Shown: positions 1 through 60,662, counted from the first letter of the whole stretch. The stretch is 60,662 nt of DNA, filler included, from Basidiobolus ranarum (GCA_040143965.1; 10 parts of 10 records of this genome joined end to end with filler, not necessarily neighbours in it), one strand, 5' to 3'. Numbers and translations are program-made. The notes: a model not told the origin generated them from the letters alone.

Positions 1-1122
1 ATCCCCTGTGTTTGGACGAACTCCTGATTTACGAAGGAAACAGGTATACAGCACTCACAAGTATTCTGAAACAGCACTCCATCTTTACATGAGTCACTAT
101 GAATATATCCACGCTGCGGTTGCGGTTGATTGGAGATTCTAGTACTAACTGAGGTGATCCATTCTTTACATACACTGCTTAATACGTCACCTATGGTGAG
201 ATTATCAATTCAAGCTCAGTGTGACTTTTTATCGAGATTATTCTTTGATTTGATCAAGGTTTCCAATAGCAATTGGGGAATACGATGGACATGGTCACTG
301 TTACTCTCCATACACCTTATAGCTAGTGGAATTGGCAGAGGTGGCATATTCGAAGCAACTCTATACCACCTGACCTGATTACAATTATTCCCAAGTGTGA
401 TGTTCATCGTTAACAAAGACCATGCCATCGAATTTCGTACTACATATAGTTGTCAAGTGGCACCTCGTTTAACAGCATACTTGCTTGAGACTGTAGTGAA
501 ATAAGTTTAGAACTTGATCAAGTACGGCAAATCCAAAAGCTTAGCAAATGCCCACCGGCGAATCGATCTCTCACACTACGCATTAGGATATACAAGGGAT
601 GGGGAGAGGTTATTCACAGGAGTAAGGGGGCTCTAATCATCTATCATGGTAGTATTGGCATCAATGTGCACAAAAGATTACCCATTTGTCTCTCTTCTAG
701 CTCTATTAAACCCGAACCACATAGTTTCAAATTTATATTCAATAGCTATCCAAATTTAGTTCTGTGGCTAATATTCGCTCATTCTATTGGGGTATACTGA
801 AATGTGGCGCCAAGTATTATGGAAGATATATAGGTAATGCTAACTCCAAGTTAGTCTATATAGATGCTGGCCATTGATGTCATCTTTGCTCTAGCCTATG
901 CAACAGAGAGTGGTCTAGACCAATCCTTAACTGGGATTCAGTTACAATCTAGATACTCTGTAAGCGGGATACACTAAGGGTTCTGCTAACTAGTTGAATG
1001 GCAATGACATTTATTTGTTTCTTGATATCGATTAGTGATTTATGTTCTTCTAATACCAAGTAAACTACTGGCGTTAAGCAGTGACGATGTTGAATCTATT
1101 TATATACAACAATGACATAATC

Positions 1123-2940
1123 TCACATAACAAGTTTCTTCTTATAGCCACTCCCAAAGAAGCCATCATCTTCTTTGGCTTGCCGTTTCTTTTGGTTCTC
1201 CTCGTGCAATTGGCGCCGTCTTAAATCACTAGTTAGTGGAATGTTGATAATAAATGAAGATGTGTATTCGTATTACTTGGCTCTCTCCGAGATTTCATTG
1301 CGGATTTCAGGGAACGTTGGCATTAGGGATGGGTCTTTGGCTTAATAAATCAAAGATGTCAATTATCCGTAGGTAAGCCAACAGCGCCGAGTCAAAAATC
1401 TTACCTGTCGGAGGCTCTCTAAAGTATGGATGAGCTAGAGCCTTTTTAACACTGAAGCGTTTTTCTGGGTCGTACGTAAGGAATCCATTCAATAATAATA
1501 AGGTTTCCTTGCTGAGATCAGGTAGCTCGATTTTGAGATTGTTGTATCTACAGATTATAACCGGTTTAGTCTCGTATTCTGTGTATATATTTGATTGAAG
1601 TTAAACCTCTGTTCTGGAAGTTTGATGGATTGAGCTAAGGGGAGGCGATTAAAGCCTCTCCAAATACGCTCGTTGGGCGTGCCTAGAAGCTTGATGATGA
1701 GTTCGAGCTGTTGACGCTCCGTTTTTCCTGGTAAAAAGGGCTTATGTTTCAGAAATTCGCCAAATATACATCCCACAGACCTGTTAAAGACGAAAAGCTT
1801 AATATGTCATTGAAAGAAAATCTACGCAACTTTAACCCCTACCACATGTCCACTGTTGTGGTGTATGAATGCTCTCCCAAAAGCAATTCAGGAGCACGAT
1901 ACCATAAGGTTACGACTCTTGGTGTCATTGGCTTTGCTGGCTTGCTGAAGGTTCTTGCAAGACCAAAGTCGGCTACCCGATTGATTAGTACCTGATTAAT
2001 GCAATGAAAATGTATTGTTGACCGGATCTTACCAATCTTGAGAACTCCTTGTGAGTTCAACAGAAGGTTAGACACTTTTAGATCCCTTCAACGTGGATTA
2101 GTGACGTTAAATATGCAGAGACTGGGAGTGGTAGATATATTTACCGATGAACAATGAAGTTATCATGACAGAATTCTAGTCCTTTGAGCAGTTGCAGCAT
2201 GAGGCACTTGACTGAGGATGTACGTTAGCTTCTGGATCGAAAGAATATTGTACGGGAAGCTTACTTTCAGATAGAGAGAACGGCTTCGGCATGTTATCAA
2301 GTAAAGCTGCCAAGTCCTGTATATGGATTTCATCAAGGAGAGATGTGAATGGGGGTCCGATAAGTGTGCAGAGAAAAGATAAATAGGTTTGTTATGTAAT
2401 GTCGAACTTCTGATATCAGAAGCATAAAAAGCGATTGAATAGAAGAATAAACGACGGGAAAAAAAGTATCACAGGAGAAGCAAAGACCACTTTCCTGTTC
2501 GCAATACTCCATGACCATAAATATACTATCCAGGCTACGTCCGACTGAAACATCCTTGACATTCACTATGTTTTTATGGTTGAGTTTCTTGAGAAGCATA
2601 ATCTCTCGAAGGCTTGAAAGTGGTAATCCTTCGTTTTCAAAATCCATGCGGATCTTTTTCAGCGCCAGAATCTCGTTGGTGATTTTGTCTCTAACGCGAC
2701 TAGAAGCTAGGTTACTTCGTTGTAAAGGTAAATAACTATGTATATGCATATTAAAGCCTACTAAACAATTCCATAAGTTCCTTCTCCTACTCGATTCAAT
2801 TTCTCGAATTCATCTACCGATCTACAAGATCCGACATAATTACTCTTGGGCAAAGGACAAGAATTTCCAGAGACAGAAAGTAAGAGTTCTTCCTCCTCAG
2901 TTTGAGTATGCGTATCTTTCTCGGCACTTTGGTTTCCCAT
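1123..2940 (-). CDS. CDK10: Cyclin-dependent kinase 10-like (PISSLRE class), multi-exon
   Basis: Spliced reading gives [86 protein letters not shown] and [18 protein letters not shown] at 2940, TGA at 1123-1125. Introns are mostly 50-65 nt GT-AG; one (2317-2494) reads GA-AG. Confidence 0.9.
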
Positions 2941-3171
2941 GTCGATGTCCCACACTTCAAAATATGTTGCGTAAAATGCTTACAGTTTGACTACACAAAA
3001 TTGCAAAGTATTTTAAATTGAATTTTGTACAGAATTGCATCCTAGTCTAGCTTTATAAAATATCGATTGAATAGAATATAATTTCAATTTTTTAACTGTA
3101 ATTCCACACTTTCCGACACTTATAATACAGAGCATAAAAAATAGGCGAAAAGTAGTAGTTTCTTTCACAAG

Positions 3172-4328
3172 ATGACTTTTACCACCACATACAGCAAATT
3201 ATTCACTTTTGATATTTTACGCGAGTATACAGAGTTACGTAGGTGAAATTCTTTCCCAAATTTTATTATGAGCTTGTTATGATTCTTTCCTCCAAACTCC
3301 CACTTCCTTTTCTTTTTAAAACAAATATGATTTGAAACAATTATTTATGCAAAACAACATGTGTTTGTACTGTTTCTCTTAGTTCTTTCTGCTAGGTTTC
3401 CCACCACATTTTCTCTAAAATGTGTTGAGCCGTCACAAAATCCTCGAAAATTTTGGGTAATACTTAATTCTGCCAACCGGTCTAGAAGAATATCACGAAG
3501 CCAGCCAACTTGCTTCAGGATTAAACTTCAAAATTACCAACTCTACCAACTTTTGAAAGCTCACTCGAAATCCACTTCGGCTCGATCAGTAGTGACAATA
3601 TTGTTGGGTTTTTGTTATTCGGTTGGCCTACTTCCACCCTCACATTTCTTTCTTAATAACACAAATACCGAAGAAAGTAGAATGGATTTTCATATTGAGT
3701 ATAGAGAAGCTGAGTCTATCATGAGAGTTGACATGAATTGGTATGGAGGTTTCCAACCCCCTTTCGTTTGTATATTGCCCTGACATTTATATACAACAGG
3801 GCTCGACGTATTTTCACTCTACTTTCACAACGTATCAACCTGAATTTTGTTGGTACCTTTTACTCAGTGCTAGGTGGAGCTCATTCAACTTTGGGTCGTA
3901 CCGATAAGATCCACGTAAGTGGTCATTTGTACCCAATACTGCTTGATCCTTCCTACTCACTTGACTCTTTAGGCCAGAAAAGCTGGCATGCTTGCCAGAA
4001 AGCAGATACTTCTTGCTCAAGAGCTTGGTGATTTGGATGTGGAAATTAGTTGTTGGATTTATTATGCGGAGTATTGTATTCAAGTTGAAAAATTCCATGA
4101 AGCAAAATCAATCCTACAACGTCAAGCTCAGCGTGCCAATGCACTCATGAATGATAAGGTAAATCTTGGTTTTCTCCCCAGTAAGAATCCTCTGTCACTC
4201 AGATTCTAATAGCATTCTATATTCTATAGCTTTTGGCAATGTGTAAATCAGCCATTATCAAATGGGAAACAAAAAGCACTCAGAAAATCCCAGCAATCGA
4301 AAGCATCACATCGAAATACACAACTTGA
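3172..4328 (+). CDS. Conserved uncharacterised protein resembling DUF4807/F58A4.6 family, multi-exon; 5' exons uncertain
   Basis: GT-AG splicing joins DMNW/ARRIFTLLSQRINLNFVGTFYSVLGGAHSTLGRTDKIH/ARKAGMLARKQILLAQELGDLDVEISCWIYYAEYCIQ...NDK/LLAMCKSAIIKW; stop at 4326-4328. The SxLGGAxSxLG...AG...Q..LA..LGD...C pattern is recalled from DUF4807. Divergent from CDK10, about 230 bp between starts. Confidence 0.6.
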
Positions 4329-4535
4329 ATGATATCGACGTCCATCTAAAGCCCTATTATTTCAAGGCCCAACTAATTCAAGGGTTTTTTATTTCATGAA
4401 AGAAGCTTGTCTATTGGATTCACTCATCAGGTTTACAAGTGATCTATCATGCTGTTTTATCTGTGTAAGGCTACAACAGAATCTGGATATCATTAAAATA
4501 AAATATTTTGGAATATACCATTGTTACGTGTAACC

Positions 4536-5993
4536 TCATACTTCTGCTTGAGATGGACTGTTGTCTTCATTTTTCACCGAGTCGTCAGATGGGCTGACTA
4601 TGGTTGGACTTTTCGGGGGATCGCTCACGGGCGGATTAGGTTCGGGACTGGTAGGTTCAACTTGTGTATTTTCACTCGACACGTCTACTGCTTTAGTTAC
4701 GGCTTCAGTTACCACTGCCACCTCAGGACTATTGGTGGTATCGGCTGGTATATTTTGTTCGAGAGGTTCGCTAGAGGCGGAAGCAATGCTCTCCTGTGGA
4801 GTCTCTGTGGTGGCATTAGGTACATTCTTTGAGTCATCAGATTTCTCAGTTTCGACCTGTTTGGTGTCATTAGATTTCTCAGCTTCGACCTGTTTGGTGT
4901 CATTAGATTTCTCAGCTTCGACCTGTTTGGTGTTATCAGATTTCTCAGCTTCGACCTGTTTGGTGTCATCTGGTTTTTGGGGTTCGACCTGCTTTACATT
5001 GTCTCCTGAATGTTTGCCATGATCGGAGGGTTTGGGGACCTCATTTGCTTTCTTTATCTCGTTTAAGACTTCTTTTTTCAGAGTGGTGAGATCACCATTA
5101 CCAATTCGACCGAAACAGCATAAATATTGCTTTGAAGCCATCCGGAGGGCTCTCCATCTTTTAGACTGAGCCGTCTTGATAATATTGTAGTGAAATTAGT
5201 ACAGAAAGAGGAAAATATGGATAGATAACATACCTCGACTTCCTCAGGATCAGCAGAACTAATTTTGGCTTTGATATCTCCAATCTGATCTAAGTATTCA
5301 AGTAGCGGGGGAGCTGTGCGCTTGCTAGATATAAGTCAGTGCTATCAGTATCATGCTTAAAGTTGAGTCTAATAATTTAATGTTTACTTGGAAAATTCAG
5401 AAAAGAAATCTTTGTCTTCTTTCCCAAGATCCCAGAGCTTGGTTAAAGTCCTTGTTCCGACTGCATTCTTTATGGTAGCTGCGGGAATCTAATATGTGGC
5501 TATGTTAGTTTTGAAACAAACGTAGATAAATCTCTCAACTAACTTACAGATAATTTTACTCTTTTTTGAGCAATATCGGTTAACGATTCCGAGGCCAACA
5601 ATGGCGTCTTCTCAAAAGGGGGACAAGATTCATTTTTCCAGTTAACCTGAAATGAAGATTTAGCATATGTTATTTCCCAGAGGTATACTGGCTAACACAA
5701 ACCCAGTTTTTCTCATGATCCAAAATGTATAAGACGGTTTCAGTAAACAGCTTCCCATTGGGTGGTGTCGACTGTAGTAGTAATATTGTGTCCTGCCACA
5801 ATTGACTTATCCAAGTTTCCTTTGTAATTGTATGGTCAGTTAAAGATCTTCGCTTTCTAAAGAGTAATGTGACGAGTCATACTTGCTCCGGCTCCAAACT
5901 GAAGGTTTGAATTACAGATTTGTTGGGAGTTTTGAGAACGGTATGCTTTTCTTTTTCTGATGCCGTAAAGTTCATTAGATAATGCATAAATAT
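4536..5993 (-). CDS. THOC1: THO complex subunit 1 (Hpr1/THOC1), 3' part, multi-exon, 5'-truncated by contig end
   Basis: Exons translate to STPPNGKLFTETVLYILDHEKNW/VNWKNESCPPFEK, VGTRTLTKLW and RWRALRMASKQY, matching THOC1 TPPxGxxF...ILxxExNWxxWKNExCP, GNxxLTRLW and WRALRL. Ends in a low-complexity tail. Confidence 0.85.
4833..4995 (-). repeat. 33-bp coding minisatellite, about 5 copies (KQVEAEKSNDT) in the THOC1 tail
   Basis: Repeated unit gatttctcagcttcgacctgtttggtgtcatta on the + strand. Confidence 0.9.
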
Positions 5994-6093
5994 NNNNNNN
6001 NNNNNNNNNNNNNNNNNNNNNNNNNNNNNNNNNNNNNTTAATTAATTAANNNNNNNNNNNNNNNNNNNNNNNNNNNNNNNNNNNNNNNNNNNN
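5994..6093. other. Artificial contig linker N44-TTAATTAATTAA-N44 (also at 12083-12182, 18170-18269, 24253-24352, 30335-30434, 36409-36508, 42475-42574, 48539-48638, 54602-54701)
   Basis: Identical 100-nt spacer with stops in all six frames; flanking contig lengths decrease monotonically. Confidence 0.98.
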
Positions 6094-6552
6094 CTCCCCC
6101 CCCACCTCCCGCCCCCCCCCGGCGCGAGGGTAGTTTTGCTGACCACGTCTGCCAGACCAACCTCTTTCGTACTCACTATCCTGCTCATCTTCATATTGAC
6201 GACCGTAACGGGAGCGAGGGTAGTTTTGCTGACCACGTCTTCCAGCCCAACCTCTTTCGTACTCACTATCCTCCTCCTCATCGTATTGACGACCGTAGCG
6301 AGAGCGAGGGAAGTTTTGTTGGCCACGTCTGCCAGACCAACCTCTTTCATATTCACTATCCTCCTCCTCATCGTATTGACGACCATAGCGGGAGCGAGGG
6401 TAGTTTTGTTGGCCACGTCTTCCGGTCAAACCATTTTCGTACTTATTTTTCTGCCCACCGGTTTTATGTTGATGGCCATGTTGAGAATGGGAAGAGTGTT
6501 TCTGGCTATGTCTTCCAGTATTGTTGAATGAGAGTTCGTGATATTGGGACAT
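6094..6552 (-). CDS. Uncharacterised hydrophilic tandem-repeat protein, 3'-truncated
   Basis: ATG at 6552 (context AAAATGTC), His/Ser/Gln-rich leader, then 30-aa repeats GRRGQQNYPRSRYGRQYDEEEDSEYERGW(S/A); many differences between repeats are silent or conservative in this frame. Confidence 0.7.
6124..6442 (-). repeat. 90-bp tandem repeat, at least 3.5 copies
   Basis: gcgaggg recurs at 6124, 6214, 6304 and 6394; the array runs into the low-quality contig end. Confidence 0.95.
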
Positions 6553-6624
6553 TTTAAGTATCAGAGAGAAGGTTGTTGTAGTTATTGTTAGTCTGATGTA
6601 GTAATGTATGGGCATACTGCGGGT

Positions 6625-6632
6625 TTTTTATA
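6625..6632 (-). promoter_or_regulatory. Putative TATA box of the repeat-protein gene
   Basis: TATAAAAA on the minus strand about 75 nt upstream of ATG 6552. Confidence 0.45.
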
Positions 6633-7219
6633 AGAAAAATGTGGCTTAGTTAATCCAACGTAGTTGAGCCAAGCCACTAATCTGAATGATTTTATCAAAT
6701 ATAATTGACAATATTTTCGTAAAATTTGCAAATGATAAAAGAGCTTTACGTAACGATTTTTATTAACTCTACTTCAACATTCACCCTTCATATCTTAATG
6801 GTAAAGTACTAAGATCATTATCAAGTGCTAAATAAGAATTACTGGTGATTTAGTTTAATTAGTCGTAATGTTACAAAAAAGTGACCCTATTTATATTTTA
6901 ATTCCAAGTATTTTACTACAAGACACAAGGATATCAGATTAGCAGGTTGAGCACTTACCAAACTACTTCGTCCGCACAGAAGTACCATCAATAAGAACAA
7001 ACTGACATCAGCTCCAGGTTCTTAATAATATATTAACACTAAGCGATTGAAATGTGGTTTTGTGTAGGAACACATGCCCAGTCAAGGCTCAAGGCATAGC
7101 TGTAGATCCTTGGATATGCATATGTTATAATGTTTGGGTAGGGCAATAAGGTTACAAACGAGGCCTCACTTGTGCTATAAAGAGAAATAAATATCCAAAA
7201 TTCCTTACATTCCCATACC

Positions 7220-8360
7220 ATGCACTACTGGATAATTTCGTTCATATTGTTGGTTTACGGTCTAGTTGCTGTTAGTAAACGACCAATCAATTTACACGAG
7301 AATGCCAGTGATGATGCTAGTGAGCCATCAAATTGTGAGCTTGTTTCATATGATTATCATATGAAAGAGCTGTCAGCAGATTATATAATTGTTGGTGGAG
7401 GTACTGCGGGTTCTGCTTTGGCACGGTACTTGACTTTGAATACTAAACTTTTGGTTCTGGTGGTTGAGGAAGGAGTAGACTTTACTCCAGAACAGATAGA
7501 AAGAAAATCTAACGTTGATATTGGTGGTCACAATACGACCGAAAAAATATCCATCAAAGCTCAAAAGGAGGTGATTCTTTCGTCAGGCGTTTATGGATCG
7601 CCTCCTTTACTAATGCTATCTGGAGTAGGTCCTCGTCAAGTTTTAGAGAGCAGTGGCATCCCAATCGTGCGTGATATGCCACGTGTAGGTGAGTTAGTAC
7701 TCTCGCCACTAGGCGTTGCTTTATTTCAGAGCAACCGCACTTTCCGTCAAAACGATCCCAAAGTTCTGACGAGCCCAGAGGCGTATCGAGAAGGGAAAGA
7801 GGAAGGGACAGGGCCATTGAATAGCATCATGGACACTACCTTCAATATACATAAAACTGACCCAGGCCTATCTAAGCCTGATATTCTCCTTCAAAATAGC
7901 GAGGCTATGAATTCCCCTAAAGTTAGCTTCATAGGTATCTGCACTTTGTTGGATCCCCAAAGTCGTGGTAGGGTATTTATCAATTCTAGGGATCCATACT
8001 AAACACCGCTTGTAGAGCCTGCATATTATCAAGATGAGCGGGACCATCGCACTATGGCCAAGTGCTTGAATCTAGTGCATCAAGTATTTGTCCAACCTCC
8101 TTTGAAATTCCATATTAAAAATACCTTTTCCCACCACGTTTACTCCCAACTGCCACCATCCTTACGGAACGATTTCCATGGGTATGAATGAGAGCGCACC
8201 CTTGAGCCCCGACCTGAAATTGCGGGGTTTCACAAATCTCAGAGTCTTTGATGCTTCTATTCTACCTGGACCTTATCGTAGTGGATCCACTCGACTTTTA
8301 TATGGGCTTGCCCCCAAGGCAGCTTCGTTGATTCTTGGTGGGCCTATTGACAAATATTAA
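7220..8360 (+). pseudogene. GMC oxidoreductase pseudogene (secreted type)
   Basis: Signal-like N-terminus, DYIIVGGGTAG, AQKEVILSSG..GSPPLLMLSGVGP, LLDPQSRGRV and HHPYGTISMG..DLKLRGFTNLRVFDASILP. The core between the FAD motif and KEVILS (including GGSSxxN) is missing, there is an in-frame TAA at 8000-8002, and a frameshift near 8140. Confidence 0.8.
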
Positions 8361-8804
8361 TCCATTCATTTTATCTGTCAATTGTTTGATAATGTAGTTA
8401 TATCTGACGTAAATAGATGGATTTGCGATTAAATAAATGTGTCAATAGATGACTAAATAAGTGTAGATTTAAGTGGTCACATTTCCCGAAACACCACTCC
8501 AGATCCAATGTTTCTCTACTACGGCGACAACATGAGATCCTTTCGAATTAAGCCAAAACAAGTAACGTTGCACCCTAATCCATATTTTGATCTTTTAGAT
8601 ATTCTTTTAGTCGGACACAATCACAAAATCATGTGAGCACACCATTAGTTTAAAGACACTTGGAATCATGAGAAATCCGAAATAGAAGACGTGGGAAACT
8701 TTCCGATAGGAAAAGTTCTTTTAAAGTCAAGTTGAATATCCTTATTTCTGGCTAACTTCTTTGGATTATTTAAGTTGTACTTTGATTGTATACAAAATTC
8801 AACC

Positions 8805-9534
8805 ATGTCTGACTCCGAAGTATCCCTCCCACCACCACCTCCCTATTCTGAGACTGAGTTGAAAGATACCAAGGAAAATGATTCCACCGTACAGGAAGTA
8901 ACTGAGAAGAAGATTGCTCCAGCTACTAGAAACAAAGAGGAGTCCATTCTTTTCCAGATTACCCTTGAAGACAGCCATGGGAAGAAGGTACCTGTGTACG
9001 AGTTGGCCGACAAGATTGTTGGTTTTTACTTCACTGCCAATTGGGTTGGAGAACCAGTCGAGATATTTGACCCAGTAAGTTATTTTTCTTATCTTTTTAA
9101 AGGTTTCTTGAATTTTCTCTAATCGTAAGAAATAACCTCCTTAGCAACTCATCAAATTCGCCAATGCTCACAAGGATGAATTCGTTGTTGTCGTGGTCTC
9201 TGCTGATCGTCGTAAAGAAGCTTTCCTAGAGTATATGAAAGACAAGCCCTTCCTAGCTATTCCTTTTGACGAACCTATTCGAGAGCAGATATTGAAAGAA
9301 TGGTCTATTAAACTCATTCCCACCTTGACCATTTATCATCCACTCAAGCATGAAGTATTAACCTCATGGGGACGTGGTGCTATTATGAAGAATGGTGAGA
9401 AATGTTTACAAGCGTGGAAGAAAGGTGACTCTGGATTGACATGGTCACAGCTAGCTGGATTCGGAGATGTACCAGTAGTGCAATACGTTTGTTTAACTTT
9501 AATAACACTATTTATATATTATAGGTTTTTTTAA
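8805..9534 (+). CDS. Nucleoredoxin/tryparedoxin-like thioredoxin-fold protein lacking CxxC
   Basis: Exons 8805-9074 and 9145 onward (GT-AG intron). KIVGFYFTANW, FVVVVVSADR, FLAIPFDE and IKLIPTL match the family; WCPPC is replaced by WVGEPV. The 3' end may contain one more intron. Confidence 0.8.
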
Positions 9535-10905
9535 ACCAATTTTAACCATTATTTACTTGATTCATTTTGTAACTTTGTTCATCCTTCCTACTTTCATTTT
9601 AATAAAATTAATTATCATTTTGCTAAATTATTAAATTCTATCCCACATTTTAGAAATTTTGAATTATTCCTTTATATTCTCTGGGATATACACCATGATT
9701 TCCTTACAACGCAAAAATTCACAATTTATTTAAAAGCACCTTTGTACATGATGGCTCCGCGTAGGAGTTTGTCGATGATGCATTAGGCCGTATATAAATT
9801 GGAGATTGACTAATGTCATATCATGAGTTGGGTGCGGTTCACTCTTAAGATAGATCTTCGTATCTTCTAATGGAGTAGGAGCGCAATAACTCGCGATACA
9901 TTCTTCCCAAATAATACAAAAATGAACCATCAAAATTTACTGCTACCGAATGTTCGCATTATGACTATGTATGGAATGTTAATTACTTTTAATTAGTGAA
10001 GCTACTGGATTCGAGAATATGAAGCAATGAGCGACATAAGATATATATAGATATAGTAACAATAAAAGAGCAGTATATTTAATGTGATGTGAAAAAGTAT
10101 GAACAAAAATCATCCCTTTACTTTTTCTAATTGCTTGATACAAGCGATATGATGTATTTGAGAAGTAATGAAACCTTTTCATTTTCGAAGACGAAGGGGC
10201 TCTAATCTCCAAACACTATTAGTGGCAAATTCTTCTGGAGCAACCGGTTCATGCTACATGAAAATTCCACTATTAATAGAGTATAGATAAAGGGTTAAGG
10301 ATTGAATAAGTAAGCTACCGTTTGTCCACGATAAGAGCCTGTAAGTCGAAAGTCACGCTCCATCATACGATGTGTCCACGCGTCAGGTTGGGTTCTAATA
10401 GGCTATATGAAATAGTAAGTAAAGGATAGACTATAAAGAATTTCGGTTGTTTATGATATGATAGCTCGTATTTTCTATATCTCACTACGTATATATGTCC
10501 TCAGTTTGGTTATAAATAATCTCTTTCGGGGAAGTAAACTACCTTTCCATCGTTGGAACTCTCCTTCAACATACGTAAGAGAACACCGGTGATACCGAAA
10601 CAACCGGAAATGATACCGAGGGGAATGAGAGCTTCGTATGGAACAGGCATGTTTTAATGAAGTTCTTGTACACTAAATGATGCAAGAGGAAAGTTCTGTA
10701 TGTGGGGTCTCCGCAACAAAAAATCCACCAAAGAAGACCTGGAAGTTTGATCCAGTATACCCATACCCATCACATTGGGGTTCCCTTCATCCCATCCCCC
10801 AAAAAAAAGCAACTTGGAGTTGGGGAATCAGTTCAGTAATTCATCAACAAATGGTATAATAATCCATAAAATAATATTATCTTGGATCAGATAATGGTGA
10901 GTATT

Positions 10906-11331
10906 TTATTGAAAGATGGAAGCGATGTTGATGGTATGACCAACTTTCACCAACACTTCTTGAGCACGATCGACGCTATCTTGCTTTACCAGAAGATAGT
11001 CAGTATCATAGGTGCTAATGGCAAAGATAGAAACCTCAGCGTCGGCCAAGGTGCTACTCAGGTTAGCCAAAATACCTATCAACGAGAAATCTAATGGTCC
11101 TTGCACCTTCAAGCATCTCCAATCATTTTCGTAGGCGACTAATCCAGAGTCACGCAGGGTTTCGATGGTCTCATTGCTGGGTTGGATGGTGACGATGGAG
11201 AGCTCCTCAGGTGTACGAGTGACGGAATAGAATGGAAGGTCATCAAATATCCTGGGAACCGATGCTTTCGGGGCAAATTTGAGCACACAGAATTGCTCGG
11301 TGTACAGTTGAAGATTGAGGTGGATGGCCAT
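10906..11331 (-). CDS. Bacterial-type tandem ACT-domain protein (CASTOR/GATS-related, COG3603-like), intronless
   Basis: FYSVTRTPEELSIV, WRCLKVQGPLDFSLIGILANLSSTLADAEVSIFAISTYDTDYLLVK; 141 aa. Confidence 0.85.
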   Translation of the reverse strand: MAIHLNLQLYTEQFCVLKFAPKASVPRIFDDLPFYSVTRTPEELSIVTIQPSNETIETLRDSGLVAYENDWRCLKVQGPLDFSLIGILANLSSTLADAEVSIFAISTYDTDYLLVKQDSVDRAQEVLVKVGHTINIASIFQ

Positions 11332-11586
11332 TTTAGATCGATCTTGGTCTACTCCTTACTCTCGGTTTATTTATAGAAAGCACGCTACTGCGGCAATGGT
11401 TATCTGGAACCAAAATGGGCAACCGATATCACGAAGCAGACGTTGATTTGTCGAGAAGAAACAAAAAATATACAAACATTTATTAAATAAGATTGGATTT
11501 AGAAGTTAGATAGTATATGCAAAAAGTGGTGTCGTACACAGACGCACACACACGCAAGGTGATTGTTTCTATGATAAAGGGAGGCT

Positions 11587-11973
11587 TTAGTCGAAGATGA
11601 TCTTAGTAGGCTTGACGTTGGGATCAATCTCCTTGAAGAAAGCTCCATAGGACTTGTGCTCCTTTCTCTTGACGGTGGTTCCGAATTTGAAAAGATTATC
11701 TGGCACAGTTTGGTTGGCGGACTTCAAGACATTGATGAGAGAGCCTGAATGGGCCTTGTCGTGAGGAGTGAACAGAGTGTGTGCGATACCCTTTTTGCCA
11801 GCTCTACCGGTACGACCAATACGATGAACATACTCATCAATGGTCAATGGGAAAGTAACGTTGATGACATACTCGACATTGGGAATATCCAATCCACGAG
11901 CAGCAACATCCGTAGCAATAAGTAGCGGATAGGAACCATCCTTGAAAGCAGAGATGGCATCAGTACGCTGCTG
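11587..11973 (-). CDS. DBP3: DEAD-box RNA helicase Dbp3, C-terminal part
   Basis: [92 protein letters not shown], with the diagnostic Dbp3 tail. Confidence 0.9.
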
Positions 11974-13398
11974 CTCAAAGTGCTGGTAACATCTTCTCCT
12001 TCGTCCCAGACATCAGTAAAGCCAAATCCGCTGCCAGTCATATCATTAATCTTCTGGATCGTCAACCTTTGATCGATGTTTCNNNNNNNNNNNNNNNNNN
12101 NNNNNNNNNNNNNNNNNNNNNNNNNNTTAATTAATTAANNNNNNNNNNNNNNNNNNNNNNNNNNNNNNNNNNNNNNNNNNNNTAATCTCACATAGCTATT
12201 CAAAACTCCACTTTTCTAAAGTTCCTCCAAACAGCCCATATTTTCCCAATATAGCTAATAGTATCTGACCTAGTGGGGCCAGTATAATAAGAACCTAAAT
12301 ATTGGTCAATCTTGCTCAGCCTTTTTCCTTTCCAATACTTTGTTTGATTGCTCCATGATTTAGAGCTTCCAATCAACTTTCCATAGTGGTGGTAAATTTA
12401 TGTACTTCAACTTCAACGTATCTTGGGGCCTGCTGGTACCTGTGGCTAAGATTGTGTGTTTGTAGAAAACTGTACATTTATAACTCCCTGAGTAGTAATT
12501 CAAAGCATCAAATTCTGCAATAGCAGGTAAAGAGCTGGCCATAGTGGTAGTCAAAATATGACTTATTGGTCACGATTGGGCATAATCCACCTTGGTAATT
12601 AGTAAAATTTGATGTAAACCACAACTTGAATGCATTGCTTTGCTGAAATAAAAATGTATATTCAGGTCGATGCTGGAGCCGAATAACACCAATCAACAAG
12701 GTATCTTCCTTGGGTGCAAAGGATATTTGGGGGAAGCTTTGGCAGTTTAGGACAGAGTTGATTTTTACATTTTTGTAAAATTCTGCATTCCATTCGAAAT
12801 TTGGTACTCCAAACTCAAAATCATTAACAATGAAGTATATCCATTATTTGTCTTGACTGCAATAGTTCAATTCATTGATTTATTGAATGTAGAGTCGCAG
12901 GTTGATGTGTCTAAGACTAGTTTGGTAATGTTGACAGATCAACACCTTTGTGAGAAATATTCAAATAGATGCTACGCGGGCTTATCAGCAATCCAGTTTG
13001 AAAAGATCAAATATGGTAAATAAAATATTTCAAAACTCCAGTGCTTTGGAATTATGCTCTGATATCATGCAAGACAGTCCCGGCCATACATGCAGGATGG
13101 TATACTTGAAAATTAAGCCGGTTCAATTTGCCATTATCTATCTATTGAGGCAAGCCCGATAACCGCTTGCATTATGTCTGCTTGTTAAGTACACAATAGG
13201 CAACAACTGCAGAGCCAAAATGCTACATGAAGTTATCATCACTTCTTTTCCAGATTGATGTAGATCATTGTAACTCCGTCAGATAATTCCTTATTCTTCC
13301 CATTCTTTCTTCTGGTGCTTGTCACTTCACGTATGCTGTAATGACTAGAATGGTTACATATCTTCACAGTTAGACTGATATTGGGGAGGTGATATTAG

Positions 13399-14010
13399 GC
13401 GTATGGAATTGAGCTTGAAGAGATCACTGTATCTATGTGGGCGCTATTAGAAACATCAATTCTAAGTGCACTGGCTCAAACTGTGGACTACAAGAAAATA
13501 TCATTCGGCCAAATTTCATGTTAGCAATCACTACAGACTTGATACCCGACTTTCTACCTGACACTGATGTCGCACAAACAGATATCGACTGCATTGTAGC
13601 TCAGATTCTGGGCAGGGTATCCAATATCCAGGATATCTATCCCCCCATGTCTTCACTTCAAGATGAAATATTGTTTCATCATATGATGCATTGGTGACTT
13701 CTATCTACTAACAGCTCACCTGGCCTTCCAACCCAGAAGCTTACTTGATCGTCACCTCGACGCAGGCCAGTGTGTAGTGGCTGGCCGGGATATCCTGCGC
13801 ATATCTTTTTTCAAAAGAAACTGTCGAAGTGGCGTGGCGTCATTACTGAACTGACATTGAATCTAAATGATGAATCCGATAAGAGGCAATTTGCGATCGC
13901 TTTGGCCCTCATCAACATCGTATGGGTTTAAATTAGGCACCATTGGTACGACTCATAGACACCCAAGACAATGATGAAAGGCTGGCAAGCGTACCAGAAA
14001 CATGTGACAA
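13399..14010 (+). pseudogene. Decayed bacterial-type NRPS module relic (A/T remnants plus dual E/C-type condensation domain start)
   Basis: Across frameshifts and stops: [135 protein letters not shown]. These are colinear with LTQADIDRIV...NIQDIYxLSPLQDGILFHH...LLDRYL..VVxRHDILRT...QVVWR...RFDPR..RxDLxQAPL. Confidence 0.75.
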
Positions 14011-15388
14011 ATTCGATGTCGTAACCACAATACTGCAACCCAATGGTTCGTAATACTCCGTGCTCACCCCTTACATGAAACATGGATCATCAAAACACTC
14101 GATATAGTCATCGTATCCCTTGAGTAGTACGACATCGAAGGTGCAAGTCAATACTATATCTCTAATGTTTTCTAATGCCGAGCAGTGTACATCTTAAGCC
14201 AAATCTGCGATTGGGCAAGTCAATTTGATGTATAGTATAGAAGCCTCCCAAGTGGCATCAACATTGCAGGGATAAGCGTCTTTCGTATTCATTCAGATAG
14301 TGAGTGAATATTTCTATCTTGGTTCTTAAAGGTAGTGTAGAATGATCAACAAACTCCTATGACTTGGAAGATGAGCCATTTAACTCCTCATGAAGCAGTA
14401 CAGCCTTCAATGACCGGAGCTCATAGTATATTGTGCTATGGGTTATATGCAGTCACTTTTCAAACTGATGAAAACCCCAAATATATGTGATGAAAAGAGA
14501 AGTGTTTATAAATCACTAAGGAAATCATTGTAATGTACGCATTATGTTTACACGTTACACAATGACTTAGTGAGGTTAACTCCGTGATTTCATGTTCGCA
14601 CTGCCCAGTTTGATGCAAATGGTTATGATTGTAGAAGAAAAATCTACACCTTGCCCAGTATGCAACCTTACTCACTATATTCTATGCACCAGTGATCTAT
14701 GCTACTACGATGCATTAAATTCGGAAGAAAAATCAGAGCAAGTCAATCAGTGCTGACCTGGGATCATCTTTGGTGGATTCTTTGTAATGTAGATAGAAAG
14801 TCCATCCCAGACACTCTGCAAAAGGATTCCATCATTGTTCACTTTAGGAAACGTGTTCTGCCATGTTAAAAATATATCCAGAGTATGGATTCAGCAAAAA
14901 TTACCAACTTGATCAGAGTTGATTATGTATTCTGCAACTTCATGCATTGATATTACCGAACATGAATGTTTCGCTTGCTCCAGATCGAGCCTCATATTCA
15001 CATCCGCTTTCTTACCCGTATGCTGAGTCATTGCAGCACTTATCAGACTCTTTCGAAACATATATGAAGTCACTTGCTCGTCAATTCTAATACACAGTCA
15101 ATATTTCCACGTATCATCATAGATAGTTTGTCTTCAAAGCTCTTCTCGATACTAGCATCCCACCTTTGCTTGTTGGTACTGTAGCACAGCACTAGGACAT
15201 TTGGACAACCCCGACCTGTAAGCACTCCTCTTACTTTCATACTTTGATTTGTATTTGAGATTTTTCTTAGACCAAGGTGATTAGTCTCATTTATCTGAAC
15301 CTCACTGACTGATTAGCGATCATTGTTCCAACTCTGCTAGAATTTTCTATAAAACCAATCCATCTACAATCGCCATCCTCAAGTAGAA

Positions 15389-18169
15389 ATGACTCCATTC
15401 ACCCACCCAAAAACGTATCAGCTATCCGCTGTACAAACGGAAATTTGGCTAGCACAACAACTCAACCCTGAAAGCCCTATCTACAATATTGCTCAGTTCA
15501 TAGAAATACCTGGCATCGTAGACCCAACTTTGTTCGAGGAAGCTTTGTCGCAAGTACTAATGGAAGCCGAATGCATGCGACTACAGTTCATAAAAGGTGA
15601 AAATGGTGTAGAGCAGTTTGTCGGTCCTTTGAATTGGACATTGCCCTTGATCGACGTCAGTACTGATGCTAATCCACAAGAAGCCGCTGAAGCTTGGATG
15701 AGAAATGACTACGAGCAGCCTATGAATCTTCAACACGGCTTAAAGTTTAGATACGCCCTACTAAAGGTTGCAACGCATAGGTACCTTTGGTATCAATGCA
15801 TGCATCATATTATCTTTGATGGATATGGTGCCGTACTTGTTTTACAACGAGCCGCTCAAATCTATAGTGCACTTGTCAAAGGCACTGCTGCGCCAAAATG
15901 TTCGATGAAGCCACTATCCTTTCTTCTTCAGAGTGATATAGATTATCGCAATTCCTCCCAGTTTACCAAGGATCAGAAATATTGGCTTGAGCACTGTAAG
16001 GATTGGCCAGAGCCTGTGACGCTTACTGGTAAAAAAGCGGTCTCCGTACACTTACCTATTCGTCAGACAATTCATTATTCCTCTCAATCCGTTTCCACTC
16101 TCTCTTCTGACCCTCGTCGCTTCACTTATGCGGTGATTGCTGTCATAGCTATATATCTTCACCGTTGGACTGGTATTGAGGAGGTGACATTAGGTTTCCC
16201 AGTTAAGGCTCGCTTTGGCGAAGATCGTCACATCCCTGGCACCACATCAAATGTCCTACCCATCCGAGTCACTGTACAACCTGGCATGAGCCTTTCATCA
16301 TTGATCGAACAGGTAGCACAGGAGGTTCAATTAGGATTGAGACACCAGCGTTACCGAAGTGAGGAGCTTAGGCGAAATCCTCGGTTAGGGCGAAATCAAC
16401 ATTTATACGGGCCTACAATCAACTTAATGCCATTTGACCGTGATGTGTCTTTTGGACAATACCAATCGACAGCGCACAATCTCCTTACTGGGCCGATAGA
16501 CGATCTAGCAATCAATATATATGTTGGATGTAATGGTGGGCCCCTACGAATCGATTTTGCGGCAAACCCCACCCTCTACAGAGCAGATGAATTGATAGCA
16601 CATCAACGTCGTATCCTAAACCTCTTAGACACCCTCGCCACAAATCCATCATTGCCAGTGACCGCTGTGGGTATAATTGACATGAAGGAGAGGCAAAAGT
16701 TACTTTTCGAATTGAACGAGACCACCATGCAATATCCTGACCATCAGTGTATTCATCATCTTTTTGAGGAGCAAGTTGCTCTTAATCCAGAAGCCACTGC
16801 AATCGAATACGCAAATCAGGTATTAAGCTATGCGGAGCTGAATTCGCAAGCTAATCGTCTGGCACATTATCTAATTGAGCTTGGAGTTCGACCTGATGAG
16901 CGTGTGGCAATATGCGTAGAGCGGTCGTCAGCTATGATAGTAGGACTACTGGCTATCCTGAAGGCTGGTGGTGCGTATGTCCCTCTTGATCCAGCCTATC
17001 CACCGGAACGACTCAACCACATTCTCACTGATGCGGCACCATATATTCTGTTAGCTGATGCGTCTGGACGTGCTGCATTGAGTAAGACATCTCTCGCCTC
17101 AATGACTGTACTTGACCCAAATATACTGGTGGGATCATTAACTACTAATCCACGCATCTCTGAACTCTCCTCGCACCATTTGGCCTACGTGATTTATACT
17201 TCTGGTACTACTGGGACTCCAAAAGGCGTGATGATCGAACATCGAAACTTGACTAATCTCTGCATATGGCACAATAGTACATTCAGCGTAGGTACGGGCT
17301 CTAAAAGCTCTTTAACAGCAAGAGTTGCATTTGATGCTAGTGTATGTGAAATATGGCCCGCTATCATCGGTGGAGCCACACTAGTTATACCAGATCATTC
17401 AGTTTCTCATGATATACCTGCTCTACTACAATGGTGGGGTCAAGAAAATATCGATGTATCCATTTTAGTTACTCCTCTTGCTGCTATAGTTTTAGGTGAG
17501 AATCAACTTCCCCAGACTTTACGTTACTTGTTGACTGGTGGTGATCGTTTCCCCTATTCACCAAAATCACTACCCTCTGGATTCGCAGTAATGAATGTCT
17601 ATGGTCCAACTGAAATCACAGTTTTAGCTACTTCTGGGCAATTAAAAGCTGATGATAACCAGCCTCATATCGGTCGACCAATCGCAAATACACGTATTTA
17701 TCTACTGGATCCTTATGGTCATCCGGTCCCATTAGGAGCAACCGGTGAAATGTACATTGGTGGAGCGGGTGTGGCACGTGGCTATTTGAACCTTCCTGAG
17801 CTGACTGCTGAACGATTCCTTCCAGATCCATTTAGCATGATTGAAGGATCACGGATGTACAAGACAGGCGACTTGGCTCGTTACCTACCAAATGGCAATC
17901 TGGAGTTCCTGGGCCGTAATGACTCTCAGGTCAAGATTCGTGGTTATCGCATCGAGCTTGAAGAGATTGAAGCTCATCTTGTTGACCACCCACAGGTGAG
18001 AGAAGCAATGGTTCTTGCCATGGGTGATGAAGGTAATAAGAGACTGGTCGCATATGTTATCGCTGACCCAGAGGAGCACCTCGCTCACTCATTACGCTCG
18101 CACTTAGCTTCGAAGGTACCAGACTTCATGTTGCCTTCCGCCTTCGTACGCGTTGATACCTGGCCATTA
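15389..18169 (+). CDS. Nonribosomal peptide synthetase, bacterial type: starter condensation domain + adenylation domain; 3'-truncated
   Basis: Intronless, more than 920 aa. LSAVQTEIWLAQQL..YNIAQFIEI, HHIIFDG, A-domain cores LSYAELN, LKAGGAYVPLDP, YVIYTSGTTGTPKG, FDAS, NVYGPTE, GEMYIGGAGVARGYL, YKTGDL and GRNDSQVKIRGYRIELEEIE. Confidence 0.95.
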
Positions 18170-18396
18170 NNNNNNNNNNNNNNNNNNNNNNNNNNNNNNN
18201 NNNNNNNNNNNNNTTAATTAATTAANNNNNNNNNNNNNNNNNNNNNNNNNNNNNNNNNNNNNNNNNNNNTTTGGACATTAACTCCTGCTTTAATATTAGT
18301 AGCTATAGCATTCCCATCTTTCAAATTACTTTATCTAATGGATGAGGTAATAGATCCAGCCATGACTATAAAAGTAAATGTTGGGGGCGCCAGCGA

Positions 18397-20433
18397 GTGC
18401 AAAATGTCGATCCTAAGCATATGATGAAGCGCTTTGTTCCTATTATCTCTTGGTTACCAAGATACAATCGTAAGTGGTTGCTTGGGGATATCATAGCTGG
18501 ACTTACTGTAGGTATCATGGTTGTGCCTCAAGCCTTGGCTTATGCTTCACTAGCCTCACTTCCGGTCCAATATGGTTTATACTCTTCGTTTCTGGGTGTC
18601 ATGATCTATTGCATCTTCGGTACATCAAAGGATGTTACTATCGGACCATCCGCTATTGTTTCTCTGTATGTTGGTGTTGCGTTGAAAGATCTTGTAGAAA
18701 AAGGGCAAGATCCAGTTGCTGCTGCTGTCACTATGGCTTTCTTATCCGGATGCTTTTGTCTCATCTTGGGAATATTACGCTTGGGTATCATCATGGATTT
18801 AATTTCATCTCCAGTCACTCTTGGTTTTACTTCAGGTGCTGCCATCACTATCCTGGTCAGCCAGGTACCTGCACTTCTGGGTATTAAAAATGTAGTTGTT
18901 CAAGGTCCTATTCATACTGTCCTCAAATCCATTTTCTCCGATCTTGGAAGGACAAGATCTGAAGACACTATAATCGGATTTATATCCATTGCTTTCTTGA
19001 TGTCGTTGAAATATATATCGGATAGATTCGGTCATGTTCATCCTGTTATCAAGGTCCTTGGTGTCGGTCGTAATGCCGTTTGTGTTGTTGTCTTCACTCT
19101 TACGGCGTATATTATGCATGTTGCGTTCGGAGAAGACCGCATCATCTTAGTTGGTACCATTCCTACTGGTCTACCCAAGCCTACTCTTCCCAATCTTGGA
19201 TCTGGTCTACTTGGTGATGTTATGGCACCATCTATTATCGGCGCGCTGGTTGCTATTTTGGAGCATTTTGCCGCTGCTAGAACTTATGGCCGCCAGAACC
19301 ATTACAAGATTGATAGTAGTCAGGAACTCATCAGTTTGGGGATATGTAACATTTCAAATTCTTTCTTTTCGTCCTACCTATGCCCCGGAGCTCTTTCTCG
19401 AACCGCGGTCAATTCTCAATCTGGTGTCAAGACACCTCTAAGTGGAATCGTTACCGGTGTGATTGTCATTCTTTCACTGAACTTCCTACCACCTTTGATT
19501 TACTATGTTCCCAAGGCCAGTTTAGCTGCCATTATTATGACCAGTATATATTCACTTATTGTTGGCTACAAAACATTCTGGAATTTATGGAAAATCCAAG
19601 CCACGGATATGATTGCTTCATTGCTGGCATTTTTGCTGACTCTGTTTACGAACATCCAAACTGGTATTGAAGTCGCAGTTGCTTTTTCTCTGCTTATTAG
19701 TCTTCAACGCATCGCACGTCCTAACTGGCAGATGATTGGTCCGGTCGAAAATATGGATGGAGTTTATGCTGATCGTGCTAATTCTGAATATCAAACCATC
19801 TCACCACCTGACGGCATAATTATTTTCCGACTATCCGAATCTGTTAGCTTTTTAAATGCAGAATACTTCAAAGGAAAAGTACTCAACGCTGCCTATATCG
19901 AGACTGATTCCTCAGTAGAGGTAGCCTCATCCTGGGCTGATCGGGTTTGGTCCGATGACACAGAAGCTCGAATCTCAAGAATGCGCAATAGCTTCAAAAA
20001 GGATATGCCAACAACACAGCAGATGGGGAGTAAAGCACAGCTAGGCAACGACATAGCAGAAAAGATTCAAATTGACGAGCCTTCGTACCCATATCTTAGA
20101 TCAGTCATTCTTGAATGCAGTGGCATCAATCATATCGACTCTACAGGCATTCAAACCTTACATGACCTTAAAGCTCAATTGATGGAGTACTCTGGAAATC
20201 CATTGTTTGAACTCCATTTTGTTGGACTTCAGCCTGAAGTTCTATCGCGCCTTGCGCAATCAGGCTTTACTCGCTCCCCCGAAGATCCACCAGAAGAGAA
20301 GCATCGCTATGTACATCTTACTGTCAAAGAAGCCTTGAAGTGTGCTGACCAAATTCCACCATTATACCGTCAACAAAAGCAACACTCTTTGGAGAAGGAG
20401 GATTTTGAGGAGCACCATATCCATATAGTCTGA
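18397..20433 (+). CDS. SulP/SLC26 sulfate permease with STAS domain; start uncertain (ATG 18421 or an upstream exon)
   Basis: [78 protein letters not shown] motif IDSTGIQTL. Confidence 0.93.
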
Positions 20434-22831
20434 GAAGCAACTCTTTTCGCCCTAACCATATAGTAGTCCTAACCTGCATTCATTAATTTCAAACCACTCA
20501 TACGACCTTACCAATAATGCTTCACGCTTATCAAGAGAACTCGCATAATGTTCACTTGCTTCCTGTGAACTGTTTCTTTGATATCAGGGGATTTACCTCT
20601 TTGTGCACCTCCCACGAAATTTTCCTTGAAAAGACCAATATTAATATCGCCAACTTCTATTGCTTTTCACTAGGCTAGTTTAGATTGTACAGTTTCTTCA
20701 CTATGGAGAGAGTTTCTAAAGCAAGCTTATGTCCTACATCTTTCCTAACACTTCACACGTGATTTATATGGTGCAAAGACTTTTGGCACCTAAAATAAAC
20801 ATGATTTGAAAGCACAATTGATTCTGTTGAACAATTATATTAATTTTGTTACACCAATAGTTTGGAATCAAGATTAAGCTGACCTTATTTGGCAGGTCAG
20901 GTGGCTATTTTCCACATCGTCTTTCATTGGATGGCAAAAGATGCAGCGATAAGACAGTGATTGGCAAGTAGGACTTGATATCGTTGTTTCGAACTATTGC
21001 AAGTACAAAATCAGACCACAACCAATCTGTCTCCAAGACCTCACTTGGTTGGACTCAGACACCCATATCATCACAGATGGTTGTTACCAATGAAACATTT
21101 GCCTGTCTATGCAAGACGGGGGATACACAAGATCCACTGCTACCTTGCCAAAGCATAATTTCGGCCCGTAAATAGGAAGTCCAGGGCAGCTTATTCGCAT
21201 TAGTGTTATATGCTGCACCTGGAAAAAAAACTGAAACGAACCCAGATACGGGCATTTCATTCACTAGATAAATTGAATTCCACCGCGGCCAATGATATCT
21301 GCAATAAGTGAAAGCTTAGTGACTTACTTTCTGCAGAATATTCGAGCGCCTCATACTCTATTGACCCCACATCAAACATTAAATTGTAGTAAATTGAACG
21401 GTCGTGTGCATATTCCCGCTAACACAAATATGGCTTAGCCTGGGATTTCAACCGCTGAGCAGGGGTTGCTCTACTGGATGAAGGAGTATTAGATGAATTT
21501 GGAAGAGATGCTGAGACAAGAACCCTATTGAACCCGATTCAAATCAGGCAGATATCATACCTTATCAATATTGTCTCTCGATATTTTTGGACTGACGAAG
21601 GCCACCAACTTCAAGACTCTGATGGTGGTGAAATCGCCTGCTACTTACGGACCTAACCAACCCAGTTACTCTCTGAAGAATAAGCCTCATATGCACGCTT
21701 CTTGAGTTCACACATCGTACCCGCATTTGATATGCTTTCAACTGGCATAGTTGAACTAGCTCTGAAGAAGTCCCGATGCATTTGATGGAGGAGCTGTGTT
21801 ACATATACATTCAATTAATCCACGTTACACGCCCGTGTAACGGCCACAAGCTGGAGTGTTTGCACCAATGAAACACCCAGCAAAGAACTCTACTTAAGAA
21901 AAGATTTCATAAGATTAGGTTAAATCAATCTCCGTAAGAAGTACAAAATTTCACGAATAAAGTAATCAACCACGATCATTTAGTAATGGCACCTGTAGTG
22001 ATACATTGAGTGTTGCACTCACAAATGTTCTGGCTTGGCTATCTGATGATAATTTTACGATAATCCTGTTTATCCATGGGTTTGGGAATTTTCGATTAAT
22101 TGTTTCGCTTCATTGATGATCAGTTTTCCATGATGCGATTGGTGGTACACGATTAATGGATTAACCCATGATTGGATAAACTGTAAAGATATGTGTGACA
22201 CCAATCATCATTGTCATATTATTCCATTACATAAATATATATATATATATATTAGGAGCCACTCGGAGTGTTGTTATTCGCATGATGTGGGCACTGTATA
22301 CTGTAAAGGAGTTGGCCATAAATTAGTCCTATATAGGGATTACATAGAAATTCTCAACATTTAGTAACGAACAAATGATGACACTTTAATCTAAATGTAG
22401 TAACATAACGTGCTAGAATATAGGCAGGTATTAGCTTGGTTTAACTAGGTACTTTGGCTTATTGAGTGCAGATGTATCGAGTTTATGAAGTAACTATATT
22501 GTTCGCCTGTAATAATTTACAGTAACGGTATACAAAGAACTGATTCATTCTAATCAAGGTGAGAAAATTTATATTTAATTTAAAGGATATAGATAACCAC
22601 TTGTTTGAATTACCAGTACATATCATAACATTCAAAATCAACAAACTATTTTCTTCATATTAGTTAGTGGCATCTGAGCGCAGTAAGCTCTCACCGTACG
22701 TACGAACTTTGTCTGTTCCGGTGATTTCTTCTATAAAAATCTCTAGTGGTTGACAGCATACTAACAGTAAAATTTTTTCTTTTTGATGATCTCGACATAC
22801 TATTTAGTGGCCTGCATTTTTGTATGAAAAA

Positions 22832-23161
22832 TGTTGAAATAAGCATAGCCTAAACATCTATATAGTCATGTATAACTTAGTATTTAGTTATTCCATATTG
22901 AACTAAGATATTTCAATCTATGCTCCAGAGGAATTCACTTGGAAGTTTGAAGATATATATATTTTGATAACTTGTGCTAGAAGCCCCAAATTTTGCACAC
23001 ATGTTTCTGGAACCTTTCTTGACACATTCTATATGTTTTTTTGCTTACATATTGGCAAAACTATAAATGTCAACTTTCTACTCAATAAATCAATAATTTG
23101 AAAGCCATCAATTCTTCTAGTGCAAAAAACTACTTCCAAAAACTCCCAAAATACCTTAACG
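22832..23161 (+). mobile_element. Copia LTR, family A
   Basis: TGTTGAAAT...CCCAAAATACCTTAAC(G), about 330 bp, homologous to the other family A copies in contigs 4, 6, 7, 8 and 10. No clear TSD. Confidence 0.85.
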
Positions 23162-23306
23162 TATTCTTAATTCATTTGGCAATTAAAGATGCATTGTGCT
23201 AATCCCTTTCAATTCATCCCAATGAAGTATAAGCGCTACCTAAAAAAGCAAAGGATACATTTACATGTTTGCCAGAGTTTGGGAAAACTCCCCCCTTGCT
23301 GTTTTT

Positions 23307-23632
23307 AGTTCAAATATTTTGGGGAGTTTATTGAAAGTAGTTTTGAGAACTACAAAAATTCATGGTTCTCACTTATTGATTTATTAAGTAGAAAGTTGTT
23401 ATTAATAGTTTTGTCAAGATGGAAACAAAAAAATGTAGAATGTATTAAGAAAGTCTCCAGCAAGAAGTGTGCAAAGTTCACAGCATATAACATAAGTTCT
23501 CAGAATCTTTATATCTTCAAACTTACAAGCAAGTTCCTCTTGAGCATAGATTGAGATATCTTAGTTCAAATCAAATAACTAAATACTAAGCTATACATGA
23601 ATATATAGGTTTAGGCAAAGCAAATTTCAATG
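23307..23632 (-). mobile_element. Copia LTR, family A, degenerate, inverted
   Basis: Reverse complement aligns with LTR-A along its length. Confidence 0.8.
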
Positions 23633-23793
23633 ACATAAGTATTTAAAGTTATATTAAAAGAAGCAAGCAAATAAAGTTGAGGTTAGAAAAGAGATTAGAA
23701 TCTGATCTGCTAGCTAAGGGTTCATGACCAACTTTTAGTATTAAATTTGATTATCAAAAGGTCACTAGAGTATATATAATTTGCATTAATATC

Positions 23794-24252
23794 TGTTGAA
23801 ATTAGCATTGCCTAAACAACTATATAGGCATATATAACTTAGTACTTAGTTATCATATATTTCACTAAGATATTATCTATTATTCTCATAAGAGAATTTA
23901 CTTGGAAGCACTCAGATACATAAATCTTTCAAACTTGTGCTAGAAGCCCCAGACTTAGCACAAATGCTCCTGAGACCTTCCTTAACACATTCTACACATT
24001 GGCTTGTTTACATCTTGACAAAACTATAAATGTCAACTTTCTAATCAATAAATCAATAAGTGAAAACAGCCAATTCCTCTAATTCTCCAAACCACTTCCA
24101 ACAGGCTCCCAAATACTCTAACAGGCTATGAGCCCCAAGCTTGCACTCTCTGTTATGTCTACTTCTCAAATCTATGGAACTTTTCCCTCTTCTGAAAAAT
24201 TGGATGGAACCAATTATTAAGTTTGGAAAAGTGAAATGAAAATGCTGCTGCA
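23794..24252 (+). mobile_element. Copia element 5' end: LTR-A (23794-24123), PBS (24124-24136), gag start (24155 onward)
   Basis: TG...CA LTR, immediately GGCTATGAGCCCC, then MSTSQIYGTFPSSEKLDGTNY*VWKSEMKMLL (copia gag N-terminal KLxGxNYxxW motif). Confidence 0.9.
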
Positions 24253-24441
24253 NNNNNNNNNNNNNNNNNNNNNNNNNNNNNNNNNNNNNNNNNNNNTTAA
24301 TTAATTAANNNNNNNNNNNNNNNNNNNNNNNNNNNNNNNNNNNNNNNNNNNNTCCTGCTAAAACAGGTAAAGATAGAAGTAATAAGATAGCAGTAATTAA
24401 TACTGCCCATACAAATAGAGGTAATTTATGCATAGTCATAC

Positions 24442-24629
24442 CTGGAGCTCTCATATTTATTATGTTGTAAACTTCTTCGGATGCACAAGGAGCAGAAATT
24501 ATGAGAACAATTCGGGAATAACATGGCCGTTTGCAAGAATTCTTTACAAATGGGACATCTTAAACGAAAATCTATCTCTTCTAGTTCCGAGATAGGCCAC
24601 TCTGATGGGTCCTCGAGGGTAAAATCCAT
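24442..24629 (-). CDS. RAD18: E3 ubiquitin ligase Rad18, first exon (gene truncated by contig end)
   Basis: [47 protein letters not shown]; donor GTATGA at 24441. Confidence 0.85.
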
Positions 24630-25194
24630 TATTTTTCTTAATGTTTTCCTTGGTGAGAAAGTATGTTTATGTCCAAGTGTTTGTTCTATGAAAAATTCTC
24701 TACAAACCGGTGTATTCGAAGTCGTGAAAACAAAAAAGAATAATAAACAATACTTTCAACTGTTGCACACATCAAATCCAACCCCCCTTCATCTCTCACC
24801 CCCAGTTGATATGAGATTAAACAATTATTTATGTAGAAATAAAGTTTAATCGCGTAATTAATTTGTTCGTTTAAATGTTCCGCAGTTCATGTTTCAGTGC
24901 AAAACTTACATGCCATCTCATCTTGATATAAACGCTTGGGGTCTTCCACATTGGTTAAGAAGCCACATAGTCTAAAGTCACGTGTTAAAGGTATTTATAC
25001 GTTTTCCGCTTAGTCAAGTAGTCAAGCGTTATCCATTACAGTAAACTATTTTGAGAGATATAACGGTCTCAGAGAGAGTGAGGTAAGGAATAAGAGTATG
25101 CTTTTCGACCGAAACACTTCTTATAAGGAAAAACCCTCGAACAGTCCAACTTGTTGCTCACTATCTTTTAGTTTGTATATTTAGTTACCCCGAT

Positions 25195-26388
25195 ATGTTA
25201 CGCATTGAACATTACCTTCAGCTAACGTTCAAGAGCCGATATAGAATATCTCAGAAATCACTTTTTCTCAAAATGTCAACCGTTCTATCTGCCCAAAAGC
25301 GCACCATAAGTTATGCTTCCTGCAACGTCAATGCTGACTTGCAGAACCAAAGACGTATCAAAGGATTGGTTTTCGATGTATGTAGAGAAAGTGACTGGCC
25401 CAACGTTTGTAATATCTGTATTTCTAATCTGCCTTGTATTTAATGCTCTTTTTCGAAATAATTTCAGATGGATGGAACCTTAGTGTACCCAATTACGGTA
25501 ATTTATTTAAACCAATACACAGAAACGTTTAGGAGATATGGAAGCCTAACCATGCTATTGAAAAGCCTTTCTTAAAAGAAATGCGAGTTCAACTGAAGGT
25601 TCCAGAAGGTGTAGATATCTTAACTTATTTACATTCCTTGGAGGGGCAAGTGCGTGAGGAAGGAGAACAAATTATTAAAAATTTGGAAGCTCAAGCTCTG
25701 CTAGAAATGAAAATACACCCTGGTAGATATGAAAGCAAGCAGAAAAATTGAAGTATACTATCACATTATTAATGCTTAACTTTTGCACTAATAGGATTGA
25801 GAACACTAATTAAGGTCTGTATTTTATTTTGTGAATGCCAAGATTACTTCAGTGTTGTACGTGCCTGTCTTTTCTAAACTTATTATCTCATCAGTTCCTC
25901 GAAGATCAATCTCTTCGTAAGGTAAGCGATTTACCACCTTAGTAGTTGGTTTTTATTAGAGTATATTCGAGTAGTGTATCTATTTAGGCTATCTTGACTA
26001 GAAACAATCCCGCTACTGTTGATCACTTCCTAGCTCAAACCAATCACCAATTTGAAACTGTTGTTACTAGAGAATTTCGACCTCCTAAACCTAGCCCAGC
26101 ACCCCTCCTACATATCGTTGACGAATGGGTAGCCAGTATTGTATATCTGAAGATGTAGATCCATGAATTCTAACAATGCTTATATGTATCCAGGGATTTA
26201 GGCCAGAGGAGGTGTTCATGATAGGTGACCACTCGGACGATTTGGAATGTGGAAGTAGAGCAGGAGCACTTACTATCTTATTGCGTAATGACATCAATGG
26301 ACACTTCGCAGAAATGGCTGATTTTGTTGTTGATCGTCTTGATGAGATTATTCCCATCCTTCAAAATGGATTTCAAGTTGAAAAATAG
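25195..26388 (+). CDS. HAD-superfamily hydrolase (YOR131C-like), multi-exon; possible mitochondrial presequence or start at a later Met
   Basis: Spliced GLVFD/MDGTL, AILTRNN, TREFRPPKPSPAPLLHI and MIGDHSDDLECGSRAGA. Confidence 0.85.
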
Positions 26389-27203
26389 ACCTTGTGTTGG
26401 CACTAATAAATTAACGAATTCATTCATTGTTCAGATATGTTGAAATGTCCCCCAGGCATGAGCTACCTTGTAGTTCCAATGCTTGCTCTGATCTTCTTGG
26501 GAGTATTGTAGAAATTCTTGGCCAAATTTCGACAACTTAATGAGATAAAACGTAGATCATTGATCCTTACAAAGGATCTTTCATCAGTGCCCCTTTCTTA
26601 GAACTAATAGCCTAATAAGCCACCCGATGTGGCTTATTCGTTAGATCGAGCAATTAATTCGTAATTTGATCTTACTGTTTGGCTGAATTTTGCTTCGACA
26701 AATAGGAGTCAAAGACTATCCCAGTAAATGTTCCAGAAAGTGGATTTAAACCGAGCCGGATGAACATTCATCAATCAAAAGTCCATACTTCATCGAATCT
26801 TTCCTGGCCATCAGGAAGCAGGCTAATTGATGTTCCAATATGGTTTACAGAACCCAAAGTGTGACGTTTTACATTAGCGACTATCAGTCACTTTGATGCA
26901 ATCTATTCTACTGGAATGGTTACCATAATTTGTGCTTTTTGGGGGGGGGGGGTTTGTTCTTGGATCAAGGTTTTTGCATACTGATGATCAATTCTTTTGT
27001 TTTTATATAATTGAAAAGAAGTCTCTACTCTTTCATTGATGCTTTCTGCAAAGAATCGCTAAAGGAACTAATAAGGGTTGATTTGGACACAAATCATGGA
27101 GTAATCATTTAGAATTGTAGGTTGAGGTTAAGAAAAGCAGAGGGTATAGTCATGTAGTTTTTCAAGGCAATAAGTATATAGGGAATTTGGTGTCACACGT
27201 ATT

Positions 27204-29534
27204 TTAGATATCTGAGAACTCAAGCCTGATTTTACCATTCTTGTAAAGTACGTCGTTAGTGTCATTTACTTTAGAAGGACTGGAGTCTACTGATTGGGGC
27301 TGTTCATAGCGACGTTTTGACGGACTCTTGAAATTGTTAGGATAGGTGTGAGCATAGTTGGGCTCGAGATTTATGTCTGGAGATTCTGGGATTTGACTAG
27401 TGAAGTTCTTCAAAAGTTTTCGGAAGGCGATTTGAATTTGCTGGACCTAATGCATAATTGTCAGTGCATGCAAAGCAACGATATGAATATGTGGAAACTT
27501 TCACTCTAGCTGCCAGTTACCTTAGTTACATCCCTAGCGAAAATACGAATAACTATCTCTTCAAAATGTTCGGGAACAAGGTAGCTGACTTTCGTCTTTG
27601 GAATCGAGAACGCTTCTGAAAAACAACCAAAAATATTTAGTGTCCTGCCTCCCTAGATGCTGTAAAAATGATTTTCTTGCTACCATCGCCGTTGAATCTG
27701 GAGAAGAATTTAATAGAGTCCACTGGATTTTGATTTTTTTTCCCGTAGTTGATAGATAGCCATTCAACAATAACATCGTCAAGTGATATGTTGTCTCCAG
27801 CTTTTTGTCGAGAAACGATTTCTGCTTCGTTAACCATAGACTTTAAAACACAGCCAGAAATGATCAGATTAGCTACAACTAAAAATATGAATGGGTGCGA
27901 GCCACCTACCTTCGTCAAATACTGCTTGAGTTCGCTCGGAATTATGAATTCGTCTACAAATTTGTATAGTTGTCGCTGTCTAATACGTTTAATGATTTTC
28001 CTAGCAGGAAGAAGATCCTATCGAGAAAGGAAAATTTGGTAGTTAGAATAAGAAATATTATATCCTTCGGTATCACTGAGATCCTCACATCTGTTTTGGA
28101 TCGCTCGATTTGTTTCAAAATATCATCAGTCAGATGCAAATAGTCTTGAGGAGTTTCGATCGCCTTGGAAATCTCAAGATATGGATCTGCAGCAAGCATC
28201 GCATCAGTCAACATGTACTCGATTGACTTGCCTGTTTTCATAGTAAGAAAGGTAGAGTTAGTCGGACTAGGTTGCGATTGTTTACCAAGACAGTTAAGCT
28301 GCTACGCACCCACACGATGAGTGTATATTCTTTTGAAAAGGCTGTATCTAGTATGGAACATTTCATACAAATTATACACCTCCTTTTGATGGAAACAAAT
28401 CTGATTATCAATCACACGACTGAAGGTCATCAATCTGGCACCAGGAGAAAAACAGTCAGCTCAATACTCTGGAGCATACTCCGCACAGTCACAATGCCAC
28501 TATACCTTGATGAATCATAACTACTCTTTATGCCAAGGTTGTAGCAATCACGCTCAATGTAGTCAAATTTGTCAACGTCAACAGAGTTTCTTTTGTTGGC
28601 TACAATATCAAACAGAAAACGCTTCTCATGCTGTTGACTGAAGTAAAACCAACAGTACCGTTAGCAACTATATTTCCATCGTAGCAGCATGGCATATCAT
28701 AAGTAAACGCTCTTACCTAACCGATCTGGATTCACCCGTAATAAGATCTTTGATAAAATCAATTTCTTGCTTGTCGATATCGATGTAGTTCTCTTCTATT
28801 AAATTCTCGAGCATCATCTCAGAGGCTTGTTCGTGGGACCAAACAATATCAGGACTGTGGAGAATGTCACAAAATGAAGATGAAGTTATTTTTTGATGAA
28901 AAGGCTGTAAATTAACATCATGAAAAGCTGGAAACTTACCGAGAACGAGGAATAAATTCGTTATCGAAAATGTGACTAAAAGGCCCATGTCCTACGAAAA
29001 AAACTTAGTTACCGAGTGTACTTGCACGAAACTATTCAGTGCTCTGTTATATACACTGATAGTAAACTCTACCCAAATCATGACATAGTCCGGCCAATTT
29101 CACACATTTGATATCTTGCTCGTCAATTTCTAGCTCTGGTTGACTGGATTTCAATCTCTCTATGAGGTTTCCAGCCAAGTGGGAGACACCTGAGAAAAAT
29201 CAATTGGAATATTAAGTCATTGAGTAAGAAATTAATACATGAAAATAAAATTCTCACCGATGGAATGCTCAAATCGGTTATGACTAGCTCCAGGAAAAAC
29301 AAAATACGCAGACCCGAGCTGTTTCAGATCGCGCAGACGTTGAAACTGTTCTGTATCAATAACGTCTAAGCAGTGCTCGTCGATGTTGATGTAACCCTTT
29401 AGTATGTAAGTAGAATATTGTTAATCAGTAAATAAGATAATCTCGAGCAAAAAGCATTGGATTAGCTTCAATCAATACGATCTCGAACGTACATGGATAG
29501 GATCGTTAACGTATTTAGTTAGTCTTGTATCCAT
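27204..29534 (-). CDS. SAMHD1: SAMHD1-like HD-domain dNTP triphosphohydrolase (no SAM domain), multi-exon
   Basis: [105 protein letters not shown] and RQLYKFV. Confidence 0.9.
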
Positions 29535-31157
29535 GCTTGTGATATTACTTTGTCAAACAACCGATAGAAAATATAGTTGGTTTTGCGAAGGAGGAGAAGA
29601 AATTGTGTACCAAAAGAGTACCTTTGTAGGGTAGAAGTGAAAGAGGTGCGTATTTTAAAGCCAGCAAGAAACAGGGCCCGATTAAAAGTATTGATAAATT
29701 AGATAGATTGGACTGCTTTATTATATCTCTCGTTTTTACATGGGGCTGGAATTAGTGAAGTAAAGACATGTAATCATGAAGAATGACAGCTCGAAATCGA
29801 GTAGTTTTATCGTTCAAATCTTATGGTGAAGCTTAGGTAGATTCATGATCTCGAATAGTCAAATAGAAGTTCTGCATCCAATCAGAGCCACTTGAGCACT
29901 GACATTCAATGAAATCAGAGTCTGATTAGGTTGTCAATTCTAGTCTGGAAAAGCTCCGCAACCTACAGGATTTTACTCTAAAAGTAGACGATGTTAATTT
30001 TTTTTTGGACGAATCAAATTATATTTGAGACACTCTACCTTTTTGGATGATACGAAAATAAAATATTAGTTTAGACATGCCCTGGCCGAAGCCAAAGAAA
30101 GCTGTGTTTGATACAGCGATTAATGTGGCGCGAACTCGTTCATTAAGAATCTCATTAGAGATATCATAAATATTTTGCAGCATTTACATCTCGGTTCCAG
30201 ATCATCCCAAGCTAGGACGCTAACTAGACCGATAAACGCAGGAGTCAAGTCTGCTTGCTGGCAGGAGTGGCAAACCTAACTCACAGACGTTATTAGTTTA
30301 TAACAATAAAGGCCATTTTGTTCAACTTTACCTTNNNNNNNNNNNNNNNNNNNNNNNNNNNNNNNNNNNNNNNNNNNNTTAATTAATTAANNNNNNNNNN
30401 NNNNNNNNNNNNNNNNNNNNNNNNNNNNNNNNNNTAGCTCACGGTTTCCTTTTGTAAAAAATAGATTAAGCGCTGACCACTTCCTGAAACTGATGCGGTC
30501 ATAGTACCATTAAACTCTCTGACCTTGTACAGAATATCCTCAGCTGGGCTTATTTTTCTTGGAACCTTAATTGTTACCTAACAAAATCGATGTATATGGT
30601 GTTGCACGAATAAGGGCTCTTGCGAGTTAGTAAGAATGGGCACAAAAGCCTCACTGTGTGTGTATTTTGGTAGAGTTGAATGAAAAAGACAGTCAACAAA
30701 AAAATGGAAATTCTTTCCGTAGGTGTTTGCTTTTAGTTTTCACGATGGCTACCACTCAGCAAAAAGGTGTATATACATTTCTATAGCGCTGAAATCCACT
30801 ATCGATTTATCCAGCGATGGTCACTGAATTAACTATGTCTTGCTATGGCTACATATCGAGCTGGTGCAATTTTCATTAATGTGATAAGCATATACTGACT
30901 AGGCATGTGATAATTATTGAAGTATGTTAAGATTGTGTAATATTATCACAGCAAAGGTGTTGTTGTAGCAATATATCCATAGTAATATTGATGAACTTGT
31001 AACATTCCTCCGGGAAAAAATAGTCCTGTACTGATTAATTCAAATATTCCAGTCATGCCATCAAAGTTGCATATATCCCGGGAATATTGAGAAAAAAATA
31101 AACTTGTAGACTTTTCCAATGCTTTCTACATACCTAGAGCCCTACAAACTCGGTTAT

Positions 31158-31490
31158 TATTGTGAGTATTTGGGATGAATTCGAAGTGTTTAGGGAAATT
31201 AAAAAAATGTGATTTGAACTTGTTGTTTTATTGAATTAAAGTACTTTTGCTGAAAATGAAGAAAAGAAGCTACAGAGATGTATTTCTAGGGTGTTTATGA
31301 AGTAGAGATTAAAGTTTCAGGAGTTTTGGACAAGATTGAAAATTTCTATCTTTTCTGGATATTTCAGACATTTGTCAAATGTATCCATAATATATGCTAC
31401 GATTTTGGCATGAAAAATTAACCAAATAAATATCAACTATGCTAAACAAGATATATGAATAGTTCGATGCTTAATTCTAATATTTCGACA
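31158..31490 (-). mobile_element. Solo LTR, family B
   Basis: Homologous to 45504-45766; TG...(C/T)A termini; near-TSD GTTAT/GTCAT. Confidence 0.7.
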
Positions 31491-31669
31491 GTCATATGGT
31501 TACTTTCTTTAATACTAATCCAAGTATAAACTTAGGGTAATATTGTTCAGGTAAGTTTTTCAAGTGGGGAGGCATATTTGCGAGATTTTATAAATTGGAG
31601 CCTATGAGGTATAGATCTACGGAGAGTAGTACAACATCATAAGGCCAGTAAATCAGTGAAAATAGAATG

Positions 31670-31982
31670 TATTGAAATCAGCAAAGCCTAAACACCTATA
31701 TAGTCATATATAGCTTAGTATTTAGTTATTCTATACTTCACTAAGATATCACCCACTTACTTAGAAGTACTCAGATATATAGATTTTGACACCTTGTGCT
31801 AGAGGCCCCAAACGTTACACACATGTTTCTGGGACCTTCCTTGACTCATTTACACGTTAGCTTGTTTACATCATGACAAAAGTATAAATGTCAACTTTCT
31901 ACTCAATAAATCAAAAAGTGAAAGCCATCAATTCTTCTGGTTCAAAAAACAACTTCCAACAAACTCCCAAAATACTTCTACA
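31670..31982 (+). mobile_element. Solo LTR, family A, with 5-bp TSD
   Basis: Flanked by GAATG at 31665-31669 and 31983-31987. Confidence 0.9.
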
Positions 31983-34900
31983 GAATGTACCATTTTGAAA
32001 TATTCTAACCTTTTGAGTTTGAAACTTGATTGTTGCTTAGATAAGTAACATAAGTAACATATCTTCTGTAGAGTTTTAACTTAAAGGATAGGTAAAGTAC
32101 AAGTATATTCCATGAGATATATAAAATAGTTCGGCAAAATAAAAGGTAAATATTACAAGAATGTGGCTTTCTATATCCCAAATTTATGCTCTAACTTTCT
32201 AGTTAACTATTAGATGTTAATTTAGATGTGACATATGAGATAGATGAATGAAGAGGGGGATGGTAAACATGCAAGGGATGATAAACTTCAGCATTTCTCA
32301 ATTCATTAAAATAGCACATATATTATACAATGATTCTAATACTGTCTATGATCTCCAAATACACACATCTTCTCTATCTGAGATTATGTATGTTTGATTA
32401 TTCTCAGTATCGATGTCTTTGCATGGACATTTATTTTGGATAAGATGTTAATACAATGCCAGTCTTGAAACTTGACGTTCTGAAATACTACAGAAACATT
32501 GAGAAAATTAGAAGTTTTCTCCAAAAAGCCAAAAGATCCCCTAAATCCTTTTCCTCACCCACAAAGAGTTTTGCCAATCATCAATATTCTTCAACGCAGC
32601 ATATTTAAAGCCATATTTCTTCATCTTACTGTAAGCATCTCTATACATATAACACTCAATGCTTCTTATATTTTTATCAGAAAAGACACAATGACCCATG
32701 GTTCGTGTGTATATACTACTGAAAGTATCGAATTCTGTTCCCATCAGCTTGTAACTGATCTACCAGAGAATATCCTGTGTTCTCAATTATGTGCAATTAT
32801 ACAGTATGGAAAGCTCACGACTAAATATCGGTCTTTTCATAGAATGGAATGGTCACGTAAATCATAGCAAACACAAATGCGATAGTTAGATATCATTGGC
32901 ATTGTTTGCAATATTGACAGAGTTGAGATATCTCATAGATTAGTCATGACGACATTACCAATACATTCAGGAAACCTACAGGATTTGAAAGACAACACCC
33001 TATCCTTGCACCCAGCTACTCACATCATTTGACCTATGTTGGCGGTTTTCCTGGATCTTAATTGTTTATCTAACGGTTGGGGGAAGGTATAGATGGATAT
33101 CGGCTACTAGTACCCGCTGGGAACGAGCAGTGAATATCAATGAGGCCAAATTGAGTAGGAAATTAAATAGGTTAAGAGTGAATATAGTCCTATGTCTGCA
33201 TGTTGATGGACAATCACTGAGTAGACCATGCTAGCTGGTCTTGTAATTCCAGGTATTTCCTGAATTTAAACTAAACAGTTTGAGTCTAAGTCGGTTGTGG
33301 GAAAGAGGATGACAGTGACATGAATTATTTGTATTTTAACTACAGGAAGTTACCTCACTTTATTCAATACGGACATTTACCTCCAATAAAAGTGTACCAA
33401 GAATTTTCCTTGGAATGCAGGTTAGTCTCAAGTCGGATTTGTCTTGTTACTATGCCAAGAGCCTATTTATGCTCAAAGTCTGCTCCAAAGTTGCTTACCA
33501 CACAAGTGCTCCACAGTAGCCATTCCAACCAAAATATTGACCAAGTGTTGATGGAGTATGCCACTAAGCTTTGGCCGATATAGAGGAATCATTACGTATG
33601 GTAATAGTAATAAACATTCCTATGGATAAATAGGTTATCCGAGCCCAATCTAGCGAAACATTGATATGCATGCAGTCTCGTGTTCTGAATAGCTGAGTTG
33701 AATATCGCCATTTGGAAAACTAGACCACCATAGTATGAAATCTTCATTATACTATGCGGTATCTCTCGCATATTTTGGGTTGATCTCGGTTTCCATTTCT
33801 TAGAGTTAAGCCAATTAAAAATTAGCCGTTGATTGACATTAGGACAAGAATTGAAATATCTGATGGTCAACTGATAGGTTGCATATGTAACGGAGATTCC
33901 GACTTGTTTAGAGTCACTGTCATGAACAATTAAGATCCACCTATACTCCAATTTGTAGCTGAGCGTGTTCATTCGTGATTGATTATGCTCTGCAATATGT
34001 CCACATTAGTGGATATTTAGACTGTAAATGTTTACAGTCTATTTCATAAATTGATAGTGTACTTCCGATTTCATTCATGGACTTACGGTTTCAACCACGA
34101 GAAGCGAATTCATATCCCGGATCTCAGTGGATTCAATGTAGTGCTGTTCTGTAGTACCAAGTTTAATTCAATGGAATGCGAGTGATATCATCGGAGACTC
34201 TTTGTCGGATACCAAATTCCCCGATATTTCCTCCTCAAATTACGCTATATGGGCTTAATACTCCAAGGGGGGGTTGAATACCAGGTTTGGGATATATACA
34301 AAGGGAAAGTTCAGAGTACCGAATCCACGCTACCAAGCTAAAACATTTGGTTAGATGTCGCCTTTCGGCAATTGGGTCTAGGGTTTATCGTGCATTTGGA
34401 TTCACATTCTAAAAGAGTAACTGAGCCTCATCTCTATCCATCAACAGATAAAGTGAATCTTTGTGAAATCTATTGGACATATGATAGAGATGATATGTAA
34501 AAGAGGTGAAAAAAAATGTTGGGTTTGAGCTTCCAGTTTCACACCGGCTTGGATTTGTCAATCGTGAGATTTTCCTGATTGTCAAGCATCTCACCCAGTA
34601 TCTATATCAATTTGTTTAACTTCCCTTGGATTTTCTGTAAAGTAAACGTGCTTGGAGTTTCTTAAGAAAACTTCGATGAGTCCGTAATTTTCTTATTTGC
34701 AGTGTAACTTGGCAGAGTTCTAGCGTGCATATATAGGGATTGTTTTTTGGGGAGCTCAGTATAGTCATTTTCGGGATATCTTATCTAGGCCGGACACTGA
34801 GTGTAAAATATTGTGTAGGATTCAGATTTATTATGGGATCGTAGGGCAAGACTTGCATATTATCCTCTGGTGCTGGTAATGTATGTAGAGTGGCTCCCAC

Positions 34901-35757
34901 TAGCTAAATCCAGCCAATCGATCACTAATCAATGGAACTGCAGTGCATGAAAGTTCTTTCTGCATCCAAATAATCCTGCTTGGATCACTGAGCGTATGGG
35001 TGGCGCATAAGCTTTAGAGTTACTCAACGTGCTAGATTCTAGATTGGCCACATCCTATAGGATACATAGAGATCGATTAACCTTGATAGCACAAACATAA
35101 CCATTTAATTGCGGTTGATTGGATCATTTCCCGGGCATAACCAATGAGGTAATTATGGAAGCCCATTAAACCGACACAAAGTGGTTTCAAGGATTAAGTT
35201 TGCTGTCCACGATAAATGATAGAGTCCTACCTAGAATTGGTGAAATATCACAGAAGAACAAGGCAACATTAAACTGCAAGTCAACCAAGTAAATGTGAGT
35301 TGTTGGTGCCAAGGTGATGTGACCAATATTATGTGTTTTGTATTAAGCGGTTGAACGACCAGTTAATCAAGTTGGTGGTGTTGACTATCTCTAGCATGCT
35401 ATTCCAGTCCAATATGATGTATTGATCAAATCCCGCGCGAGTGATTCAATTCACCAACTCGAACTATTTTCTATTTGCAATCTTTCATGGAGAAAGTTTT
35501 ATTTATGAGGCTAAAGGTTCGACATAAATTGCGAAAAAGGAAGCAAGGAAAAAAACCTGTTTTTCTATATTTAAAACGGTTCAGAGAGAGGTCGGGAGCA
35601 GGTATCGAACCCGTCAAAAGGACGACTAGAGTTGGGGAAAGGGTGTGTAAGTGAGCATCACCCGGGTAACATAGCTCAATTGTATCAATGGGGATCACAA
35701 GAAATAGGATGCTCAATGTGAGCTAATGTAAAAGCTCCTAGGGAGAAGATGAATACT

Positions 35758-36408
35758 TTACAAGGTTTGTTGACGAACATGTCTCCTACTACGCGTATTT
35801 TGTCGTTGATGGGTACGAGTATGTTGTCTAAGATTGTCCTGCCTCGAAAAGGCTTTTCCACAACCTGGAAAGGAACATGAGAATGGCCGCTCCATAGTAT
35901 GTATACGATGGTGACGCTTAAGGTGCTCTAGGCGTTTAAATCGCATATCGCAGCCTGCTACTGTACATATATGAACCTTGTCGGTTTGAGAGACGACAAT
36001 CCTCTTAAGATTTGCGGTGGTCTGATCTGTCTTTAAGCTGTTCGGAAAGCATCCGGAACTCTTGGATGGCTTTGGTCTATCGTTAGCGTCATTAACACAT
36101 CGGAGTTTGCTGGGTACTGGTGAGGTTGAAGCTGAAGCGCAAGTATAAGCGCCATTTGATAATGGTGGTGAATAGTCAGTCACTGTCGATATAGTATGTC
36201 TTCTTTCTCGTTTGACTCTTTTAGATTGGGGGATCTTCTCAAACAGATCTACACCACTATCATCATCGTAATTCAGAAGCATTCCAATGGTGATTTTGGA
36301 GAAAGAAATGTCTGGTTGTGTTTGAGAAGCTCGCTTATTCTGAAGTGTCTCATCTGGACACTGTAATCGGTTAAGTGATGGTATGGAATCTTGACGACAA
36401 TAGAAATG
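35758..36408 (-). CDS. C2H2 zinc-finger transcription factor (two fingers, Ste12/SteA-type finger sequence), possibly 5'-truncated
   Basis: [53 protein letters not shown]; the frame stays open to the contig end. Confidence 0.85.
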
Positions 36409-36508
36409 NNNNNNNNNNNNNNNNNNNNNNNNNNNNNNNNNNNNNNNNNNNNTTAATTAATTAANNNNNNNNNNNNNNNNNNNNNNNNNNNNNNNNNNNN
36501 NNNNNNNN

Positions 36509-36617
36509 AAGTAAATTCCGATTGAGAATAATTGATAATATCTTAGTGAATTATAAGATAACTAAGTACTAAGCTATATATGACTATATAGGTGTTTAGG
36601 CAATGCTAATTTCAACA
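36509..36617 (-). mobile_element. Partial LTR-A at contig end
   Basis: ...ggtgtttaggcaatgctaatttcaaca is the reverse complement of the LTR-A 5' end. Confidence 0.85.
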
Positions 36618-37178
36618 CTTGAATGGGTTCTCTGAGTGTAGGGCAAATGCATACTTGAAAATACAAGTTATCTGATGAACTTGCAAATAAATCCAAAGTC
36701 CTTTAAAGATGCCAATATATGAATAGCTACACCAATTCAATCAAAGCATTCATGCTATCTTTTTCTTGTGTCATTAATATTTTCCAAATGAATGAAATAA
36801 GTCTTATGCTTTGTCTACCTATCTTCATAACTCCTCGGTGTATAGGTCAAGAATGTTCCCTTTCAAATAGTTTACCCATTACAGAAATTATTAAATGGCA
36901 ATAAAGGATTGGCTTTATTGGTTAGGTATATTTGATTTGTAAAAATCAGTGCACACTTGGAGTGTCGTCAATAGAGTATATACTGCTAAAGAAAATCGGT
37001 AGAATCGATCTAAGCTAAGTATAATTGGGAGGTGAGTTACTCTTCAAACAGTTTATTACAAATCATTCATCCGAGGGCTAACATTCGGAAGTAAGCGATG
37101 CTCGCAACTCTAATGTAAAACCCAATGAACATATGATTCGCATGGCCCCAAAGTATAGGGTAGATATAACTGATAATA

Positions 37179-37785
37179 TCAGTTTGAAGTTGCGTTTGTA
37201 AACGCAGTTGTAGCAAAACCTATTCAAAATCAGTTAGACAAAAGTATCAACAAAATGGACCCAATTTCCACGTACCAATTCTTTTGTTTGTGGTGTCATA
37301 CACAGTGTAAAATCTTTCTAAGAATGCTAGACCCAAAATGAAGTCCAATCCTTGTCCGGAACTGGTTCCTTGATCTCCAAAAGCAAGATATATTTCATTA
37401 GCTTTTCCACCTATCTGACTGTTCATCGATCGAGGAAATATACAGGCATTTGCGGTGAGCTCCAACGTTGTACCCTCGATGGTGATGAAGAGTGGTTGCA
37501 GGGCATTGAATTGGGCTGCAGTTAGCCTTGGTAATCCTGTTGCTTGATCTAATACCGCAACTGTGGCGTGCATGAATCTTTGGAAGGCTTCAGTAGGAAG
37601 TAACACCAATGATGTCGCCGAATCAACTATTCTCTGGGTTTTTGACATGATAACAGTGGTACCTCCGTAACGCATGGAGCCATCAATACCCCAGTAGTGA
37701 CTGGCTGGTACAGTGGTGGTTATTGGAGCGTAAGTAATTTTACCAGTGAATTTTGAGGAATCAGTGCCACCAAATGTAATTTATC
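37179..37785 (-). pseudogene. Pepsin-family (A1) aspartic protease, C-terminal lobe only, polyporopepsin-like
   Basis: G*ITFGGTDSSKFTGKITYAPIT..ASHYWGID..IVDSATSL..LELTANACIFPRSMN..GLDFILGLAFLERFYTVYDTTNKRI/GFATTAFTNATSN. In-frame stop at 37781-37783, D(T/S)G reads DSA, and no N-lobe exons are seen upstream. Confidence 0.75.
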
Positions 37786-40700
37786 CTGGGTTGAATCAGA
37801 ATATCATTATAATAGCTGTTCTTTAGTACTAAAGTATTATTGGCCCCGAGCTACTTGTCAGGACAGTACATATTCCTCTTTAATAACAATCATATAGAGG
37901 CCTCATAATCCCATGTTTTTGGCAACCACTATGTCATCAATCTGCGATACAGTCACAATATATATGATTAGTTAGCTTATATAAATAATAGCACTATAAA
38001 AGAGTATTGAATTGCGAGAATTTCCAGGTCACTTGAGTTAAGGGAAATTGGCATTAAATCCAATTTCATCTAAACTGAAAGAAGTTTGGAAAGTGTCTGA
38101 GTATGGTACAGGGTTAACGAGTTCTTTGCAATTTAATTCTTTTAGTTTAATATTACTTGCTGCTTCTAAGAAATCCCGGGGGCCTTCTTCTCTGATTTAT
38201 GAGAGTTGTGAAGCTTTGTGTAAACTAATGGATATTAAATCATATCAAAATAATAGAACTTTTATAGGGGTACAACCTCTAGGCAACTTCTACACTTACT
38301 ATTAATCAAGATCAAAAATCGGTATGAAAGTAATAAAGAAGATGTCTTGAATGTACCAAAAAAAGTTTAAATACTGATCATGAATATAAATCGATCAATG
38401 ATATTCAAATCGATAGCATTATATGGAGTCATCTATTACTGAATATGTCATACTGGATCAATAAGGATATATAATAATCACTACCTAGAAGATCAATTCG
38501 GAATGATGATATCTCTAAGCCAACTACACAAGAGATGTTTCAAATTTATATTCCTTAAAAGAAAGTTATGGTGGAATTTCAAATCTCTTCAAAGAGTAAG
38601 ATATGCAAATTTGAACTACTATTAAAATCTAAATCATAATTGCGTTATCATTCAACATTTTTTAGTTTGAGGACTTAAATTACCATATCACTAATGCAGT
38701 TTGAAGTGTCTCAAAATTCATTGGTTCTAGTTTGGATGGTTATGTGAAAGTTGCTTATCTTCTAATAATTAGGCAGATCACTTGCTTTATAGGTTGTTTG
38801 AATATTAACAACAAAAGAAGTCAGTATCTATTATTGTATATCCGGTAATAAACAATGACTACAATTAGGATCTAGATCTCTATCAATACTTTGGGTATGA
38901 TAGAGGTAGAAATGTCAATACTAAGCTGAATTAAGCTTAGGTGTTCTTATCTTCAAGCATAAATTCCGGTGTATCCTGTATCAACGATAGAAAAGAACCA
39001 ACCGAATTCTACTTACTTAACTGAGTATATAAACTACATCGTTATTCCGAACACTCCGAAAGTCGATACTTATTAAATATATATTCAATTAAATCGAGTT
39101 TACTATAAAAATACTATCCTTGAGTGTATACTCCATCTTCAATGAATGTTCACTGTACATTGAAATCAAAGTTAACGTATATATGAAAAGATCCTAAATG
39201 TTCCATGTTATTATGAGTAATTCATTATTTTCGTTTAAATTTTCTCACTTTCAACTTTCTTTTGACATTCAGAGGGACGGAGTGGAGTGACTTGTAGTAG
39301 ATATTCGAAAGATGTTGTAAATGATTTGAATATTAAAAAGATGGAATGGTTGAACTTGAACATATTATAGAGGGTGTAAAACGAAGAGTTTATATCGTTG
39401 TGGTAAGTTAAGGAAAAGTGATTTGTGTACAATTCAAAGGTATATCGGGGGTATTGAATGAGGTTTACCAATACACATATAATTTGTCAATAACCTGTAA
39501 TAATTATCCAAGAACGAACACATATTTGGCCTAGACTAATGCCCATATTTGCGTACAAGACAACATATGAGATTGAAGGGTACAGAAACGGTATCTAAAC
39601 GTCCAACTAAGCATTATCACTGAGGGTAAAATAGCTTATAACATTACGTCGGCCTAGTAAATTTTTGGTAAAGAATGGGTAGGATTTGAGGTAAGCAACC
39701 ACTTCGAATAGATATGCTATATATTAAGTAGAATGGGAGTTGAATAAATCCATTCCATACCTTGGCTGTAAATAAGAGTGATTACAATTCTCATAGGACC
39801 ACAATTCTGATATGTAAGATTATAGTTATGGTTATGGCTAGGGATACGAAATTTAAAAATCCTACCAAGGACACAACTTCAATCCCATGATATTTTCTCA
39901 AGAGGTGTATATCCAACGGATATTATGGGTTTAACAATGATAGTTTCATAGGATTCGTCCGGATATTCGAACGGTCTAGATTTATCTACATTTAGGTGAT
40001 AACAAACACCCCCTAGTACTCCAACATGGTTTCCTGAATAATCGGTTGATTTACCACCATTATTCCGGGTACAAGTTTATCGAATCTCGATCAAAATAAC
40101 AGCAGGGATTTTATGGATGAAAATTTTTTAGTTGCCATCTAATAATGTAACTTGATCGGGACGGGGAGGTTGTAATACAAGCGATTGGATACTAACTCTA
40201 AATCACAGACTAGCAAGCATCCCTTATATGATCAATTATGGGATTAGTATTGGTAGTATCAAAGTCGCTAACTAAGAGTTTTCAATCATTGGTATCAGCA
40301 AAAATCCCTCGTCACGTGATTCTACCAGCAATTTAGGATAAATTCGATATATTTCTAGACACGATGAATATGGATTTCACATGCATATGAAGCATGGTGA
40401 AAGTTATTTCCATTTCGTCCAGAACCTTTTATTATACGTAGACAGGAATGAGTATAGATAGAATACACGTGGGAAGAGCTTAAAATAGGTTAGGTTAGGG
40501 TAGAAAAGAGCCGAAGGAGTATTCGAATTATTTCAAATACTACAAAATGAAACACGGAGCTGCACGCATAGGCTACACTTCACTTAGTGTTATGAATCTA
40601 ATATCAGGGATCCCCATGAATATGATAATATCTAACAAAATCCTTTATTGAAATAATCGGAAATGATTTGTGGATGTGGAGTCCACAAATCATTTTCTAA

Positions 40701-40910
40701 GAAAGAATGGAACGGGATAAAGGGGATTGGAGGAAAGGATAGGAATGGAAAAGAAAGAGGAAAATACACATCGGCTCTCTATTTGACTTTTACAATTTAC
40801 GATATGGGAGTAAAACGAAACTAATGCTGAGTATAGGTAATCGAAAGATGAGAAGATGGTGTATCAGGGGTAGAGGGTTAGAGGGTTAGAGAGCGGGTAA
40901 ACAACAACAA

Positions 40911-42433
40911 TTAGTCATCTAATTTGTCCAACTCTATTTCATCCTCGGTAATGACCATATTTTTCGCGTCATTTTCATCATCAAGATCATCATAATGTCG
41001 AAAAGCATAGTAGAATCCGATACCGCAGATACCAGTTGCAACACTGATACCTCCATAATTCCAGACAAGATATGGATTCTGTGCTACTGGGGCAAGAGCC
41101 ATACCAATGGCAGCGGCAACAGCATTAGGGAACAAAGACAAGGCCATGACCAAACCTTTGAGTGAATTAGGAGCATGGGTATAAGAGTACTCAAGGGAGG
41201 TGATACTGGCGAAAATTTCCGACATGGCAATCAAGAAATACGATGGAATTTGCCACCAAACAGAAATTTTGGGTTCACCTCGATCCGCTGCGTTGTAAAT
41301 CCGTTGTTGAACCAAAGCAGAAGTCATCATGGCCAGGGCACCAAGAGCAAAGCCAATGGTAATACGCATCATAGGTCTGGGATTCATACGGATTCTGCGA
41401 AGGAAGGGATACACCAACGTATCCATGATAGGGATAAAGATAATGAGAGCAATAGGATCAATGTTACCAATGATATCATCCGGAATACTGGGAGGAAGTT
41501 GCATAGAAGCAGCTTGTGAAATCAAATTACTGGTAATTTGATTATAAGCGGTCCAATAGATACACATTGGGATGAAGATGAAGCAAGCCATCAGAGTCTG
41601 CTTGAGGCCATCGACGAAGCTATCATCCCAATACTTGTAGGATTTCTCCTCATCAGTCTCTGGGCGCACCCCTTCTGGTGAGTTAGTTTTGGCAGCATCA
41701 AGGTAATGACGTGGTTTTGGGTTGGAACCTTTCTCACGCTTAAGAGCAAAGCGAATGCAATGATAGGCCTTTACAATAGTGGACTCACCACTTGGTGGGA
41801 TTCTGACGTAATACTTCGAGCCGGACACGAATACCATCAGTGCAACAGCAAACATACAACTAGGAACCATGTAAGCAAGCCAAAATCCAACATGTAACTC
41901 AAGTTCTGGAGTGATGACGCCACCAATCAAGGCGCCAACGTTGATAGACCAGTAGAACCAATTGTATAAATGTTGGGTAGTGAGTGTAGGATCAATGATC
42001 ACCTTCTCACCTTTGACTACGCGAATCTCAGGCTTGCTTAGTCTAAGCTGATCGGCAGCCATGGGTGATACCAAGGGTTTGATACCACCAGTTCCAAGAC
42101 CGATGATAATCAACGAGAGAATGTACCCGGGAAATCCTGCCCCAATCTCAATGGCCTTTGGAATAGATGTGCATGTCAAAAGCAACCAACCACACATGTA
42201 AATAACACAGAAAATGATAATGGTTCGGTATTTTCCGAGGTAACGATCAGAGATGATGGCTCCTAGTAGCGGTGTAACATAACAGAAGAATGTAAAGAAT
42301 TGTTTTAAGGCATCGGCGGTAGATTGACCTTTTCCAAGTGCACCAGCCTGATGTTTAAGATCGGGTGGAAATTGAACATAGTTTGTGAAAGGAGCAGAAC
42401 CTCCGTAGTAGGCAAAACGTTCACAGAACTCGG
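40911..42433 (-). CDS. PTR2: POT/PTR2-family di/tripeptide transporter, 5'-truncated
   Basis: EFCERFAYYG, FFCYVTPLLGAIISDRYLGKYRTI, GLGTGGIKP, FYWSINVGAL and WWQIPSY..SEIFASITSLEYSYTHAP. Confidence 0.92.
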
Positions 42434-43067
42434 CTATGCAATGGTTATTTAATTAGTTTACTATCAACAATAGTNNNNNNNNNNNNNNNNNNNNNNNNNN
42501 NNNNNNNNNNNNNNNNNNTTAATTAATTAANNNNNNNNNNNNNNNNNNNNNNNNNNNNNNNNNNNNNNNNNNNNTTGTAATATGGTGATATGCTACGAGT
42601 TCATGTTGTTAGTTCACAGCATCCATTATTTCCGAGAATCATGTATATTGCTACCGACATTTTGACTTGTCCAAGTTGTCAACTACAGCTATATTTACTT
42701 TCCCAATCAGCGTGCTTGTAAGACATTGGCTAATAGTTTACGATACGAAGCAATTGAAACTCTAAGCCTTACTTATGAAGTATGTAATATGAAGAGGCAT
42801 TTGACCAAAAAATTTCTGGAAGATCTTGAAACAGGTATTTCAACCAAGAAAGCATTTATTTGTACCACTCCGGTGGCTGAGAATCGGTAACTGAAACATT
42901 TTCAACCATGATGGGGAGGTTTTTTGACCAACATCTGGGTGCATACTTGAATTGTGTATCTAACAAGTATATCTGACGAAATATAACAAGTATGAGTAAT
43001 TTATGGTCAAATACCGCGGAAAATAACCAAACTGTAAATCTGAGGGACTTGTCGATGATGTACATTG

Positions 43068-44230
43068 TGTTGAAATGGTTGAATTAGCATTGCCTAAACA
43101 CCTATATAGTCATAAATAGCTTAGTATTTAGTTATCCTATATTGAACTAAGATATCTCCCATTATTCGATATTGGAATTTACTTAGAATATTGACACCAA
43201 CTTAGAAGTTCTCAGATATATAGATTTTATATAACTTGTGCTAGAAGCCCCGAACTTTGCACACATATTCCTGGGACCTTCCTTAGCACATCTTGGACGT
43301 TAGTTTCTTTACATCTTGACAAAAGTATAAATGTCAACTGAATACTCAATAAATCAGTAAGTGAAAACCACCAATTTTGCCAATTCTCCAAACCACTTCC
43401 AACAGGCTCCCAAAATACTTTAACAGAAATTAACATAGCCTAAACGTTTATTTAGTTATATATAGCTCAGTACTTAGCTATTCCATATTGAACTAACAAA
43501 TCTCAAGAGGAATTTAATTAGAAGTTTGAAGAAATACAGATTTTGATAACTCGTCCTACAAACACCAAATTTTGTGCACATGTTTCTAAGATCTTCCTTA
43601 ACACATTGTACAAAGTTGTTTGTTTACCTCTAATAAATGTCCACTTTCTACTCAACAAAACAATAAGTGAAAACCACCAATTCTCCTAGTTCTCCAAACA
43701 ACTTCCAGCAAACTCCCAAAATACTTCAACAGGTTATGCGCCCCAAGCTAAGCTCTTTATAATGTCTATTTCTCAAATTTCTAGAACTTTTCCTTCTTCT
43801 GAAAAATTGGATGGAACCAATATATCTGTTGAAATTAGCAGTGTCTAAACACCTATATAGCTTAGTATTTAGTTATCCTATTTTACACTAAGATATCACT
43901 CCCTATTCTCAATCAAAATTTACTTAGAGTATTGACACCAACTTAGAGGTTCTCAGATATAGCAACTTTTCAAACTTGTGCTAGAAGCCCCAAACAGCTT
44001 CCTTAACATATTCTACACATTTTTCATTAACCTCTGAACAAAACTATAAATGTTAACTTTCTGCTCATTAAATCAAGAAGTGAAAGCCACTAATTTCTCT
44101 ACTTCTCCAAACCACTTCCAAGAGGATCCCAAAATACTTCAACATTATTAAGTCAGGAAAATAAAGCTGAAAATGCTATTGTAAGAAAAGGACTCTATGA
44201 CACTGGTGATGAATATGTTTGAATAGATCC
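43068..44230 (+). mobile_element. Copia 5' end (LTR-A 43068-43731, PBS 43732-43744, gag from 43762) interrupted by two nested solo LTR-A (43077-43425 and 43827-44144)
   Basis: The inner LTR is flanked by GAAAT/GAAAT and splits the outer TGTTGAAAT|TAACATAGCC. PBS GGTTATGCGCCCC. Gag EKLDGTN resumes after the second insert as Y*VRKIKLKMLL. Confidence 0.85.
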
Positions 44231-44429
44231 TGCTTTGAAAATTCTGTCTCAAAATAAGCAGAGTGCTCCAGTATCTACACATCTAATAGTTTTTTTATAA
44301 AGAGTGTTGGCAAAATGTGTAATACCAGTTCCAAATAGATGCTTTGGATTTTTCATTTGAAGCATCTGTGCCTTTGAGAGTAAGACAAAGGTCAAATGAT
44401 GGAGATGTGTTCAGAACATATGTGAGGGT

Positions 44430-44775
44430 TGTTGAAATTGGCATTGCCTAAGCACCTATATATTCATATATAGCTTAGTACTTAGTTATCTTATAACTCA
44501 CTAAGATATTATCAATTATTCTCAATCAGAATTTACTTAGAATATTTTACCAACTTAGAAGTTCTCAGATATATAGATTTTTCAAACTTGTGCTAGAAGC
44601 TCTAAACTTTGCACACATGTTTCTGGGACCTTCCTTAACACATTCTACATGTTTTTTGTTTACATCTTGACAAAACTATAAATGTCAACTTTCTACTCAA
44701 TAAATCAAAAAGTGAAAACCACCAATTCCTCTAATTCTCCAAACCACTTCCAACAGGCTCCAAAATACTTTAACA
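44430..44775 (+). mobile_element. LTR family A
   Basis: Intact TGTTGAAATT...TTTAACA; no matching TSD. Confidence 0.9.
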
Positions 44776-44789
44776 GTATCAATTGGAAC

Positions 44790-45096
44790 TATTCAAGAAT
44801 TTTGGAAGTTTGTTGGAAATGGCTTGGAGAACCAGGAGCATTGGGGGTTCTCATATATTGATTGGAATGTTGACATTTATAGTTTTGTCAAGGCATAAGC
44901 AAGCAAATGTGAAAAATTTGTTAGCAAAGATTCCAGGAATATGTGTGCAAAATTTGGGGCCTCCAGAGCCAGTACTCAAAATGCTGTAAGTAAACTCCTC
45001 TTGAGAATAGTGGGTGACATCTTTGTGAAATATGCAGTAACTAAGTACTAAGCTAGATATGACTTTATAGATGTTGAAGCTGTAGTAATTTCAACA
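44790..45096 (-). mobile_element. Solo LTR-A with TSD GGAAC
   Basis: GGAAC at 44785-44789 and 45097-45101. Confidence 0.88.
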
Positions 45097-45160
45097 GGAA
45101 CAGCTCTAATCTTGAGAAGTAGCATAATTCTCAAACTTCCCCTCCCTACATCCTTGATAG

Positions 45161-45479
45161 TATTGAAGTATTTGGGAGTTTGTTGAAAGTGGTTTTTTGA
45201 ACTTGAAGAATTGGTGGTTTTCACTTGTTGATTTATGATTAGATAGTTGACATTTATAGTTTTGTCAAGGCATAAGTAAACAAATGTGAAAAATTTGTTA
45301 GCAAAGATTCTAGGAATATGTGTGCAAAGTTTGGGGCTTCTTAGAAGTTCTCAGATATATAGATTTTTCCAAGTAAACTCCAATTGAGAATAGTGTGTGA
45401 TAACTTAGTGAAATACAGAATAGCTAAGTACTAAGCTATATATGATTATATTAGTGTTTAGGCTATGCTAATTTCAACA
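45161..45479 (-). mobile_element. Solo LTR-A with TSD GATAG
   Basis: GATAG at 45156-45160 and 45480-45484. Confidence 0.88.
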
Positions 45480-45503
45480 GATAGCATATTGCTTAGTGCA
45501 AAT

Positions 45504-45766
45504 TGTTGTGAATATCTGGGATGAATTGAAAGTGTTGAGAACAATCGCAAATATGTGATTTTCACTTGTATATATATAATGACAAGAATGTGCTCCTAGG
45601 GTGTTAAACAAGTGGGGTTTGGACGAGTTGAAAATTTCTATCTTTTTGAGCATTTCTGACATTTGTCAAATATATCCAAATATATGTGACGATCCTGACT
45701 TGTGAAATATCAACTATGCTAAACTAATGTATGAATAGTTAGGTGCTTAATTCTGATATTTCAAAG
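45504..45766 (-). mobile_element. Solo LTR, family B, with TSD CAAAT
   Basis: CAAAT at 45499-45503 and 45767-45771; homologous to 31158-31490. Confidence 0.8.
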
Positions 45767-46494
45767 CAAATCACATGTTTGTAAATATCCCAAACATGTC
45801 CAATTCATCTCCAATATCTACAAGTATAGCTCTGAAACTCTATTGCAAGTATTCAACTAACAAATTACTAATTGTAAATGCAACAAACTGTTGAAAATAT
45901 TAATATTAATTGGTATGCAGTATCTTCATAGTAGCTGCTACTCAAAGTATTCATATTTTGGTTCCACAATCTTTTTCCCACGATACTATAGCGAGCTAAT
46001 TGTCAATTTCTGTGGCATCTCAATGGAATTCATAGTTGATTTTGATAGTGACCTTACCGCTTGTTTCCATGACACAGTGCAAACAATATAGATTACATTT
46101 ATGTATTCCGTGATACAGATGCTGCAATTAGTACATGCTTGAAATGCAAGGTTTGTTCATTTGCCCCATTGTAATCACATGATCGCTCTGCCAAGACTCA
46201 CTTGCTTTGTGGCAGTTGGCTATGGAGATTATCATAAGAAATAACATAAAGCCTGTTTTGCTCGAGCAGATTATATCGATCATCACCAGAGGCAACATAA
46301 GAATTGTGGCAATATCTGAGCCCATACGCAATAGTACGGTGCATAATTAATTGCTAGGACCAAGTGAATAGAACGGACTACAAACTAACTTCAGATGGTG
46401 TCTTTGCCTTACGATGGATTAAGTACATTGTGATCTACACAAATATTATCTCAATGGAAAAGGATCACTTTTATTGAACAAGAAACCAAAACAA

Positions 46495-47466
46495 TTATGG
46501 CTTTTCTAAAAGAATGGCTTCGTGATGATAATCCTCCGCCTTGACATAGCGTTGAGCAGACTTTAAAACTATCTCACGAGCTTTTTGGAAAATGTCATCA
46601 CCAACCCAGGCTCCATACAGCTCATCGACCTTAAGGGGCTTGACCGCTTGCCAAATCTGATCAATGGCCTTAGGAGCAAGTGGAACTAAATTGGGATACG
46701 ACCACATAAAGCTTACAAAATTCCGATCGGGAAGAACTTTGATGGTGTCGCCGACGAATAATTCTGTTGAAAATTCAAACAACATTAGAGAGATGCATGG
46801 ATGCAGTATTCGAGCCAATTATACTTACTATTTTCCCAATTCATAACGCATGAACCATCAAAATGGCCTCCGCAACGAACGACCTTGGCATTACCATCCA
46901 GAAGGTCCAAGGAATCACCATCCCATATATTCAAACGTTTGTCGGGGTTCATAATCCATTCCTCATCAGCCTTGTGAATGTATATAGGGATATCATTAAA
47001 CGCTTTGCTCCACTCAACCATGCTAAATAATAGGTGAATTAGCATATGGATTGCTCTAAAATTATTGGTTTCCTAATTACCTAGAATAATAATGGGGGTG
47101 TGAAATTGCAATGGCTGTTAAACCACCCAACTCTTGGATTTTCTTGACCGTTGCATCATCGATCAGCGAAATGCAATCCCACAAAATATTCCCCTTTGGA
47201 GTGCGGATCAAAATTCCTCGTTGCCCGATGGCGAACTTGGGGGTGGAGAAGATACTATATATGCGCTCATCATTAGCAAAGGGAACAATCTCATTGTGAT
47301 GACTCTCTTGAAGCTCTTTTAGCGTAGTCCATTCTTGACCAGAAACGGGTACGTATTGGCGTTCATCCAAGCAAATAGGACACTCTTTCTGAGTAGGAGA
47401 AGGAAACTGTGTTCCACATATGACACACATTAGTGGAAAACCATTATTAGAACTTATAGCAGACAT
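46495..47466 (-). CDS. Metallo-beta-lactamase-fold hydrolase (YmaE-like), 3 exons
   Basis: Exons 47466-47081, 47022-46829 and 46763-46495. CVICGTQF..CPICLDERQYVP..QEWTTL, PKFAIGQR, NILWDCI, AISHPHYY, GGHFDGS, GDT, SFMWSYPN and YGAW. Confidence 0.88.
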
Positions 47467-48638
47467 TGTTTGCGAGGGATTTCAATAGATGACGAATTGC
47501 ACTTACAGGAGGCTATTAAGCTGTTAAATACGTGTCCAAATCACTCTGGAGTTGAACCAGAATTAGTAAGATGAGAGAGTAAACCTGTTTGTAAATTACT
47601 CATCGCTGTATGATTGGCTTTACGAAGATTAATGGTAGTGTGAGTGCCTGCAAATCTATTCAATGAACCCTTGTACAATTCGCCATGGCATTGCCTTGAT
47701 TAATAATCGAGTTTGTAAGCCTTCAAGTTGTGACTACCAAATACTTGAGTAGGGTGGATGTCCGTTTCGTCATTGGATGGCATCAGTCGTTTTCTAAGCA
47801 TAACATAAAGAAACAACATTCTCATGAACTCAACCTAATCACAGGGTTTCAGATAAACTTCGAATATTACTTTAAAATATGATGTCAGCGAGCACATTCA
47901 GCCTCACTTGACTTGAGTTGCTGTTGCATTAGCTTTGATGCCAGCTTAATTTTCGCTGATGCTTCCAATTCTTCCAAGAACATTACTGGTGAGGGCTTAT
48001 ATTTCTGAAGTGCCAATTTACTTGTTCAGTATGGCAATAACATGGTAAACACAAATGCATGAGCATCTCACCATTCAACTCATCAAATGCCTACATATCA
48101 TCAGGAATATATTGGGCAGAAGCATTAAATAACACCATCTCTACTTACTAGGTTTTCAAAGTAACTAAGGATTTAGGGCATTTGAGTCACCAATACTGAT
48201 TGGCCTACTTTACTCTTCTAACTGGTAGCCTGTATGAATCCATTAAGTTGATGAATCAATACCAGACATCTATGATTCAATTTTACGGTCATAAACAGAA
48301 AGCCTATACGATAATACCAAAGAAACCAATCTATTCAGAAGTACTCTGATTGAATACCAGATGAAACTTGAACAACAAACCATTATTCATTGTTGAACAA
48401 GTATGGTTTTAACTTCGGAAAATCTTTTAATCGATCTTCAATGATTCATCGATTCATTGAACACAGGATCTCTCCTCTTGGGTTCGGTTCTCTTGGTAAC
48501 ACTACACTTAAGGATTTGTCCAGGTGGTTTTCTATAGTNNNNNNNNNNNNNNNNNNNNNNNNNNNNNNNNNNNNNNNNNNNNTTAATTAATTAANNNNNN
48601 NNNNNNNNNNNNNNNNNNNNNNNNNNNNNNNNNNNNNN

Positions 48639-48810
48639 TTCCAATACTGCTTACTCAGCTATATAGTCAAAAATTCAACATGAATGAGCCATTCAAGATA
48701 GGATCAAAGTTTGACATGATTGGGAAAATGCTTGAAAACCTCAAGATACCATCATATTTTACCAGGACTCCCATCAATATCTACTCATCTAGGCATTTAT
48801 TCAAATGCCA
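48639..48810 (+). mobile_element. CACTA/En-Spm transposase fragment
   Basis: Clear nucleotide similarity to the reverse complement of about 57540-57712 (ILLTQL..KFNxNEPFxIGSKF..KIPSxFTxTPINI). Confidence 0.8.
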
Positions 48811-51439
48811 AGACCAAGCTGAAACTATCTATTGACACTATTCAAAATATCACATCTGGGACAAGGTCTCAAGCATCAATCACCAATGGATATATGACAA
48901 AGCTCAAATCAATACCAATCCCTGTGGTGAATATTCCAAGCAGAAAACCAACAAGTGATAATCCTCTCTCAAACTTCACTACAAGTACTGAAACCAATGT
49001 GAACAAACTATTTTATGATATTATGGCTTCAAGCAGACATACAAGTCGTGAAACATTAGGCAGCTCTGAAAATGTATCAATTTATACCAGAAAACCTGAT
49101 AATTACTCTGAGGATACTGAAAATTTGGAACCTGCTGCTGAAAATCAGCATATTATCTCTGCCAATGAAAAATATGGTAAGCCAAAAAAGTACATTTTTT
49201 CAGCCAATCAGGAATCTGGAAAATTGGCTCAAAAACAAGGTAAAAATTTTATGACCAATCACATACCTAAGTAATATCCAACTCTCAATTTGGCTGACAT
49301 CAGGTTCAATCAATTATTGGAAGTATGCAATCAATCACAACAAGTATTCAATTAATTACAAGATTCAGGCATTCAGGTCTCAAAAAGCCTACTGATGGGA
49401 ATTCAGAAACATCCTCTAAGTGAAACATCTGACCACTCTACCAAGGACTTTTGTTATCTCAAATAAGAGCATGAAATCAACAGATTCAGTTCAGAAAAAT
49501 GGTCAAAAATATCTGCTTGTATAGCATTATGTGAACCAGAAAATTTGACACAAGCTCTGAAATCTGATGAAGCAAGAGAATGGAAAAAAGCCACTGATGA
49601 TGAAATTCACTACCTAATCAAGAATAACACATGGATCCTTGTGGACTTACCTACAGGAAGAAAAACTAATGGTAATAGATGGGTGCTGAAACTGAAACTT
49701 AACTCAGATGGATCTATCAACAGTTACAAAGCAATATTAGTAGTAATGGCTATGTTCAGAAACATGGCTTTGACCATGATGAAATATTTTCTCCCATTGC
49801 TATGTTTACCTCAATTGGAGTAATCCTAGCCATTGCTACCCACCAAGGAATACTGATTGAACAAATGGATGCCAAGACAGCATTTCTCAATGGAAAAATT
49901 GATGAAGATACATATATGGATCAACCAGAAGGATATATTGCGAAAGGAAAAAACATCAAGTATGCAAACTACAGAGAAGTCTATATGGTCTGAAACAGGC
50001 TCCTTGTGCATGGAATACCAAAATCAATCAGATCTTCATGAAACATCTTTTCCATTCTAGCAAAGCTGAACACTGCATATACTGCAAGACTATCAAAGCC
50101 ACCAACATCATAATTGCTCTCTATTTTGATGATATCATAATAGTAGTAATTGCTCAAATCTGATAAACAAACTAAGAACTGTTTATCTGCCAAGTTTAAA
50201 ATGCAAGCTTTTGGATCACTAGCATAGTGTCTTGAAATGCAGATACATCAAAATTCCACTGTTGGAACACTCTGTATCACACAAGAAAAATATATTGGAA
50301 ATGTTTTAAACATATTCAATATGTCAGAATGTAAAACAGCGTCAAATCCACTATGTATGCTGAAACTCACTAAGGATATGGAACCAAAGACCTCTGAAGA
50401 TATTGAAATAATGAAACATATTTCTCACCATAGTGCAGTTGGAAGTCTGAAATAAGCAACAACTGGTACCAGGCCTGATATTGCTACAGCAATAAGCAAA
50501 ATAAGCAAATATATGGAAAATCCTGCAATGGGACATTAAATAGCTGTGAAACAGATAATATGCTATCTGAAAAGAACAATATATCATGGAACTCAATTTA
50601 GTAAGCAGTACAACATGTCACTAATTTTGGATGAATATACTGATATGGAGTGGGCTAACAATACAGAAGACCATAAGTTCAGAACTGGAGATGTGTTTAA
50701 GCTACCAGGTGGGCCAATAAGCTGGATTAGGAAGAAACAGCAAACTGTTGCATTATTAACTACAGAAGCAGAATAAATGGCAAGCTCTTTGGCTGTTCAA
50801 GAAGCTATATGGCTAAGGAGTCCTCTCAATGAGCTAGGATTTGATCAAGTTGATCCTACCTCATAATATCAAGATAATATTAGTTGTGTTAAGATCACCA
50901 AAATTCCTGAGCATCACAGAAGGATGAAACATATTGACATAAGACATCATTTTATAGGAGAGAAAGTTCTTGACAAAACAGTGAAGTTTATTTATTGTAA
51001 TACTGAATATGTGTTTGCAGATATACCAGCAAACCACTCAAAACTTCAAGCTTTGAGAAGTTAAGAGCAGCAATAGGCATTAGTGAATATAAGCACAATG
51101 CTGAATAGGAATTAAGGGAAGGTGTTGAATAATTAATTTTTATTCAACATCAAAGTTAACTTTAGTTATGATATATAAATCCAATACTGAAAACAACTTA
51201 TCTATAGCCTCTATATTCTAAATAGAAATATCTCTGTATCTATATAACAAGTATATCTTATGACCCCCACTTATCTATTGTATCTTATTATAAAAATTCC
51301 TGAATATCACAAATAATTGATTCATTTTTCTACTATATAAGTCACCATATACTCTTGAGAATAAAGGAACTAAAACACACTATTGTAAGTTGCTTCTAAT
51401 ACCCAAAGTCTACCGCCATTATATCAAGATCCTCCAACA
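48811..51439 (+). mobile_element. Degenerate Ty1/copia element 3' half: RT-RNase H, PPT (about 51111-51122) and 3' LTR family C (51123-51439)
   Basis: EPENLTQAL..EWKKA..KNNTWILVDLP..RWVLKLK; QMDAKTAFLNG..YMDQPEG; SLYGLKQA; YFDD; GGPISW..KKQQTVALLTTEAE; KHIDIRHHF. Many stops and frameshifts. AAGGGAAGG precedes TGTTGAA...CCAACA. Confidence 0.92.
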
Positions 51440-52735
51440 GGTTTTGATCCATATACAGCTTTGAATGGAGTAGAATTTTCTAGCAATCTTGCTGGGCTTA
51501 TGTTTTTGATCCAGACTTCAGTGGAGAGAGATTCAGCCCAATATTGGTAATCTAACTTCTAATCATGTAACTTTGATCTTGCCATCTCCACTTTGGTCCT
51601 ATTAGCACAGACTGCAACTCTATCTTGTTGTGGAAAACAAGGGACTTGTTCTTTGTGATAGTGCCAGATTGTGCTATATATAATATATGGGATAAATTAT
51701 TCTAAAATTTATGCGGCACAATTAGGCACTTTCCATCACCCTCTGGCATGAGCAATTTCAGTCACACTTACTCTAAAATATTGATCAAAGGTCCAATAAA
51801 TCCTGGTACAATGGAACAGGTCCAAGGTAAAGTAATTTGTTGTTTAATTCCATGATTGGAACAAAAACTAGTAAAGTCTTTAGAGCAGTATTGTACACTG
51901 TTATCACTCCATAGTACCCTTGACTTTTGTGCTGATTGTTTGCCAGCCATTGCTTTGTAGTGCTTGAATGTAGCTAAGGCTTCAGATTTTTATTTGACAA
52001 AGAATATCCAAGTATATCTTGTATTATCATCAATAATGGTCATAAAGTAACTTTTCCCACCTAGTGAGATGTTTTCCATGGGCCCACATAGGTAAGAATG
52101 AATCAGGGCAAAGTTCAGAGTAGATTTGATCTCTCCAGAGCATCAAAATGGCTGTCTTTGATGTTTTCCATATATGCAACCTTCACACAGACCCAACTTA
52201 GTGATATTTTCAATTTCTAAGCCTGAAACAAGCTGATTTTGGATCATTTGGGTCAGTTTTTGTCCCCAAAATTTCAATAGTGCTTCCAACCTTGCTAAAC
52301 ACAAATTTAGTCCTTAAGTTGTTGCCTGGCTTACTGAGAGTAGATTATTGGTTATATTTGGTACATAGTGTACATTATCCAATTTTGCCTATGATGTAGC
52401 TTAACTTTAGTCTAAATTGAGCACAACTGTACCCGTATTAACAGCATCAAGTGCATAATTGTCACCTAAGTAGACATTCCTTGTTTGGATTGTTTTGAAG
52501 CTGGAAAATCAATCTTACTTGTTTGACATATGCTGAGTAGCTGCTGAATCAATGTAACATGTTCCTGGGTCTACTTTAGTTATTAAGGATAGAGCAGACA
52601 CAGAGAGATGATCCCTATCAGTGCTTACTTGCTTTGCTTGTTCCTATTTTAGCTTTTTACCAAAAATCCTTTCTCTGCAATCTTTTATTATATGGCCTAG
52701 TTTCTTGCAATATTTGCAGATGATTGCTTTTCTAT
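51440..52735 (-). mobile_element. Second degenerate copia element: gag zinc knuckle, protease, integrase
   Basis: CKYCKKLGHIIKDC; YIDSAATQHMS; NVHYVPNITNNLLSVS; CEGCIYGK; LIHSYLCGP..IIDDNTRYTW..KSEA; SDNSVQY; PQQDRVA..NRT; STPFKAVYGSKP, cut by LTR-C. Confidence 0.88.
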
Positions 52736-52744
52736 TGGTATGAT

Positions 52745-54300
52745 AGGAAAACTTTTTGGTGCTTGTGTGGATATTAGTGTTGGTGGTGCAACTAATGAAG
52801 AAGAATGTAATTTATTCAACACTAATACAAATTGGTCAAATACAACTATTAACACCAAAGGATCAACAAATAATTTGCCTAAAGGTGTTAACAAAGGTCT
52901 TTCGAACATTATATAATTTTCAGGAAATAGTTGTTTTGCTGCAACCAATGGTAGCTCTAATAATTGGAATGTAGGTGGTTTAGAGAGTACTAGTATTAAG
53001 GACACAATTGCTGATTCTATATTTAGGAATATTTGGAACTCTCATACTATTAATTGCATCTAAGACCTATGGAAACAGTAATACAAACCCAACCAGTCAT
53101 AGTCAAGCTCCATCTACAATTAATAATGTTAAATTTACCAAATCCAAAGACAATCCCAATGCAAGTGGCAGTGAACATGGCAAAACTAATAGCATCACTA
53201 ATAGTATGACAATCACTAAAACTCTTGAAACTGCTTATACCGCTCATATTAATCCTAGTGGTTGTAAAGCAATGGTATGCTTCCCAGCAGTCAAGATTAT
53301 GACTGCTCCTTATTTATGCATTAATTTTGAGCAAGAGTATGATGTTCATATTCCAACATGTTGACAAATCTCAAGAGTAATACTGGTAAGTTTTCACGTG
53401 TATGGGGAATTGTGGATTGTAAAGATATGTTGAGAATTGCAGTGGAACCTTTCCTATGAGATACTACAATCATGGCTGCTGATGATGCAAACAGTATCCA
53501 AAGTGGTAGAGTAATCACAAAGTGCAAATCAATCAGCACTCATAACTCTCAATATAGTCTGAAGTTAGAGACTAATGGTAATCTAGTGTTATTCAAAATT
53601 GTGGGAAACTGGTACTCATTATCTCATTTATCATCTATTTCAAGCCCATAGTAATGAAAAGGGACATTTCATCCTGGAAGCAAAGAATATTTTTGTCAAG
53701 CTCAAATACAGAATGGTTCAATGGGTCACCATTTGGTCAACTGCTCCTGTTACTTGTAATTACACAATTGGTGTTCCTAGAAAACCAGATCAGGCCTGTA
53801 ATTATTATCATTTAATATTGGAGGCAACTGGTAAAACTAATTTATATGGTGCAGCATTAGTAAAGTCATGATGCAAAATTAATACATCCAGAATGACTTG
53901 TAACAATCATTTTGGGTATAAGCAATCAGAAGATTACCTGGTTCCTACTGATATGATACCCACTGGTCCTCCAGCTAAGTACTATGATTTCTGTAATCAC
54001 ATTGCCAGCAACATCAATTTATCTGAAGGAAATTTAGTTTCTGTTAACAAATCATGTATTAGTTGCTTGCCCAGCAGTAACATATTTATTTCTCTAAATG
54101 GTTGTTTCAAAGCTATTCTTTACAATACTGGTAACTTTGTCATCAAGGATGTAGCTAGAACAATGTGGTCAACATATACTGGAAACATGAATAATACAAA
54201 AGGACCTTGCAAGATGGGATAAACTCCTTATGGAGATCTTGATGTTAAGGATTTGGGTACTAAATGCTGGTTGTGTTTTGAAAGTCTGGTGCCTTGTGGT
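52745..54300 (+). pseudogene. Decayed gene with bulb-type (B-) lectin repeats
   Basis: ISTHNSQYSLKLETNGNLVLF/LWETGT; TIWSTAP..YHLILEATGKTNLYG; FISLNGCFKAILYNTGNFVIKDVARTMWSTYT. Multiple stops and frameshifts. Confidence 0.5.
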
Positions 54301-54477
54301 ACAAGCAGTAACTCCCAAAGAGGAAAATATGAAGTATGGTGACTGCATCTGAACACAAAGTCTAAGGCCAATCAGTTGCCTGTATAGCTGAAATGCCAAA
54401 GTACCATACATTAACAGACTAGGTTAAGGTTCCCTGGCAATAAAGGCATAGCATACAAGATAGGCAATAGCATACAA

Positions 54478-54550
54478 GGACTGGTAGCGCAGTTGTTAGA
54501 GCATCTTACTAGAGTTAAGGAGGTCCCAGGCTCAAATCCTGGCCAGACCA
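54478..54550 (+). tRNA. tRNA-like element / pseudo-tRNA (loop reads anticodon AGA but with a short variable loop)
   Basis: 73-nt cloverleaf GGACTGG-TA-GCGC-AGTTGTTA-GAGC-A-TCTTA-CTAGAGT-TAAGG-AGGTC-CCAGG-CTCAAAT-CCTGG-CCAGACC-A. Mismatches in the acceptor and D stems; D-loop GG and T54 are altered. Confidence 0.65.
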
Positions 54551-54701
54551 ATATTTCTCCCTAAATAATTTAAATATTGTGGAAATCAATCAATCTATTT
54601 GNNNNNNNNNNNNNNNNNNNNNNNNNNNNNNNNNNNNNNNNNNNNTTAATTAATTAANNNNNNNNNNNNNNNNNNNNNNNNNNNNNNNNNNNNNNNNNNN
54701 N

Positions 54702-55166
54702 TTCATTTTAATTTTCTAAACTTGATAATTGGTTCCATCCAATTTTTCAGGAGAGGGAAAAGTTCCTTAAATTTTAGAAGTAGACTTTACAGAGAGTGCA
54801 AGCTCAGGCCCCATAACCTGTTAAAGTATTTGGGAGCTTGTTGGAAGTGGTTTGGAGAATTAGAGGAATTGGTGGTTTTCACTTATTGTTTGACGGAGTA
54901 GAAGGTTGTCATTTATAGTTTTGTCCCAATGTAAACAAACCAATATGTAGGATGTGCTAAGGAAGGTCCTGGGAACATGTGTGCAAAGTTTGGGGCTTCT
55001 AGCACAAGTTTGAAAAATCTATATATCTGAGAACTTCTAAGTTAGTGTCAATATTCTAAGGAAATTCCAATTGAGAATAATAGATACTATCTTAGTGAAT
55101 TACAAGATAACTAAGTCCCAAGCTATATATGACTATATAGATGCTTAGGCAAAGCTAATTTCAACA
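54702..55166 (-). mobile_element. Copia 5' end: LTR-A (54819-55166), PBS (54807-54818), gag start
   Basis: Minus strand reads ...TTTAACA GGTTATGGGGCC, then GTFPSPEKLDGTNYQV*KIKM. Confidence 0.9.
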
Positions 55167-55180
55167 ACATCTTAGTGAAA

Positions 55181-55471
55181 TATAGCTCAGTATTCAGTTA
55201 TTCTATTTCTCACTAAGGAATCACCCACTTCTTTCAATTAAATATTACTGAGAATATTTCAACTTACTGAGAAGTTTACAGATATTTAGGTTGTTCAATC
55301 TGGTGTATAAATGCTGCTGGGGCCTTCCTTAGTACATTCCACATGTTTGCTTGTCTACCTCTTAACAAAATAATAAGTTGAAATTATCAAATCAATAAGT
55401 TGATATGCAAAAACCACCAATTCTTCTAGTTCTTCAAACCACTTCCAACAAGCTCCCAAAATGCTTTAACA
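55181..55471 (+). mobile_element. 5'-truncated degenerate LTR-A
   Basis: tatagctcagtattcagttatt...ccacttccaacaagctcccaaaatgctttaaca aligns with LTR-A. Confidence 0.75.
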
Positions 55472-57529
55472 TATTATAGGGCTGACTGAAAAATTGCAGA
55501 CAAACTGACAAAACCCGAAGCTAATTATAAATTTAACTGACTTTGATATAATTGATGACAAAGTTTAGCAAAAATATATAAGAGAAACTAAGTGCATATC
55601 AGGACATGTGCTAATTGGCAGTTTGTTCAAATTTTGTTTAATTATTAAGCAATCACATTTTCAACCTGGTTTTAGTATTGCTGTCTCTATTAGAAAGACC
55701 AACTTGATTGCTTCAACAAAATCTATGCTCCTCTTAAAGCTCATTATTGAAAATATACATCACTATGGTGCAACTGTACTGCCAAAATCCTCACTGTAGC
55801 ATCATGGTAAAGTATATATGCAGATTTCGTTATTACTACAAAAAAATACCTTGTCTCTTTAGACTGGTAATACATAAGCTTTCTTGGAGGCCTTTGAGTA
55901 CAATAATAATAAGTGATCTTATAAAACTTAATGGAGGTGATTATTTTGAATATATATGTACTGTATACAGAGAACTCTGGTTGAACCAGAAGTGTTTGAG
56001 CTGCCCAACTAATATTTGAGTGGACCATTTTATTCCAACAAACTGTTTAGTCATCAATGAAGCATGAATTTAAGATAGATATGGAATTTCAAAGAGCTAA
56101 CAACAACATGCTTCAAAAGTTAATGTTACCATCAGCAACCATATAGACACTTGTTCCATCATATTTACTCCAATTCTTGCTGCAATATGCAATATATGGC
56201 TGCCTAATCAACAAATGGATCTCATAATCAAAGCAACTCCGTTGGTTTGTACTTCTTTGGGTTGGGATTTCCAAGTCAAAAGGTGATAATTTTTAAATAT
56301 TTCTTGTCAGTCATTTGTGAGGTGAGCGCTAAAAGGAGGTGCCATTACCGGTCAGTTAGTCCTGCATATCCAAGGTATCCAATACACTATAGTATATCAA
56401 TTATTATCTCACACTAGTGACAACTTTCCAGCTGCCACTCAATCTATATATTTATTACAACTTGCCATATCACAATTATTATTGTCAATCTTGGCAATCG
56501 TCGAATTGGGTGATATTTGCAGTAGAAATATGAGTGATTATCTGTAAAGCTACCGACTGGAGCCTATAAGCTACTAGAAAAATGATCGATTAGCAAAGAA
56601 GTTCTATGAAATGAATCGGTGTGAGCTTGCAAGGTATGTCGCCATATTAAGATATGTACACAATTGAGAGCAATATTGGAAGCAATTAGCAGAATTGCGG
56701 TCAAAATATTGGTGAGAGTACTATGCAGGGTTAATTTGTATCACTTTGTAATTACAGATTCAACTTGGCTAAGAGAGTCATATATGCTCAAAATATATTC
56801 AAGTATGGATTTGGCTAACGAATGTTAGCTGACGTAGATGTGCTGCATGATATCGTTAGGTGTTAAAATATGACAAATAAGATAGAGATTGTAAACGCCA
56901 ACAAATGGATTGATTACTATACTGCCATTGTTTTGGCTTAGGATTGTAGGAAAGTTGAATGAAAATGTCTATTGATTAACCAAAGTAATCGATGCAGAAC
57001 CGGTTCAAAATAAGAATGTGCCAGCTTCCAAGAAGGCCCAATCTAGTACATCCGGTCCCATTCTGTACGACTGCTCCCTCCAATTCTATAGGAAACCTAT
57101 AAAATCTCTACCGACAAGCCACAAAATTGTATGCTTCCAGAAGTGCTTGTCAGCATCCAATATTAATAGTGGATTTTACTACCTTGAATCTACTCAGAGG
57201 TTACTGTTGCTCCAAATTATGTTTATGCTCTGTATGAAAAAAGCACATATACGAGCTCATAAAATAAGCTCTAGAGTGCAGCAGTGACATCTCATTTGAG
57301 CCCGGCTGAAATCTCCCACCAGCCGTAAGCAGTGGATGCGGTTGCGGTTGCTAATCAAAAACAAAGATGGAATATAATCTTCATCCTACGATCGTCTAAT
57401 TAGCTTCCAAATACGTTATAATTGGGTGCTGTCACAATCCTAAGCGCTAATCGAGTCACTCGATTTGGCAGTGCGTTCCAGCTGATGCTGATTTGGAATG
57501 AGATATGGCATGGCCACAGTAAAACTTTG

Positions 57530-58600
57530 CCAAATTACATGACATTTGAATAAATGCCTGGATGAGTGGATATTGATGGGAGTCTTGGTAAAACATGATG
57601 GTATCTTGATGTTTTCAAGTATTTTCCAAATCAACTCAAACTTTGATCCTATCTCAAATGGCTCATTCTTATTGAATTTTCCACTGCAAAGCTGAGTAAG
57701 TAGTATTGAAATATTGTTGAATAGTAAGTGCATAGTGCCTAATGGCAAGCTCTAGCACCAGCTAATCCCCTTTAGCAATATAATCTTAGGCTTATGGCTA
57801 ATACCAAGTTTGATGTTAGACTGACTATTGGGTGAATTGATATCAGTGATCATGTTGAAATCTGACAGGGCTCTTGATATAAAATCATAGAGCTTAGCTT
57901 TGCATTTGGATAGTAGCAATTTGTATGCCTGATAGAGCAGACTCCTTTGATTTGACAAAATATTCAGCAAGATAGTGTATTATGCCTGCAAAAACCTACA
58001 AGTTTACTGATAGTGGGAGTGTCACCAGTACATACAATGATATTAGCTTTAATAAAATATTCCCCCATCTGAACCCCATGAGAAAACCATTCAAATTCCA
58101 CAATCAAAGGCTCTAAGAAGCTATCTATAAGCTCTGTTGATTCAGGTCCAGATATGATGGATAGTATCAAAATATGATGATTCTTATACCATCCAGAAGG
58201 AGGAAGATTTATGTTAATCAAAATTATTGCCAGCAAGCCTTTCTAACAGTATATTTGTTTAGCAAGAAACCATCCAGAGCCAATGCAAATGCATGATCAT
58301 ACATGTTCTCAAAGAAACCTTAACTTTTCAGGTTCTGGTAGTGATATCAATCAAGTAGATTGGTAATACCATCAGCTTTACGGTGAGTACTTTGTATTGG
58401 ATCAATGATCTAAATATGGGTGATTTCATCAAAACTTCAAGATGGGGAATCAATGGTATGTAAGCCAAATATGAACATTATTTACCTTATTCAGTGATTG
58501 CCGATTGTGCCCAAACAGTACATGACTTCAGGTTTTTCACATCACCAGTGAAAGCCAAACAGCCATTTGGACATGAAGCCAGTTTAATTACTGAAGGATT
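57530..58600 (-). mobile_element. CACTA/En-Spm (Tnp2, Transposase_21-like) transposase relic; element probably extends about 55700-60662
   Basis: SCPNGCLAFTG; YIPLIPHL; AFALALD; IILININLPP..HILILSIISGP..DSFLEPLIVEF..GV..GDTPTISKLVGFCRHN..C; GTMHLLFNNI; IPSCFTKTP. Stops and frameshifts throughout. Confidence 0.8.
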
Positions 58601-59437
58601 ATAAGTCATTCAATTGACAAGTGCTTTCCACTTATACCAGGTCTGTGGCAAGCAACAGTTGACAATCCACTGTGGGAAAAGTGTAAGAAAACTAAATACA
58701 AACCTGGCTGCCAAAACTGGATTGAAATCTCCACTCCTAAATAATCAAAGCTTCTTCCTTTACAGTAAGTGTTATGAAAGGACTAATGCTTGCCGATAAC
58801 AAAGAGTCAGTAACAAAACCATCATTGTCTTCTTCAACTTCAGATATTCTACCATCAGTACAGGAATAACCCAGATCAACATCAAGCAGCATGTCCTCAA
58901 AGTTGTCTGTACATATTGGTTTGACCACAGTGGCATTTCCATCTATATCTTTATGGTCATATAACTGTTGTAACTCCACAGTATCTTGACTTTTGGCAGT
59001 GTTACCAAAACTCTGTGGCAGAGTACAGTCAGTGGACTCAGTGGGCAAAGCTAGAGTCAATTTTGTGCACTTTTGAGTGCTGATATTCACTAGGCTTTGT
59101 ACAGCTGGTGGCTTTGTACAGTGACCATGCTTGTGATCATTTTTTCAATGAAGCATCTGGCTTTCATAGCACAAGAATTTGTGACAAAAATAGCAGGGCT
59201 TCTTTAAATGTTTGTGTTGTGGCACAAGAAGGATATTGTTGAAAACTGAACACCTCATACATAAGGGTGGTATTTTAGGTATAGCCCATCAATATCATCA
59301 GCTGATTCTGAGATGGTGTCACAGATGAGTCAGCAGGGGATTTACAAGATATTTCCAGTAATGGAAGGCAATTTTAGTTTATCATAAGCTGCTTCTAAGC
59401 TATTTTGTTACACCAAGTTTACAATCTGAAAGTTTCA

Positions 59438-60400
59438 ATGCCATTCAAAGAGCATTCAAAATCCAAATCTAAATTAGCTTCCAAGCCAAAGCCTGCTAGC
59501 ATGAAAGGAAAAAAACCAGCAAGAATAGAGGACTTGATTGATGAGCAGTCTAGCAATCCACTATCCACTTTGGAAGGCATTAACATGCTGGAAACTAACT
59601 CAAGTAATGATGAAGCATTAATCAATTTACCAGATGTGTTCCTTTCAAGCAATAGTGCAAGTGAAGAGATTGTAATCCACCAATTATGCAGAAAATCAAT
59701 AGTTGAGCAAAGTTCAACCAAAACACCATCAAGACCATGAACTTCCAAAATGGCTACTTTGTCCACTGTTGATCAACCCTCTGTAGAAAATTTGGATAGA
59801 ATTATTACAGCAAGGGAATTGCAGGCAGAACACCACAACAATTTGTATGCAATCATAAGTAAAAACTATGAAGTTGCTATACAGGCCATGACAGGCAAAA
59901 ATGCCATAATATTACAGTTAATGCAGTGTTTGGAAGCAACTAGCCCTAACAAAAAAAATTTAAATTTGCAATTCTTACTATTTTCAGCCTGTTTTACAAT
60001 GGTATTATGCTGATATTGTAACAATTTTCTTAAGGTTTCTCTGCCAGACTTTTTTTCCTCCCAATTTCTTATGGTATTCCTACCCCTATATTTGTGTTTT
60101 CACTGGTTTTCCTCTGGTATTCATTCCTATATTTTTCATAGGGCTAGTCAATGGTTAGAGAGTGACTCATCAATGATACAAGACCTTCAGAATGTGGTAC
60201 TTGAGCTACAGCAACATGCTGCTCCCTCCATCCATTCTCATATAGGATTTCAATCAATCCAATACCATACATAGAATGTCACTGTGACAATCTAGCCAAG
60301 CAGAATATGTGTTAGACCATTAAGCCTACACAATGACCCAAAATTATGAGGGCACATGAAAGTAGAAATCTCATAGGAAAACCAGCAAACCAAAAGACTC
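59438..60400 (+). pseudogene. Degenerate ORF divergent from the CACTA transposase; possible element accessory gene
   Basis: ORFs 59405-59740 and 59750-60013 are in one frame separated by a single TGA; CpG-poor like the transposase; no recognisable domain. Confidence 0.35.
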
Positions 60401-60662
60401 TGAACGTCAGAGCTGCAGTCACTTGCCCTGATGATGAACAGTTTAACATTTTGGAAACTGTGTGGAATCTTGCCCAAAATCACCTGGATTTGAGCTAATT
60501 GTGGAAAAATCAAAAACCAGGCATTACTCTGAAGGTTCTTGACTCATTTTGTGTGGCTTATCCTGGGTTTTTGCAAGCAAATGGCAATTGGGCTAGTATA
60601 GGCCTATTCATGAAACTTCTCAAAAATGTACGCAATTATTGACTTGGAAAAGAAAGAAAAGC

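Follow-up and report, generated by a model that had tools for sequence, protein, structure and literature searches.

Starter condensation (Cs) domains of the kind considered here are described from the rhizomide and holrhizin synthetases RzmA and HolA of Mycetohabitans rhizoxinica, where a full-length N-terminal Cs carries the HHxxxDG motif, Q36 and Q136 (PMC7804268), all of which recur in the Basidiobolus ranarum gene analysed below. In these enzymes, R148 of RzmA accompanies a C2 acyl group and A149 of HolA a C8 group, RzmA carrying R148A binds C8-CoA, and Y138A gives longer chains, of C10-C12. According to the available text, the RzmA and HolA clusters are without acyl ligase or ACP, acyl-CoA being taken directly in vitro; the RzmA authors call donor specificity "not very strict", and the rules derive from one engineered enzyme (PMC7804268). 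From the same bacterial lineage as the relatives of our gene comes symbiosin, a lipodepsipeptide of Ca. Mycoavidus necroximicus for which Cs-based lipoinitiation has been proposed; unlike anything expected here, it is a bacterial product with 3-OH-C14 on a cyclic hexapeptide (PMC9769094).

Among early-diverging fungi, Mortierella alpina has the NRPSs MalA, MpcA and MpbA, of endobacterial origin and equipped with Cs and dual E/C domains (PMC9365243; bioRxiv 2020.08.21.262279). Their Cs domains are truncated and without the His-His pair, and MalA-Cs is inactive, whereas the B. ranarum Cs is complete and retains both histidines. Further M. alpina Cs-NRPSs are listed in PMC9365243, and a Cs of Aspergillus flavus that acetylates is cited there, a precedent for an active Cs in a fungus. 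From bioRxiv 2025.03.31.646025 and 2021.12.02.471044 come NRPS counts and cases of transfer from Mycoavidus to Mortierella. In Basidiobolus itself, NRPSs of bacterial origin with host-like composition and few introns have been published (PMC7466969); by resemblance, the "surfactin-like" ones match our gene in having a proteobacterial-type A domain, a horizontal origin and few or no introns. That study only classified A domains and linked no product to them, and the word "starter" occurs 0 times in its main text.

The preliminary description of this DNA had envisaged a product not yet described, and the Basidiobolus metabolites that we found described are cyclic pentapeptides, with one patent peptide lacking an available structure (PMC10964425). 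Neither an intact Cs nor an acyl peptide was found reported for Basidiobolus in the literature searched, which excluded most subscription journals and the basidiosin papers. Set against the truncation of the characterised Mortierella Cs domains and the cyclic pentapeptides described from Basidiobolus, an intact Cs predicts a compound class unreported for the genus in that literature. Bacterial-type NRPSs in Basidiobolus are already published; what is new here is the intact Cs together with altered pockets. We think it rather probable that the locus holds the 5' portion of a working NRPS gene in the B. ranarum nucleus, of endofungal Burkholderiaceae ancestry, with an acyl-loading Cs, an A domain leaning away from Leu and a product released by a thioesterase (TE).

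The reading frame and its adenylation pocket

The window, the whole stretch of 60,662 nucleotides that was analysed, consists of ten contigs of ~6 kb joined by nine N44-TTAATTAATTAA-N44 linkers. The sole DNA linked to the NRPS gene is contig C8321 of the B. ranarum assembly (G000), 5,987 bp at 12183-18169, which is without any fungal gene and lies between the linkers at 12083-12182 and 18170-18269. The latter artificial linker separates the locus from a sulfate transporter gene at 18346-20433, which was ruled out as a member of the NRPS cluster because it belongs to another contig. The 5' part of the NRPS gene (Cs-A; 15389-18169, plus strand) is a frame of 927 codons that runs from an ATG at 15389 to the last base before the linker and is still open at the contig end; Pfam places in it Condensation at residues 8-439 (E 2e-56), AMP-binding at 459-800 and AMP-binding_C at 859-926. 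An in-frame stop lies at 15350-15352, ATG 15389 is kept in paralogs, and the C domain, which starts at residue 8, is the first NRPS domain and precedes the first A domain. Of the intronless gene starting with a C domain that had been described, the domain order holds, and the absence of introns is seen for the 927 codons of a truncated gene. The public model P0242 (Basidiobolus ranarum hypothetical protein) is 100% identical across the Cs; its 3' intron was judged a contig-end artefact, the frame being open and paralog-like to the last base. Candidate 5'-UTR introns at ~15218-15316 were discarded as unsupported, their acceptor TAG not being kept in paralogs.

The adenylation domain (residues 459-926; 16763-18166, plus strand) is placed by Pfam, code mapping and tree in the proteobacterial DAWFLGNVV (Leu) clade. 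What we take to be the core motifs A1-A9 are recognisable in its translation, and the contig ends ~five residues short of the A10 Lys. Its specificity pocket (17333-17626, plus strand) has the code D-A-C-I-L-G-V-V-L, with the replacements W239C (17345), F278I (17462), N322V (17597) and V331L (17624). Mapping thus reproduced the nine residues read earlier by eye, and the Lys that had been appended to them, that of A10, falls outside the window. Applied to close relatives, the same mapping yields DAWFLGNVV, a Leu code known from the literature; it slips at position 278 in distant A domains.

How unusual is this pocket? DAWFLGNVV is the commonest Leu code (PMC12283262), and in a sample of 833 distinct A-domain cores, biased toward the top matches of one search, it is read in 162 of the 177 cores that are at least 48% identical to the query. 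In the 175 of these from outside B. ranarum, W239 is kept in 171, F278 in 169, N322 in 166 and V331 in 167. Cys239 occurs in three of the 833 cores: the query, the paralog on contig C4539 (DACIMGNIL) and one distant domain; W239C, F278I and V331L are common to the query and this paralog. A quick tree of 85 cores, with the code columns kept in, nests the query in a Leu clade of 28 rows (SH-aLRT 98), where it groups with C4539 and the first A domain of P0002, a Basidiobolus meristosporus protein (DAWFLGNIV), as sister to Mycetohabitans-type domains (SH-aLRT 97). The domain had been likened to Pseudomonas-type Leu domains, with an altered pocket; the Leu clade and the altered pocket stand, but the nearest bacteria are Mycoavidus and Mycetohabitans, and Leu as the substrate is doubtful because four of the nine visible residues differ from the DAWFLGNVVK of the proteobacterial Leu domains in the same clade (PMC12283262).

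The A domain might still prefer Leu or another branched-chain residue and yield an ordinary N-acyl-Leu product, as predicted for the B. meristosporus relative. Membership of the Leu clade favours this, as do the five of nine visible residues shared with DAWFLGNVV, against four of nine shared with the Phe codes of MalA-A4 and GliP-A1; moreover, early-diverging fungi have Leu domains with odd codes, for example DFWNFGLIY in MalA-A1 (PMC9365243 supplement), and drift need not alter the substrate. We nevertheless consider retention of Leu unlikely, with W239, F278 and N322 95-98% conserved in the 175 relatives and the changes concentrated at code positions. At 95 columns that are at least 90% conserved in 60 sampled Leu-clade members, the query departs nine times where P0002 keeps the consensus, at four of the nine code columns and five of the 86 others (Fisher p 0.004). 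In GrsA, W239S opens a cavity that accommodates larger side chains (PMC10467612), and the Phe domains MalA-A4 and GliP-A1 have the same I-L-G core as the query code (PMC9365243 supplement). Loss of W239 and F278 would enlarge the pocket, so that the substrate is probably a residue bulkier than Leu, akin to Phe, Tyr, Trp or Met, or else a loosened range of hydrophobic residues, rather than Leu. The code DACILGVVL has no match in the available text of PMC12283262, whose code tables possibly lie outside the searchable text.

The paralog family and the starter condensation domain

By sequence comparison, the NRPS gene is a member of a paralog family in B. ranarum: other Cs starts in the assembly are 85, 84, 73, 47 and 44% identical to the query, next to a 44-residue piece at 91%, and the genome gives 91 A-domain matches. 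Could the gene be a decaying or silent member that makes no product, its pocket altered because selection was relaxed in a birth-and-death family? A broken copy does lie 1.4 kb upstream on the same strand. This remnant, a decayed tandem member of the family (13293-13993, plus strand), has a Cs fragment at 13293-13400 and, behind it, T and dual E/C fragments at 13423-13993; it contains stops and frameshifts, is matched by P0002 in tblastn at E 1e-15 to 5e-4, and is 69% identical in DNA to the paralog contig C4539. In other paralogs the catalytic motif is altered (HRIIMDG, HRILMDE), and no expression was seen for one surfactin-like B. meristosporus gene with two A domains (PMC7466969). Against decay of the query stand its 927 stop-free codons, its intact HHxxxDG, a dN/dS of 0.13-0.25 against five paralogs at dS 0.5-1.1 (pairwise values that average over history and are blind to recent loss of function) and a short Cs terminal branch of 0.055. 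The upstream DNA is conserved too: the non-coding stretch at 14868-15388 (plus strand), a probable promoter, is ~79-83% identical to paralogs by blastn and alignment, and a TATA-like TTCTATA is found ~40 nt 5' of the ATG in all five aligned copies. The pocket changes, finally, are common to a paralog at dS ~1. A gene without function is thus improbable, and we proceed with a functional enzyme.

The encoded protein begins with a full-length starter condensation domain of the RzmA/HolA type (residues 8-439; 15410-16705, plus strand), as indicated by Pfam, solved structures and trees. Its best solved relatives are the RzmA-Cs structures 7C1K, 7C1H and 7C1P (E 1e-144 to 5e-143), with which residues 8-431 align without a gap and in identical numbering; CdaPS1, ObiF1 and EntF come next (E 7e-61 to 3e-51), and elongation C domains reach E 4e-16 or weaker. 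A dual E/C outgroup is on a long separate branch in a quick mixture-model Cs tree, and in the later trees the query shares a 100/100 clade with RzmA-like proteins. Every Cs test run gave the same answer, and we regard the C domain, on its sequence, as a bacterial-type starter condensation domain that is full-length with HHxxxDG intact. The motifs quoted in the preliminary description were all found, the catalytic HHIIFDG at residues 139-145 among them.

In RzmA numbering, with roles taken from PMC7804268, the acyl-pocket residue M138, the motif HHIIFDG and the gate residue A148 are encoded at 15800-15832 (plus strand); Q36, Q136 and F143 are the other residues compared. The Ala gate is as in HolA (A149) and RzmA R148A (PMC7804268). 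RzmA differs in having Y138 and M143 in place of M138 and F143, another A domain and at least six modules, against apparently one or two in the query, which is a fungal nuclear gene. Among the RzmA pocket variants, F143 is without a tested equivalent. Because the RzmA rules predict a medium chain from A148 and M138, the Cs would, by analogy, transfer an acyl group of ~C8-C12.

Instead, the Cs may be intact yet transfer acetyl only or nothing, medium-chain acyl-CoA being scarce or the domain structural; the outcome would then resemble that in Mortierella, with a peptide either free or acetylated. The inactivity of the M. alpina MalA Cs, with acetylation in trans (PMC9365243), provides a precedent, and untargeted LC-MS of ten Basidiobolus isolates gave cyclic peptide networks, with no acyl peptides named in the accessible part of the report (PMC10964425). 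We judge this decidedly improbable, as the Mortierella Cs is truncated and without His-His, in contrast to the full-length query Cs with its Ala gate. Furthermore, the five Basidiobolus Cs domains compared, at 67-85% identity to the query, each have a different residue at position 138, a pattern seen in two of 340 columns, and this suggests that the acyl pocket is in use. Position 148 is A, A, F, G and G in the same five, the 138/148 pairs being M/A, I/A, T/F, A/G and V/G. F148 belongs to paralog C8818, A138/G148 to C11503 and V138/G148 to P0002, of which the first would be expected to take short chains and the other two longer ones. Transfer of a medium-chain acyl group therefore remains the function that we assign provisionally to this domain, and the paralogs constitute a natural series at the RzmA acyl-length residues.

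Ancestry and probable nuclear residence

The nearest relative outside B. ranarum is P0002 (ORX94939.1, B. meristosporus CBS 931.73, 2352 aa, uncharacterised), 67% identical in the Cs and ~70% across Cs-A, which is the sister lineage to the query in both trees. Unlike the truncated query, it is a complete gene, keeps the Leu code DAWFLGNIV in its first A domain and has V138/G148 in its Cs. Mycoavidus (55-60%) and Mycetohabitans (~42-52%) supply the next Cs relatives, and an exhaustive search of 50% representatives left this top group unchanged. In the Cs trees, the query joins Mycoavidus and Mycetohabitans Cs domains in a clade supported at 100/100, within which a Basidiobolus subclade of two species has the same support, so the C domain groups with endofungal bacterial Cs domains and not with fungal NRPSs. 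The remaining rows of the clade are Mycoavidus, Glomeribacter, Mycetohabitans, Paraburkholderia, unnamed records and fungal-assembly matches that are probably symbiont-derived; outside it, the named rows are bacterial and several others are unnamed metagenome records. The first of two careful trees left out 18 of 59 rows (long branches, near-duplicates), and the second combined 28 of the same 59 rows with 11 Mycoavidus loci.

This species distribution gives good support to transfer from an endofungal Burkholderiaceae lineage, that of Mycoavidus and Mycetohabitans. Kinship with these endofungal bacteria speaks for a donor that was not a free-living gut bacterium. An ancestor of the gene would have been acquired from that lineage prior to the divergence of B. 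ranarum from B. meristosporus, and would have been duplicated afterwards. Basidiobolus is nested in Mycoavidus in the quick mixture-model tree (SH-aLRT 95), a placement that the two careful trees do not settle; an AU test does not reject bacterial monophyly without Basidiobolus (p 0.18), and Mycoavidus was dropped as the exact donor. Monophyly of the two Basidiobolus Cs lineages has a support of 44/31. Matches labelled "Podila" or "Linnemannia" were set aside as fungal orthologs, two of their clusters being shared (90%) with Mycoavidus/Glomeribacter proteins; the others are singletons or fall in fungal-name-only clusters, and their status is uncertain.

The GC3 of the gene, 0.383, resembles that of other genes in the window (SulP 0.379, PTR2 0.422, GMC 0.365), and in all 11 of 11 Mycoavidus Cs ORFs GC3 is higher, at 0.46-0.60. 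The composition had been described as AT-rich and host-like; GC3 agrees with this, but the overall GC of the ORF, 0.456, exceeds the 0.391 of the upstream 3.2 kb. That upstream stretch holds no ORF of at least 150 aa, against a coding cover of 0.48-0.94 in Mycoavidus Cs loci, so that symbiont-like linkage, for which the locus was examined, is not what is found. DnaA and bacterial 16S were not found in the assembly, the control searches having succeeded in 13 and 14 of 14 genomes; the assembly was possibly filtered, and the initial pass for 16S was a stricter one. A related Cs gene is on a 54-kb contig of the same assembly that carries a Myb/SANT gene. Host-like GC3, the dN/dS values, low coding density, the paralogs and the missing DnaA and 16S together argue for nuclear residence, and by these measures the NRPS gene looks nuclear and domesticated in B. 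ranarum, in line with the earlier proposal of bacterial-type NRPS domains in a fungal genome. That the contig derives from a Mycoavidus-like endobacterium co-assembled with the fungus is scarcely credible: the nearest non-Basidiobolus relatives are endofungal bacteria, no fungal gene shares the contig and like contamination probably explains the "Podila" and "Linnemannia" matches, but GC3 and coding density are unlike Mycoavidus, neither DnaA nor 16S was found in the assembly, and the clade is Basidiobolus-only across two species.

The predicted product and the downstream end

What might a nuclear enzyme of this kind make? In the proposed mechanism, the A domain would activate a hydrophobic amino acid and load it onto the T domain, an activity suggested by the domain and its clade. 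The Cs would then move an acyl group of the predicted length from acyl-CoA onto the loaded amine. If the gene is Cs-A-T-TE, the thioesterase would directly release an N-acyl amino acid; alternatively, a dual E/C module would act first, and an N-acyl-D-Xaa-L-Yaa dipeptide would be released. An N-acylated peptide pathway with an altered hydrophobic pocket had been proposed for this locus; the Cs and the pocket bear this out, N-acylation is a prediction from the sequence, and what is released may be an N-acyl amino acid instead of a peptide. As to its role, we can only speculate on an amphiphile or a signal in the amphibian gut.

A wider reading, which we hold to be doubtful, is that the copies have diversified at their acyl and amino-acid pockets into a family of one- and two-module enzymes making a set of N-acyl amino acids and dipeptides, with the query producing a medium-chain N-acyl aromatic or unusual residue under a new code. 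If it were true, an active Cs of bacterial type would for the first time have been demonstrated in an early-diverging fungus, and there would be a fungal counterpart of the fatty acid amides that gut bacteria use in signalling to hosts (PMC13310621). The A domain represents a natural re-specification of a highly conserved Leu pocket and, together with the Cs series, should be inexpensive to assay and useful for NRPS engineering and code prediction.

Which of the two releases applies depends on the downstream end. There is perhaps an even chance that the gene is a single module, Cs-A-T-TE, with contig C8337 as a candidate end; a two-module gene with dual E/C, by analogy with B. meristosporus, is somewhat less probable. 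The one-module layout is found in B. ranarum on contigs C11503 and C9888 (exact 111 bp overlap) and in the bacterial Mycoavidus protein P0244, 60% identical to the query in the Cs. The layout of P0002 is Cs-A-T-E/C-A-T-TE (two C, two A, two T, TE), and the paralog C4539 displays A-T-E/C. Contig C8337 encodes T-TE, has a unique start and is the T-TE sequence that best matches the end of P0002 (68%); its start falls 12 nt past the query end, in register. When 54 contig ends, a subset of the NRPS contigs, were tried for a position near A10, 25 could be mapped to the module and two fell within 15 aa, C8337 and one other that is sequence-incompatible. C10422 was also considered as a continuation and rejected, being in the same register but differing in sequence and in C type. 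A search for an overlap at the contig end matched the last 30 nt to their own contig only, with up to 2 mismatches allowed, the last 470 nt reach at most 79% against paralogs, and a scan of the genome contigs with the query Cs found nothing. An attempt to pair Cs with TE paralogs on synonymous distances gave ambiguous results and was abandoned: the C8337 TE is at dS 1.07-1.13 from its sister TEs and the Cs trio at 0.41-0.63, so no clean pairing emerges. The TE values are close to the dS of 1.12 between the A domains of the query and C4539.

The open 3' end of the query gene and the make-up of the window

The public B. ranarum model of the query NRPS gene (P0242) stops at 894 amino acids, and at its C-terminus (window about 18033-18169) most of the last codons are spliced out. 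Unlike in this model, the query reading frame stays open up to the contig end. The window itself consists of ten unlinked contigs of ~6 kb, joined by linkers of the form N44-TTAATTAATTAA-N44, and therefore any neighbourhood argument that crosses a linker is void. Pfam matches identify a SulP sulfate transporter with a STAS domain (18346-20433), a PTR2 peptide transporter (40911-42452) and a GMC oxidoreductase fragment (7181-8002), each on a contig of its own. Recognized by eye only are an ACT-domain-like protein (10906-11355), an HD-domain hydrolase (27561-28991) and a metallo-beta-lactamase-fold hydrolase (46495-47481), both in exons, an aspartic protease fragment (37247-37780), copia-like reverse transcriptase fragments (49467-49993) and transposase-like remnants (57440-58242).

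Starter condensation domain genes and the NRPS repertoire of Basidiobolus

The NRPS repertoire of B. ranarum is large and mainly fragmented: the whole assembly contains at least 91 A-domain and at least 42 thioesterase matches, and unusual A-domain codes are numerous. In the 2352-residue B. meristosporus NRPS ORX94939.1, both A domains look identical by eye in their N-terminal portions (residues about 460-600 versus 1530-1670), which suggests gene conversion between the modules; such module likeness may also be a reason why genes of this type break in assemblies. Two B. ranarum contigs, C11503 (L004) and C9888 (L032), share an exact 111 bp overlap, and their joined reading is Cs-A-T-TE, with an A domain of the type found in the second module of ORX94939.1 (75% in the core). 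The layout appears as if module 1 had been deleted. The Cs domain of this joined gene carries A138/G148 (RzmA numbering), the residue pair that was engineered into RzmA to obtain C10-C12.

A second Basidiobolus Cs lineage, on C8087 (L076, 4414-6939) and C13 (L077, 1-1497), has arginine in place of the second catalytic histidine (HRIIMDG and HRILMDE), and the public models of these genes have about 155-170 extra residues at the N-terminus. Upstream of their Cs genes, the two paralog contigs C1819 (L074, 2750-3170) and C2887 (L078, 1735-2180) have in common a low-complexity, repeat-rich ORF region of 81% DNA identity, which is absent from the query contig.

Probable endosymbiont sequences in fungal assemblies, and a possible acyl-Gln start

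At the 90% clustering level, four NRPS proteins deposited as Podila verticillata or Linnemannia gamsii (P0345, P0346, P0347 and P0010) group with proteins of Mycoavidus or Glomeribacter, and probably represent endosymbiont DNA inside fungal assemblies. In P0253 and P0257, a Cs domain with S138/G148, residues predicted to form a roomy acyl pocket, is followed by an A domain with a glutamine-like code. This combination would be consistent with a long-chain acyl-Gln start like that of symbiosin, the lipodepsipeptide of Ca. Mycoavidus necroximicus (PMC9769094).
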